The notes below the pieces were generated by a model. It was not told the DNA's origin. It ran no database searches and saw only the letters and a list, made by a program, of their open reading frames with translations. 64,000 nt of DNA from positions 115,750-179,749 of the forward strand of contig CALQZS010000002.1 in assembly GCA_943349945.1 (NCBI GenBank), read 5' to 3'. Both the position numbers and the translations under genes were made by a program. Shown piece after piece: positions 1-64,000 of this stretch. This DNA comes from Candidatus Nomurabacteria bacterium. GTDB taxonomy: Bacteria > Patescibacteriota > Minisyncoccia > Phycocordibacterales > SBAW01. How positions within the stretch are numbered: position 1 is the stretch's first letter; each line of letters starts with the position of its first letter.

Positions 1-86
1 GCCGCTTGCGGAATTCGCAAACACTACCACGGTGGTGTTTATGGGCACCCTGGGACAAAACGCCCAGAACATCATGAACCTGTAAG
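1..86 (+). CDS. 3' end of an unidentified CDS entering from upstream of the window (…EFANTTTVVFMGTLGQNAQNIMNL*)
   Basis: Open frame from base 2 to TAA at 84-86, followed by a terminator hairpin. 28 residues are too few to name the product. Confidence 0.3.
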
Positions 87-110
87 CCGCCCCATCTACT
101 TGCTCCCTAG

Positions 111-140
111 AGCCGCTCAAACCCTGAGCGGCTTTTTTAT
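111..140 (+). terminator. Rho-independent terminator, probably bidirectional (partial CDS / lysK)
   Basis: Hairpin agccgctcaaaccctgagcggct followed by TTTTTTATTT. It lies between two convergent gene ends. Confidence 0.5.
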
Positions 141-1742
141 TTACCCTATAGCTTCGGCAAGTAGCTTCACGACCAGCGCACGGTCAAGGCTCGAGAGAAA
201 CCATCCCGCTTTGGGGCCACTCTCTTTTGCTAAAAATACGGTGTATATCGCTTTAAAAAGCTCGCCCGGCGCAATAGGCACGCTGTCTTTGAGTCCGTGC
301 AAAAAATGATGCAGCTCTTCCCCGCTTGGCATAGCCTCCGCACTTTGCACGTACTGCGCCAACATACCCAGCGCCTTTTTTTGCATGTCGCTCAAACTTT
401 TTGCCGCCTCGGGCAAAGAGTCCTGTAGTTTAAATACAAACTTCTCTGGCGCATACAACTCGAGCCAGCGCTTGGCATATAATGCGCGCTCCTCAACCTC
501 GGCTTTTTCTGCCTCTGTCAGTGGACTCCCTTTTAGCTTTTCCATCTCATTTTGGAGCTGCATGTGTGGCATCTGCACCACAAACGCCACTTGCGAAAAG
601 CGAGGTAGGAATCCGCTTTGCGGCACAGGTCCTACATGGACCAAGCTAAACAGCCGCGCGTAGTCGTCGTCTTTTGTGGCGACATAGCCCTCTGCCAGTT
701 TGTCGTACAAGTCGTACAGCACGGGGATAGTGTCCCCCTCTGGGTCAAAGTTAATCGCCTGGTTGATATCTTTGGACAGTACGGCGAGGCGGAATATTTT
801 TGGCGGCAAAAGGTCTGCAACTTCGCGCGCACTGGAGCCGCGCCCCTTGGACGACGACATTTTTTTGCCCCCCACCAAAAAGAATTCGTACGGGATATCA
901 AACGGCGGCTCATGGTGAAATATTTCTCGCGCAATGTGCCCCCCAACGTCGCGTGTACCACCCTTGGTCGAGTGGTCTTTACCACCGCCTTCAATATCTA
1001 CGCCCATCACCTTCCACTTTGCGGGCCACTCGACTTTAAACGGAAGGGTTGCGTTGCCTCCAAACGGCGAAACTTTTCCTGTATGACTGCACCCCTGTGC
1101 CCACTCAACCGCGCGAGGCTCACACACATACGTTACCTCTGTCCCGTCAAAGTCTGTCACTCTTGTTGTGCCCACCTTGCCACACTGTTCGCAAATAACC
1201 GAAAGCGGGTACCAGTTTTCTGGCTTTTGCGAACCCGATACCTCTTTGTAGATGCGGCGTATCTCGCCCGCGTGTGTGAGCGCCTCGCGAATAGAGTCGT
1301 CCATTTTGCCCGACAAGTAGAGCTCGCTGACGTTGTAGAACGTTGGCGTAAACCCGCTAGATTCTATAACTTGTTTAAACTCCGACGCAAAGTAGTCTGC
1401 GAAGTTTTTTGCGATACCGTCCGGAGATGGAATACGAAAGAGCGGAAACCCCATATATTTTTTAAACTCCTCTGGCAAATATACCGGGAAGCCGTCCATA
1501 GGGTCGGTGTCGTTTATCTCATACAAAAAAGTGTTGTCGATTCCGCGGTCTTTAAGTGCTTGCGAGACCATGCCGTGTATCATCACGCCGCGCATAGACC
1601 CCACATGCACCCGCCCAGAGGCGGTCTTTTCGTCGCGCACGACCAAAGGGCGTTTTAGCCCGCCTTTTGACAGGTCCCCAAAACGCGCCTCCACCTCGCC
1701 CGCTATACGGTCTGCCCAAAACATATCCCTAGCATACCGCAC
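141..1742 (-). CDS. lysK: Class I (archaeal-type) lysyl-tRNA synthetase
   Basis: 533 aa. N-terminal MFWAD…, HVGS (HIGH-type) motif, KMSSSKG (KMSKS). Length and N-terminus are typical of LysRS-I. Confidence 0.8.
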   Translation of the reverse strand: MRYARDMFWADRIAGEVEARFGDLSKGGLKRPLVVRDEKTASGRVHVGSMRGVMIHGMVSQALKDRGIDNTFLYEINDTDPMDGFPVYLPEEFKKYMGFPLFRIPSPDGIAKNFADYFASEFKQVIESSGFTPTFYNVSELYLSGKMDDSIREALTHAGEIRRIYKEVSGSQKPENWYPLSVICEQCGKVGTTRVTDFDGTEVTYVCEPRAVEWAQGCSHTGKVSPFGGNATLPFKVEWPAKWKVMGVDIEGGGKDHSTKGGTRDVGGHIAREIFHHEPPFDIPYEFFLVGGKKMSSSKGRGSSAREVADLLPPKIFRLAVLSKDINQAINFDPEGDTIPVLYDLYDKLAEGYVATKDDDYARLFSLVHVGPVPQSGFLPRFSQVAFVVQMPHMQLQNEMEKLKGSPLTEAEKAEVEERALYAKRWLELYAPEKFVFKLQDSLPEAAKSLSDMQKKALGMLAQYVQSAEAMPSGEELHHFLHGLKDSVPIAPGELFKAIYTVFLAKESGPKAGWFLSSLDRALVVKLLAEAIG

Positions 1743-1769
1743 AACCGTGCCTTATCAAGGCAGGTACCG

Positions 1770-2231
1770 CTACTCTACTTTTAGAATTTTATACTTCTGC
1801 GCACCTTTGGGTGTATGGAACGAAAACTCATCCCCTTTCTTTTTACCCATCAATGCGCTACCCAAGGGCGAGTGGTAAGAAATTTTGCCCGCAAACAAGT
1901 CTGCCTCTTCGGCACCCACGATGGCGTAGGTGTGTTTATCGTCACCGCTTAAGTTTTGCACCGTTACGGTCGAGCCCATACCCACCGCATCTGTTTTGAC
2001 GCCGCGCACAATTTTTGCATTCTTTAAAATCGCCTCCAACTTTTGCACACGGTCTTCTACCGCTGCTTGTATATCGCGCGCCTCTTGGTACTCTGCGTTT
2101 TCTGACAAGTCGCCCAGTGAGCGAGCGTACTCCAATTGCTCGGCAACCTCTTTGCGACGTTTGGTGTGCAGCTCTTCCAGCTCTTTTGTAAGCTCTTCAA
2201 ATTTTTCTTGCGAGAGAAGTTCTTCAGTCAT
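1770..2231 (-). CDS. greA: Transcription elongation factor GreA
   Basis: 153 aa. Coiled-coil N-terminus with LSENAEY…ARD signature and a C-terminal FKBP-like domain. greA-lysS synteny. Confidence 0.85.
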   Translation of the reverse strand: MTEELLSQEKFEELTKELEELHTKRRKEVAEQLEYARSLGDLSENAEYQEARDIQAAVEDRVQKLEAILKNAKIVRGVKTDAVGMGSTVTVQNLSGDDKHTYAIVGAEEADLFAGKISYHSPLGSALMGKKKGDEFSFHTPKGAQKYKILKVE

Positions 2232-2344
2232 ATAAAATTGTTTTTAGTGGTTAGGAAATAGTGGGAATGGTGGCCGTCGAGGGATAATCTTACCCTTTAG
2301 GGCCCACAAACGCAAGCCCAAAACTCACTCCAAATACAGGAAAC

Positions 2345-4045
2345 TTACGCCTCTTCAAGGTATTCTGGCGCATGCTCGCGCATCCACTGCAGGAACGTAT
2401 ACATCGTCGCAGACGCGCCTATGAGCGTGCCTGTGGGCCCTCGCTCCAACACCACCGCGTACGCATATTTTGGGTTTTCATACGGAAAAAAACCTATCAT
2501 CCACGAGTTGATAAACTCGTTGCGTGCACCCACCTCGGCGGTACCCGTCTTTGCCGCCACATGCACAAAGTCAAACTTCAAAGCCTGCGCCACGCCGTCG
2601 GTGACGCTCATGCGCATACCCTCCTGCACCACCTGTATCACATGCGCCGAAAGCGGGAGCTCAGTACTAGGTGTGTTTGCTTGCCCCTCTGTTTTAATGA
2701 GCGTAGGCGTAAGCAGCGTGCCTCCGTTGGCCAGCGCGGCAGCTGCACGTAGCGCTTGCAGCGGTGTTACTTGCATACCGTACTGGCCAATGGATGTATG
2801 GTACGTGTTGCCCACGCGCCACACGGGGTCATTGGGGAAGGTTTTTTCCTTCCACTCTCTGCTTGGGATATTACCCGTTTTGCTACTAAACCCCACCAGC
2901 CCAGCATCGCTGCCAAATCCAAACATGCGATAGTATTCGCCCAGCTTGTCTATACCCAACCCCTTTTGGTCGCCAAACCCACCTCCCACTTCATAAAAAT
3001 ATATGTCCGACGACACTGCGATTGCCCGACGCAAGTCTGTCCATCCGTTTACCCGCCAGTCGCGAAAGACCGTCGGCTTTTTTGGGTCGTATGGGTTAGG
3101 CACGGTGAGCGCACCGGTCGAGAGTATCTGCTTGTACTCGTCTATCACCCCCTCGGTTAATGCAGCGGCACCTACAATGGGCTTCACGATAGAGCCAGGT
3201 GCATACAACCCGTCGACTGCGCGGTCCAAAAATGGCTGACGTTTATTTGCATTAAGCGATTTAATAACCGCAGCATCTCCGCTCGCTACGGCATTTTGGT
3301 CAAACTCCGGATAGCTCGTCAGCGCCAACACCTCGCCAGTGTGCACATCCATAATAAGCCCCGCACCACCTTGGAACCCAGACTCCTCTGCCCGCGCTGC
3401 TATCGCCTTATACAGTCCCTCTGTAAGTTTTGCGTCAATAGACAGCACCAGTTTTTGCCCAGGCTTGGGTGGTTCTATAACACTCTCCGACACCACCGCC
3501 CCGCGTGCATCTGTCTCTGCCAACCTCGTGCCGTTGGTGCCACCCAGCGCTTGGTCAAACACGTGTTCAGCCCCGTCGACGCCCACAAACGTTTTGCGAA
3601 AATATACTCCGGACGAATCTTTGGTGGGCGGTTGCACATACCCCACTACATGCGCCAAACCCTCAAACGAGGCGTACACGCGCTTGGCAAAGTCGTCGTC
3701 GTTGGTGCGTTCGTTGTACGCAAGTGGCACGTCGTTGCGGTCGACGATAAGGCCACGGTCGGCAAAAATAATATCTTGTGCAAGTTGGTTGTTGCGCGCA
3801 CGCTCTGCATAGGAGGCACCGCGCACCACCTGCAGCTGCCCTGCACGCCCCAGCAACAGCACACAAACACACACTGCCAAAATGCCTGCAGCCACAAACG
3901 AGCGCCGGCTGAGAGGGCGTTCAAGACGACCCTCAAATTGGTCGCGGTCAAAATCGGGCAAGTTGGACGAGTCAATAAGTATCTCGTCTGGGTGGATTTC
4001 TGTGTGTATTTTGCCGCGCCGCTTTCTCCACAAGTACCGCATCAA
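2345..4045 (-). CDS. mrdA: Penicillin-binding protein 2 / peptidoglycan D,D-transpeptidase
   Basis: 566 aa. N-terminal TM helix, SIVKP (SxxK) active site, PBP dimerisation domain. Directly downstream of mreBCD. Confidence 0.8.
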   Translation of the reverse strand: MMRYLWRKRRGKIHTEIHPDEILIDSSNLPDFDRDQFEGRLERPLSRRSFVAAGILAVCVCVLLLGRAGQLQVVRGASYAERARNNQLAQDIIFADRGLIVDRNDVPLAYNERTNDDDFAKRVYASFEGLAHVVGYVQPPTKDSSGVYFRKTFVGVDGAEHVFDQALGGTNGTRLAETDARGAVVSESVIEPPKPGQKLVLSIDAKLTEGLYKAIAARAEESGFQGGAGLIMDVHTGEVLALTSYPEFDQNAVASGDAAVIKSLNANKRQPFLDRAVDGLYAPGSIVKPIVGAAALTEGVIDEYKQILSTGALTVPNPYDPKKPTVFRDWRVNGWTDLRRAIAVSSDIYFYEVGGGFGDQKGLGIDKLGEYYRMFGFGSDAGLVGFSSKTGNIPSREWKEKTFPNDPVWRVGNTYHTSIGQYGMQVTPLQALRAAAALANGGTLLTPTLIKTEGQANTPSTELPLSAHVIQVVQEGMRMSVTDGVAQALKFDFVHVAAKTGTAEVGARNEFINSWMIGFFPYENPKYAYAVVLERGPTGTLIGASATMYTFLQWMREHAPEYLEEA

Positions 4046-4049
4046 CCGA

Positions 4050-4331
4050 TTATAGCGTATCGCCCCCTCGTTTGCGGAGTTTGCCTACGATGACTACGCG
4101 CAGCACGGAGCCCACAACCGCCAAGGCGGTGAGCGGGAAATATATATAGTGCAGCCACCCGGGTGCGCCGTATGCCAAATCAAGCAAAAAACCAAGCAGT
4201 ATCGCCGTAACCCAGTGGCCAGAGACAGTCGCCAGCAACACACCAAAGACTGCCAACGGCCAAAATCCTGCCAAAAAGCCAGTCGCCGTGGTCAAAAACG
4301 ACACTAATATGACTGTTCTATTGCGAAACAT
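4050..4331 (-). CDS. mreD: Small polytopic membrane protein, probable MreD
   Basis: 93 aa, hydrophobic. Sits between mreC and pbp2, overlapping mreC by 14 nt. Confidence 0.45.
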   Translation of the reverse strand: MFRNRTVILVSFLTTATGFLAGFWPLAVFGVLLATVSGHWVTAILLGFLLDLAYGAPGWLHYIYFPLTALAVVGSVLRVVIVGKLRKRGGDTL

Positions 4332-5073
4332 ACGGTTTTACAATTTCTACAAAGCGCAGCTGCAGCGGGTTGGCGGGTAGTTGCATATACAAAGTTTCAA
4401 ACGACTCACCCTCTTTTGCATCCACGTGCGTCACTGTGCCCGTGTAGCCCGCAAACACCCCAGGCAGCACAACGCTGGCGCCCACCACCACCCCCGCACC
4501 CGCAGGCACCTGGGCGCGCATAGACCCGCTGCCCTGACCCTCTACGCGCACCGGCAACACCTGCGCGTCCGCTAATGATACCAGAGCATCGTGCGTCTCG
4601 CCGGGCGCCGAGAGCAGTATCACGCGGGCAGTGGTGGGGTACACTTCTACCACAGTACCTATAACCCCAGCACCTCCTGCCAAGACCAAGTCCCCCGCCC
4701 CAACACCCTCTGCTGCCCCCGCGTCCAACACGAGCGTGTCATAGGGAATGCCGGGTGGGCGAAGCAACACGCCCGCAAGTGTCCGCGCCTGTGTGCTAGT
4801 GCGTCCTAGACGCTGTTTCAAGTCTTTATTTTCTTGCAACAAAAGGTCGCGGTCGGCCCGTGCGGCTTTGGCCGCAGCAAGCTCGCTTTGCAGTATTGCC
4901 ACTTCCGAAGCAGTAACACTATTGCGCACTGCAAGCACCGGCTCAAGCACGCGCCACAGCAGCCCCCCTAGCGCACCCTGGCCATATGCCGCCGCCGCAA
5001 AAAGCAGCGCACCCACCCCAAACACAAGGGCGATGTGTTTTGTTTTTTGCCCACCGCGAGCACGATTACGCAT
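4318..5073 (-). CDS. mreC: Rod shape-determining protein MreC
   Basis: N-terminal TM helix plus coiled coil, then Gly/Val-rich beta domains. Start taken at MRNR… so the overlap with mreB is 8 nt. Confidence 0.7.
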   Translation of the reverse strand: MRNRARGGQKTKHIALVFGVGALLFAAAAYGQGALGGLLWRVLEPVLAVRNSVTASEVAILQSELAAAKAARADRDLLLQENKDLKQRLGRTSTQARTLAGVLLRPPGIPYDTLVLDAGAAEGVGAGDLVLAGGAGVIGTVVEVYPTTARVILLSAPGETHDALVSLADAQVLPVRVEGQGSGSMRAQVPAGAGVVVGASVVLPGVFAGYTGTVTHVDAKEGESFETLYMQLPANPLQLRFVEIVKPYVSQ

Positions 5074-6118
5074 AGTCATCATCATTTTCTAAAAAGAGGT
5101 CGTGGTGCAGGTCTAAGTTTTCTAAAATCACCCCTGTCCCGCGCGCCACAGCAGTCAGCGGGTCGTCCGCCACCATAACCGGCACCTTGAGCCACTGTGC
5201 GAGCAATTGGTCGAGCCCTTTGAGCAGTGCACCCCCACCCGCAAGCGTGATGCCCGTGCGCATCACATCAGAGAGGATTTCTGGCGGCGTAGTTTCGAGC
5301 ACTTCGCGCACCGACTCTATAAGTGTGTCGATTGATTGCGAAATTGCTTCGCGGATATCTTGGTCGGTCAACACAATTTCGCGCGGCAAGCCGGTAATGA
5401 GATCGCGACCACGCACCACCGCTTCGAGCCTGCTCTCGCCTTCGATAACCGAGCCAATAGCCATCTTTACATCTTCGGCCGTTTTTTCTCCTATCAAAAT
5501 TTTAAACTCCGAACGCACGTAGGCGATGATGTCGCGGTTAAGCTTGTCGCCTGCCACGCGCAAATTTTTTGCCCGTACAATCCCGCCCAAAGAGAGCACC
5601 GCAATGTCGACGGTGCCGCCTCCAATGTCGACTATCATACTCCCCACCGCCTCGCGTATAGGCAGCCGCACGCCAAGCGCCGCAGCAATAGGCTCTTCTA
5701 CTATATATACTTCGCGCGCACCGGCGTTTTGTGCAGCGTCTTTAACCGCGCGCATCTCGACGTTGGTGATACCCGCGGGCACCCCAATGACCGTACGTGG
5801 ACCCAATAGTTGGCGCGAGGCACCCTGGGCGCGGTTTATCAAGTACGCAAGCATCTCTTCTGTGGCTTCAAAGTCCGACACCACACCGTCCACCAAAGGG
5901 CGCACGGCCATAAGGTGCCCGGGTGTACGACCCAACATGTCTTTGGCTGCCTGCCCCACCGCTACCACTTGGCCTGTTTTTTGGTTAACCGCCACCACCG
6001 ATGGCTCGGTTACTACGATGCCTTTGCCACGCAAATACACCAGAGTATTTGCAGTACCCAGGTCAATACCTACATCATTTGATACAAACGGCAGCAGCCG
6101 ATTTAAAAACTTAGCCAT
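5066..6118 (-). CDS. mreB: Actin-like rod-shape protein MreB
   Basis: 350 aa. DLGTANTLVY, VVAVNQ…, DIGGGTVD actin-fold motifs. Confidence 0.9.
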   Translation of the reverse strand: MAKFLNRLLPFVSNDVGIDLGTANTLVYLRGKGIVVTEPSVVAVNQKTGQVVAVGQAAKDMLGRTPGHLMAVRPLVDGVVSDFEATEEMLAYLINRAQGASRQLLGPRTVIGVPAGITNVEMRAVKDAAQNAGAREVYIVEEPIAAALGVRLPIREAVGSMIVDIGGGTVDIAVLSLGGIVRAKNLRVAGDKLNRDIIAYVRSEFKILIGEKTAEDVKMAIGSVIEGESRLEAVVRGRDLITGLPREIVLTDQDIREAISQSIDTLIESVREVLETTPPEILSDVMRTGITLAGGGALLKGLDQLLAQWLKVPVMVADDPLTAVARGTGVILENLDLHHDLFLENDDDYA

Positions 6119-7370
6119 TTGCGGTCAGGTGTCCTATCAGCTCTGATATGCTCTTGTGCGAGGTGTGGCCGCTTGCGCGTTCGACACACTCGAACTTGCC
6201 TGCGGCTAGCGTCTTTTCAGACACGACAACGCGCAGCGGCAACCCAAGCAGGTCGCTGTCGGCAAACTTCTCGCCGGCGCGCGCATCGCGATCGTCCCAC
6301 AAGACACTTATCCCTGCTTCAGTCAGCTCGCGATACAGCTCGGCTGCTTCGGTGTGCACGTCGGCGTTGTCTGCACCTCCAAGTTCGACCAAGTGTACGC
6401 GCAGCGGCGCCACAGACTCGGGCCAGACAATACCCCTGTCGTCCGAGAGCGCTTCGACAATAACCCCCATCAACCGGGTAATGCCTATGCCGAAGCAGCC
6501 CATAATAGGATGCGTCTCTATTCCCTCTTTATTTTTGTAGGTAAAGGTAAAGTCTTTTGTGTACTTGGTGCCGAGGTCAAAGATGTTTCCCACCTCGGAC
6601 GCTTTTGCCTGAGAGAGCACACCATTAGCACTGCAACGCGTGCAGGTATCACCCTCTTTCTGATCACTAATTTCAACATTCACACAATACGAGCAGCTGT
6701 TGCAGTACAAAATGTCGTCCTCGCCCGCCTCGGTCAGCACCATAAACTCGTACGAGAGCTTGTTGGTAAAGGCGCCGCCCGAAGCTTCGGTGGCTTTGGC
6801 CACCAACCCCAACCGCTCGTACACGCGCAAGTACGCCTCCTTGGCCTGCGCATAAAAACGGTCGAAGTCTTCTTGCGTCTCGTGGAAGGAGTACATGTCC
6901 TTCATAGTAAACTCGCGCCCGCGCATGATGCCCGACTTGGCGCGCAACTCGTCTCGGTACTTCTGCCCTATTTGATATATCACCACTGGCAGGTCTTTGT
7001 ATGACAGCACATACTCTGCGGCAATGGGGGTTACTATCTCCTCTTCGCTTTGGCCGACGGTATATTCCTTTTCGGTGCGGCTCAAAATTTTAAACACCAC
7101 GTCCACCCCGTCCCACGCGCCTGTTTGCTTCCACGGCTCGCTTGGGTGGAGTGTGGCCATGCGGATCTCTTGCCCGCCGATTTTATCCATCTCTTCGCGG
7201 ACTATCTGCTCGATACGCTCGAGCACGCGCCTCCCCAGCGGCAAGTACGAATATACGCCCGCCATCTCTTTATGGATGTAGCCGCCGCGGATAAGCAGCT
7301 GCGCGTTTTTGGAAACCTCGTCCTTTGGGGCCTCTTTGCGGGTTTTGGTAAATAGTTTGGATTGCAACAT
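6111..7370 (-). CDS. proS: Prolyl-tRNA synthetase (short form, no INS editing domain)
   Basis: 419 aa. Class II motifs 2 and 3 (FREF…SFH; GCFGIGITRL). C-terminal anticodon-binding domain. Cys-rich insert CNSCSYC…CTRC. Confidence 0.85.
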   Translation of the reverse strand: MLQSKLFTKTRKEAPKDEVSKNAQLLIRGGYIHKEMAGVYSYLPLGRRVLERIEQIVREEMDKIGGQEIRMATLHPSEPWKQTGAWDGVDVVFKILSRTEKEYTVGQSEEEIVTPIAAEYVLSYKDLPVVIYQIGQKYRDELRAKSGIMRGREFTMKDMYSFHETQEDFDRFYAQAKEAYLRVYERLGLVAKATEASGGAFTNKLSYEFMVLTEAGEDDILYCNSCSYCVNVEISDQKEGDTCTRCSANGVLSQAKASEVGNIFDLGTKYTKDFTFTYKNKEGIETHPIMGCFGIGITRLMGVIVEALSDDRGIVWPESVAPLRVHLVELGGADNADVHTEAAELYRELTEAGISVLWDDRDARAGEKFADSDLLGLPLRVVVSEKTLAAGKFECVERASGHTSHKSISELIGHLTANG

Positions 7371-7555
7371 ATAGGCATTGTACGGGGAAAAAGCGCAGCA
7401 GGCAAAGGCTGTAAATAAAGGCTATTTTGGCGCCTGCATATCCACACCAAAACCATTGACACTAACCCCTATATATGCTACAATTAGGGGTAGAGAACAC
7501 TTGTTCCTGTGCTGCGTTACACGCGGCAACAAACTATATAGAAAGGTGATAGACC

Positions 7556-8629
7556 ATGTCCGACACAGCAATGTCCGCGGCACTGGTTGCCAGCGGAGTC
7601 TCCGCACCTCGCGCGCTACACAAGAATGGCAAGCGGCGTCAGCCACGATCGTCTGCACGCCGACTCAATGCCATGCATTGGGAAAACCCCGACGTCGGAA
7701 GCCTGGTTATCCAGGCTACCAACTTCGACATCGGCGCCGTCGCCGACGAATGGCCGTTCTCGTACGCCCCCATAGCAACGGGCACCAAAATGCCCGACGT
7801 CTTGGAGGTTGGATTTCAGGTCAATCTGAAATCCGGAGTGTATGTCTACACTCGACACAACACTGCCCCCTCGGGGCAGCAGCAGGTCAAGCCGCACGAA
7901 GACGGGAGCATTCCTTCTTTCTCCGTGAACGTGAAGTGGGATGTGGTGGACGGTCAGCGTCTCGCGTATACGCGAGAAAAAGACATGGACAACATCGACA
8001 TCTTCTTCGTCCTGGAGGATGGAACATTCCTTAACCTCCAGATTGCGGTATTGTATCGAAACGGCGTCTTCTATCTGTCAGTGCAAGAGATGGGGGCGTA
8101 CCCAGTGGTTCGCATCCCGCTCGACCTGCAGCACAACAAGAAGACGGTACGCATCGGCGACGGACGGTATGCGCTGGTGACGCTTCAGGAAGAACAGTCC
8201 TTTCCAAAGGCCGACTTCCTCAAGACCATGGGCCAGATGGGCGAGCAGCTCATCGAGTTCATCGCGCAGGACTGTGTCGACGATTCGGGGAAAAGTCTTA
8301 TTCCCTACGTCGAAGCAATCCCCTGTATGGAGTGGCATCCTCCGGAAACTCCGTCGGTTACTCCGGTGGAGCGGCGTGACGGTTGGATGGGCGGGGTGGT
8401 GAAATTTTGCAACCCAATCGTATCCATCGCCGCAATCGTCTGTGCTGACACGATGGAGCGGTTGTGCAACCTTTCACTCATCCTCGACGAAGACGGCAAG
8501 TCGCTGTTGGAGCAGGGAAAGTTCCCTGTTCTACTGCCGCGCGAGCGAGTGCTGGTGCGGCTCCAAACCGCGACAGTGCGCGGCAAGACCACACAACAGA
8601 TCGTCGCTGTGCGACGCATCACAGACTAA
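7556..8629 (+). CDS. Hypothetical protein, 357 aa, GC-rich gene
   Basis: Long ORF with protein-like composition. Own terminator downstream. Divergent from proS. No motif recognised. Confidence 0.5.
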   Translation: MSDTAMSAALVASGVSAPRALHKNGKRRQPRSSARRLNAMHWENPDVGSLVIQATNFDIGAVADEWPFSYAPIATGTKMPDVLEVGFQVNLKSGVYVYTRHNTAPSGQQQVKPHEDGSIPSFSVNVKWDVVDGQRLAYTREKDMDNIDIFFVLEDGTFLNLQIAVLYRNGVFYLSVQEMGAYPVVRIPLDLQHNKKTVRIGDGRYALVTLQEEQSFPKADFLKTMGQMGEQLIEFIAQDCVDDSGKSLIPYVEAIPCMEWHPPETPSVTPVERRDGWMGGVVKFCNPIVSIAAIVCADTMERLCNLSLILDEDGKSLLEQGKFPVLLPRERVLVRLQTATVRGKTTQQIVAVRRITD

Positions 8630-8645
8630 ACTACCCGTGCACACG

Positions 8646-8690
8646 GGCAAACTGGGGCGAGAATTCTACACAGAATTCTCGCCCTTTCTC
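8646..8690 (+). terminator. Rho-independent terminator
   Basis: ggcgagaattctacacagaattctcgcc hairpin followed by a T-rich tract. Confidence 0.5.
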
Positions 8691-8747
8691 TTTTTTTATA
8701 CTTCCTATACTTGGGGCCAAATGGTGCGCTACTATATACAGTAACGC

Positions 8748-10211
8748 ATGGACAAAAACCCTTACCACCCTAGCGACTGGAAGCGCCTTATACCCGATGT
8801 CGATTCGGTGCTCGAGAAACTAGAAACATACAACACTATCGCAGTGGGCATTACCCCCTACACCCGCATCATCCCTGGTTTTTTCTTAAAAAACTTTTCT
8901 GTATACGCTATAAAAAACTCCAGTGATACAGACGTTCTTAAGCAACATATGCGCGTGCATATATTAGAAGACCATCAACCTGCCCTTGCCAAGCGTGTAC
9001 ACGGCACCGGGTACCTAATCGGCAGCGGTGCATTTAAAGCCTTCCTTGCTTCTCGTAAAACTCCACCAACACTTATGCTCAACACGGTCAGCGAAAAGAC
9101 CGCAGAAGAGCTTACTCGCACGGGGACCCGGTGGATAGGTAACCACCCCAAAACCTTCGCCACTGTTGCACACAAGGGCTCATTTCGTGCATTGGTCAAA
9201 AAACTTGGACTCCCGTCTTTGCAGTCAGACATATATACCAAAGAAGCCTTCTTTTCTTCTATGTGGGGAGTGTTGTGGGACACGTACGATGGACCGTTTG
9301 TGGTGCAACGCGCCGACAAAGAAGTGGGTGGCAACGAGGGTACTTTTTTTATTCGTACTGAATCTGATTTGAGCGCGTGTATGGAGGTGCTGCACAAAGA
9401 CACACAATTTGAAAGCGTATTACTCTCGCCCTTCGTTGAAGGCTACTCCACCTCGATGCTTGGCTGTGTCATGCCAAACGGCACACTCTCTGGCCCGCTG
9501 CAATTACAGCTTATAGACGTGCCCGAGGCGCGCAACGGCCTGCCTGCAAACGGTATCTTTTTTGGAAACGATATAGGTTTTCACCCATGGGACAGCACCA
9601 TAGAATATCAGGCGCGCAAAGTGGTCGAAGCTGTAGGCGCACATCTTCAAACACAAGGGTACAAGGGTATTTTTGGTATCGATTTTCTATACGACAAGAA
9701 TCGCTCCGCAATTTATCCCAACGAATGTAATCCACGCTTTACCGGCTCCCTCATGCTCCACTCTCTTATGTTGCTTCAAGAAAAAATTCCACCGCTGGAG
9801 CTGTTTCACCTTATGGCGCACACACAGACCCAATCCAGTTTTGATTTTGAGACAGTTAACCGTGCACTGAGAACACGCGTACCCTGCTCACACGTTGCTT
9901 TTTCTCCTCGTGGGATAACCACCATGGAACTTCCTCTGCTAACTGGTGTATACGAGTATCGTGCAGAAGTGCCTTCTTTGGAGTATAAGCGGCCAGGTAT
10001 ATCCCTTGCCGACCTACACAGCGACAAAGAGTTTTTGATAATAGACACCGTACCAGCGTTAGGAAGCCGTATCGAGCAAGCGGTGCCTCGGTTGTTTAAA
10101 TTTATATTCCCCAGAAGTATCGCCACATCTTCATACGAGATAGATGCGGATTCTAGTTTTTTGATAGAGCGTTTTGCAAAAGTACTGCGAGACGCAGTAC
10201 TCGAAAAGTAG
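8748..10211 (+). CDS. ATP-grasp fold ligase of unknown specificity
   Basis: 487 aa. C-terminal half has GIFGIDFLYD…IYPNECNPRFTGS (ExNxR-type ATP-grasp signature), after a pre-ATP-grasp domain. Confidence 0.6.
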   Translation: MDKNPYHPSDWKRLIPDVDSVLEKLETYNTIAVGITPYTRIIPGFFLKNFSVYAIKNSSDTDVLKQHMRVHILEDHQPALAKRVHGTGYLIGSGAFKAFLASRKTPPTLMLNTVSEKTAEELTRTGTRWIGNHPKTFATVAHKGSFRALVKKLGLPSLQSDIYTKEAFFSSMWGVLWDTYDGPFVVQRADKEVGGNEGTFFIRTESDLSACMEVLHKDTQFESVLLSPFVEGYSTSMLGCVMPNGTLSGPLQLQLIDVPEARNGLPANGIFFGNDIGFHPWDSTIEYQARKVVEAVGAHLQTQGYKGIFGIDFLYDKNRSAIYPNECNPRFTGSLMLHSLMLLQEKIPPLELFHLMAHTQTQSSFDFETVNRALRTRVPCSHVAFSPRGITTMELPLLTGVYEYRAEVPSLEYKRPGISLADLHSDKEFLIIDTVPALGSRIEQAVPRLFKFIFPRSIATSSYEIDADSSFLIERFAKVLRDAVLEK

Positions 10212-10236
10212 GAAGCTACACAGGCAGCTCAAGAAG

Positions 10237-11328
10237 CTATCCCACCAACCGCGCGATGTCGTGGAAGGAGACGACCACCATAAGCCCAATAAGCAACGCA
10301 AAGCCAGCGATGGTCAGACGTAGTGAAAGTTTTTCCGAAATAGGGCGGCGGATAATTGCTTCAATAACGATGAAGAGTAGTCGCCCGCCGTCGAGCCCCG
10401 GGATAGGCAGCAGGTTAATAATCGCCAAGTTAACCGAGATAAGCGACATCAAAATAATAGTGGCCACAAGCCCGTCTTGCACCGCCGAGGCACCAATGCC
10501 CGCGATGCCAATAGGCCCCGCTACCCCGCCCCAGTTGGCTGTGCCGGTTACAATCGAATAGAAGAACCCTCCCAACCCCACCGCGGTACCCACCGTCATG
10601 TGGTACGCCAAGACCGCACCTTGCACCAGCGCCAGGTGCACCGGCAACTGCAGCTGACCCACGTCGTCGAGGCTCACCCCGAGTGCTTTTTGGCCAGCCA
10701 CCAACCCTTCTGCTGGTTTAGCAAGAAATGTTTTCTCTTCTTCGCCGCGCATCACGGTAAGCAGCACGCTTTCTTCTTGGTGTGCGGCAATAAACGCACG
10801 CAACTCGTCGGACGTAGCACCCTCTTGTATTTGCGCTGTGCCTGTCTGCGCCGCCACGACCACATCCTGTGCCTGCAGCCCAGCCTTGGCTGCAGGCGAG
10901 TCAGGCAACACACCAAGAACAGTGGTGCGCGCATCCTCTACCTGCCCCACCACCGCACTCCCCGCCGCTGTGGGCAGCCCATGCATATAGCCCGCCGAAA
11001 GCGCGAGCCATGCAAACAAAATATTAAACACCACGCCGGCCACAATGACCGCAGCCTGCACTAGGCGAGGCTTGCGCACCAAGCTGCGCGGGTCGGTCTG
11101 TACCCCATCTTCCTTGGCGGACTCACCAAAGATTTTTACAAACCCGCCGAACGGAAGCGCGTTAAACGAGTACTCGGTTTCGCCACGTTTAAACGCAAAC
11201 AAGCGGGGCGGGAAAAATATACCAAACTCGTCGACGCGGATACCAAAAAACTTGGCCACGCTAAAGTGCCCAAACTCGTGGACCAAAATAAGCACAACAA
11301 GGAGGACTATAAAAAGGAAGAGGCTCAT
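10237..11328 (-). CDS. rseP: Site-2 protease RseP (zinc metalloprotease, PDZ)
   Basis: 363 aa. HEFGH motif in TM1, PDZ domain, LDGG motif. Downstream of frr. Confidence 0.8.
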   Translation of the reverse strand: MSLFLFIVLLVVLILVHEFGHFSVAKFFGIRVDEFGIFFPPRLFAFKRGETEYSFNALPFGGFVKIFGESAKEDGVQTDPRSLVRKPRLVQAAVIVAGVVFNILFAWLALSAGYMHGLPTAAGSAVVGQVEDARTTVLGVLPDSPAAKAGLQAQDVVVAAQTGTAQIQEGATSDELRAFIAAHQEESVLLTVMRGEEEKTFLAKPAEGLVAGQKALGVSLDDVGQLQLPVHLALVQGAVLAYHMTVGTAVGLGGFFYSIVTGTANWGGVAGPIGIAGIGASAVQDGLVATIILMSLISVNLAIINLLPIPGLDGGRLLFIVIEAIIRRPISEKLSLRLTIAGFALLIGLMVVVSFHDIARLVG

Positions 11329-11341
11329 GTATATGTATTAG

Positions 11342-11893
11342 TTAATTACTTATTTCTTTTTCTTTGCGTACCAACATATCGTCAAATGCTTTGTTTGCCG
11401 CATCGACGCGTTTTTGCATTTCGTCTTTGGAGCGGAATTTGTCGTCCTCGGGCATGGTGCCTTCGCGCTCCAACTTTTGGATGTCCGACCACACGTCGTC
11501 GCGCGCCACGCGCAGCGCTGTGCGAGACTCTTCTACCTTTTCTTTTGCCAACTTAAGCAGCCCGACCCGACGCTCGGAGGTCAACTCGGGGAAGGATACA
11601 CGCACGCCTTTTTCATCTACACCGATAGAGAGCCCAAGGTTTGCCGTCGTGATTGCTTTCTCTATTTCTTTGGACACACTCGCATCCCACGGCGCCACAC
11701 GCAGCGTGCGCGCATCCTCGACCGCAATGTTGGCCACCTGGTTGAGCGGCATGCGGGTGCCGTAGCTTTCTACCTGGATGCCGTCGAGTATAGCGGGGGT
11801 CGCACGCCCGGTGCGCACCCCGCCCAAGTCTTTGCCCAAACGCTCGGTTATTTCTGCAATGCGCTTTTCAAATGGTTTAAAATCGTATGCCAT
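11342..11893 (-). CDS. frr: Ribosome recycling factor
   Basis: 183 aa. Full-length RRF pattern (…VRTGRA…VESYG…). Confidence 0.9.
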   Translation of the reverse strand: MAYDFKPFEKRIAEITERLGKDLGGVRTGRATPAILDGIQVESYGTRMPLNQVANIAVEDARTLRVAPWDASVSKEIEKAITTANLGLSIGVDEKGVRVSFPELTSERRVGLLKLAKEKVEESRTALRVARDDVWSDIQKLEREGTMPEDDKFRSKDEMQKRVDAANKAFDDMLVRKEKEISN

Positions 11894-12045
11894 GGACCGA
11901 TTATATCATGACGATAAATAAGATGTTTGGAGGGGGTTTTGAGCGCGTCGTCTGCCGACCCTGGACAGCGAAAACTTCAGCGATTTTTTAGCAGAAAAAA
12001 TCGCGTACCCGGAAAACGCTTATTTATTGGAATGAACTACCTCAT

Positions 12046-12723
12046 CTACACTCGGAACCGCTTTGCTGCAGGCGGGTAGATTTTGACCAGCGGGTCTTTT
12101 GTGGTGTCGTAGGCGCGTGCCGGGGCTAGGTAGCGCCCATAGTGGATGATGCGGTGCGTAATATGCCCCCACTCTTTTTTGGGTACCAACTGCATCAAGT
12201 CTTTTTCTATCCGCACCGCGTCTTTGTAGTCCGACAAGTCAAACCGCTGCACAAACCGTATCACATGCGTATCGACGGTAATGCCCGCTACGACCCCATG
12301 CGCCTCTTTAAGCACCACCGTGGCAGTTTTCCGCGCCACACCAGGGAGCGTGAGCATCTCTTGCATAGTGCGCGGCACCTCGCCCCCAAAACGCTCGTGT
12401 AGTATTTTTGCCGCACCCAAAATATTTTTGGTCTTTGCGCGATAAAACCCAGAAGCAAAAATATCTTTTTCAAACTCCTCTATCCCCTTCTTTGTACTGC
12501 CCGCACGCACATAGTTGGCAAGAGTTGTATATTTTTTAAAAAGTTTCTCAGTAATTTTGTTTACCCCTTTGTCGGTCGACTGGGCCGAAAGCTGCACCGC
12601 GACCACAAGCTCCCAAGGCGTACTGTAGCCGAGCTCTATCGAGGCAGTTGGGTAGAGTGTTTTAAGTACTCGGTCCAACCTCGCTAGCCTAGCTTTTCTT
12701 TCTGCTAATTGAGCCGGTTTCAT
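12046..12723 (-). CDS. nth: HhH-GPD DNA glycosylase, endonuclease III-like (no Fe-S cysteine cluster)
   Basis: 225 aa. HhH motif LPGVARKTATVV, catalytic Lys/Asp region. C-terminus lacks the Cx6Cx2Cx5C cluster. Confidence 0.75.
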   Translation of the reverse strand: MKPAQLAERKARLARLDRVLKTLYPTASIELGYSTPWELVVAVQLSAQSTDKGVNKITEKLFKKYTTLANYVRAGSTKKGIEEFEKDIFASGFYRAKTKNILGAAKILHERFGGEVPRTMQEMLTLPGVARKTATVVLKEAHGVVAGITVDTHVIRFVQRFDLSDYKDAVRIEKDLMQLVPKKEWGHITHRIIHYGRYLAPARAYDTTKDPLVKIYPPAAKRFRV

Positions 12724-12771
12724 ATCCTGTACGAGGGTTGTTCTTAACTACATAGGCCGGGCCTATGTAGT

Positions 12772-13425
12772 TTATTTTATAGTCGGAAGTGTGGCAGCAA
12801 AGTGCTCGAGTATCATTTTGACCGATGGCGCACGATCTGCCAGATAGCGTCTAAAGTGCGCCACATCTGCCAGGCCCGCGCGCACAGGCGCAGTGGGCAA
12901 ACGCTGGTGCTCTGCATACAGCACCGCTTCCAGGTCGTCTACAAACGCACGCACCTGCTCGCGTGCACCATCTTCTTTTTTTACAAACGCGGTTACCCAC
13001 GCACTGCGCTTGGCGTATGGCCAACTCAAAAACTCTGCTGCCGCAGTATCAGCATGCGACTTTGCTATTTTCCCTGGATACTCCAAAAAGCGCGAGCGGA
13101 GCGTTGGCAACAAGCTGCCGTGCGGCACCAGCACTACAAACACCACACCCACTTGCGGCTCTTCAAACAACTTCAACAGCGCCTGCTGCGCTTCGCTGGT
13201 TATAGACACTATACCCAACACAAACAGCGCCCGCCCTGTCGCGCTACGCAGCGACGTTTGCGTCACCAAGGCACGCGACTCGTCTATCCCAAACTTCTCC
13301 CACAGCTCTACCTGCACCTCGGCAGTCCCCGCTCCCTCAAATCCAAATCGCGTCCGAGCGTCTGTCGCCAAAGCCCCAAGCAGTGCCGCCGGACCTTCAT
13401 ACACATATGCGTGGTGCGCCTGCAT
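12772..13425 (-). CDS. holB: DNA polymerase III delta-prime-like clamp-loader subunit
   Basis: LLKLFEEP motif (compare LLKTLEEP). Start moved to the internal Met so the gene just follows the mreB paralog. Confidence 0.55.
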   Translation of the reverse strand: MQAHHAYVYEGPAALLGALATDARTRFGFEGAGTAEVQVELWEKFGIDESRALVTQTSLRSATGRALFVLGIVSITSEAQQALLKLFEEPQVGVVFVVLVPHGSLLPTLRSRFLEYPGKIAKSHADTAAAEFLSWPYAKRSAWVTAFVKKEDGAREQVRAFVDDLEAVLYAEHQRLPTAPVRAGLADVAHFRRYLADRAPSVKMILEHFAATLPTIK

Positions 13426-13430
13426 AGTTT

Positions 13431-14444
13431 TTATCTTTTTGCGATAACCGCTTTTTTGTATGTATCCAAATGCTCCAACGCAATACCCGTCCCGCGTGCC
13501 ACACAAAACAGTGGGTCTTCTGCTACCGCAGCTTTAACGCCAGTGCGGCGCAGCACCAACTCGGGGAAATGGCGGAGCATCGAGGTACCGCCGGTCATGA
13601 TGATGCCGCGGTCTATAATGTCGCTAGCCAGCTCGGGCGGCGTTTCTTGCAAGACGTCGCGTATCGCTTTGATTATCTCGCGCAGCTCTTTGCCCATGGC
13701 CTTAACTATGTCGTTTGTCTTGAGCTCGGCCGAGCGGGGCAAACCCGTAATAAAATCGCGGCCGCGCACGGTGGTCACCAACTCCTCTTCCACAGGCACC
13801 GCAGAGCCTACAGCAATTTTTACATTCTCTGCAGTTTTTTCTCCAATACCAAGGTTGTATGTTTTTTTAATATAGTCGGCTATTGCATGGTCGAGCTTGT
13901 CGCCGCCACATTTGACCGAGGTTGATGCAACAATGCCGCCCAAAGAAATCACCGCAACGTCTGCGGTACCGCCACCAATGTCTACCACCATGTTGCCTCG
14001 TGGCTCGTGTATAGGAATGCCGGCACCAATTGCCGCCAAGACTGACTCTTTGACCACGTATGCATTTTTTGCACCAGCGCGTATCGCAGCCTCCACCACC
14101 GCACGACGTTCGGTCGAGGTAACACCCGTGGGCACCGACACCATCACCTCCGGACGAAACAAACTAAACCGCCCCATCGCTTTGGATATAAAGTAGCGCA
14201 GCATCGCCTGGGTTACGCGATAGTCGGCGATGACTCCGTCTTTGAGCGGGCGGTAGGCAATAATCTCGCCCGGGGTGCGGCCTATCATCTCTTTTGCCTC
14301 GACCCCCACCGCCAAGATGCGCTTGTCGACTTCGGAAATGGCTACGACCGACGGCTCGTTAAGTACCACGCCCCGCCCCGGCACAAACACGAGCGTGTTT
14401 GCGGTGCCGAGGTCGATGCCAAGCTTGGGAGTAAAAAAAGCCAT
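13431..14444 (-). CDS. Second MreB-family actin homolog
   Basis: 337 aa. DLGTANTLVF, DIGGGTAD motifs. A paralog of mreB at 5066-6118. Confidence 0.8.
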   Translation of the reverse strand: MAFFTPKLGIDLGTANTLVFVPGRGVVLNEPSVVAISEVDKRILAVGVEAKEMIGRTPGEIIAYRPLKDGVIADYRVTQAMLRYFISKAMGRFSLFRPEVMVSVPTGVTSTERRAVVEAAIRAGAKNAYVVKESVLAAIGAGIPIHEPRGNMVVDIGGGTADVAVISLGGIVASTSVKCGGDKLDHAIADYIKKTYNLGIGEKTAENVKIAVGSAVPVEEELVTTVRGRDFITGLPRSAELKTNDIVKAMGKELREIIKAIRDVLQETPPELASDIIDRGIIMTGGTSMLRHFPELVLRRTGVKAAVAEDPLFCVARGTGIALEHLDTYKKAVIAKR

Positions 14445-14484
14445 ACAGAAGGCAATAATACCCGAGCTGCTCTACTAAAACAAA

Positions 14485-15723
14485 TTATTTGGATTCTTCG
14501 CGCTGTATGTTGAGCCCCAGCGCCCGCAGCCGCTCTTCAATATGTTCGTAACCGCGGTCAATAAGGTATGCGTTGTCTATAGACGACGTGCCCTTGGCAA
14601 CTGTTGCAGCAAGCAGGTAGGCAAGCCCGCCGCGCAAGTCGGGGCTCTCTAGATTTTTGCGTGTAAATTCTTTGGGGCCGCGGATAAACACGCGATGCGG
14701 ATTCATCACCGCCATGTCTGCGCCCATCACCACCAGGTCGTCGACATAGCGGAAGCGACCATCAAATATTGTTTCTAAAATACTTCCCTCGCCTTGGCAC
14801 TGGCTCATAAAGACTGCCATAGGCGCTTGAAGGTCGGTAGGAAATCCGGGGTACTCGTGCGTGCGCACCGACACCATTTTGTATGGCGTGCTACTGCTCT
14901 GCACGCGGATACTCGTCGGCGTCGTTTCTATAGACACCCCTGCTTGCCGCAGCAGTGCAATAGGCACTTCGAGCCACGATGGGTTGCAGTGGGTAATGTG
15001 CACGTCGCTCCCCGCAAGCGCAGCCAAAATCACAAAACTCCCCGCCTCTATACGGTCGGCAGGTACCACAAACGGCCGCCCCGCCGCATGCAGCAGGCCA
15101 CCACCCATAATGCGCACCGTTGGAGTGCCCGCACCTTCTATATGCGCACCACAGTCATTTAGGTACTGTGCCAAGTAGCCAACCTCGGGCTCCATGGCTG
15201 CGTTTTGGAGCACCGTCTCCCCCTCTGCCAACACCGCAGCCATCATCAGCGTCTCGGTGCCTGTTACAGACACTAGCGGAAAGGTAATATGCGCCCCGCG
15301 GAGCTTGCCTCCCGAAGCAGTAATCCTAAAAAATCCGTCCTCTTCTTCGACTGCAGCACCCATGGCTTTAAAACCATTCAAGAAAAGATCTATCGAGCGC
15401 TCGCCCAGCACACATCCACCAGGAAACGGGAACTCCACCTTGCCGTAGCGTGCCAACACCGGCCCCGCAAGCACAATAGACGCGCGAAACTTTTCGGCAA
15501 TATCTTTGCGCAACACCGTGTTGTCTTCCTTGAGCGCCTCCAACAACTCGCGCATGCGTTTTACATCTTCGATATCGGGCACGTTTTCCAAAGGCACCTC
15601 ATCTTCAAACAGCACGCTCGCAGGCAAAATTTTAAGCACCGCGTTTTTTGCACCGCGCACCGCTATCTCGCCCTTAAGCGTACGTGCACCAGAGAGCCCC
15701 TCGACAACAAATCTTTCACGCAT
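14485..15723 (-). CDS. murA: UDP-N-acetylglucosamine 1-carboxyvinyltransferase
   Basis: 412 aa. GAKNAVL motif, two EPT domains, catalytic Cys-region. Confidence 0.9.
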   Translation of the reverse strand: MRERFVVEGLSGARTLKGEIAVRGAKNAVLKILPASVLFEDEVPLENVPDIEDVKRMRELLEALKEDNTVLRKDIAEKFRASIVLAGPVLARYGKVEFPFPGGCVLGERSIDLFLNGFKAMGAAVEEEDGFFRITASGGKLRGAHITFPLVSVTGTETLMMAAVLAEGETVLQNAAMEPEVGYLAQYLNDCGAHIEGAGTPTVRIMGGGLLHAAGRPFVVPADRIEAGSFVILAALAGSDVHITHCNPSWLEVPIALLRQAGVSIETTPTSIRVQSSSTPYKMVSVRTHEYPGFPTDLQAPMAVFMSQCQGEGSILETIFDGRFRYVDDLVVMGADMAVMNPHRVFIRGPKEFTRKNLESPDLRGGLAYLLAATVAKGTSSIDNAYLIDRGYEHIEERLRALGLNIQREESK

Positions 15724-16069
15724 GGTAGTTTCTTTTTATATGGGTAGTAGGGGCTGTTTTTGATTGTAGCGCACTTTTGCCCTCGTGGTTTTTGGGGTTG
15801 ACCTCCCACCAAAATTTCTTTGAAAACGAGCTGGCGTTGCCGCGTTTTGCCGCATCGTCGCAAATGCTTTTAAGGTAGTACAGGTCTTTGGTGGGCACAC
15901 CCAAAAACACCCTACCCAACCGCCCCATAGACAGCGGCCCCAGCCCGTCGCGCGCTCTGGTCGCGTTTAGTTTGCTTAGAAAATATTCCATCAACTCCCC
16001 CCGCTCGGTGTCACGGCTTTTCTTTGGGGGTGCGCTTGCTTTGGGCATGTGCGAGCCTATATGGTCCAT
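15716..16069 (-). CDS. Small hypothetical protein upstream of murA
   Basis: 4-nt overlap with the murA start. Coding-like composition (…GLGPLSMGRLGRVFLGVPTKDLYYL…). Start is uncertain (Met56 or Met82 of the track ORF). Confidence 0.35.
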   Translation of the reverse strand: MDHIGSHMPKASAPPKKSRDTERGELMEYFLSKLNATRARDGLGPLSMGRLGRVFLGVPTKDLYYLKSICDDAAKRGNASSFSKKFWWEVNPKNHEGKSALQSKTAPTTHIKRNYHA

Positions 16070-16134
16070 TGCACCCCAGTATAGCAAACAGTCAGGAGCT
16101 TTATTTTTTAGAAAAAAATGGTATTGTGTGTTGC

Positions 16135-16671
16135 ATGAAGGACAGTGTCGTACAGATGGGGGCGTCGGTGTTGCGTGACATAGCAAAGCCGGTAGCCCAA
16201 AAAGAGTTTGGCACCAAAGAGCTGGCTGCCACAATCAAAAAGATGCAGAAGCTCGTCGCCACCGAAGAGTTCGGCGTGGCTATTGCCGCACCGCAAATTG
16301 GTGTATCCAAGCGGATTTTTATATTGGCAGATAAGGCCTTCGACGCGGGCCTCGCACCCGACAAAATTGCAGCCGCGCATAAAGTATTTATCAACCCCGA
16401 AATAATGCGCCTCTCGCGCAAAAAAGAAGAGATGGCCGAGGGGTGCCTGTCGGTGCGGGGCAAGTACGGCACCGTCATCCGCCACGAAAAAGCGAGCGTC
16501 CGCGCGTATACGCCAGAGGGCAAGGTATTTGTCTACCACGGCACCGGCCTTATCGCACAGATATTCCAACACGAGTATGACCACCTCGACGGCATATTGT
16601 ATGTCGATAAAGCAGAAAAACTACGCAACGAAAAAACAAGCAGCCCATTAAAAAAAGAAGTCGTAGCGTAA
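16135..16671 (+). CDS. def: Peptide deformylase
   Basis: GVAIAAPQIG, EGCLSV, HEYDHLDG motifs. Start at the internal Met (MKDSVVQ…). Confidence 0.85.
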   Translation: MKDSVVQMGASVLRDIAKPVAQKEFGTKELAATIKKMQKLVATEEFGVAIAAPQIGVSKRIFILADKAFDAGLAPDKIAAAHKVFINPEIMRLSRKKEEMAEGCLSVRGKYGTVIRHEKASVRAYTPEGKVFVYHGTGLIAQIFQHEYDHLDGILYVDKAEKLRNEKTSSPLKKEVVA

Positions 16672-16674
16672 TAT

Positions 16675-17535
16675 ATGTCAGCAAAAAAACCTCTCTTTGT
16701 ATTTTTTGGTACCCCCGACTTGTCGGTGTGTGTACTTGAGGCACTTGCCGCGCACGGCCAGCTGCCGGCACTTGTGGTTACCGCACCACCACAGCCAAAA
16801 GGGCGCGGACTCGTGTTGACCCCTACCCCTGTGGCCGCATGGGCAGCAGAGCGCGGTATAGACACACTCACTCCAAAAAAGTTGGACCAGGACTTTGTCG
16901 ACATGCTCGCCAACAGTGACTGGGATGTGTTTGTGGTGGCTATGTATGCAAAACTCCTGCCCAAGCAAGTGCTGGACTTGCCGCGTCGCGGCACGCTCAA
17001 CGTGCACCCCTCGCTCTTGCCCAAATTCCGTGGACCTTCGCCCGTGCTCTCTGCTATTTTGGCAGACGAGCGCACCACCGGCGTCACTATTATGCAACTC
17101 ACCGAAAAAATGGACGCGGGGCCTATTGTCGCCCAGGCGCGCATCGAGGTAGACGAAGACACGGGCCAAGGTGGCTGGCCACCAAAAGGCAGCGAGTTTG
17201 AAATATTTTTGGCTACCGAAGGCGGCAACCTGTTGGCCGAGACACTCGGGCCGTGGGTTGCGGGAGATATACCCGCCGAGCCACAAGACGAAAGTGCCGC
17301 AACCTACACCAAGAAGTTTGCGCCCGAAGATGCACTCATAGACCCTGCGGGCGACCCACGCACACAGCTGCTTAAAATCCGCGCCTTCGACAAAAGCCCT
17401 CGTGCGCACTTTTTCCAAAACGGCAAACGGTTTATAGTCACCGACGCCACCGTCGAAGCGGGTGTGCTCAAGATACTCCGCGTCATCCCCGAAGGTAAAA
17501 AAGAGACCGACTACCAAAACGTTATCCACACCTAA
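16675..17535 (+). CDS. fmt: Methionyl-tRNA formyltransferase
   Basis: 286 aa. N-terminal formyltransferase domain (FFGTP…) and a C-terminal domain. def-fmt operon. Confidence 0.9.
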   Translation: MSAKKPLFVFFGTPDLSVCVLEALAAHGQLPALVVTAPPQPKGRGLVLTPTPVAAWAAERGIDTLTPKKLDQDFVDMLANSDWDVFVVAMYAKLLPKQVLDLPRRGTLNVHPSLLPKFRGPSPVLSAILADERTTGVTIMQLTEKMDAGPIVAQARIEVDEDTGQGGWPPKGSEFEIFLATEGGNLLAETLGPWVAGDIPAEPQDESAATYTKKFAPEDALIDPAGDPRTQLLKIRAFDKSPRAHFFQNGKRFIVTDATVEAGVLKILRVIPEGKKETDYQNVIHT

Positions 17536-17539
17536 CCCC

Positions 17540-17575
17540 ACGAAGGTCAGTCCTTCGCGAAGGACTGACCTTCGT
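17540..17575. terminator. Bidirectional terminator hairpin between fmt and hpf
   Basis: Perfect 16-bp inverted repeat acgaaggtcagtccttcgcgaaggactgaccttcgt. Confidence 0.5.
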
Positions 17576-17610
17576 AAAGAAAACTGGGGATAACTCTGCG
17601 ACCGGGGGGC

Positions 17611-17976
17611 CTAGACGCTGCGGCGGAAGCCGCGGATATATTCCTTTACCCGCATCGCGCTGCGGCGGAAGACGTGTTGGCGCTTCTTTTTGGTTTGCGA
17701 CAAGTCGCGGGCCAACTCGCCTGCCGCGATGTCTATCGCCTCGTGCAGTGCGTCTCCGTGTGCCTCGGCTCGGTGGACGTCGCTGCCCAACGCCAGGGTA
17801 AACTCTGCGCGATATTTTTTGCCCTCTTTGTTTGCCGCATGCTCCAGCTCGACGTCTGCATGCGCCGCGTCGGTGTGTACAAACTTGTCACTCGCGCTGA
17901 GTTTTTTTTCTACATAGGTGCGCAACTCGTCGGATATGTCTACGCCAGTGCCTTTGATGTTGTAGTTGAGTGCCAT
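17611..17976 (-). CDS. hpf: Ribosome hibernation promoting factor (RaiA/HPF family, short form)
   Basis: 121 aa. Sigma-54-modulation-protein fold pattern (NIKGTGVDISDELRTYVEKKL…). Confidence 0.8.
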   Translation of the reverse strand: MALNYNIKGTGVDISDELRTYVEKKLSASDKFVHTDAAHADVELEHAANKEGKKYRAEFTLALGSDVHRAEAHGDALHEAIDIAAGELARDLSQTKKKRQHVFRRSAMRVKEYIRGFRRSV

Positions 17977-18193
17977 AGATTATATTTTTTTATTGAGACT
18001 GATAAGAAGTACTTGTGGCAAACTCTGCGCTGCCCGGAGTGGGCGACTTTTTTGTGGGCGCAACCAAAAGCACCACGAGCGCCAACACCTCTATAACTCC
18101 GATAATCCCCAAAACGATGTATGCGCGCCTGGTTCCTGGTTGCATACCCCTAGTCTACCACTCCACCTGCCGCAGGTGTGCTAGTGTAGCCAT

Positions 18194-18415
18194 ATGTATA
18201 TAAAAGTCCGAGTCCAAACAGGGGCTAAAAAGGAGGTCTGCACCCCGCTTGGCGACAACACCTTTGCTATTGCGGTCAAAGAAAAGGCCAAGCAAAACTT
18301 GGCAAACAGGCGCGTGTTGGCGATTATTGCCGCAGAGTACCAAACGACGCCGCAAGCAGTGCACATAGTCAGCGGCCATCATTCGCCCAGCAAAATGCTC
18401 AAATTGCGCTCTTGA
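18194..18415 (+). CDS. DUF167 (YggU-like) small protein
   Basis: 73 aa. IKVRV…AKKE…AIAVKEKA…ANRRVLAIIA…VHIVSG…S…K matches the YggU pattern. Confidence 0.5.
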   Translation: MYIKVRVQTGAKKEVCTPLGDNTFAIAVKEKAKQNLANRRVLAIIAAEYQTTPQAVHIVSGHHSPSKMLKLRS

Positions 18416-18426
18416 GACGCCCCAGG

Positions 18427-18819
18427 TTACTCGGTGGTCTTGCCGTCAAAATGCTCCTCGTCGGCCTGTGCCTGTGCTTTGGTTTGGTGGACCACTCCGT
18501 CTTTGTGGTGCGGCGGCATGTACAGCGTATAGAGCTTCATCTCGCCTGCCCCCGTGTTAGTGAGGTTGTGCGTAACGCCCGCCGGAACCACCACCACACT
18601 TCCGTCTGTAAGGTCGTGCGACACACCGTCTAAAATTGCCACACCGCTACCCTGCTCGACACGCAAAAATTGATCGACGTCGTGCACCTCTTGGCCAATG
18701 TCCTCGTTGGGCAACAGCGACATCAGCACCAGCTGACTGTTTTTGTCGGTGTATAAAACTTTTCTAAAATTAGCGTTCTCGAGCGCGAGCTTTTCTATGT
18801 TTGCTATGTATCCTTGCAT
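18427..18819 (-). CDS. Cupin-domain protein
   Basis: 130 aa. Two His-containing cupin motifs (GQEVH…; VVVPAGVTHN). Confidence 0.7.
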   Translation of the reverse strand: MQGYIANIEKLALENANFRKVLYTDKNSQLVLMSLLPNEDIGQEVHDVDQFLRVEQGSGVAILDGVSHDLTDGSVVVVPAGVTHNLTNTGAGEMKLYTLYMPPHHKDGVVHQTKAQAQADEEHFDGKTTE

Positions 18820-18856
18820 ACCGTTAGGGTAGCACGGGTTTAGTGCAATAAAAAAA

Positions 18857-18879
18857 CGACCGCTTCAGTGAAGCGGTCG
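18857..18879 (-). terminator. Terminator hairpin for the minus-strand gene above
   Basis: cgaccgcttcagtgaagcggtcg preceded by A7 on plus, which is T7 on minus. Confidence 0.45.
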
Positions 18880-18892
18880 CGTGGGTAGGTCG

Positions 18893-19264
18893 TTAGGCAT
18901 CCATCCCTGTCGCCCAATACCCGTGTCGGACGTCGAATGTACGCACCACGCATTGGATATACGCATCAGGCGTCATCTCGTGCGTAACCTGGAAGAAGGC
19001 GCTTGCCACCTCGTCCATATTGTCCGGCCCAAGCATGAAGTGGGCAGGCACATCCGCCTCGATGAGGATATTCTTCCCTGCCCCATAGGCAATTATGTCC
19101 AAGGGGAAAAGGATGATGATGTCGTTCTCGTCCCTGACGCGAAGCGCGGTGACAGAGCATGCCGCACGCAGCAGTTGGTTGAAGTAGGACTGATAGTCTA
19201 CTTCTACCCACGGGTTTGGTAGCCAATACGCCCTGACGATGGGCTTTGCGGGTCTCTCTAACAT
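18893..19264 (-). CDS. Hypothetical protein (island gene)
   Basis: Start at MLERPAKP… with an AAGGAGA RBS 7 nt upstream. The shared promoter-like motif lies upstream. Confidence 0.45.
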   Translation of the reverse strand: MLERPAKPIVRAYWLPNPWVEVDYQSYFNQLLRAACSVTALRVRDENDIIILFPLDIIAYGAGKNILIEADVPAHFMLGPDNMDEVASAFFQVTHEMTPDAYIQCVVRTFDVRHGYWATGMDA

Positions 19265-19300
19265 TTGTAGTCTCCTTTTTGTTGTGTCTAATATGACTAT

Positions 19301-19325
19301 AACACAAAATATAAAAATTACTAGC
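19301..19325 (-). promoter_or_regulatory. Copy A of the repeated promoter-like motif (minus-strand gctagtaatttttatattttgtg)
   Basis: 23/24 nt identical to the copy at 20032-20054. Each copy lies 35-45 nt upstream of an RBS and start codon. Confidence 0.35.
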
Positions 19326-19374
19326 TCTTGCACCTTAAGTCCGAATTGCCCGCAAATGGGTGTGTATAAAAAAA

Positions 19375-19400
19375 CCGCCCTCAGAAAACTCTGGGGGCGG
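19375..19400 (-). terminator. Terminator (ccgccc…ggggcgg hairpin) with shared gtttgtataaaaaa flank
   Basis: Hairpin plus T-tract on minus. The flank recurs at 22367 and 23478. Confidence 0.45.
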
Positions 19401-19406
19401 TAGTGC

Positions 19407-19793
19407 TTAATGCAGCGTCTGTGCAGAAACAGTGATAGTCTGCGGGCCGTTTTTTGACACAGGCTGCAGCGTCTGCATAAACATGCTTTGAAAAAAGTGC
19501 GACAGGACGGTGCACGCGCTCAGAGCCTTTGCGGTGTCCACCAAGTTTACCTTTTTCTTTTGCGCCAAGAGGTCGAGCGTCGGCGTTGGTGCAGTTGCAC
19601 CAGCTTCTGTTGCAAACGCATCAAACCGAGCAAGGAAGGGCCGAAGCTGTTGCAGCCTTTCCAGTGCTTTGATCATCAAGTCTGGAGGCGCTACACCTTG
19701 CACTACCAGACTCATGCACAAAAACAAATGACTCACCTCGAGCAAGTGTCTTTGCTCGCTGACATGGATGGTAGCCTGTGCTGGCTTGTTCAT
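19407..19793 (-). CDS. Hypothetical protein (island gene)
   Basis: Start at MNKPAQAT… with a GGAG RBS. Immediately downstream of a 62-aa ORF. Confidence 0.4.
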   Translation of the reverse strand: MNKPAQATIHVSEQRHLLEVSHLFLCMSLVVQGVAPPDLMIKALERLQQLRPFLARFDAFATEAGATAPTPTLDLLAQKKKVNLVDTAKALSACTVLSHFFQSMFMQTLQPVSKNGPQTITVSAQTLH

Positions 19794-19809
19794 TACAAAC
19801 TCCGATCCG

Positions 19810-19998
19810 CTATTTCCTTTGTATTGGGTCGGTGGCTTTTTGGCCGCTGCCGGTGCAGTTTTGCGCCGGCACGCGCACGCTGTAGTGCGCCTGCAGCCTT
19901 GCCTCACCATCTCTCGTAACTTTGCAGACCACCTTCAAGGCACCACAAATGTGGCAAGTTGCCCTGACTGTGCCGCCATCAACAACAAAAGTATTCAT
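19810..19998 (-). CDS. Small Cys-containing hypothetical protein (62 aa)
   Basis: AGGAGT RBS 8 nt upstream. CHIC…C…C pattern. Preceded by promoter-like motif copy B. Confidence 0.35.
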   Translation of the reverse strand: MNTFVVDGGTVRATCHICGALKVVCKVTRDGEARLQAHYSVRVPAQNCTGSGQKATDPIQRK

Positions 19999-20031
19999 GT
20001 ACTTACTCCTATATGTCTGTGGAAACGATAC

Positions 20032-20054
20032 CACAAAATATAAAAATTACTAGC
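20032..20054 (-). promoter_or_regulatory. Copy B of the repeated promoter-like motif
   Basis: Same 23-mer as copy A, with a TATATT -10-like hexamer. Confidence 0.35.
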
Positions 20055-20125
20055 GCTGCTAGGGTTGAAATTTGTACAAAAGAAAGAGTCGCAGCGAAGC
20101 TGCGACTCAGTGTGGAAAGGCCGGG

Positions 20126-20305
20126 TTAGTTGAGCACCCTGTCTCCCCTGTTAGTGGTGTCGGACAGACAGTTTGCGGCATTGCGTGCCGCACGAGCAGC
20201 ATACTCTTGCGCCGCCCTCCTTTCGATTGCGGCAAGTTCGGCGCGCGTTTCGGCACGCCACACCAAACGGATGCGCCGTTGGTAAAAGAAGCTTCCCGTA
20301 TCCAT
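20126..20305 (-). CDS. Small Ala/Arg-rich hypothetical protein (~59 aa)
   Basis: Terminator hairpin 20086-20108 just downstream. Weakly supported. Confidence 0.3.
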   Translation of the reverse strand: MDTGSFFYQRRIRLVWRAETRAELAAIERRAAQEYAARAARNAANCLSDTTNRGDRVLN

Positions 20306-20483
20306 ACCACTTCTCCTGTAGGTTGGCGTCTTTGCATAGAAACACAAAGACCTAGCTAAAATTAAAATACCATTACCGCCCAGGTTTGTAAAGAATTTAT
20401 GCACAGGTCTGACCTGCGCAACCAAAGTGCATATGTTGCTATAAAAAAAGGCCGGTCTTCGTACAGAAGACCGGCCAACGCCC

Positions 20484-20915
20484 CTAGTGACGTGTCGGTG
20501 TGTGGCGCAGATCGTAAAACCGATACAGCTCCGGCACAGGAAACGGCTCCGCCGAATCGAGCCACTTTTCTCCCTCGCCCTCCATCATCTCGCGAAGCAC
20601 TTCCGCACCTCGCTCCAAGTCGCTCGTACTGAGCAGGAAGTTGACCTTGCAGCCGCCTCCCTCCCAGTCAAACTGAGAATGAAAGAGGACCCCAGACCGG
20701 GCGCCGACCATATGCGACGCCCAGTAAGTCTCGATGACGCCATCCAGATGACCCACCAGCGGCATACGGTCTCTGCTCTTGAGGTGCAGCTCGCACGCCG
20801 CCTTCTTGAGCGCGGCACACACCGCATCCGGCAGCATCCCCGGACCATCCGAAACAAGCAGACACGACCACGAATCATGGAGCACAGCGGCTCTCCCCTT
20901 GTCCAAACTCGGCAT
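20484..20915 (-). CDS. Hypothetical protein (island gene)
   Basis: 143-aa ORF. Terminator hairpin 20450-20476 downstream. Confidence 0.4.
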   Translation of the reverse strand: MPSLDKGRAAVLHDSWSCLLVSDGPGMLPDAVCAALKKAACELHLKSRDRMPLVGHLDGVIETYWASHMVGARSGVLFHSQFDWEGGGCKVNFLLSTSDLERGAEVLREMMEGEGEKWLDSAEPFPVPELYRFYDLRHTPTRH

Positions 20916-21036
20916 ATAGTAACACGTTTTTAAAATTTGTCTGCTCTAGCCTTCGAGCTCTATAAACGAAGGGACTCTGCGTATAGGGAATAAAAAAAAT
21001 ACCCCAGACTTTGCTGTCTGGGGTGGGTGCGAGAGC

Positions 21037-21321
21037 CTACTGATTGTATATTGTCTCAAGCACCGCAAAGGGGTTTAGGCCTTCGAACTGCCAATTCAAG
21101 ATGTCTTCGATGAGCATGGCCCCTGTATCTGTTTCTGCCCACCAACACATGAATTGATGTAGCGTCATGTGCATGTACGGCGCAAAGGCCTCCTGCACCG
21201 ACTCGTGGTCGTCGGCAACTGGCGGATAGAGCTTGAGCACGTCGTGCACGGACGTATCAAGAAGTGCAATAACTTCAGCAAGCCGGTGGGCGACCAGGGA
21301 AACAGTGAGAGCGTTTGGCAT
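21037..21321 (-). CDS. Hypothetical protein (island gene, ~94 aa)
   Basis: Start at MPNALTV…. Terminator hairpin 21002-21023 downstream. Confidence 0.4.
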   Translation of the reverse strand: MPNALTVSLVAHRLAEVIALLDTSVHDVLKLYPPVADDHESVQEAFAPYMHMTLHQFMCWWAETDTGAMLIEDILNWQFEGLNPFAVLETIYNQ

Positions 21322-21851
21322 TGGGGCATCCTTACAAGGTCTGTAGCGAGTTTGAAAATAACACTTTTTATAAAGAGTACAAGTCCTTGGAAGTTGTAAC
21401 ATTCCCGTTTCTACTATAGCTTGGAGGAGGAGCAAAGCGAGCCAAAAGCTCAGGTCCCAAAATCATGGCTCAGCGTGAGGACTTAAGCCATGTGCCGAAG
21501 CTTTGGACTTTTGTGCGCAAGCACAAACAGTGATATGTTCCTGATGGAGGTACTTATGTGTAGTGTTAGCTCTTTGGGGCTATAAGCTGCATATTTGCCT
21601 TGAGGCGGGGTTACAACCCCATAATGTCTCCGGACCAAAACGCACCTCAAGCGAGGCCTTTGGTATCGTGTTGAAACGCCTAGTTGGTGAGGTAACGGCT
21701 TACCAAGGGGATGTGCCAACTTCTTGCGATATGCTTTGTGCAACGAAGAAGCCACTCATGGGGCCAGTACGTCATCGAACGTACGGCCCCATTTGCTTTT
21801 CTTTAAAATAAAAACCTGCTGCAGAGTTACCTCGCAGCAGGTTTTGGTGTG

Positions 21852-22316
21852 TTAGGCACGCATCAATCCTCGAAAGCGACCGCCAATACGCCTGGCTTCA
21901 ACGTAACTTTCGCCCGCGAAACGTACCACACGAATAGTCTCTCCGAAGGAGAAGCGCATTGCGTGCATCCACGCACCGACCGTAGCATCCTGAAGAGTGA
22001 TACCTTCTCTCCTCAACGCATCAGCAGTTGGTGCGAGCGGCGTGTTTGCCAGCCATTCGCGCCTAAACGCATCAGCCCCCATGCGCCGGACATTGTTCAT
22101 TGTGGGCAACATTCGTACGCCTAGGTTTTGATACGCGGTCGCGCATATGGCCAACTTTTCGTTGCGGGCCAGACGACTTGGATTTTGTGTGCGAGTCGCA
22201 GGTTGCCTAAAAGGTCCTCTGACGGCCCTTCCAAGTACCTTTTGGACAGGCCTACTGCTTTTATGCTTCACGGCTTTTCTCCCACAAAATGGAGCCTTCT
22301 GATGCCAGGATAGCAT
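21852..22316 (-). CDS. Hypothetical protein (island gene; the true start may be an internal Met)
   Basis: ORF followed by terminator 21815-21841. Confidence 0.35.
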   Translation of the reverse strand: MLSWHQKAPFCGRKAVKHKSSRPVQKVLGRAVRGPFRQPATRTQNPSRLARNEKLAICATAYQNLGVRMLPTMNNVRRMGADAFRREWLANTPLAPTADALRREGITLQDATVGAWMHAMRFSFGETIRVVRFAGESYVEARRIGGRFRGLMRA

Positions 22317-22426
22317 AATTCACTACTTTTTCATGAACATATTTAGAGTAAGGAGATGCAGAGCTTGGGGTTTGTATAAAAAAGAAAGCCGCTAGTTTCC
22401 TAGCGGCCAGTTGTAGACGTCTGACT

Positions 22427-23386
22427 TTATTTTACTTGATCCATAGCAGCCAGAGCTGCCGCCAGATCTTCTTGAGCAAGTGTAATTTCCGTTCGATAAG
22501 ACACTCGCGCAACCCAGCCCCGAATAATTGCTGGGGGCGCCGTTTCAAGAAGTTCTCGAACCTCCCTACACTCAGATCGAGCCTGGCTTATACGTCGCTC
22601 GATGGCTCGCCGTTGGCTGTGTGGGTCGGACATTCGTCCCCGAGTCGTTAGCCCCTCTTGTGTAGACAAGGCTTCGATTTCTCCACGCAAGGAACGTACA
22701 CTCACTTTCCCGTCGCGGACCCGCCGAGCAAGGGGGGCTTGTAGATCCTGCGGAAGGCGCGAAATCTCAATTGCCGCCGCAGGAGGGAGCACCTTCTTTC
22801 CCTTAGGCACTAGTTCGGGGTCGAGCATGTCCCTAACTTCGATAGTCAACCGACGAAGACCGTAGAGGTTTGTGGCATAGATTGGGTGGAAGCCAATAGA
22901 GTCAGCAATTTCTTGTATGGTCAGCTTCAACTGCTCGTGCATGTTGACGATCGAGTCGACGATCTCGAGTACTGTATGACCTTCGCGATTAAAGTTTGCA
23001 ATCGCCGACACAAGATATTGCGCCGCCTCGTCATCGATATCAACAATCATTGCTCGGTATGTAGGAATGTTGGCCAGCACTATTGCCCGCCAACGACGCT
23101 CTCCATCCACCAACTCGAAGTCGTGTCCGCCTTCTCCACCTGGTACTACGCGCAAATATCCAGGCATCAGTTGCCCTATCTGGGTAATAGATGACTGGAG
23201 CTTCTGTAGACGGTCGGGGTTGAAGAATTTGCGAGGCTGGTTCGTCATGGGACGTATCCTATGAACAGGGACAACCTCATATCGAGCCGAAGCAATTGCT
23301 ACACGGGCTTTTTCGAGCAAGGCCCGACCTTCTTCACGAGTCTGAACCCCCACAGAGGTCGGCAAGTCGCTAAGTAACTGGTCCAT
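22427..23386 (-). CDS. ParB/Srx-fold (ParB N-terminal domain) protein
   Basis: GERRWRA motif with preceding VPVHRIRP…. AAGGAGGG RBS. Terminator at 22387-22408. Confidence 0.65.
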   Translation of the reverse strand: MDQLLSDLPTSVGVQTREEGRALLEKARVAIASARYEVVPVHRIRPMTNQPRKFFNPDRLQKLQSSITQIGQLMPGYLRVVPGGEGGHDFELVDGERRWRAIVLANIPTYRAMIVDIDDEAAQYLVSAIANFNREGHTVLEIVDSIVNMHEQLKLTIQEIADSIGFHPIYATNLYGLRRLTIEVRDMLDPELVPKGKKVLPPAAAIEISRLPQDLQAPLARRVRDGKVSVRSLRGEIEALSTQEGLTTRGRMSDPHSQRRAIERRISQARSECREVRELLETAPPAIIRGWVARVSYRTEITLAQEDLAAALAAMDQVK

Positions 23387-23541
23387 AGGATCCCTCCTTT
23401 TTGTGTACTCAAGCACTCCTAACGAAAACGCTATCCGCCCCCACTGTAATAGATATGAGCCTAAAACACAAAATAAGGGTTTGTATAAAAAAGCCGCCTT
23501 GCACAAGACGGGGCGGGACGGCTAGGTGCTATGATGGGCGT

Positions 23542-24012
23542 GTGGTGAAAAAATATACCGACGAAGAGTACGCAGCCCTGCTGCCCAAGAAACAGGTTGG
23601 GACGGCTGTGTTGTTTTTTAATTCCAAAAACGAGTTGCTTGTAGTCAAACCAGATTACAGGGAAGAGTGGCTTGTGCCAGGCGGTGCCGCCGACGAAGAC
23701 GAATCACCACTCCACTGTGCCCTGCGCGAAACAGAGGAAGAAATTGGACTAAAGATGACCACACTACAACTGGTAGGAATATATTTTGCACATAAAAATG
23801 GAGTCTATACAGACTCTCTTAAATTTGTCTTTTATGGCGGAATACTAACCGAGGATCAAATTGCATCAATTAAACTAGATACAGAAGAACTGGAAGAATA
23901 TACTTTTATGCCTCTAGAAAATGCCCTACCCCTGCTGTCCCCTAGTTTGCAAAAGTGCGTACCCAAAAGTGTGGAGGCTATAAAAACTAACGCGGTGGTG
24001 TATGTGGAATAA
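23542..24012 (+). CDS. NUDIX hydrolase
   Basis: Nudix box GGAADEDESPLHCALRETEEEIGL. Probable GTG start. AT-richer than its flanks. Confidence 0.7.
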   Translation: MVKKYTDEEYAALLPKKQVGTAVLFFNSKNELLVVKPDYREEWLVPGGAADEDESPLHCALRETEEEIGLKMTTLQLVGIYFAHKNGVYTDSLKFVFYGGILTEDQIASIKLDTEELEEYTFMPLENALPLLSPSLQKCVPKSVEAIKTNAVVYVE

Positions 24013-24048
24013 AAAACGAGCCCCCATCTTGCGACAGGGGCTTAGCCT

Positions 24049-24417
24049 TTAGGGCTCGCAGACAAGGTACCCGTCGCTTATACACACCACCCAGTCCATG
24101 TCTTGGAGGCGTGTACTAACAGGTCCCATATGAGGTTGTTTGCCTTTCGACCACCCAAAGACGCTCACACAGCTTCCGTCGTAAAACGGAACAAATATGG
24201 GGTCTTTAACATTTAGCCCCAACTTAAGAGCCTCAACAACTTCTCCTGGAGAAAGTAATATACATTCCAAACGCAATCGCGCCAGAAAAGTATTCCAAGG
24301 AAGATACTGAAGCTCAAAGAATTGAGGATAAATAACTCTGGTTTTATACCCAGAGCGGAGTCGGACGGACTCAAGTATACAAGGCACGGCCTCTTCCTTT
24401 CCCCATGGATCATCCAT
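24049..24417 (-). CDS. Hypothetical protein
   Basis: 122-aa ORF with an AGGAGA RBS. Convergent with the NUDIX gene. Confidence 0.4.
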   Translation of the reverse strand: MDDPWGKEEAVPCILESVRLRSGYKTRVIYPQFFELQYLPWNTFLARLRLECILLSPGEVVEALKLGLNVKDPIFVPFYDGSCVSVFGWSKGKQPHMGPVSTRLQDMDWVVCISDGYLVCEP

Positions 24418-24689
24418 GTGGATGTCTCCTTATGTGTGTGTTCTGTAGCCATATGCATACTAACACAAGTATATGTTTTTGTAAAGTTTTTGCTCCGGCG
24501 CCAAGATAGGACTCGGCTCCGCATAAAAACTTTATCGTCATAAAGTTTTTTGCTAGCCGCGCCTCGCTCCCACGTCTGCTGACGCGGGGCCCGCTCCGGC
24601 GTTCGAGTCCTGGACGGAAGTGTCCCACACTTCCTCGCCTGGGGCTTGTAACGCAAAAATCGCCCAAAGGCGATTTGTTGCTAACCAAG

Positions 24690-24991
24690 CTCCGGCGCCA
24701 GGACTCGAACCTGGAACCAACTCCTTACACGTGAATCCCCCATTGCTGCGGGCGTGGACTATATCATCATCCCAACTTACAGGAAGTTGTCGGATGCGAG
24801 GCGCTTCGCGCTGCAAATCGCAGAGCTACTCCCTTGCGGGATAGTCTCTACACCTTCCCCAACATAACGTCGGGACTTGGCTCGGGATTGCCCCAAAGGG
24901 GTTTCCCCGAATTCACCTCGTTTTTCAATTCAGATTCCTCTGAAAGGCTGCCTTTAGACAGGGAGCTGCTCTACCATTGAGCTACACCGGA
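24690..24991 (-). tRNA. tRNA-Asn(GUU), interrupted in the anticodon loop by a 230-nt group I intron
   Basis: Exons fold as UCCGGUG-UA-GCUC-AAUGGUA-GAGC-A-GCUCC-CUGU|UAA-GGAGU-UGGUU-CCAGG-UUCGAGU-CCUGG-CGCCGGA-G. UCC acceptor start and G73 fit Asn. Confidence 0.65.
24728..24957 (-). ncRNA. Group I self-splicing intron
   Basis: P7 with R element GUAGAGACUAUC and S element GAUAUAGUCC. GCCAAGUCC P-like element. U at -1 paired to an internal guide GCAG. Terminal omega-G before UAAGGAGU. Confidence 0.65.
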
Positions 24992-25065
24992 ATATATCGA
25001 ACATTCAATATTATACATGTGTTTTTATTAATAACAAACTTAACACCTTGTGTTATACTTTTTGT

Positions 25066-25410
25066 ATGGATAAGGTTTGTAAAAAACATGGACAAACGAA
25101 ACATTTCCTGCGACCAGACGGGGCTTTCCGCTGCGGTAAGTGCGCTTCGAGTTGGGTAATACGAAACCGCCAGAAAAAGAAAATAAAACTAGTAGAGCAG
25201 TTTGGAGGAAAATGTATTGTCTGTGGTTATAAAAAATATGCCGGTGCATTAGATTTTCACCATCTAAATCCAAAGGAAAAGAGTTTTGCTCTGAGTGTCA
25301 AAGGCCTTTCCTATTCTTGGGAAAGTATTTTAGAAGAGGCAAAAAAGTGCGTGCTGGTGTGTAAAAATTGCCACACCGAAATTGAAGCTGGTATGACTGT
25401 GCTACAGTAA
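25066..25410 (+). CDS. HNH endonuclease
   Basis: CxxC…CxxC zinc knuckles, DFHHLNP…N…CKNCH HNH motif. About 40% GC. 74 nt from the tRNA 5' end. Confidence 0.75.
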   Translation: MDKVCKKHGQTKHFLRPDGAFRCGKCASSWVIRNRQKKKIKLVEQFGGKCIVCGYKKYAGALDFHHLNPKEKSFALSVKGLSYSWESILEEAKKCVLVCKNCHTEIEAGMTVLQ

Positions 25411-25648
25411 AGTCAGAACGGGTTTGAGAATGTCGGCACCGTTAGTCCAGGTGCTCCCTGGGCTCTGTGCTCTATGATTCTCAAAGGGAGGCGTGGGTGG
25501 TGCGAAACACCCACGCATTCTCTCTTTCAAAACAGGTGACTTACTGCTTTTTTGTACTACTTTTTTAGCGCACCATTGCCTATAGACAAATATTTTTACT
25601 GTACTATCGTATAGCAAGAAGTAACCATAAAACGCCCTGGAGGGACGC

Positions 25649-26158
25649 ATGCGTATACGTCGTCATTTAATTGAAGTGGATTTTACGTGCCCACACAAAG
25701 CGGCGGGCATGCCCGCCGTCCACACAGTCGAAGAGCGCGCCCGCGGCGCCGCACCACCCTACACCACTGTGCGCTTTCGCGACCTGCACGGCGAGGTGGT
25801 GGCATTTGCACGCCATACACACCAGCTGGGTAAAACTGCAGAGAAGTTGCGCAAGCAGCATGAGACTGCAAGAGGTTGGCACATGCGGGCCATTGAGTGG
25901 CAGCTCCGCCTAAGCATAGCGCGCGTACCTTCGCTCCACGACGTTGCACAATGTGCAGCACAGCAGCTGGAAGCAGCTATAGAAGCAAAGCAGAGTGTTG
26001 CTATCCAAACTGTCGACCTCAAGTGGCGCATAGTGCTGGGCGAAGAGTTGGACACCCTTGTGGCCACAGCGCAGCGGGCAACCTCTGCACATATTTTTGT
26101 CTACCCGCCACGTTCGTTATTGGCATACATGCCGCCTCTTTTACTGAACATAGGATAG
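25649..26158 (+). CDS. Hypothetical protein in a high-GC patch
   Basis: 169-aa ORF ending at a strong terminator. Many overlapping antisense ORFs, as expected at high GC. Confidence 0.4.
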   Translation: MRIRRHLIEVDFTCPHKAAGMPAVHTVEERARGAAPPYTTVRFRDLHGEVVAFARHTHQLGKTAEKLRKQHETARGWHMRAIEWQLRLSIARVPSLHDVAQCAAQQLEAAIEAKQSVAIQTVDLKWRIVLGEELDTLVATAQRATSAHIFVYPPRSLLAYMPPLLLNIG

Positions 26159-26162
26159 CCAG

Positions 26163-26197
26163 CACCCCCACCTGCCAAGTGGGGGTGTTTTTTTATT
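26163..26197 (+). terminator. Rho-independent terminator
   Basis: cacccccacctgccaagtgggggtg followed by TTTTTTTATTT. Confidence 0.6.
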
Positions 26198-26916
26198 TAT
26201 CCCAGCAGGCTATACCCCGGCGGCGGCCACGCATGCAACACCAACGCGAGCGCGATATAGAAAAGAAGATGTATGAGGTAGCTGTAGATAAACCCGCCTC
26301 GCACCCGCAGCAACAAGTATGGGAATACTAGCCCCGACAAGATTGCCGCAAGCGTCATCACCGCGGCATGCGGCGTGGGTGCGCTGCTGAGCAAAAACAG
26401 CGCCACGTGTCCCCCGCCAAACAGCAGGCTGTAACTCCGCATCACACGCGAGAGCGAATGGAAGTGGTGCCACAAGCCCCACACCAACGCCGCAATGAGC
26501 ACCTGTTGCATCAAAAGCTCGGCAGCTTTGGGCAAAAAGTACCAAGGTGTAGCAAGCAGCAGGTCGGTATAGGGCGCCAACACCGGCCCCTGTAGGGTGG
26601 GCAAAAAAGAAAACAAGCACACCAAGACCCATACCAACGCCGCAGACGCCAGGCACAGCCCGCCATACGCCCACAAAAGCGACGTGCGCGCAAAACGCGG
26701 GGCAAACAAATCCCAAAATACCCACACACTCGCCACAGCCCAAAACAAAAAGTACAGCGCCATGGTGATGGGCGATGCGTTGTAGCTGGCATCATAGCCA
26801 AACACCGGTGCAAACAAAAAATACCCGACGTTTGCCACCGCCCAAAGCGCCGTAACCTTGCCCAGAGTGGTATACAGCGGCGCCTCGTAGGAGTGTGTAT
26901 GTGCAATAGTCCTCAT
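26197..26916 (-). CDS. Polytopic membrane protein (CPBP-like is uncertain)
   Basis: 239 aa, about 7 hydrophobic helices. FGGGH and HxxxY patterns are only loosely CPBP-like. Confidence 0.45.
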   Translation of the reverse strand: MRTIAHTHSYEAPLYTTLGKVTALWAVANVGYFLFAPVFGYDASYNASPITMALYFLFWAVASVWVFWDLFAPRFARTSLLWAYGGLCLASAALVWVLVCLFSFLPTLQGPVLAPYTDLLLATPWYFLPKAAELLMQQVLIAALVWGLWHHFHSLSRVMRSYSLLFGGGHVALFLLSSAPTPHAAVMTLAAILSGLVFPYLLLRVRGGFIYSYLIHLLFYIALALVLHAWPPPGYSLLG

Positions 26917-26919
26917 ATT

Positions 26920-27495
26920 TTAGCCGCCGGTCTGCCAACGCTCAATTATTTCGAACGGGTAGGCAAGGTTTACAATATTGAGCAGCAGCCCGTCGCGTAT
27001 TTGGTATCCCACAAACAGCTCAAGCATCAACACCAGCGCCACACTCGCCCACAGCGGCAGCCGCCATGCCAACAAAAAGCCGCCCACCATAGCAAGCGTG
27101 TCGGAAAGCGAATTGAGTATGCTGTCGCCTACGTAGCCCTGGGCCAGTGCTTGGTTGCGGTAGTGCTCTATAACCATGGGCGTGTTTTCCAAAATCTCCC
27201 AAGCCACCTCGGCACCAAGCGCCACGACAAGCAGCCAGTGCCGCGGCACGCGAGGAAAGAACTTCCACAGCACTGCATAAAAAATGACTCCGTGGATGAT
27301 GTGCGAAAAGGTATACCAGTCAGAGAGGTGTTGCGAGTTACCCACCGAAGCGACCACACCCTCCCACACCTTTACATACCCACACTCGCACAAGGCAGGC
27401 TGCCCCAACAAAAAAAGTATAAACGCCTGCACAGCCAGGAAGCCTCCCGTGGCAAGCAAGCTTATGCGCCAAGACATGGCCTTATAGTACCGCAC
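26920..27495 (-). CDS. Membrane protein resembling the DUF2585/UPF0314 family
   Basis: GQPALCECG motif, NSQHLSDWYTFSHIIHG. About 190 aa with 4-5 TM helices. Confidence 0.45.
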   Translation of the reverse strand: MRYYKAMSWRISLLATGGFLAVQAFILFLLGQPALCECGYVKVWEGVVASVGNSQHLSDWYTFSHIIHGVIFYAVLWKFFPRVPRHWLLVVALGAEVAWEILENTPMVIEHYRNQALAQGYVGDSILNSLSDTLAMVGGFLLAWRLPLWASVALVLMLELFVGYQIRDGLLLNIVNLAYPFEIIERWQTGG

Positions 27496-27547
27496 CCTAG
27501 GTACCTTCGTTGTATACTAGTGGGCATTAGTACTAACACAATTCAGT

Positions 27548-27976
27548 ATGATGAATATTCTGTTTAAAAAAGGCCCCGTAGCACTTACCAACGCAGGTCC
27601 GCTGGTGTTGCGTTTGGCGCTCGGTGCCATCTTTGTCTACCACGGCTATGACAAAGTGTTTCTTAAAGGTATCCCTACCATAACCGGGTTTATGGCAAGC
27701 TTGGGGCTGCCATTCCCCACGCTTATGGCATACCTGTTGTCGTACGGCGAGCTAGTGGGTGGTGTGCTGCTTATCCTTGGGCTCCTTACCTACTGGGTAA
27801 GTATTGTGGACATGGTTATAGCCACTGTCGCCTTTGTAACGGTGCACATGGCAAACGGCTTTAGCGTCGGCCAAGGCGGGTATGAGTTTATGATGCTTAT
27901 CTTTGCTGCAGCGTTTGCATTGTTTGTAAGCGGTGCGGGCAAATATTCCCTCGACTGCGTATTGCGTAAAAACTAA
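27548..27976 (+). CDS. DoxX-family membrane protein
   Basis: 142 aa, four TM helices, LRLALGAIFVYHGYDK signature. Confidence 0.7.
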   Translation: MMNILFKKGPVALTNAGPLVLRLALGAIFVYHGYDKVFLKGIPTITGFMASLGLPFPTLMAYLLSYGELVGGVLLILGLLTYWVSIVDMVIATVAFVTVHMANGFSVGQGGYEFMMLIFAAAFALFVSGAGKYSLDCVLRKN

Positions 27977-28000
27977 CCATCCGTACATCAAATAAAAAAA

Positions 28001-28024
28001 GACCCTTCACGGGGTCTTTTTTTG
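28001..28024 (+). terminator. Rho-independent terminator
   Basis: gacccttcacggggtc followed by a T-tract. Confidence 0.6.
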
Positions 28025-28162
28025 TTTTTGTACAAGGTGAGATATAAATAGAAGAAAGTTTGACTACTGTAAAGGTATATGGTACAAAGGTCTTGGAGAG
28101 AGAAACCCCTCCTCCGAACCCACCGTGCCGCGGCCCAGGCCGCAGCCAGGAAAGGAAGTACG

Positions 28163-28498
28163 ATGTCCAAACAACCTGTAGATCGTTCCGTTATTGAACC
28201 GTTCCTCAAGGCCGTCGTCGGCCTGGTGCGGCAGGAGCACCCGGACCTGACGGCCAGACAGATGGCCACCTTGCTCATCTGCTACACGGAGAGTGAGTTA
28301 CAGACCGTCCGCGGCCTGGCCGTGAAGTTGAATGTCTCGAAGCCGGCCGTAAGCCGGGCGCTCGACCGGCTGGCCGAATTCGACTTCATCCAGCGCAAGA
28401 CCGACCCGACCGACAAGCGGAGTGTGCTGATGCAACGCACGCTCCGAGGCAACCAGTTCGTGAAAGGCCTGGAGCGCATCCTCAAGTCCAAAGCGTAA
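28163..28498 (+). CDS. MarR-family transcriptional regulator
   Basis: Winged-helix region LAVKLNVSKPAVSRALDRL…DPTDKR. AAGGAAG RBS. GC-rich. Confidence 0.7.
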   Translation: MSKQPVDRSVIEPFLKAVVGLVRQEHPDLTARQMATLLICYTESELQTVRGLAVKLNVSKPAVSRALDRLAEFDFIQRKTDPTDKRSVLMQRTLRGNQFVKGLERILKSKA

Positions 28499-28571
28499 CC
28501 GGCGAACGTCCCCCAAACCTACATAGGCTTGGGGGATACTTTTTTTACTTTAAAATAAAGAGCGTATACTT

Positions 28572-29054
28572 ATGCGTATGGATAATGACATAAGCCGCGC
28601 GCGCACCGATGCATTAGTATTTTTAAAACGTCACAAAACAGCAGTACTTGCCACCTCGTCTTTGACCGGCGAGCCGCACGCGAGCATGGTCTTTTATGTC
28701 GCGGACAACAACTTCGGCGTCCACTTTATCACCCGCATAGACAGCCGAAAGTACGAAGCAATTAAAGCCAATCCGCATGTGGCCATAACCGTCGCTACCG
28801 CCGACATCCCCCAAACACTACAGATAGAAGGCATCGCCACAGACATCAGCCAAAACAATCAGATATCCAGCATGAAGCCCGAGCTGTTTGAGGTGTTGCA
28901 GTCCAACCACTGGTTTTATGCACCTATTACCAAACTCGACCCATCGTCCCCTGTCGAAATTCGCATCGAGCCTACGTGGATACGCTGGGCAGACTATGCC
29001 TTTGAGCAAGACGGCAACGAGCACGTCTTTAAAGAAATCCCTATCCTTGGATAG
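28572..29054 (+). CDS. Pyridoxamine 5'-phosphate oxidase-like FMN-binding split-barrel protein
   Basis: 160 aa. The pattern of the KTAVLAT…VFYV…ITVA strands is PNPOx-like. Confidence 0.6.
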   Translation: MRMDNDISRARTDALVFLKRHKTAVLATSSLTGEPHASMVFYVADNNFGVHFITRIDSRKYEAIKANPHVAITVATADIPQTLQIEGIATDISQNNQISSMKPELFEVLQSNHWFYAPITKLDPSSPVEIRIEPTWIRWADYAFEQDGNEHVFKEIPILG

Positions 29055-29067
29055 GTTGGTTTTTTGC

Positions 29068-30351
29068 TTAGGGAATTTTGATACTCCCCGCAGCTGCTTC
29101 GTCGTTTCTTTGTACAACACCAGGGGGCACTTCGGGTACAGCTTTTGGCCGGAGCGCCACGAGCGCAAAAGCAGCGGTGAGCACCGCGGCAATACCGCCC
29201 ACCCCAAGCGCCCACCTGCCGCCTGCAAACTCGCCTACAAAACCTATGATCGGCCCACCTATCGGGGTCGAGCCCATCATAGCCATCCCCCACAGAGCCA
29301 TCACACGCCCGCGCATGTGCGGCGCGCTTTCTAGCTGGAGCATGGTGTTGCCCAGCGAGGTTACGTTTATAGAAAAAAATCCGACCACCACCATACCCAC
29401 CGCCGCAAGCAGCAGCGTAGGCATCAACGCCACAGCCAACAAGCTTGCACCAAAGAGTCCTATAAACACACTCAGGTGGTGCGGCGCCACGCTGTGCCTC
29501 CCCGCCGCAAACAAACCACCCACCACCGAGCCCGCCCCCATAGCCGCCAAAAGCAGCGCGTAGCTTTTTGCATCACCCCAAAAGACGTCGTGCGCCAAAA
29601 GCGCCAGACTGATTTGAAATTCGAATACAAACGTACCAATAACCGCCATCATCAAAAGCGTGTTGCGTATCAGCGGCACCGACCACACATACCGCAAACC
29701 CTCGAGCACTTGGCCGCGCTGTTTTTGCTTGGTGGGGGCGCCGTGGAGCGAGGCGCCCCGCATCCGCCACAGCGTGGCAAGCGCCACTAGGTAGGTAAAG
29801 GCATTAAACAAAAAACAAAACCCGATACCAATGCCCGCAATAAGCACGCCCGCGATAGACGGCCCCACCGCACGCGCCAAGTTGTTGACCGTGGCGTTTA
29901 GGCTTATGGCGTTTTTAAGATGCTCTTGCCCCACCAACTCTACGACGAACGTCTGCCGCGCCGGGTTATCGAAAAGGCGCACCACCCCAAAGAGGGTTGC
30001 AAAGATATAGAGCAAAGGTAGCGTTACCATACCGACCATAATCAGCACCGAAAACCCGAGCGTCAAAATAAAAAAAGCGGCTTGGGTAGCGTAGAGCACA
30101 TGGCGTTTGTTGTACCTGTCTGCCACAAGCCCGCCCCACGGCCCGAGCAGCAGCATAGGCACAAACTGCAACGCCACCACCACCCCCAACTGCGTACCCG
30201 AACCAGTAACCACCAACACCAGCCAGCCCAGCGCCACTGTTTGCATCCAGGTACCAGAAAGCGACACGGCTTGCCCGATGCTGTACAGCCGATAGTTCCT
30301 TATGGCTAATGATGAAAAAGTTACGCGCCCAAAACGCCTGATGCGGTCCAT
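29068..30351 (-). CDS. MFS transporter (efflux-type, 12 TM)
   Basis: 427 aa, 12 predicted helices. The GxLaDrxGrr-like motif is seen as GGLVADRYNKR. Confidence 0.8.
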   Translation of the reverse strand: MDRIRRFGRVTFSSLAIRNYRLYSIGQAVSLSGTWMQTVALGWLVLVVTGSGTQLGVVVALQFVPMLLLGPWGGLVADRYNKRHVLYATQAAFFILTLGFSVLIMVGMVTLPLLYIFATLFGVVRLFDNPARQTFVVELVGQEHLKNAISLNATVNNLARAVGPSIAGVLIAGIGIGFCFLFNAFTYLVALATLWRMRGASLHGAPTKQKQRGQVLEGLRYVWSVPLIRNTLLMMAVIGTFVFEFQISLALLAHDVFWGDAKSYALLLAAMGAGSVVGGLFAAGRHSVAPHHLSVFIGLFGASLLAVALMPTLLLAAVGMVVVGFFSINVTSLGNTMLQLESAPHMRGRVMALWGMAMMGSTPIGGPIIGFVGEFAGGRWALGVGGIAAVLTAAFALVALRPKAVPEVPPGVVQRNDEAAAGSIKIP

Positions 30352-30435
30352 GTTACTGCTCTTTGCTTACGCACAACGCCCAATAATATATGTACTGTAC
30401 GCTACAGCGCGCTATATACCAAATATACACATCAA

Positions 30436-30456
30436 CCCACAAGTCAGACTTGTGGG
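30436..30456. promoter_or_regulatory. 21-nt perfect palindrome cccacaagtcagacttgtggg (candidate operator)
   Basis: 10-1-10 palindrome about 28 nt upstream of a consensus -35. A second imperfect palindrome lies at 30460-30482. The same 17-mer recurs at 42692. Confidence 0.4.
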
Positions 30457-30484
30457 AGACTAACACAGTCTGACTGCGTTAGAT

Positions 30485-30513
30485 TTGACAAAACGGTTTA
30501 AGTTTGATATAAT
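30485..30513 (+). promoter_or_regulatory. Consensus sigma-70-type promoter (TTGACA-17-TATAAT)
   Basis: TTGACA at 30485-30490, 17-nt spacer, TATAAT at 30508-30513, then TAAAGGA and ATG at 30521. Confidence 0.55.
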
Positions 30514-30520
30514 TAAAGGA

Positions 30521-30829
30521 ATGGCTGATATAAGCACCTACCAGTGTTCCAACCAAAAATGCAGTTTTGTGGTGCGCCTTGCAGGCGACTTCCCGCTGTG
30601 GCATGCAGACACCCCCAAAGAGCTGCGCACCCCAAAGGTGGCACCCCATGCCGCCAAGCACCTCGTGCGCATGCGCACCGAGACACTCTGCCGCGGCTGC
30701 CAAAAGGTAGTCGAGCTTGTGGACGCACCGTGCCCCCACTGCCAAGCCGCACTTGCGCCCACGGGGACAAACCACCCCTGCCCACGCTGCGCGGGCGTGT
30801 TTGTGCTCACCAAGCTTTCGGTACTCTAG
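30521..30829 (+). CDS. Cys-rich zinc-ribbon hypothetical protein
   Basis: Start MADISTYQC…. The CxxC…CxxC…CPHC…CPRC pairs suggest two zinc ribbons. GC-rich. Confidence 0.45.
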   Translation: MADISTYQCSNQKCSFVVRLAGDFPLWHADTPKELRTPKVAPHAAKHLVRMRTETLCRGCQKVVELVDAPCPHCQAALAPTGTNHPCPRCAGVFVLTKLSVL

Positions 30830-30996
30830 CCGTGCTTCTTATCCACACACAGGCCTTGCGCACGCGTGATTGACAAAAAGGTTAGATATGCTATCCTAGG
30901 TTCATCAAGTCAGCGCTGTCTCTATGAGACAAGGATCGACTCTCCTCTGGCGGCAAACTGTTTGATATTTTATCCACCTCTCTTACAACCAACAAA

Positions 30997-31197
30997 ATGG
31001 AAGAAGGAATTGTAGCCCGCGTCACTGACAAAGGCTTTGGTTTCATCAAGCGCGATGGTCAGGAAAAAGATCTCTTTTTTCACTCCAACGAGCTCGTGAA
31101 CATCGCATTCAACGACATCCGCGAAGGTGACAAAGTGACTTTTGAAGTTGCAGACAGTCCAAAAGGACCAAACGCAATCAAGGTCAGCAAAATCTAA
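30997..31197 (+). CDS. cspA: Cold-shock protein (CspA family)
   Basis: 66 aa. KGFGFI and FFHS RNP motifs. Long 5' UTR. Confidence 0.9.
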   Translation: MEEGIVARVTDKGFGFIKRDGQEKDLFFHSNELVNIAFNDIREGDKVTFEVADSPKGPNAIKVSKI

Positions 31198-31216
31198 GCG
31201 TTTGTTTGATAAAAAA

Positions 31217-31250
31217 ACACCCCCGGTAAAACGGAGGTGTTTTTTTATTT
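31217..31250. terminator. Bidirectional terminator
   Basis: cacccccggtaaaacggaggtg followed by TTTTTTTATTT. Lies between the convergent cspA and SET genes. Confidence 0.55.
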
Positions 31251-31673
31251 CTCAGGCTGGCACTTACTGCAACGACACCCTTTTGGCTTTATGTATTCGT
31301 CAAAAAACTCGGTGTCGTAGTCGTAGTTAAGCTCCTCGCCCTCTTTTATATTGCGCTTTGCTAAAATAAACACGCGCTCTTTGTGGATGTCTATCTCGCA
31401 GTTAGGGCGGCACGAGTGGTTTATATAGCGCGCCGTGTTGGAACGTGCGCCACCGTCTATGGTTTTGGTCTTGCTTACCTCAAACAAGTACTGACTGGTG
31501 ATGGTCTCGTCCTCGCCCTTTTCGAGCGTACGGCCCACATACTCGATAACGCACGCGCCTTTGGGTATTGGCTCGCCCGCAAACAGCCCCAACCCCGCCT
31601 TTGAGCGCTTGACCTTAAGCACAAAACCGCGTGGCTCGAACTTTTTCCATTTCTTTTTTTGCATAGTATTCAA
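31245..31673 (-). CDS. SET-domain protein (lysine methyltransferase fold)
   Basis: NHSCRPNC and ELNYDYD motifs, with the post-SET cysteines CRCSKC. Confidence 0.75.
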   Translation of the reverse strand: MNTMQKKKWKKFEPRGFVLKVKRSKAGLGLFAGEPIPKGACVIEYVGRTLEKGEDETITSQYLFEVSKTKTIDGGARSNTARYINHSCRPNCEIDIHKERVFILAKRNIKEGEELNYDYDTEFFDEYIKPKGCRCSKCQPEK

Positions 31674-31741
31674 TATGTCTGCCCTATCACAACACTACCG
31701 CACCCACTTTGAGGATGCGGTAGCCGTGATACGCAGAGCGG

Positions 31742-31900
31742 TTATTCTGTTTTTGCTTTGCCCAAGATCTTGAACATCTTTGTGCCGCACACGGTGCACA
31801 CGCCTTGCATTGCCCGGCGACCACCCTTCATCTCTACCTCGTTTGGATCCTGCATGTCGCGCTTCTCTCGGCACTTAACACAATAGGCTACTTCTGCCAT
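31742..31900 (-). CDS. Mini zinc-ribbon protein (52 aa, DUF5679-like)
   Basis: MAEVAYCVKC…CTVCGTK. It occupies the C-terminal part of a longer track ORF. Confidence 0.45.
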   Translation of the reverse strand: MAEVAYCVKCREKRDMQDPNEVEMKGGRRAMQGVCTVCGTKMFKILGKAKTE

Positions 31901-31970
31901 AGCAAAATTACTAATGAATAATACACACCAGTATACCCCACCCTGTGCCGCTTGCGTATACCAGTGTGGT

Positions 31971-32444
31971 CTAGCGCGTATACCACTCTCTGGTACGAAC
32001 CAGCACATACACCCCACCAACCACCATCCCGGCAATAGCAGCACTGGCTGCAATATCAACCACATGATGGACATCTGCCAATACACGCGACACGCCGACA
32101 CACAACGCAAGCGCCCATAGCAGCAGCCCAACAGGGCGGCTGTATACCAACACCACAGACGCCAAGGCGGTGGCCAACAAGGTATGGTCTGAGGGGAAGC
32201 CGTTGTCCGCCACATGCGCCACCAAAGGCGTGCTGTTTTCTACCACAAACGGTCGTGCGTTGTAATAGAGAAGCGACACGGTCTTTGCAACGCCATAGGC
32301 AAGCGGCAAGGCCAATGCCGCCAAAGCGAACAAGCGTCGCCGCACCACAGAGGGTGCATACAGTACATACAAAAGAAACACCAAGACCGAGAGCGCAATA
32401 AGATACTTGGCACCAAAAATAACCAGCATATCTGCAACGGGCAT
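31971..32444 (-). CDS. PAP2-family membrane phosphatase (undecaprenyl-diphosphatase / PgpB-like)
   Basis: KX6RP (YNARPF), PSDH, SRVLADVHHVVD motifs. Confidence 0.7.
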   Translation of the reverse strand: MPVADMLVIFGAKYLIALSVLVFLLYVLYAPSVVRRRLFALAALALPLAYGVAKTVSLLYYNARPFVVENSTPLVAHVADNGFPSDHTLLATALASVVLVYSRPVGLLLWALALCVGVSRVLADVHHVVDIAASAAIAGMVVGGVYVLVRTREWYTR

Positions 32445-32515
32445 GCCTTATAGTGTACCGCATGTTTTCCCCAAGCACCCTTGGCAGGCAAAATTTCAGC
32501 GTATACTGGGTATAC

Positions 32516-32869
32516 ATGGAGCACCTCGCACACTACGAAAAAGAAGAACGACCGTGGGGCACTTTTGAGCGCTTTACCCAAAACGAAGCGACGACAGTCA
32601 AGATAATTACCGTGCACGAAGGCGAGGCACTTAGCCTGCAGACACACGCACACCGCGACGAATTTTGGCGCATACTCTCGGGCACGGGTACAGCAACACG
32701 AGGCACCGACACATTGCAGATGCAGGCAGGAGACACACTACACTGCCCGCGCGCCACACCGCACCGCATGGAGGGCGGCAAAGGCGGCATAGTGTTTTTA
32801 GAAATTGCATTCGGGGACTTTGACGAAGGAGATATCGTCCGGTTGGAAGACCGCTACAATAGAGCATGA
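32516..32869 (+). CDS. Cupin resembling the mannose-6-phosphate isomerase type-II C-terminal domain
   Basis: ERPWGTFE…ITVHEGEALSLQTHAHRDEFWRIL. Start at the internal Met. Confidence 0.6.
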   Translation: MEHLAHYEKEERPWGTFERFTQNEATTVKIITVHEGEALSLQTHAHRDEFWRILSGTGTATRGTDTLQMQAGDTLHCPRATPHRMEGGKGGIVFLEIAFGDFDEGDIVRLEDRYNRA

Positions 32870-33954
32870 CGTTTGTGTACATAGGGTTTTTGGTATTTTT
32901 ACTTATAGCTTTTGTAGCGCTGTACCTGCGCGGCCGCACCCGCGCCCCGCTTGCCCTAGCGCGCGTAGCACAAAACCCCATACTCGAGCCCATTGCCGAA
33001 CATGCCTGGGAGTCTGAAGGGGTGTTTAACCCTGCTGCTATATATGAAGGCGGGCGAGTGCATTTGTTGTATCGTGCGCTCGGCTCGGACGGCATCTCGC
33101 GCATAGGCTATGCGTCCAGCAAAGACGGCCTACACTTTGACGAGCGGCTTCCCTACCCTATTTATTCGCCAACGCGCGACTTTGGCGTACCCACCAAACC
33201 AAAAGGCCCTCTTTCGTATGACACTGTGGTGTACCCGTCGGGCGGCGGGTGGGGCGGGTCGGAAGACCCGCGGACAGTGCGCATAGACGACCATGTGTAC
33301 ATGTCGTTTGTAGCGTTTGACGGGTGGGGGTTTGTACGGATGGCGTTGACCTCGATTTTGCACCGCAATTTGCTCGAAAAAAATTGGGACTGGAAGAAGC
33401 CCGCGTTCCTCTCGCCTCCGGGCGAAATACAAAAAAATTGGCTGCTCTTTCCTAAAAAAATAGGCGGTAAGTACGCCATACTCCACAGTATTTCGCCCGA
33501 GGTACGCATCGCCTACGTCGATACTTTAGAAGAATTTGACGGTACCAAGTTTATCGAAGGCTCGTACCGCAGTGGCGGCCGCCCCGAACACTGGGACAAG
33601 TCGGTACGCGGCGCCGGCGCCCCACCCATAGAGACCCCCGAAGGTTGGTTGCTCTTTTATCATGCTATGGACCCGGGCGACCCTAGCGTGGGCTACAAAG
33701 TGGGCGCGCTGCTGCTCGACCTCGACGACCCTAGTGTGGTGCGTTATCGCTCGAAGGCCCCCGTGCTTGAGCCCACACAGTGGTATGAAAACGACTGGAA
33801 GCCCGGCGTGGTGTATGTATCGGGCGCGGTGGTTGTGGGTGGTGACTTGTTGGTCTACTACGGAGGAGGAGACAAACGCATCGCCGCCGCAAAAACAAAT
33901 CTTGCTGCTTTTGTGCGGGCACTTACCCGCGGCGAGCACGCAGTGCTGACGTAG
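32866..33954 (+). CDS. GH130-family (DUF377) beta-mannoside phosphorylase-like protein with N-terminal TM anchor
   Basis: QNPILEP…WE…GVFNPAA…LLYRA and GSEDPR motifs. N-terminal hydrophobic helix. Confidence 0.7.
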   Translation: MTFVYIGFLVFLLIAFVALYLRGRTRAPLALARVAQNPILEPIAEHAWESEGVFNPAAIYEGGRVHLLYRALGSDGISRIGYASSKDGLHFDERLPYPIYSPTRDFGVPTKPKGPLSYDTVVYPSGGGWGGSEDPRTVRIDDHVYMSFVAFDGWGFVRMALTSILHRNLLEKNWDWKKPAFLSPPGEIQKNWLLFPKKIGGKYAILHSISPEVRIAYVDTLEEFDGTKFIEGSYRSGGRPEHWDKSVRGAGAPPIETPEGWLLFYHAMDPGDPSVGYKVGALLLDLDDPSVVRYRSKAPVLEPTQWYENDWKPGVVYVSGAVVVGGDLLVYYGGGDKRIAAAKTNLAAFVRALTRGEHAVLT

Positions 33955-34007
33955 CGCACCGACAAAACGCATACTCGAAAAAATAGTGGGGTATACTAAA
34001 TACAAAC

Positions 34008-35933
34008 ATGTACGTTATACGACGCTCACCACACAACCCGCTTATCTCCCCCATCGCCGACAAGCAGTGGGAGTCTCGGGGCACCTTTAACCCAAGCCCT
34101 ATCAAAAAAGGTAACATCACGCACCTGCTCTATCGCGCACTAAGCCGCCCCGACACACTGTTGGCGCCGTCGGGCATATCCACCATAGGCAAAGCGCTGT
34201 CGCTCGACGGCAAGCACTTTCAAAACCGACGACAATTTATTGTCCCAGAAGAGCCGTGGGAGAAATACGGCTGCGAAGACCCGCGCGTGACCTTTTTTGA
34301 GGGACAATACTTCATTTTTTATACTGCACTGGGTGGCATGCCTTTTGGCCCAGGGAATATTAAAGTTGCATGCGCCATATCCAAAGACCTAGAGACGATA
34401 CAGTCCAAACACCTAGTAACACCCTTTAACGCCAAGGCTATGGCGCTCTTTCCTGACCGAATAAACGGCAAGATAACGGTGATTTTGACCGCACACACCG
34501 ACCAACCGCCTGCGCGCATCGCCATAGCCCAGTGCGACCGTATAGAAGAGCTGTGGGATTTGTCGTTTTGGGAAAAATGGCACGCCGAGATGGATGAAAA
34601 CGTCATCAACCCGCTGCGGTTCGAGAACGACCATGTCGAAGTAGGCTCGGCACCCATCAAAACAAAAGACGGCTGGCTGCTGTTTTATTCCTACATCCAC
34701 AATTACTTTGGTGGCGGCGAACGCGTGTTTGGTGTAGAAGCCTTGCTGCTCGACTTGCAGGACCCACGGCAAATTATAGGACGCACCAAAGGCCCCATGC
34801 TGGTGCCCGAAGAAATTTACGAAAAGTACGGCATCGTACCCAACATCGTCTTCCCTACTGGAGCCTTGCTCGACAAAAACGGCTGTGTCGACGTGTACTA
34901 TGGTGCTGCAGACACGGTGTGCGCTAAAGCATCGCTCCACCTACCCGACCTGTTGAGCGCTATGATACCCGAACGCCGCGTCGACTTGGCTATACGCGCA
35001 AAAGAAAACCCAATACTTAAACCCATAGAAAGCCACCCTTGGGAGCGGCGTGCCGTCTTTAACCCCGCAGTACTCGACCTGGGCGGCATCGTACACATCC
35101 TGTACCGCGCCATGGGAGACGACAACACCTCTGTTATTGGTTATGCGGCATCCAAGAACGGCGTAAAAATAACCGAGCGCCTACCGGAGCCTATATACGT
35201 CCCCAGGGAAGACTTTGAGCTTAAAAAAGGTTCTCCGGACGGCAACTCTGGCTGCGAAGACCCACGCATCACCGTACTAGACGACATGGTGTATATGACC
35301 TACACCGCCTACGACGGCGTACATGCAACGCGTGTTGCCCTAACCTCTATGTCTTGCGAAGACTTTTTGGCACGCCGGTGGGACAAGTGGAGCAAGCCTG
35401 TACTCACCACACCCGAAGACATTAACGACAAAGACACTGCACTGATGCCCGAGAAAATAGGCGGCCAGTACATGTTGCTACACCGCATCGACCCGCAACT
35501 GTGCGCAGACTTCCTTGATACGCTCGACTTTAAAAAGAGCCGCCTTACGCGCTGTATCGAGATAATGGGCCCGCGCCCCGGCATGTGGGATTCCAAAAAG
35601 ATAGGTATTGCAGGGCCACCTATTAAAACAGACAAGGGCTGGCTGCTTATATACCACGGCGTGTCTAAAACCGGCACCTACCGCCTGGGAGCGGTACTGC
35701 TCGACCTTGCAAACCCTTCTATCGTACTGTCGCGCTCGGTGGATACCATTTTTGAACCTCTAGAGGAGTACGAGCGCATAGGCCTGGTGCATAACGCCGT
35801 TTTTTCTTGTGGTACGGTACTGCGCGACGACACACTCTATATATATTACGGTGGTGCAGATACGGTTATTGGCGTAGCCAAGGTATCACTCAAAAAATTG
35901 CTCAAAATCTTGCTACCGGATACACTGCAGTAA
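34008..35933 (+). CDS. Tandem double GH130-domain protein (641 aa)
   Basis: Two repeats of NP(L/I)…P(I)…WE…FNP…LYRA plus GCEDPR(V/I) motifs. Confidence 0.7.
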   Translation: MYVIRRSPHNPLISPIADKQWESRGTFNPSPIKKGNITHLLYRALSRPDTLLAPSGISTIGKALSLDGKHFQNRRQFIVPEEPWEKYGCEDPRVTFFEGQYFIFYTALGGMPFGPGNIKVACAISKDLETIQSKHLVTPFNAKAMALFPDRINGKITVILTAHTDQPPARIAIAQCDRIEELWDLSFWEKWHAEMDENVINPLRFENDHVEVGSAPIKTKDGWLLFYSYIHNYFGGGERVFGVEALLLDLQDPRQIIGRTKGPMLVPEEIYEKYGIVPNIVFPTGALLDKNGCVDVYYGAADTVCAKASLHLPDLLSAMIPERRVDLAIRAKENPILKPIESHPWERRAVFNPAVLDLGGIVHILYRAMGDDNTSVIGYAASKNGVKITERLPEPIYVPREDFELKKGSPDGNSGCEDPRITVLDDMVYMTYTAYDGVHATRVALTSMSCEDFLARRWDKWSKPVLTTPEDINDKDTALMPEKIGGQYMLLHRIDPQLCADFLDTLDFKKSRLTRCIEIMGPRPGMWDSKKIGIAGPPIKTDKGWLLIYHGVSKTGTYRLGAVLLDLANPSIVLSRSVDTIFEPLEEYERIGLVHNAVFSCGTVLRDDTLYIYYGGADTVIGVAKVSLKKLLKILLPDTLQ

Positions 35934-35941
35934 CTACCTCC

Positions 35942-36712
35942 ATGGCAATCCAACCAAAACTAATGGTATTTGACCTCGACGGCACCCTGGCCGAGAGCAA
36001 ACAGCGGATGTCCGCACAAATGGGAGACCTGCTTTCTGAGCTATTGCAAAAAATGCCTGTGGCCATTATGTCTGGCGGCAGTTGGAAGCAGTTTGAAAAG
36101 CAGTTTTTACCTGCACTCCCCACCGAAGAGAATCTTGATCGTTTGTACATATTTCCCGACAATGCGGCACAGTGTTTTGTGCACAAAAACGGCGCATGGC
36201 ATCCACAGTACGATAATGCATTTACTACTACGGAGCGGGACCATATCTTGCAAGCACTCGACGAAGCCTTAGCCGAAGTAGGCTTGGCCGACCCAGGCGC
36301 TAAAGTGTGGGGTAACCGTATAGAAGACCGCGGGGCAGAGATAACCTTTTCTGGTTTGGGACAAGATGCTCCACCAGAGGAAAAGCGCAATTGGGACCCC
36401 GACGGAAGCAAAAAACGCGCCTTGCGCGACGCGGTGGCTAAACGCCTACCGGAGTTTGCAGTGGGGGCAAACGGCTCTACATCTGTAGATATTACCCGCA
36501 AGGGCATCACCAAAGCCTACGGCATCAAGCGCCTCACCGAGATGACCCAGATATCGGCCGAGCAGATGCTGTACGTGGGCGACGCCCTGGACGAAGGCGG
36601 AAATGACGCGGTGGTTATCGAAACGGGCGTACCTACACACGCTGTTTTTGCCCCACGCGAAACAGAGGCCTTAATTGAAACCATCCTCCACTCCCACCAC
36701 ACAGCGCTGTAG
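35942..36712 (+). CDS. HAD-IIB hydrolase, eukaryote-type phosphomannomutase-like
   Basis: FDLDGTL motif I, MSGGS motif II, VGDALDEGGND motif IV. Start at the internal Met. Confidence 0.65.
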   Translation: MAIQPKLMVFDLDGTLAESKQRMSAQMGDLLSELLQKMPVAIMSGGSWKQFEKQFLPALPTEENLDRLYIFPDNAAQCFVHKNGAWHPQYDNAFTTTERDHILQALDEALAEVGLADPGAKVWGNRIEDRGAEITFSGLGQDAPPEEKRNWDPDGSKKRALRDAVAKRLPEFAVGANGSTSVDITRKGITKAYGIKRLTEMTQISAEQMLYVGDALDEGGNDAVVIETGVPTHAVFAPRETEALIETILHSHHTAL

Positions 36713-36925
36713 CAATTTTTTGACTCAAGTGGGAGAAAACTCTCGTTTTTGCACAAAAACGAGCACATAATTTGAATTAATGTATCTGTTTTGTGATTTT
36801 TTTGCGCGCAAGAGTTGATTTTTTATAAAAAAGTTCTCGGATTTGCTATACACATGCAAAAAACACCCGGGACAGGGGTATAATGTACTTCCCACTACCA
36901 GTTTTACTCATTTAAGAAAACGCGC

Positions 36926-39889
36926 ATGGCAATAACCCAAAAAATAAAGAAGCGGAACGGAGAAATAGTTGACTTTGTGCCGACCAATATCACCTTGGCA
37001 GTACAAAAGGCATTTGCCGCAACTTTGGGCGATGCGCATGAAGCAGATGCTGTGGACATCACACGGGTAGTGGTGGATTCGATAGACATGAAGTTTGGCA
37101 CTACGGCCTTTATCCCTACTGTCGAAGACATCCAGGACTTGGTAGAAAACGCACTGATGGAACGCGGCTACTTTGGCGTTGCAAAATCGTACATCATCTA
37201 CCGCTACGAGCACGACAAAATCCGCCAAGAGAAAAAACTCGAAGTGGCAGAAAAAATCACTGAAAACGCTCTTTTGATAACTAAACGCAACGGCTCTAGA
37301 GAAGCCTTTAGCGAGAGCAAGCTCACCCGCACACTGCTGCGCGCTGCAGAAGGGCTAGAGCGCGTCATTGACGTACCTTCAATTATTGGCCGCGTGCGCC
37401 AAGAAATGTACGACAGCATCAAAACAAAAGACATCCATGAGGTGCTTATTATGGTGGTGCGCTCTATGATCGAGCGCGACCCAGCGCACTCGAGTGTTGC
37501 AGCACGATTGTTGCTACAGTCGCTCTACCGCGACGTATTGGGCGAGATAGACTACACCAAATTGGAAGAGGCTCATAAAGAAGCTTTTGTCCGCACAATT
37601 AAACGCGGCGTCGAGATAGGCCAGTTTGACCCACAGATGCTCGAGTTTGACCTTGCTCGCCTTGCCGACACTTTAGTGGTCGAACGTGACCGCGACTTTA
37701 AATACTTGGGGCTCCAAACACTCCAAGCAAACTACCTCTCCAAAGAGCACGGCAGCCGCAAGCTTTTGGAGACTCCGCAGATATTCTGGATGCGCGTTGC
37801 TATGGGCTGTGCCTTGGCAGAAAAGACCCCTATGGAGCGCAACGCACAGGCGGTGGAGTTTTACGAGGTGATGTCTGCAATGTACTACACCCCAAGCTCC
37901 CCAACGCTCTATCACGCCGGGCTGATGAAGCCACAACTGTCTTCATGCTTCCTCAGCACCGTACCCGACGACTTGCATGCGATTTTTAAACAATACTCCG
38001 ACGGTGCACAGCTGCTTAAGTACGCAGGCGGTCTTGGCACCGACTGGACCCCAGTGCGCGCAACCGGCTCGCTAGTTAAGACAACCGGCGTCGAGAGCCA
38101 GGGCGTTATCCCCTTCCTTAAAATCGCCAACGACGTAACCATATCCATTAACCGCTCGGGCCGTCGTCGTGGCGCAGCCGCTGTGTACTTGGAGTATTGG
38201 CACGCCGACATCGAGGACTTTATCGAGCTGCGCAAAAACACCGGCGACGAGCGCCGCCGCGCACACGACCTCAACACGGCTGCCTGGATACCTGACCTGT
38301 TTATGAAGCGCTTAGCCGAAAACGGCTACTGGACGCTCTTTAGCCCGTCCGACGTGCCCGACCTGCACGACCTCTTTGGCCGTAAGTTTGAAGAGGCCTA
38401 CGTCCGCTACGAACAGTTGGCCGAAGAAGGTAAGATGCCGATGTTTAAAAAAATCCGCGCGGCAGACTTGTGGCGCAAGCACTTGACCATGCTCTTTGAA
38501 ACAGGGCACCCATGGATCACCTGGAAAGACCCTAGCAACATCCGATCTCCGCAAGACCATGTGGGCGTGGTGCACTCGAGCAACCTCTGCACCGAAATTA
38601 CTCTCAACACTTCTGCAAACGAGACAGCCGTGTGTAACCTCGGCAGCATCAACATGGCAAAGTTTGTGCAGGCAAGCGGCGCCTTTGACCGCGACTTGGT
38701 GGCCCGCATTGTGCCCGTTGCCATGCGCATGCTCGACAACGTTATCGACGTGAACTTCTACCCTACTGAAGACACGCGCCGCTCTAACATGCGCCACCGC
38801 CCAGTGGGACTGGGGCTCCGTGGGCTCCAAGACGCACTCTACAAAGCAAACATTACCTTTGACTCCGACGAGGCAGTGCGGTTTTCTGACGAAAGTATGG
38901 AGACAATTGCCTACCACACCATCCTGGCATCCGCATTGTTGGCAAAAGAGCGCGGCACGTACGAGACATACAAAGGCTCCAAGTGGGACCGTGGCATTTT
39001 GCCTCAAGACACACTGACCTTGCTCGAGCAAGAGCGCGGCGTGCGCATTGACGTGCCTCGGCACGAGACGCTCAACTGGCAGTTGGTGCGCGAGGCAGTG
39101 CGGCAATGGGGCATGCGCAACTCCAACACCATGGCAAACGCGCCAACCGCATCCACCGCAAACATCGCCGGCTGCTACCCTACTATTGAACCTATCTACA
39201 AAAACCTCTACGTGAAGTCCAACATGGCGGGCGACTTTATGATCGTCAACGAGTACCTGGTAGAGGACTTGAAAAAACTCGGCCTTTGGAGTATGGACAT
39301 GCTCGAGAAAATTAAGTTCTACGACGGCAGCGTGCAGCAGATAGACGAGATACCGCCTGCACTACGCGCAAAATACAAAGAGGCGTTCGAGATAGACCCG
39401 CAGTGGCTCGTTAAAGCAGCCGCATACCGTGGCCGCTGGATAGACCAGTCACAATCATTAAACATCTTCTACAGCGGTACCTCTGGCAAAGCGCTCTCCG
39501 AGATTTACCAGTACGCATGGGCACTGGGGCTCAAGACCACCTACTACCTACGTTCGATGGGCGCATCCCGCGTCGAAAAAGCGACCGTTAACATGCAGAA
39601 ATTTGGCGGCACATCCAAAACTGACGCGAGCGTAAGCAGCACCCCCGGCAGCGTACCGTCTACAATTATGGTTGAAGAGACAGTCACCGTAACTACCCTC
39701 AACACAGTGGCCACGCCGTCGCCCTTGATGATGAGTGCCACAGGGTATGTGTCTATGAGCACCGCACAAAAATCACAAACAGCAGAGGTGGTTGCACTCC
39801 AAGAGCCACGTCACGCAGAGGTTGCCTTTGACCTCCCCAAAAACAAGATAGAGGTGGTTGGCGAAGCGTGCGAGAGTTGCAGTGCGTAA
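36926..39889 (+). CDS. nrdA: Class I ribonucleotide reductase alpha subunit
   Basis: 987 aa. ATP-cone N-terminus, SSNLCTEI active-site motif, C-terminal CESC redox tail. Confidence 0.85.
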   Translation: MAITQKIKKRNGEIVDFVPTNITLAVQKAFAATLGDAHEADAVDITRVVVDSIDMKFGTTAFIPTVEDIQDLVENALMERGYFGVAKSYIIYRYEHDKIRQEKKLEVAEKITENALLITKRNGSREAFSESKLTRTLLRAAEGLERVIDVPSIIGRVRQEMYDSIKTKDIHEVLIMVVRSMIERDPAHSSVAARLLLQSLYRDVLGEIDYTKLEEAHKEAFVRTIKRGVEIGQFDPQMLEFDLARLADTLVVERDRDFKYLGLQTLQANYLSKEHGSRKLLETPQIFWMRVAMGCALAEKTPMERNAQAVEFYEVMSAMYYTPSSPTLYHAGLMKPQLSSCFLSTVPDDLHAIFKQYSDGAQLLKYAGGLGTDWTPVRATGSLVKTTGVESQGVIPFLKIANDVTISINRSGRRRGAAAVYLEYWHADIEDFIELRKNTGDERRRAHDLNTAAWIPDLFMKRLAENGYWTLFSPSDVPDLHDLFGRKFEEAYVRYEQLAEEGKMPMFKKIRAADLWRKHLTMLFETGHPWITWKDPSNIRSPQDHVGVVHSSNLCTEITLNTSANETAVCNLGSINMAKFVQASGAFDRDLVARIVPVAMRMLDNVIDVNFYPTEDTRRSNMRHRPVGLGLRGLQDALYKANITFDSDEAVRFSDESMETIAYHTILASALLAKERGTYETYKGSKWDRGILPQDTLTLLEQERGVRIDVPRHETLNWQLVREAVRQWGMRNSNTMANAPTASTANIAGCYPTIEPIYKNLYVKSNMAGDFMIVNEYLVEDLKKLGLWSMDMLEKIKFYDGSVQQIDEIPPALRAKYKEAFEIDPQWLVKAAAYRGRWIDQSQSLNIFYSGTSGKALSEIYQYAWALGLKTTYYLRSMGASRVEKATVNMQKFGGTSKTDASVSSTPGSVPSTIMVEETVTVTTLNTVATPSPLMMSATGYVSMSTAQKSQTAEVVALQEPRHAEVAFDLPKNKIEVVGEACESCSA

Positions 39890-39970
39890 AGTGCCCGTTC
39901 ATTGATAACTTAAAAAACGAAAACTCCTTCTCGAAAGGTCGAAAAGGAGTCTCGCTCAGAAGAATTTGAG

Positions 39971-40088
39971 GTCTGAGCAGAGGAAGTAACGCTACAAATC
40001 TAACTAGTAATGGCGCAATATACCTCCAAAGACTACGTACGTAGCTTATTTTACTAGTTAGCGCTGTTGCTTCCTCTACCAAGCTCTC
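39971..40088. repeat. ~118-nt imperfect palindrome centred on tacgtacgta
   Basis: Arms share tgag…agaggaag…aacgc…taactagtaa and its reverse complement ttactagtta. Confidence 0.4.
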
Positions 40089-40358
40089 AAAGATCACCCA
40101 ACGCTGGGTACTTAAAGTATACAAAATAGCTCCCAGTTTCAACCGAAAAGCTATCCACAGTACTCTAAAAAGAAACCGTCCTGGCCAATCAGAGCTCAAC
40201 GTAAAGCTTTTTCTGTCTCTTGTACTTTTCGTATTTAGTTTTCGGATAATGACCATCCGAGGCTACAGACGTCAACAAAGGTAGAAATCGCGCCAATCCC
40301 CGGAGGAATTGACGCGACTGTTGTGAGAGCGGGAGCCAAAGCTACGGCTAGCACCCTC

Positions 40359-40727
40359 TCACGAAAGACTGTTGATCCAAGTCGCGATGGCGCGCGCCTC
40401 AGCAACATGCTGATGTGAAAAGCGCGAAAACGTTTCTTGGCCTGCCAGATACACCAGCATCATGTCCTTCAGTTGAGGTACATGATTATCTGACATACGC
40501 GCGCCCGTCTTTAGCATAAGACGGATCATGCTCGCAAACGCAGGCATTGCTGCCTCTCCCTGGTTGCCCATAGCTTCCAGAGCCTGATGTGCCGAGAGGA
40601 TTTGCATATCTATAATCTCCTGGGGAACTTTCCCCCTAATTGTATCATATATATAAATATCTGTCAATCCCCTATACAGCCCACAAAAACAGAGGTTCTG
40701 TGCTGAAAAACCTTGTCCATTGCCCAC
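40359..40727 (-). CDS. Hypothetical protein antisense between nrdA and nrdB
   Basis: 122-aa ORF with protein-like composition. No motif recognised. Confidence 0.35.
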   Translation of the reverse strand: MGNGQGFSAQNLCFCGLYRGLTDIYIYDTIRGKVPQEIIDMQILSAHQALEAMGNQGEAAMPAFASMIRLMLKTGARMSDNHVPQLKDMMLVYLAGQETFSRFSHQHVAEARAIATWINSLS

Positions 40728-40786
40728 CCCGTCGATACAATAAAGAGGTATTAAAAATAAACTTTTATTTGCTCACTCACTAGATT

Positions 40787-41779
40787 ATGGGAATCATCAA
40801 CGGCTCATCAACGACAGATCCAAACAAAATCCTCCCTATGAAGTACCCATGGGCGCGTACGCACTACAAAAAAGGCGTGGCCAACAACTGGGTGCCAGAA
40901 GAGGTGTCTATGCAGCAAGATGTCGAGCTGTGGAAGAAAGCTGGCGCACTGTCCGAAGATGAGCGTCGCATGATCTTGTGGAATCTTGGGTTTTTCTCGA
41001 CAGCAGAGTCGCTGACCGCCAACAACTTGGTGTTGGCCATTTACCGCCACATCACCAACCCCGAGGCGCGGCAGTACATACTTCGCCAGTCGTACGAAGA
41101 GGCGGTGCACACCGACACCTTCATCTACTGCTGCGACACGCTGGGCCTCAACCCCGACGAGATCTACAACATGTACCAGACCATCCCCTCTATCAAAGAA
41201 AAGGATGACTTTGTTGTAGAGATGACAAAGTCGGTGTTTGACCCAAGCTTTACGACCGAAGGCACCGAGAATATCCAAAAATTTGTGCACGACCTGGTGG
41301 GCTACTACGTAATTATGGAGGGCATCTTCTTTTACGCGGGCTTTGCCATGATGTTGTCGATGTTGCGCAAAAACCGCATGGTGGGTATTGGCGAGCAATT
41401 CCAGTTTATCCTCCGCGACGAGTCGGTACACTTGGCCTTTGGCGCAGACCTTATAAACACTATTGTGCAAGAAAATCCGCAAATCTGGACTCCTGAATTT
41501 AAAAAGACCCTTGTCGAGAACATTGTCCGCGGTACCGAGCTAGAGAAAAAATATGCAGACGATGCGTTGCCACGAGGCATCTTGGGGCTGACCCCCGGCT
41601 CTGTAAAGCAGTATGTCGAGCACGTTGCCGACCGCCGCCTAGAGCGCATCGGGCTGGAGCGCCAGTACCACAAAGACAATCCCTTCCCTTGGATGTCGGA
41701 GATTATGGATGTGCCAAAAGAGAAAAACTTCTTCGAAACCCGCGTGACGGAATATAAGACTGGAGAACTCGACTGGTAA
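40787..41779 (+). CDS. nrdB: Class I ribonucleotide reductase beta subunit
   Basis: 330 aa. Ferritin-like diiron ligand pattern (E…EAVH…, E…H) and a tyrosyl-radical region. Confidence 0.85.
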   Translation: MGIINGSSTTDPNKILPMKYPWARTHYKKGVANNWVPEEVSMQQDVELWKKAGALSEDERRMILWNLGFFSTAESLTANNLVLAIYRHITNPEARQYILRQSYEEAVHTDTFIYCCDTLGLNPDEIYNMYQTIPSIKEKDDFVVEMTKSVFDPSFTTEGTENIQKFVHDLVGYYVIMEGIFFYAGFAMMLSMLRKNRMVGIGEQFQFILRDESVHLAFGADLINTIVQENPQIWTPEFKKTLVENIVRGTELEKKYADDALPRGILGLTPGSVKQYVEHVADRRLERIGLERQYHKDNPFPWMSEIMDVPKEKNFFETRVTEYKTGELDW

Positions 41780-41806
41780 GAAAAAGACTCTTCTATAAAA
41801 AATTAA

Positions 41807-41835
41807 GGGCGACACCAGTTGGTGTCGCCCTTTTG
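41807..41835. terminator. Bidirectional terminator
   Basis: gggcgacaccagttggtgtcgccc followed by TTTTGG, with A-rich sequence on the other side. Confidence 0.55.
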
Positions 41836-41836
41836 G

Positions 41837-42226
41837 TCAATTGCCCAGAGCAAGTGGGTATTTCCGCACGAACTCTCTGCCCTTCTCACGGGCGACTTCG
41901 AGCTGGCGATGTGCCCGATTGTTATCCGCCGACTGCACAGATCTGTACGCAGCATTTTGCGTGTCGGCGATGTAGCTGGCCATCGCGCCCTGCAGTCCAA
42001 CTTGCCTAGCATTCTCGAACATGGTGTCCACCATGTCGATCATTTCGACGCACTCACGCTGTTGGTTCAGCGTATATGCATCGCAGCCGCGACGCAGTTC
42101 TTGTACATATGTAGTGCTCATCACCGGCTCAACTGTGCCGTTTATGCGAATTGTCGACTCCCGCGCTTGCACGGAGAGAGTCAGAACAGCAGCAAAGATA
42201 AGCCCAAACAGAACACGAGCAAACAT
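41837..42226 (-). CDS. Secreted hypothetical protein (signal peptide)
   Basis: MFARVLFGLIFAAVLTLSVQA signal-like N-terminus. Confidence 0.45.
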   Translation of the reverse strand: MFARVLFGLIFAAVLTLSVQARESTIRINGTVEPVMSTTYVQELRRGCDAYTLNQQRECVEMIDMVDTMFENARQVGLQGAMASYIADTQNAAYRSVQSADNNRAHRQLEVAREKGREFVRKYPLALGN

Positions 42227-42261
42227 GTTGTCCCCCAATCAAAGAGCGTTTCAGTTCGGAT

Positions 42262-42351
42262 TTAATTATACTCCAAAATACAGATTGTGTCAATAGCTAT
42301 GCTCAGGGCTCTATTTAAGGCTCTTTCCGACCTCGTAGTCCCCTACCTTGG
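42262..42351. repeat. Direct repeat copy 1 (~90 nt) containing a truB C-terminal pseudo-fragment
   Basis: About 90% identical to 43168-43257. The reverse complement encodes …KVGDYEVGKSLK*, against the real truB end …KVGDYEVSKSLK*. Confidence 0.6.
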
Positions 42352-42421
42352 AAACCCGCGGGACAAAGTCTAAAAACGGAATAAGTTGATTAGTAAAAGA
42401 ATCTGGGTGTATATTTAAGGC

Positions 42422-42691
42422 ATGAGCGAGCAACTCTCAAAACTAGAGAAGAGTGTGGAGGATGTTCTTGAGATTGTCGTATCCATGAAAGACTACATGG
42501 AGAAAAATCTTGTAACAAAAGCCGAATTATCTGAAGAACTTAATTCTTTAGAAAAAAGAATAGATGTTCGTTTTGAAGAAGTAAACAGCAAAATCGATGG
42601 CTTGGGCCGTCGCATCGACAACGAGGTAGAAAATCGCGCACAAATAGAGACACGTGTGCGGAAAGTAGAGGAAGCAGTCTTTCCTGTATAA
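42422..42691 (+). CDS. Small coiled-coil hypothetical protein
   Basis: 89 aa, heptad-rich. Terminated by the 17-nt palindrome hairpin. Confidence 0.45.
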   Translation: MSEQLSKLEKSVEDVLEIVVSMKDYMEKNLVTKAELSEELNSLEKRIDVRFEEVNSKIDGLGRRIDNEVENRAQIETRVRKVEEAVFPV

Positions 42692-42714
42692 ACACACAAG
42701 TCAGACTTGTGTGT
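42692..42714 (+). terminator. Palindromic hairpin acacacaagtcagacttgtgtgt (second copy of the 17-mer at 30438)
   Basis: Perfect palindrome immediately after the stop codon, followed by tgtgggtgttt. Confidence 0.4.
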
Positions 42715-42800
42715 TGTGGGTGTTTAAAATAGCAAAACCCCTACATCATCTGTGTGTAGGGGTTCCCGTTAGAGGCTATTCGGGTGAGCCTTGGAGGTTT

Positions 42801-43199
42801 TTAGACGACCACAGTCTTCTTTGTGATTATCTGCATGTCAATGAGGTGAGTAGGCTCTCCACTGTCTGCCTTCATTGCTTGGCAAATTTTACTTACGCAC
42901 GCCTCGAAGGCGTGTAGTTGACTCTCCTTCAAGATCAGCTCCCTTGACTGAAGGTACTCCCCTGGCGTTTGCCAGAAAAAGACCAATTGACCGTTGCGCC
43001 ACGGATTGTGTTCCATGGCTTTCGCCAATAAAGCTCGCGCAACACTTTCATTGCGGGCGTTATTGCCCCAACTCAAAATGGAAACAGTGACAACATATGA
43101 AGAATCAGATGTGGTGCTCACTGAGCAACCTCCTATATGGGAAAGAGCTTGATTACCCTTATCCTCTTTAATTATACTCCAAAATACGGAACGTGTCAA
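42801..43199 (-). CDS. Hypothetical protein on the inserted segment (TTG start)
   Basis: 132-aa ORF. Its start lies inside direct-repeat copy 2. Confidence 0.4.
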   Translation of the reverse strand: MTRSVFWSIIKEDKGNQALSHIGGCSVSTTSDSSYVVTVSILSWGNNARNESVARALLAKAMEHNPWRNGQLVFFWQTPGEYLQSRELILKESQLHAFEACVSKICQAMKADSGEPTHLIDMQIITKKTVVV

Positions 43200-43257
43200 T
43201 AGTTATGCTCGAGGCTCTATTTAAGGCTTTTGGAGACCTCGTAGTCCCCTACTTTGG
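43168..43257. repeat. Direct repeat copy 2 (~90 nt) overlapping the genuine truB 3' end
   Basis: See copy 1. Contains the truB stop (43217-43219) and its last 13 codons. Confidence 0.6.
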
Positions 43258-44035
43258 TGCGCAAAATGTGTAGTGCCAGTGCGGGGACACCCAGGTCTTG
43301 GCCCATACCATGGGCAATAGAGCGCGCGTACGTGCCGCTCGAGCACGAGAGTTTGATGGTCGCGCAGGGGAACTCACGGTCGCCGTCTTTGCGCAAGTTG
43401 CGGTGCCACAGCCGCAAGATTTCTTCTTGGCGAAAGTCGCCAGTAATTTTTTCTATACTGGTTTCAATATACTGCAACAGCGTAGCTTCTTTTATTTTAT
43501 ACATACCCTCGAGGCTGATGTCGTACACGGTCACCGTCTTGCGCGGCAAGACCAACGCACCAAGCATCCCCGAGCGCGCCCACTCGAACAAAGACTTACC
43601 TTCTACTGTTTTGGATGAAAACGGCGGATACTCCTGAGACACTTGCCCGCGAAACTGGTTAAGCTCTCGCTCGACTACTTTTTTGTTTATCGACGCCGCA
43701 TCACCCGTCTCCATCACCCGACCCAACAGGTCGTACGTATCGGTAGAAAATCCAAACAACACATCAAACACATACTCTTTGCTCATGTCTAAATATGCGT
43801 CGCGCATTTTGTTTGCCGAACCCACAAGCGTGATCATCACCCCCTCGGCCATAGGGTCGAGGCGACCTGCGTAGGAGAGCACCTCGTGCATATACTCGGG
43901 CTTTTGTGTGCGTAGGCGCTCTAGGCGCTCGCGCGGCGTCTCCCCCGCTTGTTTGTAGAGGTTAAGCACCTTGCCGCCCACGGTGCGCGGGGTGACCATA
44001 GGGTCTTTGGGAGTGTGACTGTTATCTCTATCCAT
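43217..44035 (-). CDS. truB: tRNA pseudouridine(55) synthase
   Basis: GRLDPMAEGVMIT catalytic-Asp motif, C-terminal PUA-like region. Start at the internal Met to keep clear of the hisS start. Confidence 0.8.
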   Translation of the reverse strand: MDRDNSHTPKDPMVTPRTVGGKVLNLYKQAGETPRERLERLRTQKPEYMHEVLSYAGRLDPMAEGVMITLVGSANKMRDAYLDMSKEYVFDVLFGFSTDTYDLLGRVMETGDAASINKKVVERELNQFRGQVSQEYPPFSSKTVEGKSLFEWARSGMLGALVLPRKTVTVYDISLEGMYKIKEATLLQYIETSIEKITGDFRQEEILRLWHRNLRKDGDREFPCATIKLSCSSGTYARSIAHGMGQDLGVPALALHILRTKVGDYEVSKSLK

Positions 44036-44054
44036 TTCTGCTAGAATACAGAAG

Positions 44055-45302
44055 ATGAGCAAAAAAGAGAAGCTTTCTGTCGAGTCATACAAAGGGGTGC
44101 GCGACTTCTACCCTGCCGACCAAGCATTTTTAAACTATCTTTTGGCGACATACCGCGCTGTGGCCGAGCGCATGGGGTACGTCGAGTACCACGCATCCGT
44201 GCTCGAACCAGCAGAACTATACAAATCAAAAGGCGCCGACAATGAAGAGTTGGTGAACGAACAGACCTACACCTTTGTCGACCGGGGTGGCCGCGAGGTT
44301 ACGCTTCGCCCCGAGATGACGCCCACCGTAGCCCGCATGGTTTCGGCCAAGCGCCGCGAGCTGGGCTTCCCCTTGCGCCTGTTTTCTATACCCAACGTCT
44401 TTCGCTACGAGCGCCCACAGCGCGGCCGTCTGCGCGAGCACTGGCAGCTTAACGTCGACCTCTTTGGCTCGCCATCTTTGGCTGCAGACGCCGAGGTGAT
44501 TGCGGTGGCGCACACGCTGATGAAAGAGTTCGGCGCAGAGGACAAAGATTTTGTCATCAAATTGGGTAGCCGTACGTTTTTAAACACGCTCATGGACACC
44601 TACGCTTTGGGCGACGAGGCGCGTATGCGCTTTTTGGGCCTACTCGACCGTCGGGCAAAAATGCCTGCAGAGGAGTTTGCTGCGGCACTAGGGGAAATGA
44701 ATGTGCCTTTGGATGCACTGTCTGCAGACACCGCACCAGCAGATGTAGCCGAAGTGCTCGACCTACTTGCAACACTTGGTATCCAAAACGCCGTATTTGA
44801 CCCAAGCATTGTCCGCGGATTTGCCTACTACAGCGGCATGGTGTTTGAGGTATTCGACACGCACCCCGAAAATAATCGCGCACTCTTTGGTGGCGGACGC
44901 TACGACAACCTTACCTCCCTCTTTGATGATGAACCAATAACGGGCGTTGGGTTTGGTATGGGCGATGTCACTATGCACGACTTTTTGTCGGTACGGGGCC
45001 TCTTGCCCGCCTACATCCCACCCACCAAGCTCTACGTAGCAGTGGCAGATAAAGAAATGGTGCCACATGCACTGAGCATAGCCGCAGACCTGCGCGCACA
45101 AGGTGTTGCCACGGCGGTCGATTTTGGCGACAAAAAGCTCTCCGACCAAATTAAGGCGGCCACCAAGCACAGCATCCCCTACTTGCTTGTAGTGGGCTCA
45201 AACGAAGTAACCTCCGGCACGTTTGTGGTGCGCGACCTCGCCTCCGGCACCGAAGAGTCGCTCAAGCGCGCAGAGCTCTCTGCATTTTTCCTTAACCTCT
45301 AA
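44055..45302 (+). CDS. hisS: Histidyl-tRNA synthetase
   Basis: 415 aa. Class II motifs, FRYERPQRGR (motif 2), GGGRYD (motif 3), C-terminal anticodon-binding domain. Confidence 0.9.
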   Translation: MSKKEKLSVESYKGVRDFYPADQAFLNYLLATYRAVAERMGYVEYHASVLEPAELYKSKGADNEELVNEQTYTFVDRGGREVTLRPEMTPTVARMVSAKRRELGFPLRLFSIPNVFRYERPQRGRLREHWQLNVDLFGSPSLAADAEVIAVAHTLMKEFGAEDKDFVIKLGSRTFLNTLMDTYALGDEARMRFLGLLDRRAKMPAEEFAAALGEMNVPLDALSADTAPADVAEVLDLLATLGIQNAVFDPSIVRGFAYYSGMVFEVFDTHPENNRALFGGGRYDNLTSLFDDEPITGVGFGMGDVTMHDFLSVRGLLPAYIPPTKLYVAVADKEMVPHALSIAADLRAQGVATAVDFGDKKLSDQIKAATKHSIPYLLVVGSNEVTSGTFVVRDLASGTEESLKRAELSAFFLNL

Positions 45303-45307
45303 CCTCT

Positions 45308-45901
45308 ATGTCAGCAGCACCAAAAATGCGCCGTATTGTCTTTGATATTGAAACAACCGGACAGATGAACGGCGGCAGTATCGACTTTACTAACCAAGAG
45401 CTCACTATTGTCTGTATCTACGACTCCTACACAGGCGAATACTCGAGCTATCTTAAAGAAGAGCTGCCAAAGCTGTGGGGCATTTTGGAGCGTGCCGACA
45501 TGTTGGTGGGCTACAACTCCGACCACTTCGACATTCCCATACTCAACAAATACTACCCCGGCGACCTAACCCAAATAAAAAGCCTCGACCTCCTTAAAGA
45601 GGTGCGCGCGGTGTTGGGCCGTCGGCTCAAGATGGATAACCTTGCCGCAGCAACGCTTGGTGTAGGCAAAATAGCCAGCGGCCTGGATGCTGTTAAATGG
45701 TGGCAAGAGGGCAATATAGAAAAACTGCGCGAGTACTGCCTCGACGACGTGCGGGTTACCAAAGAATTGTACGACTATGCCAAAAAGCACAAATCACTCA
45801 AATATAAAGACTTCGACGGCGTGCGCGAAATAAAGATAAACCCATCCAACTGGGAGACCGCAGAAGACTCCCCCGCCCTAAACCACACCCTGCCATTTTA
45901 A
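45308..45901 (+). CDS. DEDD-family 3'-5' exonuclease (DnaQ/RNase T-like)
   Basis: FDIETTG (Exo I), YNSDHFDIPIL (Exo II), YCLDDV (Exo III). Confidence 0.65.
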   Translation: MSAAPKMRRIVFDIETTGQMNGGSIDFTNQELTIVCIYDSYTGEYSSYLKEELPKLWGILERADMLVGYNSDHFDIPILNKYYPGDLTQIKSLDLLKEVRAVLGRRLKMDNLAAATLGVGKIASGLDAVKWWQEGNIEKLREYCLDDVRVTKELYDYAKKHKSLKYKDFDGVREIKINPSNWETAEDSPALNHTLPF

Positions 45902-45914
45902 TTCTTGCAAGGGT

Positions 45915-46685
45915 GTGGGCCATGTTATACTGACTTCCAAGCAGCTAATTAACCATCCAGAATATATGCAATCTTCATACGTACTCCCTATAACCATCGT
46001 GGTCGCAGGCGCACTAATAGCCGGTGCAGTGTTTTTTGTAGGCAAAAACAACACCCCAGGCAACACAGACGGCACTGCAAAGACAGACGTCCGTGCCTAT
46101 GACCCATCACTCGACCATATTTTGGGTAATCCAAACGCCGCAGTTAAGGTGGTTGAGTACGCAGACCTAGAGTGCCCCTACTGCAAAACCTTCCACACCA
46201 CCATGCACCAAATCATGGACCACTACGGCACCTCGGGCGACGTTGCATGGATATACCGCCACTTCCCCCTCGGACAGCTCCACTCTAAAGCACCGCAAGA
46301 AGCAGCCGCAGCAGAGTGTGCCGCAGACCAAGGAGGCGACGTCGCATTCTACAAATACATAGACAAAGTCTACGAAGTTACCCCAAGCAGCAATGGTCTC
46401 GATTTAGCTCAGCTCCCTGTCTTGGCCGGGCAAATTGGACTCGATGTTGAAGTCTTTACCCAGTGCCTCTCGAGCGGCAAGTTTGCTAAAAAGGTACAAA
46501 ATAGCTATGACGAAGCCATAGCCGCAGGCGGCCAAGGCACCCCACACGTCATCATCATGGTAGGCAACGACTCGGTTACGCTCCAAGGCTCACAGCCATA
46601 CGACTCTATGCGCGCAGCCATAGACGCAGTGCTCGGCCAAGTAACTACCCCTGCCCCAGCAGCTACTGCAACCACCACACAGTAA
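45915..46685 (+). CDS. DsbA-like thiol:disulfide oxidoreductase with N-terminal membrane anchor
   Basis: CPYC active site in a thioredoxin-fold context. TM helix near the N-terminus. Confidence 0.7.
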   Translation: MGHVILTSKQLINHPEYMQSSYVLPITIVVAGALIAGAVFFVGKNNTPGNTDGTAKTDVRAYDPSLDHILGNPNAAVKVVEYADLECPYCKTFHTTMHQIMDHYGTSGDVAWIYRHFPLGQLHSKAPQEAAAAECAADQGGDVAFYKYIDKVYEVTPSSNGLDLAQLPVLAGQIGLDVEVFTQCLSSGKFAKKVQNSYDEAIAAGGQGTPHVIIMVGNDSVTLQGSQPYDSMRAAIDAVLGQVTTPAPAATATTTQ

Positions 46686-46689
46686 CTTT

Positions 46690-47559
46690 TTACTCGTCTG
46701 GCCTAAAGTGCGCGTCGTATTCTTCGGGCGCTAGATTGATGCGATATATATCGAAGGAATTCTCCCCTTCAAACATATCCGATGGATTGGGCAAGAACAC
46801 CTTCGTGTGCGCCAGCGCCACCGTGGCGTCGCGCACCAGACGGTTAAAGATAATAAATTCGCTACGGAAAGGGCGGAAGTCTATGATATGCCGCCGCATC
46901 TGTGGCGAGCCGTCTGCGTTGCGAGATATTTTGCACTCATGGACAATAAACCGACGTACCGGTTTGCCGTATGTCTTTTTGACCGTGTAGTAATTAAAAA
47001 TAGCCTGCAAGACAAACAGCGACTTGTCCGCCCCGTAGGGGGTAAAGGCCGAGACAAACTTGTGGTCGACAATGTCTATACCCTTGGGGTCTACTTTTGA
47101 CGCGACCACCAAGTCGGATACGGCTTTGATAGGCAGTGGCAAACCTTCTACCGACACCGTCGCCTTAACCTCTACCCCAAGCACTTTGTAGCGGGGCGGC
47201 TTTTCTAGATAAAACTGCACCGCCTGTGTGTACTCGCGCTCCATCTGCTCGCGCTTTTTCTTTTTGTCTGTCTTGGTTTTAGCCTTACCAAAATTAATCT
47301 CAAAGTCTGCAACGTCGCGCAAATACTCCAGCCCCAACTGCAGCGCACCTTCCTTACTAATGCCGCCGTAGTAGTGTTGGAGCGCTGTGTGCGCCGCCCG
47401 ACCTACCACCGCTGCCGGGCCCGACGGCGTATCGTACACCAGCTCGACATAGCGCTTGTGCCAGGCAAGCGGGTTGCGCAAAAAGGCCAAAAGCGACGAG
47501 TGGCTCCAGTATTTAATCGGGAGCTCGGGTACTTTGCTTTTCTTGGCAGCCATACGCAT
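46690..47559 (-). CDS. Putative PD-(D/E)xK-fold nuclease-family protein
   Basis: 289 aa. Candidate D…(I)VDHK catalytic triad region. N-terminal YWSHSSLLAF…. Weak call. Confidence 0.4.
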   Translation of the reverse strand: MRMAAKKSKVPELPIKYWSHSSLLAFLRNPLAWHKRYVELVYDTPSGPAAVVGRAAHTALQHYYGGISKEGALQLGLEYLRDVADFEINFGKAKTKTDKKKKREQMEREYTQAVQFYLEKPPRYKVLGVEVKATVSVEGLPLPIKAVSDLVVASKVDPKGIDIVDHKFVSAFTPYGADKSLFVLQAIFNYYTVKKTYGKPVRRFIVHECKISRNADGSPQMRRHIIDFRPFRSEFIIFNRLVRDATVALAHTKVFLPNPSDMFEGENSFDIYRINLAPEEYDAHFRPDE

Positions 47560-47614
47560 TTAGTATACACAAACGCCACCCTTGTTTGGGTGGCGTTTGG
47601 CCGTGTACTCGCTA

Positions 47615-48928
47615 TTAGTAGCTGCGGAGGCGTTTTGCTTTATCGTGGGTACGGATGCGCTCCAGGGCCTTGGCCTCGATTTGGCGAATGCGCTCGCGGG
47701 TCACGCCAAACTTCTTGCCCACCTCTTCGAGCGTGTGGTATATACCGTCTTCAAGCCCGTGGCGGAGTTTAAGGATTTCGCGCTCTTTGGGAGATAGCTC
47801 GTCCAAAATCTCGTGCAGCTGGTCGCCCAAAATGCGGCGCGACACTTCTTGGTCGGGAGAAAGGATTTTGTCGTCTTTGATAAAGTCGCCCAAAACAGAC
47901 TTACCATCATCATCGTCGGAGCCAACCGGACTCTCGAGCGACACGGTGTCTTGGTCGATTTTTTCTATCTGGTAGATTTTGTCTACATCCACACCCATCT
48001 CAAGTGCAATTTCCTCGGCAAGTGGGTCGCGGCCCAGGTCTTGGCTCAAGCGACGCGACACCTGTTTGTATTTGGCTATGGTTTCTACCATGTGCACAGG
48101 GATGCGAATAGTGCGCGACTGGTCGGCCAAGGCGCGGGTAATAGCCTGGCGGATCCACCATGTAGCATAGGTCGAGAATTTAAATCCTTTGGTGAAGTCG
48201 AATTTGTCGACCGCCTTAAAGAGGCCAAGGTTGCCTTCTTGGATGAGGTCCAAAAGTGTGAGGTCTGGACTACGGCCTACATACTTCTTTGCAATAGAGA
48301 CCACCAAACGGAGGTTTGCACGGGCAAGCAAGTTGCGTGCCTCTGCATCCCCTTCGACGATACGCTTGGCGAAGTCGCGCTCTTGCTGTGCGTTAAGCAG
48401 CGGGTACTTACCAATTTCGCGCAGGTACATCTGGATGGAGTCGTACGAGGAGTCCGAGCGAGAGTAGCCCTTTTCTACAGGGTCTTCGGTGATCTCGAGC
48501 ATGCCGCCGCCTTCGAGCACGTCTATGTGCGCTGTGGAGAGCTTTTCGTACAGCTCTTCCAAAAAGACCACGTCGTCTTCTATATTAGGGAAAGCTTTAA
48601 GAATTTCGTCGTAGGTGATAAACCCTATTTCGCGGCCACGCGCCATCAGCTGCTCGGCCTTTTTGGTTTGCTCGTCGACTTTTTTAGAAACTTTTGCACT
48701 GGCCTTAGGAGCCACCTTCTTTACAGCCTTAGACGAGGCTACGACTTTACGGGGCTTAGGCGCCAACTTTGCACGACGTTTTGCAGCAACCTCGCGAAGT
48801 TGCCGTGCTTTTTTGACCACACTTGCACGCGCTGGAGCCGCCTTACGGACAGGGGCTTTTGCCTTCTTCTGCACCGCCTTTTTAGCAACCTTTTTCTTTT
48901 TCGCCATTTGCCACGCAGTATACCCCAA
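47615..48928 (-). CDS. rpoD: RNA polymerase sigma-70 factor RpoD with Lys/Ala-rich histone-like N-terminal tail
   Basis: Regions 1.2 through 4 are present ([16 protein letters not shown] in region 4). The first ~90 aa are a KKAxK repeat tail. Confidence 0.9.
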
Positions 48929-48955
48929 GAGTGGTAAAAAATAAAGGGTGGGTGT

Positions 48956-50581
48956 CTATAAGAATTTTTGCCGCAAGCGCTCTTTCGCCACCACACGCTC
49001 TATGTCGCCCAACAAATCGCTGGCGATTATTTCGGCCGACGAATGTTCGCCCACTTCCCGCTCAAAATCAAAACGTAGACGCTCGGCCTCGCCCGCAAGC
49101 ATGGTCTGTATCTCCTCTAGCCGCTCTGCCCCCAACAATTCAAGCAAGCGCTCTCGCTCTGAAGACGTTGCGGCAAAATAAAAAAGTAGCATACCTGCCT
49201 TGCGCTCCAGCGGCGTTGCAGGCAGAGGCTCGGGCGCAGGCACCGCTACAGACACATCGCCTTGTGGCAACGTGGGGCGTTTAGCCACTTCGGCGTGCAC
49301 CGCCGCCTCGGGCACACGCAGGCGCTCGGCCACAATGCGTATAAAGTGCGCCTGGTCTATTTTGCTCGAGAGGGCTGCAATAAGCGGCAGCAACTGCGCC
49401 TCGATAATTTTTTTGTATACGCGCTCGTCTCCTTGTCTGCCTTGCGGCACAGTGGTGCGGAGCGCATCAAGAAAAAACTCCACGGCGGTTTTGGACTGAC
49501 GCACTGCAGCGCGCAGCGCCTCTGGGTCTGCCTTGGCAATATCTGCCGGATCTTGGCCTTCGGGGAAAGTAGGTATCTTTACATCAAACCCCGCAGCAAA
49601 TGCCATAGCCGTGCTCTTGAGCCCCGAGCGCAGGCCCGCCGGGTCTGCATCAAGCGCCAGGACTAAACGCTTAGAAAGCCGCCCCAAGAGCGCTAGGTGG
49701 TCTGGGGTGAGTGCTGTACCCGAGAGTGCCGCAGTGTAGGGCAAGCCGCTTTGGTGTGCCAATACGAGATCAAATTGTCCCTCCACCAACAACATACAAT
49801 CTGCTTTGCGGATGGCATTTTTTGCCTTGTCGAACCCATAGAGTATTTTGGATTTTTTAAAAAGCGCAGTCTCAGGGCTGTTTACATATTTTGCAGGCTC
49901 CCCTTCTTCTTTGGAGCCTTCTACTTTTTCAAAATAGCGACCAGAGAAAGCGACTACCCTCCCCAAAGGGTCGCTGATGGGAAACATGATCCGCCCGCGA
50001 AATCGGTCGTACACCTCTCCTTGCCGCTTTTCTGAGCGAGCCGCGAGCCCCGCGTCTACTATTTCATCTTTTGAAAACCCTAACGCGGTAAGGTGCTCAG
50101 ACACGCTGTGCCAAGTCGCCGGCGCATATCCCAGTCGCCAGGTTTTTTTACTCTCTTCGTTTACTCCCCGCTTCGCTAGATATTCTTGTATATCGCTACG
50201 GGCAGCAAGTGTGTGTTCAAAAAAGACGGTTGCTGCCTCGCACACCTCGCGCAAGCGCTCTTCTTTGTCTTTGTCGCCTGCATCTTTTTGACCCTGGTAT
50301 TGTTTGAGCACCACCCCTGCTCGCTCGGCCAACTGCTTAAGCGCAGTAGGAAAATCAATACTCTCCATTTTTTGTACAAAAGAAAAAACATCTCCACGCT
50401 CGCCACAACCAAAGCAGATGTACGTCCCCCGCTCGGGAGAGACGTGGAAAGACGGTGTTTTTTCTTTATGAAAGGGGCACCGTGCAGTAAAGGTGCGACC
50501 CGCCTTGTTCAGCTGCACATACTGCCCCACCACTTCTGTGATATTCAACTTGTCTTTTATCTCCTGCACCTGAGAGTCCAT
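48956..50581 (-). CDS. dnaG: DNA primase
   Basis: CHC2 zinc finger (CPFHKEKTPSF…CFGCG), TOPRIM domain (EG…D…DxD). dnaG-rpoD operon. Confidence 0.9.
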   Translation of the reverse strand: MDSQVQEIKDKLNITEVVGQYVQLNKAGRTFTARCPFHKEKTPSFHVSPERGTYICFGCGERGDVFSFVQKMESIDFPTALKQLAERAGVVLKQYQGQKDAGDKDKEERLREVCEAATVFFEHTLAARSDIQEYLAKRGVNEESKKTWRLGYAPATWHSVSEHLTALGFSKDEIVDAGLAARSEKRQGEVYDRFRGRIMFPISDPLGRVVAFSGRYFEKVEGSKEEGEPAKYVNSPETALFKKSKILYGFDKAKNAIRKADCMLLVEGQFDLVLAHQSGLPYTAALSGTALTPDHLALLGRLSKRLVLALDADPAGLRSGLKSTAMAFAAGFDVKIPTFPEGQDPADIAKADPEALRAAVRQSKTAVEFFLDALRTTVPQGRQGDERVYKKIIEAQLLPLIAALSSKIDQAHFIRIVAERLRVPEAAVHAEVAKRPTLPQGDVSVAVPAPEPLPATPLERKAGMLLFYFAATSSERERLLELLGAERLEEIQTMLAGEAERLRFDFEREVGEHSSAEIIASDLLGDIERVVAKERLRQKFL

Positions 50582-50672
50582 GTACCCTCATTCTAGCCGT
50601 TTTCGCCTGTCTTGCACACAAAACCCCCGAAGGTCTAACCTTCGGGGGTTTTGCTACAAACTATTTTGAAGT

Positions 50673-53600
50673 TTAGATAACTTCGGACTCTACTACCTCG
50701 GGTGCCGCAGCATATTTATTGACCAGGCGCTCTTTAGGAGAACCTTTGAAGCCAGTACCTGCTGGAATAAGACGACCGATGATAACGTTTTCTTTAAGAC
50801 CTTCGAGGCGGTCTACACTACCGTACATTGCTGCTTTGATAAGCATACGAGTGGTGTTTTGGAAGGACGCTGCAGAGAGGAAGCTCTGACGAGAAAGCGA
50901 GACGTCCAAAATTCCCATCACCAATGGCTCGCTCTTTGCAGGCTCGCCACCATCTTGTACCGCTTTTTCGCTTGCATCGCGCAAGTCGCTTTCGCTGGTT
51001 ACATCGCCGACAGAGTACTCGGTGCCACCTTGGTCGGTGACGCGCACGCGCGAGAACATCTGGCGCACAATGGTCTCCAAGTGTTTTGCCGAGATACTTG
51101 CACCCTGGAGTTCGTAGATTTTTACCACCTCCGAGATCAAGTACTCTTGTGTACGCTCTTTGCCCGCGTACTTAAAGAGGTCGGACAGGTCGGCTGAACC
51201 GTCGGTCAAGAGTTGCCCCTTGGTGATGCGCTCCCCAACTTTGACAAGCGGGATGCGGCGGAAGTTTACATCGTACTCAATAGTTTCTTTTTTGCCTTTA
51301 CCACGGAATTCGAGGTCTGGAGTTATAACCAACACCTTTTCTTTGCCTTCGTCGCGGATCTCGAGCACCTCGCCCGAGACAGTTGCCACAATGGCAGGGT
51401 TGCGTGGCATGCGGCGCTCGAAGATTTCTTCAACACGTGGCAAACCTTGGGTGATGTCGCCACCTACAGAGGCTGCACCGCCGGCGTGGAAGGTACGCAT
51501 AGTGAGCTGGGTTCCTGGCTCGCCGATCGCCTGTGCGGCCACAGTACCCACAGCCTCGCCGAGTGCCACTGGTTTGGTGGTACCGAGGTCTGCACCATAA
51601 CAGCGGGCACAGATACCACGGCCTGCACGGCAGCCAATAGGAGAGCGTACATAGACAGACGCGACACCCATCTCTTCAATATGCTTGGCGTCTGCTCCCG
51701 TCACAAAGTGGCCTTTTTTGTAGATAACCTTACCTTCGGCTTCTACATCGCCTGCCAAGTAACGGCCAGTGATGTTTTGTGCCAAGAAGGTGCCGATACC
51801 CGACGCACTTTCGCGCTTAATAGTGAGGCCTTCTTTAGTGTCGCAATCATCGTGGGCAATAACCACGTCCTGCGCAACATCAAAGAGTCGGCGTGTCAGG
51901 TACCCTGCTTTTGCAGTGTTGAGCGCGGTGTCCGACAGACCTTTACGCGAACCGTGTGTAGTGATGAAGTACTCCAGCGGAGTCAAACCTTCTTTCATAG
52001 ACTTGGTAATTGGGAACTCAATTGCCTCGCCCGTTGGAGATGCGATGAGGCCTTTCATACCGGCCATCTGCGTTACTTGCGCCACCGAACCGCGGGCGCC
52101 CGAGCGCAACATGTCAGACACCGAGCCGTTGTCCGGCAGGGTCGCTGGCATCAACTTCTCTACCTCAGACTTGGCAGCATGCCAGACTTCGATGTTCATA
52201 CGGTAACGCTCTTCTTCCGACAACAAGCCGTCTTGCCAGTGTTTGACCACCTGTGCAGATTTTGCTTCTGCGGCTTCGACGATGTCGTTCTTCTCTTTTG
52301 GTACGCGGATGTCGTCGAGCGACCAAGTGATACCCGACTGGGTAACGTAGCGGAAGCCGAAGTTCTTGATACGGTCCAAGATCTCTGGGATTTTCTCTAG
52401 GCCGTAGCGTGCAATAAGGTCGTCTATCAACTTGGACAGCGCCTTCTTGTCGATACTTGCGTTAATGAATGGATAGTCACTTGGGAAGACTGTGTTGAAG
52501 AGCAGTCGGCCGACAGTAGTTTCGAAGATCTGACCACCAAAGGCGGCATACTTCTCTTTTTCTGACGGCATGACTTTTATCTTTGCTTGGAAGCCCACAT
52601 GACCGTAGTCGTATGCAAGGATGGCGCTGTTTGGATTTGGGAATGCCATACCCTCGCCCTTTGCACCCACCACCTCTTTGGTCATCCAGTAGGTGCCGAG
52701 CAAGATGTCGAGCAACTTGGTCGCAACCACAGGTTCTGAGTTACCAGGTTTGAGGATGTTTTTGGTTGCGGACATAATCTCGCGTGCCTCGGTTTGAGCC
52801 TCGGGAGACAACGGCACGTGCACCGCCATTTGGTCGCCGTCGAAGTCTGCGTTAAACGCTGGACATACAAGCGGGTGGAGCTGGATAGCGTTACCCTCGA
52901 TCAAGATAGGCTGGAAAGCTTGGATACCCAGACGGTGCAAGGTTGGTGCGCGGTTAAGCAACACGTACTTGTCGCGGATAACATCTTCGAGTATCGCCCA
53001 CACCTCTGGTACTCCTTCGTCTATAAGACGACCAGCGCCACGAATGTTGTAGGCAAGCTCTTTTTCGAGCAATTTGCCGATAACGAATGGGCGGAAGAGT
53101 TCCAGCGCCATGTGTTTTGGCAAACCACATTGATTAAGGCGAAGTTCAGGACCCACCACGATAACCGAGCGGCCCGAGTAGTCGACGCGCTTACCAAGCA
53201 AGTTCTGACGGAAGAGACCGTGTTTGCCCTTCAAGTTATCAGAGAGCGATTTGAGCGGACGTGTGCGAGCCTGGGTCGTAGCCGAAAACGCTGCACCACC
53301 GTGGCGTATAGAGTTGTCGACAAGTGCGTCGATTGCCTCCTGCAAGATGCGCTTCTCGTTGCGCAAGATAACGTCTGGCGCGTGGATTTCTATCAGTTTT
53401 TTGAGACGGTTGTTGCGGTTTATCACGCGGCGGTAGAGGTCGTTTACATCCGAAGTTGCATGACGGCCGCCGTCGAGCGCAACCATAGGGCGTAGACCCG
53501 GTGGGATAACAGGAATGCGGGTTAGGAACATCCACTCTGGGCGAACGTTTGCCCGGATCATACCGCGCAAAATAGAGAGACGCTTGCCAAGTTTTTCGCG

Positions 53601-56600
53601 CTCAGCGGCACCTGCCTTCAAAAGTGCAGTCTCGGTATTTTCTGCCATCTCTTTGAGGTTGAGCTTTTTGCACAAGTCGTACATTGCCTCGGCGCCAATA
53701 CCCGCCTCGAACATTGCACCGTACTTGATTACATAACGGTGGTATTTTGGCTCGTCAAGCACAGAGCCGACAAAGATAGACTCGATGTCGCGCTTTGCCT
53801 CGAGGAAGAGTTCTTTCATTTTGTCCTTAGACTTTTCGTCTTGAAGGTTTTTGAGTTTTTGTTTGTATTCGCTCTCAAGTTCGCCTACGATGCGCTCCTT
53901 TTCTGCTTTGTGCACCTGCGTCACTATGTAGCCTGCGAAGTAGACTACCTTTTCGAGGTCGCCACCGGAGATGCCAAGCACCATAGAGAGGCGCGACGGA
54001 ATAGCGCGAAGGAACCATACGTGCGCTACCGGCACTGCCAAGTCGACATGGCCCATGCGCTCGCGACGCACAATTGCACGAGTGATTTCGACGCCACATT
54101 TTTCACAGACAATACCTTTGTAGCGGATGCCGCGGTATTTGCCACAGTAACATTCGTAGTCGCGCTCTGGCCCGAAGATCTTTTCGTCAAAGAGTGAGTT
54201 TTTCTCTGGGCGCTGGGTACGGTAGTTGATGGTTTCTGGCTTGGTAACCTCGCCGTGCGACCATTCAAGAATTTTTTCAGGAGACGCTGGGCGGATGCGG
54301 ACAGCGTCAAAGTCAGACACCTCAGACCCAGGACCTTTGCGCACGCCCATAGGCTGGCCGCCGCGCATAAGCTCTACGTCGAGTGCCAAACCGCGAAGGG
54401 TGTGCAAGAGAACGTTAAACGACGCTGGTGCGTAGTGGTGGTTGATACGCTCGCCACGGACAATAGAGTCGAATGCAGCAGAGCGGCCCATGATGTCGTC
54501 GGACTTGATGGTGAGCATCTCGCGAAGGGTGTAGGCAGCACCATAGCCCAGGAGCGCCCACACTTCCATTTCTCCAAAACGCTGACCACCACCTTGCGCC
54601 TTACCACCAAGCGGCTGCTGGGTAATAAGCGAGTAGGGTCCAATAGAGCGCATGTGGATTTTATCTTCCACCATGTGGTGCAGCTTGAGGATGTACATGT
54701 AGCCAACGGAGATATCCTGCTCGAACTGCTCGCCGGTGCGGCCGTCGAAGAGCTTCATCTTGCCGTTTTCGTTGAAGCCTGCTTTTTTGAGCTCGCCGCG
54801 GATTTCTTCGTCAGTTGCTCCTGCAAATGGAGGACAAATTGCTTGGTAGTTGAGGCTGTTTGCCGCAAGCCCCAAGTGGAGCTCGAGGATTTGTCCTAGG
54901 TTCATACGGCTTGGCACACCAAGTGGGGTCAGAATCACGTCCACTGGGCGACCATCTTCCATGTATGGCATGTCTTCCTCGGGCAAGATGCGCGAGATAA
55001 CACCTTTGTTACCGTGGCGGCCTGCAAGTTTGTCGCCCACAGACACAGTGCGGAGCTGTGCTATTTCGATATGAATGCGCTTGATGATACCGCTTTCGAG
55101 CTGGTGCCCTGCTTCGCGGGAAAATACCTTAACGCCAATGATGCGGCCACGCTTGCCGTTTTCCATCCGGAGAGACGAGTCTTTTACATCGCGCGCTTTG
55201 TCGCCAAAGATACTGCGGAGCAAACGTTCCTCTGGGGTAAGTTGTGTTTCGCCTTTTGGTGTGATTTTACCTACCAAGATGTCGCCTGGGCGGACTTCCG
55301 AGCCAGTGCGGATAACGCCGTCCTCGTCGAGGTTGCGGAGCTTTGCTTCCGACACGTTAGGGATGTCGTGAGTGGTCTCTTCTGGCCCAAGCTTGGTGTC
55401 ACGGACGTTGCAGACAAACTCTTCGATATGGATAGAGGCGAATTTAGAATTTTTGACGAGACGCTCAGAGATGATGATTGCGTCTTCGTAGTTTGCACCC
55501 GACCAGCACATAAACGCCACGAGGGCGTTCTGGCCAAGCGCCAACTGACCTTGGTCTGAGGTAGAAGTATCGGCAAGCAAGTCGCCTTTTTTGACCTTGG
55601 TACCCACAGACACTGCTGGGCGGCCGTGCAGCGCGGTGAAGCCGTTGGTGCGTACGAAGTTAACAATTGGGTACTCTACTTCTTTACCCTTTTCGTTTTT
55701 GACCTTGATGCGCTTACCGTCTGCCTGAGTTACCACACCTGCCTCTTTGGCAATAATCAAACGGCCAGTGTCGCGCGCAGCGCGTTCTTCCATGCCGGTT
55801 GCCACAAGCGGAGCTTCAGGGATGATGCAGGGAGTAGCCTGCTTTTGCATGTTCGAACCCATGAGTGCGCGGTTTGCGTCGTCGTGCTCGAGGAATGGGA
55901 TCATCGAGGTTGCGATAGAAAATGGCTGCGCTGGGTCAACGTCGATGTAGTTTACGTCTTTGCGGGCAACACGGGTTGGTGAGCCGTTGAGGCGCACCTC
56001 CACCATGTCCTCAACAATCTTGCCGTCGTCTGCAACTTTTGTTGCACCGTGTGCAATTATTTGTTTTTCTTCTTCGGCTGCGTTTAGGTACACTACCTCG
56101 CCTGTAACATGGCCGTTCGCCACCTTTACATACGGAGTTTCGATCATGCCGAACTCATTGAGCCGCGCAAAAGTCGAGAGACGCAAAATAAGGCCGATGT
56201 TGGGGCCTTCTGGGGTGTGGATTGGGCACAGACGTCCGTAGTGCGATGGGTGCACGTCGCGTACCTCAAAACCGGCACGCTCGCGGGTCAAACCTCCTGG
56301 ACCCAAGGCCGAGAGTGTACGCAAGTGCTCGAGCTCGGTCAGCGCGTTTTCTTGCTGCATGAACTGCGAAAGCTGGTTGGTGGTGAAAAATTCTTTGATG
56401 CGTGCTTGCAGCGGGCGCGGGTTTACGAACTGCTGCGGCATAGTTGCATCCGTGTCGATAGTCGACATGCGGTCCTGGATATTGCGCTTCATGTGGGTCA
56501 AACCAACACGCAAGCGCTGCTGGAGCATCTCGCCCACATAGCGTACGCGGCGGGACCCAAGGTGGTCGATGTTGTCTTCCATCGCCTCTGGGTCATGCTC

Positions 56601-57506
56601 GAGCTTGAGCACATGGTCGAGCACGACCACCACGTCTGCGAGAGAGAGTGTTTTACGGGTAAGCTCTTTTTCGTCGAGCGACTTTTCGAATCGCTGGTTA
56701 AAGCGGTAGCGACCAACACGAGAAAGGTCGTAGCGGTCTTCGCTAAAGATAGAGTCTATATATTCGCGGGCGTTTGCGGCCGTTGCCAAGTCGCCATCGC
56801 GCAGGCGCTTGTGGATTTCGATGTATGCCTCCTCGACTGTTTTTGCAGGATCGTTTTCGAGCGCCTCTGCCATCCACTGCTTGCCGTACTCTGACTGCGC
56901 AAACAATGCCTGCAAGTCTTGGTTGCTGTGTGCACCAAGCACTCGGAGCAAGGAAGTTGCGGGGAACTTGCGCTTGCGGTCGATGCGCACCTGGAGCTGG
57001 CCGTCGGCATCTGCCTCTATTTCTATCCATGCGCCACGGGCAGGGATTATCTTTGCACCAAAGTGGCGCTTGCCCTTGACCTCGTCTGCGGTAAAAAATA
57101 CGCCGTATGAGCGTGCGAGCTGTGGCACGATAACGCGCTCGACACCGTTTATCACAAAGGTGCCGTGCTCGGTCATCATAGGAAAATCAGCAAGAAAGAT
57201 TTCTTGCTCTTTTTCTGTACCCTGGGCTTTGTTTTTGAGCTTCACAATCGCACGCAATGGGATGTCGAGCGACATCTTTTGCGCCTTTGCGTAGTGCTCG
57301 TCGAACTTTGGCTCGCCCAACTCTATCTTTGAAAACTCAAGATCAAACTTTTTGCCCGAATAGTCCTTGATGGGGGTGAACTCTTTAAAAATTTCGCGAA
57401 CTCCTTCGGTGAGGAGCTGCTTGTATGAGTCTACTTGGGCAGCGACGAGGTTTGGGGTTTCTACGCGTGGGGTGCGGTAGCGGCTGAAAAACTTTTGTTC
57501 TCGCAT
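50673..57506 (-). CDS. rpoBC: Fused RNA polymerase beta-beta-prime subunit (RpoB-RpoC in one ORF)
   Basis: The RpoB C-terminus (…SFNVLLHTLRGLALDVELM) joins through an ~18-aa linker to the RpoC N-terminus (…FDAVRIRPASPEKILEWSHGEV…CGKYRG…CEKCGVEITR). NADFDGD is present. 2277 codons from the internal Met. Confidence 0.85.
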   Translation of the reverse strand: MREQKFFSRYRTPRVETPNLVAAQVDSYKQLLTEGVREIFKEFTPIKDYSGKKFDLEFSKIELGEPKFDEHYAKAQKMSLDIPLRAIVKLKNKAQGTEKEQEIFLADFPMMTEHGTFVINGVERVIVPQLARSYGVFFTADEVKGKRHFGAKIIPARGAWIEIEADADGQLQVRIDRKRKFPATSLLRVLGAHSNQDLQALFAQSEYGKQWMAEALENDPAKTVEEAYIEIHKRLRDGDLATAANAREYIDSIFSEDRYDLSRVGRYRFNQRFEKSLDEKELTRKTLSLADVVVVLDHVLKLEHDPEAMEDNIDHLGSRRVRYVGEMLQQRLRVGLTHMKRNIQDRMSTIDTDATMPQQFVNPRPLQARIKEFFTTNQLSQFMQQENALTELEHLRTLSALGPGGLTRERAGFEVRDVHPSHYGRLCPIHTPEGPNIGLILRLSTFARLNEFGMIETPYVKVANGHVTGEVVYLNAAEEEKQIIAHGATKVADDGKIVEDMVEVRLNGSPTRVARKDVNYIDVDPAQPFSIATSMIPFLEHDDANRALMGSNMQKQATPCIIPEAPLVATGMEERAARDTGRLIIAKEAGVVTQADGKRIKVKNEKGKEVEYPIVNFVRTNGFTALHGRPAVSVGTKVKKGDLLADTSTSDQGQLALGQNALVAFMCWSGANYEDAIIISERLVKNSKFASIHIEEFVCNVRDTKLGPEETTHDIPNVSEAKLRNLDEDGVIRTGSEVRPGDILVGKITPKGETQLTPEERLLRSIFGDKARDVKDSSLRMENGKRGRIIGVKVFSREAGHQLESGIIKRIHIEIAQLRTVSVGDKLAGRHGNKGVISRILPEEDMPYMEDGRPVDVILTPLGVPSRMNLGQILELHLGLAANSLNYQAICPPFAGATDEEIRGELKKAGFNENGKMKLFDGRTGEQFEQDISVGYMYILKLHHMVEDKIHMRSIGPYSLITQQPLGGKAQGGGQRFGEMEVWALLGYGAAYTLREMLTIKSDDIMGRSAAFDSIVRGERINHHYAPASFNVLLHTLRGLALDVELMRGGQPMGVRKGPGSEVSDFDAVRIRPASPEKILEWSHGEVTKPETINYRTQRPEKNSLFDEKIFGPERDYECYCGKYRGIRYKGIVCEKCGVEITRAIVRRERMGHVDLAVPVAHVWFLRAIPSRLSMVLGISGGDLEKVVYFAGYIVTQVHKAEKERIVGELESEYKQKLKNLQDEKSKDKMKELFLEAKRDIESIFVGSVLDEPKYHRYVIKYGAMFEAGIGAEAMYDLCKKLNLKEMAENTETALLKAGAAEREKLGKRLSILRGMIRANVRPEWMFLTRIPVIPPGLRPMVALDGGRHATSDVNDLYRRVINRNNRLKKLIEIHAPDVILRNEKRILQEAIDALVDNSIRHGGAAFSATTQARTRPLKSLSDNLKGKHGLFRQNLLGKRVDYSGRSVIVVGPELRLNQCGLPKHMALELFRPFVIGKLLEKELAYNIRGAGRLIDEGVPEVWAILEDVIRDKYVLLNRAPTLHRLGIQAFQPILIEGNAIQLHPLVCPAFNADFDGDQMAVHVPLSPEAQTEAREIMSATKNILKPGNSEPVVATKLLDILLGTYWMTKEVVGAKGEGMAFPNPNSAILAYDYGHVGFQAKIKVMPSEKEKYAAFGGQIFETTVGRLLFNTVFPSDYPFINASIDKKALSKLIDDLIARYGLEKIPEILDRIKNFGFRYVTQSGITWSLDDIRVPKEKNDIVEAAEAKSAQVVKHWQDGLLSEEERYRMNIEVWHAAKSEVEKLMPATLPDNGSVSDMLRSGARGSVAQVTQMAGMKGLIASPTGEAIEFPITKSMKEGLTPLEYFITTHGSRKGLSDTALNTAKAGYLTRRLFDVAQDVVIAHDDCDTKEGLTIKRESASGIGTFLAQNITGRYLAGDVEAEGKVIYKKGHFVTGADAKHIEEMGVASVYVRSPIGCRAGRGICARCYGADLGTTKPVALGEAVGTVAAQAIGEPGTQLTMRTFHAGGAASVGGDITQGLPRVEEIFERRMPRNPAIVATVSGEVLEIRDEGKEKVLVITPDLEFRGKGKKETIEYDVNFRRIPLVKVGERITKGQLLTDGSADLSDLFKYAGKERTQEYLISEVVKIYELQGASISAKHLETIVRQMFSRVRVTDQGGTEYSVGDVTSESDLRDASEKAVQDGGEPAKSEPLVMGILDVSLSRQSFLSAASFQNTTRMLIKAAMYGSVDRLEGLKENVIIGRLIPAGTGFKGSPKERLVNKYAAAPEVVESEVI

Positions 57507-57910
57507 AATGAGTTTTGGATGAAGGCCGTTAATAATAAGTTGCTTGTAATCGCACGTTACTAAAAAATCTCGGGAGCTGCTTTGCCATAAACCAACTATG
57601 GTCAAGAGAGCTATCCACAGAGCCAAAACGCGAAAAAAGCGAGCGCATATACGCTCCCCCGCTTGGCCTCTGCGCCTCGCTTTAGGTGATTATTGCTAAC
57701 CACTATTCAATTGTGTCGAAACTTCAGCCCATAACTCATTCAATTTGAAGGTTTTAGCCTCCAAATGCCCCGCTTTGTTTCATTTACTATTGTACTCCCC
57801 TGGTTTGGGGTGTCAAGCGAATTTCCCCAGCCATGCCTAGTTTTAGAGTTCTGCACACCTTTTACTATATAAAACTGGACAAAAACTGACATTTACTGCA
57901 TATTATTTTC

Positions 57911-58957
57911 ATGGAAACAACCCGAGAAATCCCGTTTGTGCACATGAGCGGCTCTCCTAAAGAACGCGGAGTGGCTCATGGAACCGCAGTAGCATCACGT
58001 ATTGCAGACAATATTGCATTTTATAAGAGACTTTTAAAATTAGATGAGGGTGTTCGTGTTGCTCAGTCAAACAAATTCGCCTCCATTGTAGAATCCTTCA
58101 ACCCTGCCCTTAAAGAAGAGATGGACGGTATTGCAGAGGGCGCAAAAGTTGATCCGACAGATATTTACATGCTCAATGCTCGTACAGAGCTTTTGAGCAT
58201 GAGCGGCGTTGTACAAAGCGAATGCGCAACCTTCTTTTTTGGCAAAAGCGGACTTTTGTTTGAAAACTGGGACTGGTCAGAGCCATCCAAAGACATGACC
58301 GTGCTGCTTTCTATCGAACTACAAAATGGCAACAAAATACTAACCTTTACGGAAGCCGGCATGGTGGGCAAGGTGGGGATGTCTTCCGCTGGTTTTGGGG
58401 TTGCGTTTAACTATCTCTACCCTACAGGTGTCTTGGACGGAGTACCCATCCACGCCCTACTTCGCACATTATTGGAAGCAGATTCTTTTAAAGATGCCGT
58501 AGAATTGCTTTCTAAAAGCCAGTACAAGGGCACGAGCGGCAATATCCTCCTTGCGAACGCAGAAGGCCAAGCCATTGATTTTGAACTTTCAGGATCAAGC
58601 ATTAGCAGTATACCTATGACCGGCAACTCCATTGCGCACACTAATCACTACTTGGGCGGCACCGTTAATGACCCTGAGGCTGGTATGGGATTCCTCAACA
58701 ACTCATACGACCGCTATGCCCGCGCAGAGACAATACTAAAAGAAACAACTCAGTACGGGGTTGCAGAAGCAAAAAAGATTTTGACTGACCGCGCCACAGG
58801 AAACGGCATGCTCTGCCGTGACTTTATCCCAGAAGAACCCGGCCACACTCCAACTGGGACTATTGCAAGCATGGTCATGGATCTCCCAAACAAAACGCTA
58901 CACATCACACTCGACCCACAAGAAACTGGTTTGGAGTTTGTCACCTATACCCTATAG
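57911..58957 (+). CDS. Ntn-hydrolase, acyl-CoA:6-APA acyltransferase / peptidase C45-like protein
   Basis: 348 aa. Architecture, including a candidate Cys nucleophile (SECATFFFGKSG), resembles the C45/AAT family. About 45% GC. Weak call. Confidence 0.45.
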   Translation: METTREIPFVHMSGSPKERGVAHGTAVASRIADNIAFYKRLLKLDEGVRVAQSNKFASIVESFNPALKEEMDGIAEGAKVDPTDIYMLNARTELLSMSGVVQSECATFFFGKSGLLFENWDWSEPSKDMTVLLSIELQNGNKILTFTEAGMVGKVGMSSAGFGVAFNYLYPTGVLDGVPIHALLRTLLEADSFKDAVELLSKSQYKGTSGNILLANAEGQAIDFELSGSSISSIPMTGNSIAHTNHYLGGTVNDPEAGMGFLNNSYDRYARAETILKETTQYGVAEAKKILTDRATGNGMLCRDFIPEEPGHTPTGTIASMVMDLPNKTLHITLDPQETGLEFVTYTL

Positions 58958-59013
58958 ATTAGGAAACTCAATATCAAAAAAAGAGGCCCCACACAAACTG
59001 TGTGGGGCCTTTG

Positions 59014-59973
59014 TTACTCGAAGGAGTATCCTTCTCCTTCCTTCTCAGCTCTCTCAGCCGCAGAGTACAGGATGATATCTCCTGCTCCGTGATGTAGAGA
59101 CTTGCTGAAGTTCTCGATCAAGTGCTTGAAGTGGTCTTTGTAGACGCTAAATGCTGCGCACGTTTCGAAGTCGGACGTGGTGCGTTTACCGCTCCACGCA
59201 TAGATGGCTCGAACCGCGCCCAACAACATGAGTTTGTCGAGAACGCACCCGAACGTGCGAGCCATGAGGTGTTCCGTGACCGCCCCAGCTTCTTCTGTGG
59301 GGAGACCTGTGGCTCGATGGAACTCGAGAGACGATTGCTGGAAGGCAACTTCGCGATAGGTCCACGTACCCGTAGGCACGTAGATGCGCTTCCTGCCTGT
59401 AGTATTCCACACCGTTTCCGAACCGTTGGTGCAGTCCCCCACAACAAGCTTGAGTTCTTCTTCACGAACATGCGCGTCGATAGCTGCCTGCATGAGCGAG
59501 CACGTAAACAGCTCACGCATGAGGCCAAATCGGCGGTGAGTATTTCGCGTTGCCGCATACGTCCCCACAAACACCGACTGCCCTTTGCCCATACTGATTA
59601 AGAATCCAGCATGAGCGGCCACAATCTCGTTGGTACACGCCTCGATTGCAATAAACAGCCGGTAGCGAGTAAGCTTACCCAACAACACTGCGCCTTCGAG
59701 GTTCGTCCTGAAGCGAGACAGGGCTTCCACTTCATTGGCAGCGAGATGCTGACAAAAAAGATTATGCGCAACCTCGACTTCGTCCGGCGCAGCCATTCGC
59801 ACCGTGAACACGGATCCATCGCGCGACAAATCGCACTCCGGCAACAATCCTTGGTCTCGAGCACTCTTAGAGGCTCGCTGCAGACCCATAATCGCCTCCC
59901 ATACGGAAGACTGAGAGATCATGGATTCAGCCGCCAGGCGCCACGAGTCAAGCGGTTTTTTGTCTATGTGCAT
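59014..59973 (-). CDS. Hypothetical protein (319 aa)
   Basis: Long ORF convergent with the C45-like gene. No motif recognised. Confidence 0.45.
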   Translation of the reverse strand: MHIDKKPLDSWRLAAESMISQSSVWEAIMGLQRASKSARDQGLLPECDLSRDGSVFTVRMAAPDEVEVAHNLFCQHLAANEVEALSRFRTNLEGAVLLGKLTRYRLFIAIEACTNEIVAAHAGFLISMGKGQSVFVGTYAATRNTHRRFGLMRELFTCSLMQAAIDAHVREEELKLVVGDCTNGSETVWNTTGRKRIYVPTGTWTYREVAFQQSSLEFHRATGLPTEEAGAVTEHLMARTFGCVLDKLMLLGAVRAIYAWSGKRTTSDFETCAAFSVYKDHFKHLIENFSKSLHHGAGDIILYSAAERAEKEGEGYSFE

Positions 59974-60076
59974 GTGCTTCCCCTCTAGACCCTTAGTAAG
60001 GGCATTTGATGGTAAACGTACTGGAAAAAACTATATAGTATATATAAAAATATGTCAAGTTTGCCTGTGTATAACC

Positions 60077-60754
60077 CTATTCTGGCTTACTTCGACTCCC
60101 CTCCTTCCACGCGTCCATCTGGGCATGATTGCCCGAAAGCAGCACCTTGGGCACCCGGTATTTTTTTCCTTTATGTTCAAAAATCTCTGGCCTTGTGTAG
60201 GTCTCGTGGCTAGCGACCCGCCCCTCTTCGAGCGACTCAAATTTGCCCAGCACGCCGGGGATTTGTCTGGCCGTTGTATCGATAATAGTAAGTGCCGGCA
60301 ACTCGCCGCCAGTTAAAATGTAGGGACCAACAGACACTTCTTTTGCTTTGAGAATTTTCTTAACGCGCGCATCTATCCCCTCGTAGCGTCCGCACAAAAT
60401 AACTACGTCTTTTTGTGTAGAAAGCTTTTTAGCATATGCATTGGTCAGCGGCACACCACCCGCCGCAGTAATAAGCACCGTGACTTTTTTATGTTTCTTG
60501 CGCAAAGCTTCCACGGCACGCACAAACGGCTCGGCCTGCAGCACCATGCCGGGCCCACCACCGTAGGGCCGCTCATCTGCCTTGCCCCACTTATTCATCA
60601 CAAAGTCGCGCAGCTGGTAGCTTTTTATCGTTAATAATTTTTCCCTCGGCCGTGCCCGGCCTACGGGCGAGGCCTTTTGTGCACGACCCAAAATAGACGC
60701 ACTCGCGTAGGCGTCTATCACTTCGGGGAATAATGTTACAACGTGGAAGTTCAT
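60077..60754 (-). CDS. trmD: tRNA (guanine37-N1)-methyltransferase
   Basis: 225 aa. SPOUT-knot motifs, GRYEGIDARV region. Confidence 0.9.
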   Translation of the reverse strand: MNFHVVTLFPEVIDAYASASILGRAQKASPVGRARPREKLLTIKSYQLRDFVMNKWGKADERPYGGGPGMVLQAEPFVRAVEALRKKHKKVTVLITAAGGVPLTNAYAKKLSTQKDVVILCGRYEGIDARVKKILKAKEVSVGPYILTGGELPALTIIDTTARQIPGVLGKFESLEEGRVASHETYTRPEIFEHKGKKYRVPKVLLSGNHAQMDAWKEGSRSKPE

Positions 60755-61200
60755 AGAATATCTCGATATTTATCGAACGAAAGTTCGAAGTGTTTGTGTA
60801 GCGGCTCCTCAAAAGCCTCAAGCTCTGCCAAGGTCACCCACCGCACGCCATCACATTTGTGTGGCTCACCAATTTTTACCTGGCCCGGGTCAACATGGAC
60901 TTTAAAGTCAAACATTATCCAGTGGGTTTGTACCCCTTCTTGCTCTCGCAAGATATCACGGTATCCAATAAATTCCACCGCAAGCGGCGTGGCACAATAC
61001 TCTTCTTTAATTTCGCGACGCAAACCGTCTTCTACCTTCTCTCCAAACTTCAATCCGCCTCCGCCATTCTCCCAGGTTTCTTGTTCGTCCCGTGCGTTTT
61101 TTGACCGCTTAGAAATTACATACTTCCCCGCCCCATCGTGGCAGTAAAAACTCACTCCTGTTCGTATAATGCCGTCCATAGATATAAAAATCCGCACCAT
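60751..61200 (-). CDS. NUDIX hydrolase
   Basis: Nudix box GGGLKFGEKVEDGLRREIKEEYC. 4-nt overlap with trmD. Confidence 0.75.
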   Translation of the reverse strand: MVRIFISMDGIIRTGVSFYCHDGAGKYVISKRSKNARDEQETWENGGGGLKFGEKVEDGLRREIKEEYCATPLAVEFIGYRDILREQEGVQTHWIMFDFKVHVDPGQVKIGEPHKCDGVRWVTLAELEAFEEPLHKHFELSFDKYRDIL

Positions 61201-61230
61201 TACTATAGCGCGGATTTTTGTATTCGTGTC

Positions 61231-61593
61231 TTAAAGATTGTCGAGACTGCCCATCGCTTCGTCTATCGACTTCATCGTAGGAGATGCCGAGACTCCTTCT
61301 GCGTGGCTGCCGTCCCAACCGGTGTCGGCCGAGCTCTTGATGCCGCCTGCTGGTTCGTTTATTTTGAGGTTTACGCGAGCGTTATGCTTCATCCCCACTA
61401 CGCGCAGCAGTGTACGGATTGCTTTGGCGGTGTTGCCCGAGCGGCCAATCACCTTACCCATATCTTCTGGACTCAAGTCCAGTGTAAGCAGCACGCCCAT
61501 CTCGTCGACTGTGCGGTTAATCTTTACTTCTTCTGGATGCTCTACCAAACCTTTGACTACAAACTCCAAAAATTCTTGGTCTCTCTCTGCCAT
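61231..61593 (-). CDS. KH-domain RNA-binding protein (YlqC/UPF0109-like) with C-terminal extension
   Basis: GKVIGRSGNTAKAIR KH motif. Sits in the rpsP-trmD operon. Confidence 0.65.
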   Translation of the reverse strand: MAERDQEFLEFVVKGLVEHPEEVKINRTVDEMGVLLTLDLSPEDMGKVIGRSGNTAKAIRTLLRVVGMKHNARVNLKINEPAGGIKSSADTGWDGSHAEGVSASPTMKSIDEAMGSLDNL

Positions 61594-61631
61594 GTCAGTA
61601 TATTTAGTTTACTAAAAGCCCTGAGTTTAGT

Positions 61632-62042
61632 TTAGGCAGCAGGTGCTTCTTGTGCAACTGAGTTATCCTCTGTTTGCGCAACCTCCTCTGCGGGAGTCTC
61701 TACTTGTGCGGCAGCCTCTGGTGCTGGTGCTTCTGGCTCTGCCACCACTTCTTTTGCGGCAACAGTCTTCTTTGGAAGTACGTTGATTTTTTTAGCGTCG
61801 ATTATTTTTTGAGACACAAGGAGGTTGTGCACAGTGTCTGATGCTTGTGCGCCGTTTTTGAGCCAGTGGAGCACGCGGTCGCCCTTGATTTCTACACGGT
61901 CTGCACGAGGGTCGTACGAGCCAACCATCTCCAAATAGTTACCAGTTTTAGGCTTCTTTTTTGAGTCAACGACAACAACCCGGAAACTCGGGTCGTTCTT
62001 TCTGCCGCGACGCTGTAGGCGAATGTTTATCACGTAGCCCAC
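61632..62042 (-). CDS. rpsP: 30S ribosomal protein S16 with C-terminal Ala/Glu-rich extension
   Basis: MGYVINIRLQRRGRKNDPSFRVVVVDS… canonical S16 N-terminus. Confidence 0.9.
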   Translation of the reverse strand: MGYVINIRLQRRGRKNDPSFRVVVVDSKKKPKTGNYLEMVGSYDPRADRVEIKGDRVLHWLKNGAQASDTVHNLLVSQKIIDAKKINVLPKKTVAAKEVVAEPEAPAPEAAAQVETPAEEVAQTEDNSVAQEAPAA

Positions 62043-62081
62043 TGTAGCAGCCTATGGTAAAAAGTCAACAACTACGCTATA

Positions 62082-64000
62082 GTGGGGCCTATTGTGGGCA
62101 CAAAACACGTCTCTGGCATCCTCCAAGTAACTCGCAAAGCCGTAGGATATTTGGCATTCCCTATTGAGGCCGGAGTCAAGAAAACACTCGAAGATATCGA
62201 GGTAGGCCCCGAGCATTTAGGTGGTGCGCTCAATGGCGACACTGTGTCTGTCGAAGTAACCGGCACCTCGCCGCGCACCAAAGGCAAAGTCACAAAGGTA
62301 GAGAAGCGCGCAAAGACAGAATTTGTGGGCACACTCAAACACATCAATGACCAATGGGTGGTGTTGGCAAGTGATATTAAATTTTATCGCCCCATACACG
62401 TCGCGCATCCACCCAAAGATGCCGCAGCAGGTGCAAAGGTGCTTGTGGAGCTTTTGTCTTTTGATGGTACACGCGACCCAGAGGGCAAGGTAGTCGAGGT
62501 TATAGGCCTCGCCGGCGAACACCGCGCCGAGATGAACGCCATTGTACTTGAGCACGGATTTAAAACCGAGTTCCCACCAGAAGTCACTGCTGAGGCACAA
62601 AAAATCGAAAAAGAGCACGCAGCCATAATCGCAAGCGAGCTCCCCAACCGTGCCGACTTCCGCGACACCACCACCATGACCATCGACCCTTTGGATGCAA
62701 AGGACTTTGACGACGCGCTATCGCTGCGCAAACTCGAAAACGACGAGTGGGAGGTCGGGGTGCACATAGCGGACGCAACCTTTTTTGTCCGCCCGGGTAC
62801 CGCACTCGACGACGAGGCCGTAAAGCGCGGCACGTCTGTATACTTGGTAGACGCAACCATACCCATGCTCCCGCTCGAGCTCTCGGGCAACGTGTGTAGT
62901 TTGCGCGAAGGAGAAGACCGCCTGGCCTTCTCTGCCGTGTTTCGTATCAACCAAAAGGGGCAGGTATTGGATCGCCGCTTTACCAAGTCGGTCATACGCT
63001 CAAACAAACGCTTTACCTACGAAGAGGCGCAGCAAATTTTGAATGATGCAGATGCCAACAAAAACCCTGACTCCCCTTTTACACAAGATTTGCTGACGCT
63101 GCGTGCTTTGTCCCGCATTTTGCGCAAAGAGCGCAACGAAGAGGGTGCTATAGACTTTGGCGACAATGAAGTGAAGTTTATCCTTGATGAAAAAGGCGTA
63201 CCCACCGGCGTGGTACGCAAAGAGCGCATCGAGACTAACCAACTTATCGAAGAGTTTATGCTTTTGGCAAACCGCGAGGTGGCCGCCTACATATCCAAGC
63301 TGGCAGAAAATGTCCCCGAAAAAGGCTTGGTCTTTTTGTATCGCATCCACGACACCCCAAAGGAAGACCGCATAGAGGAGCTTGCCACCTTTGTGCACGC
63401 TATTGGGTATGAGTTTGGCCAGATGAAGTCTAACAAAGGCAAACACAAATATTCTGCCCGCGACATAGCGCACCTGCTTAAACAAATAGAGGGTAAACCC
63501 GAGGAGCATTTGATCCGCACCGCGACGCTCCGCACCATGGCCAAGGCTATATACTCGACCAAGAACATCGGCCACTTTGGTTTGGCTTTTGAGTATTACA
63601 CACACTTTACCTCGCCTATACGCCGCTACCCCGACATGCTCGTGCACCGCATCCTCGAGAGCCACTTAAATGGCAAGCCTATGAGCCGCCGCGAGTTTAC
63701 CAACCTCGAGAGCATGTGCATCACTGCCAGCGAACAAGAAGCAAAAGCAGTTTCTGCGGAGCGCGACTCTATTCGCTACAAACAGGTAGAGTATTTGAGC
63801 AGCAAAATTGGCCAAGAGTTTGACGTTGTCATTTCTGGAGTAACCGAGTGGGGCTTGTATGTAGAAGACCTCGTGAGCGCCTCGGAAGGCTTGGTGCGTG
63901 TGCGCACCATAGGCGACGACTTTTATAACTACAATCAAAAAGAGTATGCGTTAGTAGGCCAGCGGACAAAAAAAGCCTTCACCTTGGGTGACAAGGTGAA
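62082..64000 (+). CDS. rnr: Ribonuclease R / RNase II-family exoribonuclease (partial, runs off the window end)
   Basis: Frame +3 is open from about 62061 to the window end. RNB-domain motifs are present (TMTIDPLDAKDFDDALS, VHIADATFFV). It is absent from the ORF track, apparently because it has no stop in the window. Probable GTG start. Confidence 0.8.
   Translation, partial: MGPIVGTKHVSGILQVTRKAVGYLAFPIEAGVKKTLEDIEVGPEHLGGALNGDTVSVEVTGTSPRTKGKVTKVEKRAKTEFVGTLKHINDQWVVLASDIKFYRPIHVAHPPKDAAAGAKVLVELLSFDGTRDPEGKVVEVIGLAGEHRAEMNAIVLEHGFKTEFPPEVTAEAQKIEKEHAAIIASELPNRADFRDTTTMTIDPLDAKDFDDALSLRKLENDEWEVGVHIADATFFVRPGTALDDEAVKRGTSVYLVDATIPMLPLELSGNVCSLREGEDRLAFSAVFRINQKGQVLDRRFTKSVIRSNKRFTYEEAQQILNDADANKNPDSPFTQDLLTLRALSRILRKERNEEGAIDFGDNEVKFILDEKGVPTGVVRKERIETNQLIEEFMLLANREVAAYISKLAENVPEKGLVFLYRIHDTPKEDRIEELATFVHAIGYEFGQMKSNKGKHKYSARDIAHLLKQIEGKPEEHLIRTATLRTMAKAIYSTKNIGHFGLAFEYYTHFTSPIRRYPDMLVHRILESHLNGKPMSRREFTNLESMCITASEQEAKAVSAERDSIRYKQVEYLSSKIGQEFDVVISGVTEWGLYVEDLVSASEGLVRVRTIGDDFYNYNQKEYALVGQRTKKAFTLGDKV

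Follow-up and report, generated by a model that had tools for sequence, protein, structure and literature searches.

A duplicated truB 3' end between nrdB and truB of a Patescibacteria genome as the probable scar of an old tandem duplication

Integrative elements duplicate their att target at tRNA gene ends. Does a second copy of the truB 3' end, lying between the convergent genes nrdB and truB, likewise mark the arrival of a mobile element? The original prediction, made for the 64-kb stretch of DNA analyzed here (the window), proposed that a segment carrying two small genes had been inserted at the end of truB with duplication of its target. This interpretation is partly supported. The repeat is very probably the scar of an old tandem duplication that joined two versions of the truB-nrdB gap, rather than the footprint of a mobile element.

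The predicted direct repeat, with its period of ~0.9 kb, is real: a repeat search delimits two copies of 91 nt, identical at 80 positions (88%, 11 mismatches) and spaced by 906 nt, which form the longest direct repeat within the window (Table 1). Both occurrences of a 29-nt core (TTGACAC-N5-GTATTTTGGAGTATAAT) in the window fall in the repeat (chance expectation 0.00). On the minus strand each copy comprises the last 12 truB codons, the stop codon, 17 nt and then a perfect TTGACA-N17-TATAAT promoter. Copy 2 holds the stop codon of the intact gene (43217-43219) and its last 12 codons (...KVGDYEVSKSLK). Read in reverse complement, copy 1 gives ...KVGDYEVGKSLK and lacks any gene upstream; a truB-tail profile (positions 50-89) matches this orphan tail at 42351-42312 with E=5e-6. 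Duplication of the truB 3' end, as originally read, is therefore confirmed for one half of the repeat; the other half is a conserved putative promoter used by both versions of the gap.

Table 1. Features of the nrdB-truB interval, in window coordinates.
Feature	Position	Strand	Basis
nrdB, intact, 330 aa, outer boundary of unit A	40787..41779	+	Pfam Ribonuc_red_sm, E=1.6e-85
Unit A: nrdB tail, terminator, p129, promoter P1, truB' tail	41731-42351		
Bidirectional terminator hairpin between nrdB and p129	41805..41832	.	12-bp stem, 8 GC pairs, T-runs on both sides
p129, small secreted protein (predicted signal peptide and helical bundle), cargo of unit A	41837..42226	-	
Repeat copy 1, relic module (truB' tail and P1)	42261..42351	-	repeat search
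Promoter P1, predicted for p129, TTGACA-17-TATAAT, 12/12 consensus	42265..42293	-	promoter scan
truB' relic, stop and last 12 codons (...KVGDYEVGKSLK*), no gene attached	42311..42351	-	profile
Junction, very probably illegitimate, CTTNG microhomology	42347..42351	.	read from sequence
Unit B: nrdB' tail, p89, terminators, p106, promoter P2, truB tail	42347-43257		
nrdB' relic, decayed last ~16 codons and TAA	42347..42397	+	nrdB-tail profile and alignment
Relic of native nrdB-p89 spacer	42398..42421	+	alignment with L070
p89, coiled-coil protein, conserved partner downstream of nrdB, unit B	42422..42691	+	family and synteny
p89 terminator hairpin, ACACACAAG-TCAGA-CTTGTGTGT	42692..42714	+	sequence
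p106 terminator hairpin, AACCCCTACA...TGTAGGGGTT, then T-rich run on minus strand	42736..42764	-	sequence
p106, small protein, low-confidence ferredoxin-like fold, cargo of unit B	42801..43121	-	called as 106 aa
Repeat copy 2, live module (real truB tail and P2)	43167..43257	-	repeat search
Promoter P2, predicted for p106, TTGACA-17-TATAAT, 12/12 consensus	43171..43199	-	promoter scan
truB, intact, 272 aa, outer boundary of unit B	43217..44035	-	Pfam TruB_N, E=1.3e-28; called as 272 aa

An assembly artefact, either a collapsed or expanded repeat or a strain chimera, is conceivable for MAG-derived sequence, and a few contigs do break near the repeat (e.g., L044 starts within copy 2). This concern, raised with the original prediction, does not hold. 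An identical arrangement, down to the 11 differences between copies, recurs in 18-22 contigs per look-up (>20 independent contigs), drawn from different samples, assemblers and archives (NCBI MAGs, ENA, JGI and Logan assemblies). Such recurrence argues that the repeat is no artefact, and with 11 differences between them the copies are too distinct for an assembler to confuse. The diverged strains L043 and L064, which form cluster A with the window, also keep this architecture, as does a second species cluster (L056-L058); cluster B includes L001, L057 and L059, and cluster C includes L060 and L067. The probability of an artefact is negligible.

The C-terminus of NrdB (...KEKNFFETRVTEYKTGELDW*) is invariant among 30 relatives. 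p129 is called as 129 aa in independent assemblies and has one homolog (58%), located directly downstream of truB in L060; its AF2 model (pLDDT 73) is a generic helical bundle with no significant Foldseek match (best E=0.28). The p89 family has ten members sharing an invariant C-terminal motif, and searches of Pfam, PHROGs and PADLOC return only sub-threshold family matches for p89, mostly to coiled-coil families. The hairpin that follows p89 also occurs 3' of its homolog in L059 and L072. p106 starts at a GTG (43121), 7 nt after AGGAGG, and gene callers give 106 aa in several assemblies; the 132-aa version drawn earlier from a TTG within copy 2 is not tenable, as that TTG (43199-43197) constitutes the first three bases of the P2 -35 hexamer. 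p106 has one 94% homolog (L064), and an exhaustive phmmer search adds one remote relative (38%); its AF2 model (pLDDT 64) retrieves only generic ferredoxin folds in Foldseek. Pfam, PHROGs and PADLOC contain no family for p129 or p106, and Rfam gives nothing near gathering thresholds across 41700-43400.

Judging from sequence, P1 probably drives p129 and P2 probably drives p106. Six alleles share the same P1 hexamers and differ in the spacer, and homology between P1 and P2 stops ~4 nt past the -10 box. A candidate p89 promoter (42386-42415, 9/12 match) lies inside the nrdB' relic described below; because the scan passes this site in the window only, and not in L057 or L070, it offers a faint hint of a local p89 promoter.

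The origin of the repeat is indicated by what adjoins copy 1, a second relic that the original prediction did not mention. Directly abutting it are an orphan nrdB 3' tail and the native nrdB-p89 spacer (42347-42421). The nrdB' relic is the top non-self match in the window for an nrdB-tail profile (positions 42-88, E=0.088), and local alignment of the region past copy 1 with the nrdB tail gives a borderline score (26, against a shuffle maximum of 25). Its L057 homologue reaches E=2.6e-5 and reads GELDW*. The window relic is weak by itself and becomes persuasive only when L057 and L070 are considered with it. The spacer relic in the window reads TAA-AAGAATCTGG-GTGTATAT..ATG; in L070, the sequence after the real nrdB stop is TAA-AAAAATTTGG-GTGTATAC..ATG. 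The unit ends are doubled in the same order and orientation: truB tails at 43217-43257 and 42311-42351, and nrdB tails at 41731-41779 and 42347-42397. Since the orphan nrdB tail abuts copy 1, the locus consists of two units, each running from an nrdB tail to a truB tail, arranged head to tail in the topology of a tandem duplication. At the joint the truB side reads ...CCTTGG/TGCG and the nrdB side ...TCTTCG/AAACCC, giving identity at 4/5 nt (CTTGG vs. CTTCG). An antisense ORF of 40 codons, conserved in L057, crosses the relics of the window; with neither start nor RBS support, it is treated as a chance occurrence.

The truB'/nrdB' joint occurs only in cluster A (including L064) and in L056-L058, and is absent from >30 relatives and from the single-unit alleles. 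L057, in the second species cluster, has the same junction, and the non-coding relics are 80-92% alike between lineages. Among ~70 loci compared, orphan tails are confined to a single junction position and to two lineages, a pattern indicative of one event. A single illegitimate head-to-tail junction, formed with no mobile element, is thus very probably the core of this history.

The same distribution argues against a site-specific mechanism. According to such a model, a trans-acting recombinase would have integrated a cargo of ~0.8 kb (p89 and p106) at the truB 3' end and duplicated its att target. In its favor, direct repeats lie at a gene 3' end, the exact blocks of 21 and 18 nt common to both copies could represent a core, and highly diverse cargo marks the interval as a hotspot. 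However, no integrase, transposase or recombinase domains (Pfam) are encoded in the island or in genes within ~8 kb on each side, as the original prediction had noted for recombinases. Att duplication does not predict the fusion of copy 1, at its inner end, with the nrdB tail and native spacer; the whole unit is duplicated, in place of a target site flanking inserted DNA. Nor can p89 be regarded as cargo: single-unit relatives carry members of its family ~22-38 nt downstream of nrdB, so p89 is a native nrdB neighbor. Furthermore, the repeat includes a shared promoter and ends ~4 nt past its -10 box, its copies have diverged by 12%, and further cassettes gained at this site have left no repeats behind. 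Orphan tails mark one junction only among the ~70 loci, element boundaries do not coincide with the repeats, and empty sites hold a terminator in place of a single repeat copy. Integration of this kind is largely refuted and highly improbable. Of the original proposal, recombination as the source of the repeat stands, while its site-specific variant does not. Labeling either the p129 unit or the p89/p106 unit as the insert would be equally valid. An integron cassette array was also considered and rejected: there is no IntI integrase, and the cassettes run in opposite orientations, with consensus promoters of their own and terminators of the ordinary type.

Relatives provide the alleles from which the two units can be understood. 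The nrdB-truB interval has syntenic flanks and an ORFan-rich content ranging from 23 nt to 1.8 kb among close relatives. The empty sites anticipated by the original prediction exist, holding only a terminator, as do single-unit sites. L060 has the order truB-P-p129 homolog-nrdB; L059, L065-L069 and L072 have nrdB-p89-truB, and L070 and L071 carry nrdB-p89-gene-truB. Both single-unit alleles occur inside one species-level cluster (cluster C, truB 94% nt identity). In L057 both units share the same architecture, including two coiled-coil paralogs of the p89 family (p84 and p93). Each of these is nearer to genes of other genomes than to the other: they are 69% identical over 55 aa, approximately the same divergence as between p93 and homologs in distant genomes (L065, L070). 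This suggests that the contents of the units are older than the junction. The window units have no interior similarity beyond tails and promoter, and in L057 only p84 and p93 match. Because the unit interiors are non-homologous, either a merger of alleles or later cassette replacement must be invoked.

The best explanation, which we hold to be somewhat better than an even bet, is the merger of two pre-existing alleles of this hypervariable interval. The 91-nt repeat itself very probably stems from a single event of the tandem-duplication type between the convergent nrdB and truB, and constitutes one pair of gene-tail relics out of the two that this event produced. The parents would be two different alleles, one of the truB-P-p129-nrdB type (as in L060) and one of the nrdB-p89-...-truB type (as in L059 and L070), and their merger would involve one homologous crossover and one illegitimate join at the 4-of-5-nt CTTNG microhomology. 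This may have occurred by unequal exchange, or by homology-facilitated illegitimate recombination (HFIR) following DNA uptake. The anatomy is compatible with HFIR, with truB as the continuous homology anchor and the CTTNG joint at 42347-42351. At their truB end both units carry one ancestral module (truB 3' end, 17 nt and a putative strong sigma-70 promoter), and this shared module accounts for the 91-nt repeat. As the outer copies of truB and nrdB are intact, the event would have cost nothing. What the sequences show is the anatomy, both relics, the junction, the single-unit and empty alleles, and the later conversion, deletion and inter-strain exchange; the mechanistic step is not itself visible in sequence, and we infer the order of events, the donor-recipient scenario and promoter activity.

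The truB tails are consistent with the merger of alleles. Over 40 nt, including GGA-AAG, the truB' relic is identical to the live truB tail of L060. The two tails in the window differ by two synonymous third positions and one variable codon, as expected of two alleles diverging while coding; this codon-pattern argument rests on only 5 differences. A Tyr codon is TAC in both copies in the window and TAT in both copies in L057, which indicates that conversion blurs this history. A single-unit allele with the exact unit B of the window (truB-P2-p106...p89-nrdB) was not found among the relatives and, at only 58% identity of p129, L060 is related to the presumed parent without being that parent. 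Scanning metagenomes for the junction sequence gave no match, and a scan for the p89 family added one further locus, similar in type to L059; these nearly empty results suggest that the collection covers the lineage poorly. Against the merger, the single-unit alleles could be deletion products of an older composite, like L001, and recombination between the repeat copies would yield an L060-like allele with a G-type truB tail. With respect to DNA transfer between different genomes, inter-strain exchange and alternative alleles within one species cluster are observed here, and natural competence has been shown in Patescibacteria, in a different class (PMC10633639).

Alternatively, the tandem duplication may have arisen in situ within one genome: an L070-like unit (nrdB tail, p89-type gene, terminator, minus-strand gene, promoter, truB tail) would have been doubled by replication slippage or unequal sister-chromatid exchange at CTTNG, after which the cassette turnover typical of the hotspot would have replaced or removed the cargo of either copy. 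The junction and the relics are the same as under the merger, and the two scenarios diverge only in how the units came to differ. Mechanistically it is the simplest route, as one RecA-independent event with 0-5 bp of identity suffices (PMC9997567). The shared architecture of the L057 units with their two p89-family paralogs, the frequent scarless replacement of cassettes (L004 vs. L005; 129b of L057 vs. the 166-aa protein of L070) and the existence of deletion derivatives (L001) all fit. However, the divergence of p84 and p93, set against relics that are 80-92% alike, makes the contents look older than the junction, the window units lack interior homology, and the differences between the truB tails resemble divergence in the coding phase. 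We consider in situ duplication possible, but less likely than not.

Whichever way the units were joined, the locus continued to recombine. Gene conversion between the repeat copies has taken place in L064, and L001 is a deletion derivative; the repeats are, on this sequence comparison, recombinationally active. Compared with L043, the window differs by 5-8% in the flanks and by only 3 nt in ~1.3 kb of the island, a contrast that indicates active homologous recombination at the locus. L004 and L005 differ by a cassette gained at the hotspot without repeats, in a scarless replacement, and protein 129b of L057 is 97.7% identical to the 166-aa protein of L070, across species. Comparison of the alleles thus demonstrates that cassette replacement without scars is frequent at the nrdB-truB interval.

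In this CPR clade the module of truB end and promoter has been copied and passed between species, and behind its versions lie p129, a 157-aa protein, p106, a 29-aa peptide and a 147-aa protein. A more speculative and, in our view, unlikely proposal is that the truB 3' end and consensus promoter act as an expression landing pad that needs no recombinase, serving as a homology anchor that repeatedly captures ORFan genes at almost precisely the transcription start. If so, it would be a functional analogue of the integron Pc/attI, run by homologous and illegitimate recombination alone.

An apparent footprint of a mobile element is thereby resolved into the history of a small hotspot between two genes of an uncultivated freshwater lineage of Patescibacteria: very probably one illegitimate head-to-tail join, followed by gene conversion of the repeats, deletion, cassette swapping and exchange between species, with intermediate alleles recovered from metagenomes. 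At the sequence level, this is evidence that streamlined CPR genomes are shaped by homologous and illegitimate recombination in the absence of mobile-element machinery. For annotators, an orphan gene tail beside extra genes need not imply an integrative element.

Chromosomal hotspots of HGT have reportedly been described by Oliveira et al. (2017, Nat Commun). The nrdB-truB interval shares with variability hotspots between core genes its syntenic flanks, its variable and ORFan-rich content and exchange by homologous recombination in the flanks, but it holds single small genes in a streamlined CPR genome and no mobile-element genes. Like integrative elements at att sites of the tRNA/tmRNA type, it has a gene 3' end within a direct repeat and an orphan copy beyond extra genes. 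Unlike those elements, it lacks an integrase, its orphan copy runs directly into the neighboring gene's tail, a promoter makes up half of the repeat, whose copies are 12% diverged, a native neighbor counts among the "cargo" genes, and there is no evidence of recurrence. With HFIR, as far as PMC6382021 summarizes it, the proposed event has in common one homologous anchor (here truB and upstream sequence), one illegitimate join at 3-10 bp of microhomology beside it, and the addition of foreign DNA without a recombinase gene. In contrast to the process summarized there, the present one is inferred rather than observed, the "foreign" DNA would be an allelic version of the same locus, and the illegitimate join lies upstream of the anchor, so that recipient sequence is duplicated and not replaced. 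Tandem-duplication join points offer a further comparison, with 0-5 bp of identity as the documented norm in bacteria (PMC9997567; PMC4432121). In the cat amplicons of A. baylyi (PMC9997567), the 9.2-kb patAB duplication of S. pneumoniae (PMC4432121) and transformation-triggered merodiploids (PMC3784515), as here, a unit end is joined to a unit start through a joint of 0-5 bp, with outer genes intact, truncated copies at the joint and direct repeats that later recombine homologously (loss, conversion). The pneumococcal transformation model uses pre-existing IS repeats, whereas the nrdB-truB locus has none. In contrast to the known tandem duplications, which span 9-900 kb and are unstable, the units here measure 0.6-0.9 kb, lie between convergent essential-type genes, carry different genes and are old and fixed. 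The locus reveals no new mechanism: it is a rearrangement of an ordinary, known kind, unusually well documented by its relatives.

The direct repeat at the truB end measures 91 nt at 88% identity (11 mismatches, spacing 906 nt), which bears out the original prediction of a ~90-nt duplication of the truB 3′ end, and it is the longest direct repeat across the whole 64-kb window. Its 29-nt core occurs at two sites only, both within the copies (chance expectation 0.00). Copy 2 contains the final 12 truB codons (ending KVGDYEVSKSLK) with their stop. Copy 1 translates to an end KVGDYEVGKSLK before the stop with no gene upstream, and a clade truB-tail profile matches it (E=5e-6), so the gene-less truB end predicted there is a genuine orphan tail (truB′). 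On the minus strand, each copy runs from the truB tail through a TAG stop and 17 nt to a perfect TTGACA-N17-TATAAT promoter, and homology stops ~4 nt past the -10 box. These promoters, P1 and P2, are the only 12/12 sites in the region in a promoter scan. Across six alleles from different genomes the -35 and -10 hexamers are invariant and 13 of 17 spacer positions vary, the pattern expected of a functional promoter, which suggests that they are active. The TTG proposed earlier as the start of a 132-aa gene in copy 2 coincides with bases 1-3 of the P2 -35 hexamer; gene callers in several assemblies give 106 aa instead (p106), starting in the window with a GTG 7 nt after AGGAGG (Table).

Table. 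Repeat copies, promoters, relics and units between truB and nrdB (window positions)
Feature	Position	Strand	Description
Unit A	41731-42351		nrdB tail to truB tail, carries p129
Copy 1	42261-42351		orphan truB tail
P1	42265-42293	-	12/12 promoter, faces p129 (41837-42226)
Unit B	42347-43257		nrdB tail to truB tail, carries p89 and p106
nrdB′ relic	42347-42397		decayed nrdB 3′ tail, ends TAA, directly abuts copy 1
Spacer relic	42398-42421		relic of native nrdB-p89 spacer, follows nrdB′
Copy 2	43167-43257		contains the truB end
P2	43171-43199	-	12/12 promoter, faces p106 (42801-43121, GTG at 43121)

The second relic, nrdB′, is weak by itself in the window (local alignment score 26, against 25 at most in shuffles; nrdB-tail profile E=0.088, yet the best non-self match in the window), but its counterpart in the relative L057 is better kept (E=2.6e-5, reading GELDW and a stop). 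The window, L064 and L057 align end to end over the whole stretch between the p129 start and the p89 ATG, which takes in P1, truB′, nrdB′ and the spacer. After the real nrdB stop, L070 reads TAA-AAAAATTTGG-GTGTATAC...ATGAGCGAGCA; after the orphan nrdB tail, the window reads TAA-AAGAATCTGG-GTGTATAT...ATGAGCGAGCA. The interval therefore comprises two nrdB-tail-to-truB-tail units arranged head to tail, the topology of a tandem duplication. At the joint (slash), truB ...CCTTGG/TGCG meets nrdB ...TCTTCG/AAACCC with 4-of-5-nt microhomology.

An ORF of 40 codons, starting with TTG (42311-42433, minus strand), crosses the truB′/nrdB′ relics on the strand opposite the p89 start and is also open in L057 (3890-4012, minus strand; MLAHALNIHPDSFTNQLIPFLDFVPRVSKVGDYEVGKSLK vs MLVHTLNIHPNFFTNPVLLFLHFATRVFKVGDYEVAKSLK). 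It has no RBS or promoter support and is probably due to chance. Within the nrdB′ relic, 6 nt before the p89 ATG, is a promoter-like TTGATT-18-TATATT (9/12; 42386-42415, plus strand), and a G-to-T change at the relic's former Trp codon region improves its -35. This site, which fails the scan in L057 and L070, may be a compensatory promoter for p89 cut off from nrdB read-through, its transcript possibly leaderless.

TruB relatives place the window in freshwater Patescibacteria, among Paceibacteria MAGs with labels such as Adlerbacteria and Nomurabacteria. NrdB, p129 and p89 recur as exactly matching proteins on 18-22 contigs (NCBI, ENA, JGI and Logan assemblies; different samples), all identical in gene order and in both repeat copies, and two diverged strains, L043 and L064, retain the architecture. 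With such agreement between independent contigs, a duplication made by assembly is excluded for practical purposes.

The genes truB and nrdB are convergent neighbours in 30 relatives, with stop-to-stop gaps of 23 nt to 1769 nt. The empty sites sought on the original prediction do exist (L005, L002, L009, L027 and others), with a bidirectional terminator as their sole content; where the interval is filled, its small genes are unrelated and code for short membrane proteins, for coiled-coil proteins or for members of a few uncharacterised families that recur. L004 and L005, with flanks 91-94% identical, differ by a promoter and 29-aa-peptide cassette in place of the terminator, which begins 3 nt past the truB stop and reaches the nrdB stop; a flanking repeat is absent. 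Cassette turnover thus normally proceeds without duplications, and the repeat in the window therefore needs a special explanation. One family of the interval (~180-200 aa, C-terminal W..E..FGF-like motif, e.g., ...YDYGWSAEHVFGFERD) is found in L010, L012, L032 and L034, and another (~106-116 aa) is common to L018 and L020. The adjoining nrdA-nrdB spacer (39890-40746, 857 nt) holds a minus-strand 82-aa gene call and a minus-strand promoter-like TTGACA-17-TACAAT (40667-40639). Its content is missing in L043, where 39889 joins 40747, and the spacer looks to be another small-gene cassette site with indel polymorphism.

By truB nucleotide identity, relatives form three species-level clusters, every one polymorphic at this interval: A (window, L043, L064; 93-95%), all composite; B (L001, L057, L059; 98-99%), with three different alleles; and C (L060, L067; 94%), with p129-only and p89-only alleles. 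Members of the p89 family, whose C-terminal motif is invariant, follow nrdB in the same direction after a gap of ~22-38 nt: the order is nrdB-p89-truB in L059, L065-L069 and L072, and nrdB-p89-gene-truB in L070/L071. The gene once regarded as inserted cargo is thus a native neighbour of nrdB. L060 holds truB-P-p129 homolog-nrdB and nothing more, and 40 nt of its live truB end (...GTC GGA AAG AGC CTT AAA) are identical to orphan copy 1. The composite L056-L058 share the junction with partly different genes (nrdB-p84-terminator-157 aa-P1-truB′/nrdB′-p93-terminator-129 aa-truB). In L057, P1 is followed by the gene for the 157-aa multi-pass membrane protein (3339-3812, minus strand). A homologous 147-aa ORF (30% identity, E=4e-19) is present in L030, a distant relative, where it likewise lies behind a truB-proximal consensus promoter; the truB-promoter-membrane-protein arrangement is therefore old.

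Of the insertion with target duplication first proposed (~0.8 kb), duplication of the truB end by recombination stands; what was duplicated, and how, does not. The data do not support site-specific integration with att duplication: no recombinase is encoded in the island, as first noted, or within ~8 kb, the inner repeat is fused to an nrdB tail, p89 is native, the promoter is half of the repeat, and relatives show no recurrence. Only cluster A and L056-L058 have orphan tails, at constant profile positions, and the other relatives have none, a distribution that indicates one event rather than a recurrent site-specific reaction. An integron-type array was also rejected, every defining feature having failed. 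Very probably, a single illegitimate join of truB tail to nrdB tail created the composite. In bacterial tandem-duplication joints 0-5 bp of identity is the documented norm (PMC9997567), and a pneumococcal 9.2-kb duplication has 2 identical bases at its joint (PMC4432121). Two routes yield the same product. The favoured one, to which we lean, is that two pre-existing alleles would have merged by unequal exchange or, after DNA uptake, by homology-facilitated illegitimate recombination, which combines a RecA-dependent anchor with 3-10 bp of microhomology (PMC6382021); competence has been shown in Saccharibacteria (PMC10633639). Such a merger fits units whose interiors share no homology and whose types each occur alone elsewhere, p84/p93 paralogs older than the still-recognisable relics, and two truB tails differing by two synonymous changes and one variable codon, although the exact parent alleles were not found among relatives and deletion from a composite can yield single-unit alleles (L001). 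Duplication of one unit in situ, with cargo replaced later, is the less probable route.

Whichever route applied, the locus kept changing. Live and relic copies differ at 1/91 positions in L064, where functional truB has the G-type tail, vs ~12% in the window and L043, which points to gene conversion. In nrdB, truB and hisS, L043 and the window are 5-8% apart, but only 3 nt differ over about 41780-43105, which shows exchange of the island between strains. Positions 44700-45785 (hisS 3′ end and RNase-H-like exonuclease gene) show zero window/L043 differences and ~5% divergence on the upstream side, and form another recent homologous-recombination tract. The window and L057 differ at 34-57% of four-fold degenerate sites, but by only 7.5% (truB′) and 19% (nrdB′ and spacer) in the non-coding relics and by 9% in p89; this similarity of relics and p89 beyond four-fold sites argues for exchange between species. 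The truB-proximal 129-aa gene of L057 (4475-4864, minus strand) and 166-aa gene of L070 (3510-4010, minus strand) share 97.7% protein identity vs 79% nt identity in truB, indicating that one small cassette recently passed between species. L001 and L057 agree at 98.7% from ~40 nt before the end of the 157-aa gene onward, and match again at the truB tail, but L001 lacks everything between, junction included. After its truB stop (5664-5837; 98.7% identical to L057 3379-3231) follow remains of the ~12 terminal codons of the 157-aa gene, a terminator and a p84-type gene. L001 thus derives from an L057-like composite by a deletion of ~1.5 kb.

p129 combines a signal peptide with a predicted helical bundle (pLDDT 73), for which a fold search returned no significant match. 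For p106 the prediction is a ferredoxin-like fold at low confidence, and 1.8 billion representatives include just a single close relative and a single remote one. The coiled coil p89 has only sub-threshold family matches, mostly to coiled-coil families; Rfam families are absent from the truB-nrdB region. That the truB-tail and promoter module captures genes as a landing pad needing no recombinase seems improbable. The kind of rearrangement is already known; what is new is an unusually well-documented instance in a CPR bacterium.

What the first reader, a model, noticed from the sequence alone, without database searches (positions are those of the whole stretch)
50673..57506. In-frame rpoB-rpoC fusion giving a single ~2280-aa beta-beta-prime polypeptide
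One uninterrupted ORF runs from the RpoB N-terminus (…RVETPNLVAAQVDSYKQLL…) through the RpoB C-terminus (…SFNVLLHTLRGLALDVELM). A short linker RGGQPMGVRKGPGSEVSD follows, and then the RpoC N-terminus (FDAVRIRPASPEKILEWSHGEV…zinc-binding CxxC…CxxC). Fused rpoBC is known from Helicobacter/Wolbachia-type lineages but is otherwise rare. Seeing it here is a useful phylogenetic and structural marker for this lineage.
Basis: partly seen in the sequence, partly recalled or inferred. Interest (0 to 1): 0.55.

Follow-up and report, generated by a model that had tools for sequence, protein, structure and literature searches.

The report
Fused RNA polymerase beta–beta-prime gene
In this uncultivated, small-genome bacterium (Patescibacteria/Paceibacteria) the two largest RNA polymerase subunits are encoded as one continuous 2,277-residue protein; the fusion is real and inherited across a whole clade, but it is a new example of a gene fusion already known from Helicobacter and Wolbachia.

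Summary
One ORF on the minus strand (57506→50673, 2,277 aa, 253 kDa) carries a complete RpoB, an 18-residue linker and a complete RpoC.

It is not a sequencing error:
- The identical protein lies on 12 contigs; the three places shown come from three different assemblies.
- 92 protein clusters (90% identity level; 51–100% identical to the query), about 88 of them the window's own clade, are fused.
- 52 of 52 independent metagenome loci of the clade are in frame, with several in-frame length changes in the linker.
- The nearest outgroups keep a stop codon and a separate rpoC.

The conserved half of the linker (RKTPGAExSDF) is the former RpoC N-terminal tail. The old rpoC start position is not kept as a start codon across the clade, which argues against a separately translated β′.

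Neighbour-joining bootstraps indicate at least three independent fusions within Patescibacteria, none related to the Helicobacter event. Fused forms make up 31 of the 150 best-scoring 50%-identity representatives.

I found no paper reporting the fusion in this phylum.

Verdict: new member of a known kind, modest interest. The most likely mechanism is a tethered ββ′ that guarantees 1:1 stoichiometry and assembly.

Side finding: a conserved structured leader RNA, with promoter and terminator, sits immediately upstream of rpoBC.

The parts
50673..57506 (-). rpoBC: single ORF, 2,277 codons plus stop (50673-50675); predicted 253.2-kDa ββ′ polypeptide
54366..57506 (-). β (RpoB) module, residues 1-1047: Pfam Rpb2 domains 1, 2, 3, 45, 6, 7; GRHGNKG and FGEMEVW motifs
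54312..54365 (-). Linker RGGQPMGVRKGPGSEVSD, residues 1048-1065. The first half is variable and is the remnant of the β C-tail. The second half is conserved in the clade (RKTPGAExSDF) and is the former β′ N-terminal tail.
54348..54350 (-). ATG for Met1053, at the position of the ancestral rpoC start codon. In the clade this position is GTT/GTG/GTC/GTA/ATG/other, so it is not conserved as a start codon.
50676..54311 (-). β′ (RpoC) module, residues 1066-2277: Pfam Rpb1 domains 1-5; zinc motif at 1119; NADFDGD at 1552; bridge helix at 1856; trigger loop at 1995
57507..57626 (-). Spurious N-terminal extension of the mechanical ORF (TTG start). It is not part of the gene and overlaps the leader.
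57789..57816 (-). σ70-type promoter-like site TTGACA-16-TACAAT (11/12); conserved as TTGACn...TATACT in relatives
57625..57788 (-). Conserved structured leader RNA upstream of rpoBC (several hairpins). It ends in a G+C hairpin plus T-run (57641-57656), which looks like a terminator or attenuator. Its role is inferred, not shown.
48956..50581 (-). dnaG (primase), 91 nt downstream of rpoBC on the same strand
47615..48928 (-). rpoD (σ70 family; called as 430 aa) following dnaG. The order rpoB(C)-dnaG-rpoD is also found in unfused relatives.

Best explanation
This is a genuine, vertically inherited gene fusion. In an ancestor of this Paceibacteria subclade the rpoB stop codon, the end of the β tail and the short rpoB-rpoC spacer were lost. 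Translation now runs from β straight into the former N-terminal tail of β′.

The product is inferred to be one 253-kDa ββ′ chain that folds into the normal RNA polymerase core. The 18-residue segment (β tail remnant plus β′ N-tail) acts as a flexible tether between two termini that lie close together in the assembled enzyme.

Inferred consequences are obligatory 1:1 synthesis of β and β′ and a simpler assembly step. There is no change in catalytic chemistry, because all catalytic and zinc motifs are intact.

Shown: gene structure, conservation, origin of the linker, independence from other fusions. Inferred: single-chain expression and any benefit.
For: Gene structure:
- One ORF with complete β and β′ domain sets.
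- Intact NADFDGD, zinc motif, bridge helix and trigger loop.

Conservation:
- The identical protein is on 12 contigs; the three places shown are from three assemblies.
- 92 clusters at 51-100% identity all span the junction. The distance from SFNVL to ASPE varies from 34 to 50 residues (43-50 in the window's own lineage), always in frame.
- 52/52 metagenome loci of the clade are in frame, and 11/11 outgroup loci are unfused.
- No separate β or β′ member is present in the clusters of the clade that were inspected.

Origin of the linker:
- Its conserved half matches the N-tail of unfused β′: L149 has MSTYKNTQPETEQFD; the fused P0088 has MNSNYKNPGAETDQF joined directly to β.
- Unfused sister genomes have spacers of only 12-85 nt between rpoB and rpoC.

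Phylogeny and feasibility:
- The main fused clade is monophyletic in 200/200 bootstraps.
- Other natural fusions have linkers down to about 10 residues or fewer, so the two termini must lie near each other.
- A synthetic E. coli β-β′ fusion is reported to be functional (cited in the paper read).
Against: - No protein-level evidence exists for this uncultivated lineage, so a single polypeptide is inferred from DNA only.
- Met1047 (the ELM motif) is ATG in 39/45 distinct sequences. The gene's true start lacks a Shine-Dalgarno motif, so internal initiation cannot be excluded from sequence alone.
- From my own knowledge, not checked here: H. pylori engineered to have separate β and β′ is viable. 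If so, a selective benefit of tethering is unproven even in the best-studied case.
- The structure prediction of the junction fragment failed (pLDDT 39.5), so the geometry is not modelled here.
Confidence: 0.88

Rival explanations
1. Artefact: a sequencing, assembly or binning error removed a stop codon or frameshift between ordinary rpoB and rpoC genes.
For: Single-contig fused calls can mislead. The reverse error also occurs: NCBI annotated only the β′ part (1,234 aa) of a fused ORF in L148.
Against: - Identical protein on 12 contigs; three assemblies among the places shown.
- 52/52 independent loci from dozens of metagenomes are in frame.
- The linker shows in-frame indels and amino-acid conservation.
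- Outgroups found by the same scan are unfused.
Confidence: 0.01
2. The ORF is fused but two proteins are still made, either by internal translation initiation near the old rpoC start (Met1053 or Met1047) or by proteolytic cleavage of the linker.
For: - The window keeps ATG at the ancestral rpoC start position.
- Met1047 is ATG in 39/45 distinct sequences.
- The true start has no Shine-Dalgarno motif, so the lack of one before the internal Met codons is uninformative.
Against: - At the relic start position the clade uses GTT 12, GTG 12, GTC 5, GTA 4, ATG 3 and others 9. Only 15/45 are ATG or GTG, and valine codon use there resembles the gene average.
- Nothing marks a cleavage site.
- If separate proteins were needed, selection would be expected to restore a stop codon.
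Confidence: 0.08
3. The fusion shares ancestry with, or was transferred from, the Helicobacter/Wolbachia-type fused genes.
For: Same gene order and the same kind of junction.
Against: - Both halves group with unfused Patescibacteria (67% identity to L001), far from Helicobacter muridarum (about 44% identity).
- The linkers are unrelated in sequence and length.
- Unfused lineages separate the fused clades at 200/200 bootstraps.
Confidence: 0.01
4. The fused gene is a decaying or redundant copy, and functional separate rpoB and rpoC genes lie elsewhere in the genome.
For: Only 64 kb of the genome can be seen here.
Against: - All catalytic motifs are intact.
- Strong conservation (76-100% identity) across the main clade.
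- No separate close homologues in the clusters inspected.
- Conserved promoter, leader and dnaG-rpoD context.
Confidence: 0.02

Closest known systems
rpoB-rpoC fusion of Helicobacteraceae (e.g. H. pylori; here H. muridarum, locus L051, 2,891 aa)
   Same: In-frame β→β′ fusion with a short, non-conserved linker between the β C-terminal helix and the β′ ...ASPE/D motif. Both modules are complete. It is cited as the classical case in the paper read.
   Different: - Independent origin and an unrelated linker (34 versus 28 residues between LDV.. and ASP).
- The protein here is about 600 aa shorter.
- This gene is followed by dnaG-rpoD and preceded by its own promoter and leader, not by rplJ-rplL.
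rpoBC fusion of Wolbachia
   Same: Same kind of fusion in a small-genome, host-dependent bacterium (otherwise my own knowledge).
   Different: Not examined directly here. It is an alphaproteobacterial lineage, so a common origin is excluded by the placement of this protein among Patescibacteria.
Mycoplasma wenyonii 'multifunctional fusion protein' WP_014849752.1 (P0125, 2,648 aa) and about 30 other fused 50%-identity clusters
   Same: A single chain carrying the β C-terminal and β′ N-terminal regions.
   Different: The M. wenyonii linker is much longer (roughly 75 to 135 residues, depending on how it is measured). Sequences are distant (35-60% identity) and the lineages differ.
Other fused Patescibacteria lineages: the clade P0090/P0091/P0092/P0121/L007, and the P0088/L147/L148 lineage
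   Same: Same phylum, similar protein size (2,209-2,296 aa), same rpoBC-dnaG context.
   Different: - They are separate events.
- In P0088 the β reading frame joins exactly at the rpoC ATG, while a relative with about 80% nucleotide identity (L149) keeps a stop, an 11-nt spacer and a different frame.
Engineered E. coli β-β′ fusion (Severinov and co-workers; cited as reference 21 in the paper read)
   Same: Same topology (β C-terminus tethered to β′ N-terminus); reported to be functional.
   Different: Artificial construct; not a natural lineage trait.

Membership tests
Bacterial RNA polymerase β subunit (RpoB) | Full set of Rpb2-type domains (1, 2, 3, external-1, 6, 7) above Pfam cut-offs | tested here: met
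   all six families pass, covering aa 19-1047; top matches among solved structures are β chains.
Bacterial RNA polymerase β′ subunit (RpoC) | Rpb1 domains 1-5 plus the catalytic NADFDGD, N-terminal zinc motif, bridge helix and trigger loop | tested here: met
   aa 1065-2160; motifs at 1119, 1552, 1856, 1995.
Natural rpoB-rpoC (ββ′) gene fusions | No stop codon or frameshift between the last β domain and the first β′ domain | tested here: met
   continuous frame through 54312-54365.
Natural rpoB-rpoC (ββ′) gene fusions | The fused state is reproducible in independent assemblies and conserved in relatives (not an artefact) | tested here: met
   12 contigs carry the identical protein; 92 clusters and 52/52 loci are fused.
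Natural rpoB-rpoC (ββ′) gene fusions | Expressed and functional as one polypeptide | not testable with these tools
   Needs proteomics or expression. Only indirect support is available: the internal start position is not conserved as a start codon.
Helicobacter/Wolbachia fusion lineage (same evolutionary event) | Fused gene descends from the same fusion event (groups with those taxa and shares a homologous linker) | tested here: not met
   groups with unfused Patescibacteria; the linker is unrelated to that of H. muridarum. Wolbachia was not sampled directly.
Known RNA families (Rfam 15), for the upstream leader | A covariance-model match at or near the gathering score | tested here: not met
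   no match at E ≤ 1 in 57400-58000.

The most novel reading that the evidence does not exclude
The fusion is one part of a lineage-specific rewiring of RNA polymerase production. In these Paceibacteria rpoB(C) has left the ribosomal-protein operon and sits directly upstream of dnaG and rpoD. It is preceded by a previously undescribed, conserved, multi-hairpin leader RNA ending in a terminator. This leader could be an attenuator that senses RNA polymerase or nucleotide supply. Repeated β-β′ tethering in this phylum would then be an adaptation, for example compensating for weak assembly help in tiny cells, rather than a neutral accident.
Probability: 0.15. Interest if true: 0.55.

Novelty: new member of a known kind. 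Interest (0 to 1): 0.33.

Why it matters
1. It gives a rare-genomic-change marker for one well-defined Paceibacteria subclade. The marker is homoplastic across the phylum.
2. It is a practical annotation trap. These genes are labelled only as 'β′', or are truncated to the β′ part (L148). That can disturb marker-gene phylogenies and completeness estimates that expect separate rpoB and rpoC genes.
3. Three or more independent fusions, each with close unfused relatives, offer a natural comparative system for asking why β and β′ are sometimes tethered. That question is still open for Helicobacter.
4. A compact natural single-chain ββ′ (253 kDa) could simplify recombinant work on RNA polymerase from this uncultivated radiation.

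Tried and rejected
- **Structure prediction.** AlphaFold2 on a 264-aa junction fragment (alignment A1, 12 sequences) gave mean pLDDT 39.5 and pTM 0.34. It is unusable, so no fold search was run. A larger fragment was prepared but not submitted, because no distance read-out is available.
- **Genome scan.** It therefore missed the window's own clade.
- **Apparent frame bias.** In the first seven loci of that scan, and in others I checked by hand, rpoB and rpoC seemed to share a reading frame. I rejected this as a ranking bias: tblastn extends through a stop codon when the frames match. I draw no frequency from it.
- **Motif regexes.** My first regular expressions were too strict. I replaced them with looser patterns and with BLAST.
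- **A supposedly unfused relative.** The 'unfused β′' member P0276 in the P0088 cluster is an annotation truncation of a fused ORF. The unfused β P0273 is real.
- **Internal initiation at the relic start.** Codon usage at that position does not support it.
- **Leader RNA.** Rfam gave no match. RNAalifold on the raw MAFFT alignment recovered only two helices; block-wise folding and pair counts were needed.
- **Literature.** Lane & Darst 2010 and Zakharova et al. 1999 are not in the held library. Seven literature searches found no report of this fusion in CPR/Patescibacteria.
- **Taxonomy.** Finer taxonomy than 'Candidatus Paceibacterota / Patescibacteria' could not be obtained.
Full report
**1. 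Observation**

The window holds one stop-free ORF on the minus strand, from 57626 (mechanical TTG start) or 57506 (ATG) down to 50673. The ATG at 57506 is the true start. The N-terminus MREQK(F/Y)FSR(F/Y) is conserved in relatives, whereas the sequence upstream is a conserved non-coding leader. The gene callers of the three assemblies shown also called 2,277 aa.

Pfam finds the full β set (Rpb2 domains 1, 2, 3, 45, 6, 7; aa 19-1047), directly followed by the full β′ set (Rpb1 domains 1-5; aa 1065-2160). The linker RGGQPMGVRKGPGSEVSD is residues 1048-1065, at window 54312-54365.

The zinc motif, NADFDGD, bridge helix and trigger loop are intact. The calculated mass is 253.2 kDa.

**2. Is it an artefact? 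No.**

- The identical protein occurs on 12 contigs; the three places shown are from NCBI GCA_943359535.1, GCA_943353785.1 and a Logan assembly of ERR5863109.
- A search of 5.8 billion proteins returned 92 clusters (51-100% identity) that all span the junction. They are annotated 'Candidatus Paceibacterota' or 'Patescibacteria group'. About 88 of them belong to the window's own clade.
- A metagenome scan with clade-specific motifs fetched 63 loci. All 52 of the main clade are in frame across the junction. The 11 more distant loci have stops or a frame change.
- The distance from SFNVL to ASPE ranges from 34 to 50 residues across the fused clusters (43-50 in the window's own lineage), always in frame. 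The second half of the linker (RKTPGAExSDF) is conserved. The frame is therefore maintained by selection.

**3. How the fusion arose**

Unfused relatives (L001-L006, L008) end β a few residues after the LDV motif. A spacer of 12-85 nt follows, and then β′ starts as M-x(3-5)-...-DF-x-x-I.

A second lineage shows the process directly. L149-L151 carry β...KKDAESKEKKIASDKNI*, an 11-nt spacer, and then MSTYKNTQPETEQFD. The fused L147/L148 (about 80% nucleotide identity to L149) read ...LDVELKKKK-MNSNYKNPGAETDQF, so β joins exactly at the rpoC ATG.

The conserved half of the window's linker aligns with this β′ N-tail. Met1053 (54348-54350) therefore sits at the ancestral rpoC start. Across 45 distinct clade sequences that codon is GTT 12, GTG 12, GTC 5, GTA 4, ATG 3 and others 9. 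It is conserved as a hydrophobic residue, not as a start codon. This argues against routine separate initiation of β′.

**4. Distribution and independence**

Neighbour-joining with 200 bootstraps gave the following (first tree):
- The main fused clade is monophyletic (200/200).
- A second fused Patescibacteria clade (P0090, P0091, P0092, P0121, L007) is monophyletic (200/200). It lies outside a group (200/200) that contains the main clade together with unfused L001-L004.
- The fused P0088 pairs with the unfused L149 (200/200).

There were therefore at least three independent fusions, or, less parsimoniously, several fissions. Helicobacter muridarum (L051), recovered as a positive control, is distant, and its linker is unrelated.

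In an exhaustive HMMER search of 1.84 billion 50%-identity representatives, 31 of the best 150 carry both halves. One is Mycoplasma wenyonii WP_014849752.1. The fusion is therefore rare but recurrent.

No fused chain appears among the top solved structures.

**5. Mechanism**

Shown:
- One gene with both modules complete.
- A linker made of the two former tails.
- Inheritance across a clade.

Inferred:
- One ββ′ chain folds into the usual core enzyme.
- The tether enforces equimolar synthesis and removes one assembly step.

The geometry is plausible. Natural fusions tolerate linkers of about 10 residues or fewer, and a synthetic E. coli fusion is reported to work.

Whether tethering gives a benefit is unknown. 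From my own knowledge, H. pylori tolerates experimental separation of the two subunits.

**6. Literature**

The held library names only Helicobacteraceae and Wolbachia as natural fusions. Seven searches combining rpoB/rpoC/rpoBC/fusion with CPR, Patescibacteria or Parcubacteria terms found no report. I therefore rate this a new member of a known kind.

**7. Surroundings**

rpoBC is not preceded by rplJ-rplL. It is followed on the same strand by dnaG and rpoD, an order shared with unfused relatives.

Upstream lies a near-consensus promoter (57816-57789), followed by a conserved RNA element of about 160 nt (57625-57788) that ends in a terminator-like hairpin. The evidence for this element is:
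- *Structure.* Block-wise folding shows a variable hairpin, a core hairpin (GUAUCGAG...UUUCGAUAC, covarying to GUUUUGA/UCAAAAC), two further hairpins and the terminator.
- *Pairing.* Pair counts give 88% of cells paired, against 28-53% for slid controls. Eight pairs show compensatory changes.
- *Position.* A covariance model finds the element once per locus, always just upstream of rpoBC, in 43 loci plus the window.
- *Unfused relatives.* Weak, individually non-significant hits lie at the same position in L002, L004, L135 and L147. By eye the shared ACGAUUGAGU motif also appears in L001, L004, L147 and L149, so the leader seems to predate the fusion.
- *Database.* It matches no Rfam family.

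**8. Verdict**

Novelty is modest: a known kind of fusion in a new phylum, arising recurrently. The upstream leader RNA is the most open lead.

Noticed in passing
window 57625-57816 (-): A conserved promoter plus a structured RNA of about 160 nt ending in a terminator-like hairpin lies immediately upstream of rpoBC. A covariance model finds it in 43 related loci, always at this position. It has covariation support and no Rfam match. A divergent form (motif ACGAUUGAGU) seems present upstream of rpoB in unfused relatives. It may be an attenuator or leader, or a small RNA.
   Followed up: partly
window 24691-24991 (-); Rfam hit 24736-25022: A tRNA-Asn(GUU) gene is interrupted in its anticodon loop by a group I intron of about 230 nt (Rfam RF00028, 67 bits). 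ARAGORN finds the tRNA only after in-silico splicing. ARAGORN reports no other tRNA in the 64 kb.
   Followed up: partly
window 25048-25410 (+): A 120-aa ORF with HNH-endonuclease-like Cys/His motifs (CGKC...HHLNP...CKNCH) lies next to the intron-containing tRNA on the opposite strand. It may be a free-standing homing endonuclease. This is judged by eye only.
   Followed up: no
window 47615-50581 (-): rpoBC is followed by dnaG and rpoD and is not preceded by rplJ/rplL. The same rpoC-dnaG-rpoD order occurs in unfused relatives (L001-L004, L148, L149). This cluster of transcription and replication-priming genes appears typical of the group.
   Followed up: partly
L147 4379-4500; L148 803-7702; L149 7644-7800: This is a second, recent and independent fusion in a Zambryskiibacteria-like lineage. 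The β frame joins exactly at the rpoC ATG in L147/L148. Relatives L149-L151 (about 80% nucleotide identity) keep a 15-residue longer β tail, a stop and an 11-nt spacer.
   Followed up: yes
L148 (GCA_038058135.1, JBBUBT010000005.1) 803-7702: In the gene calls on record, only the β′ part of a fused 2,300-codon ORF appears as a protein (MEK7175782.1, 1,234 aa), and no β product is listed. Fused rpoBC genes are elsewhere labelled simply 'β′'. This is an annotation pitfall for marker-gene work.
   Followed up: yes
proteins P0094, P0095-P0101, P0122-P0139, P0125: Other fused ββ′ proteins of 2,000-3,160 aa exist in unrelated lineages. Examples are a 3,132-aa form on contigs of up to 4.8 Mb, and Mycoplasma wenyonii WP_014849752.1. 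Most of their taxa were not identified.
   Followed up: partly
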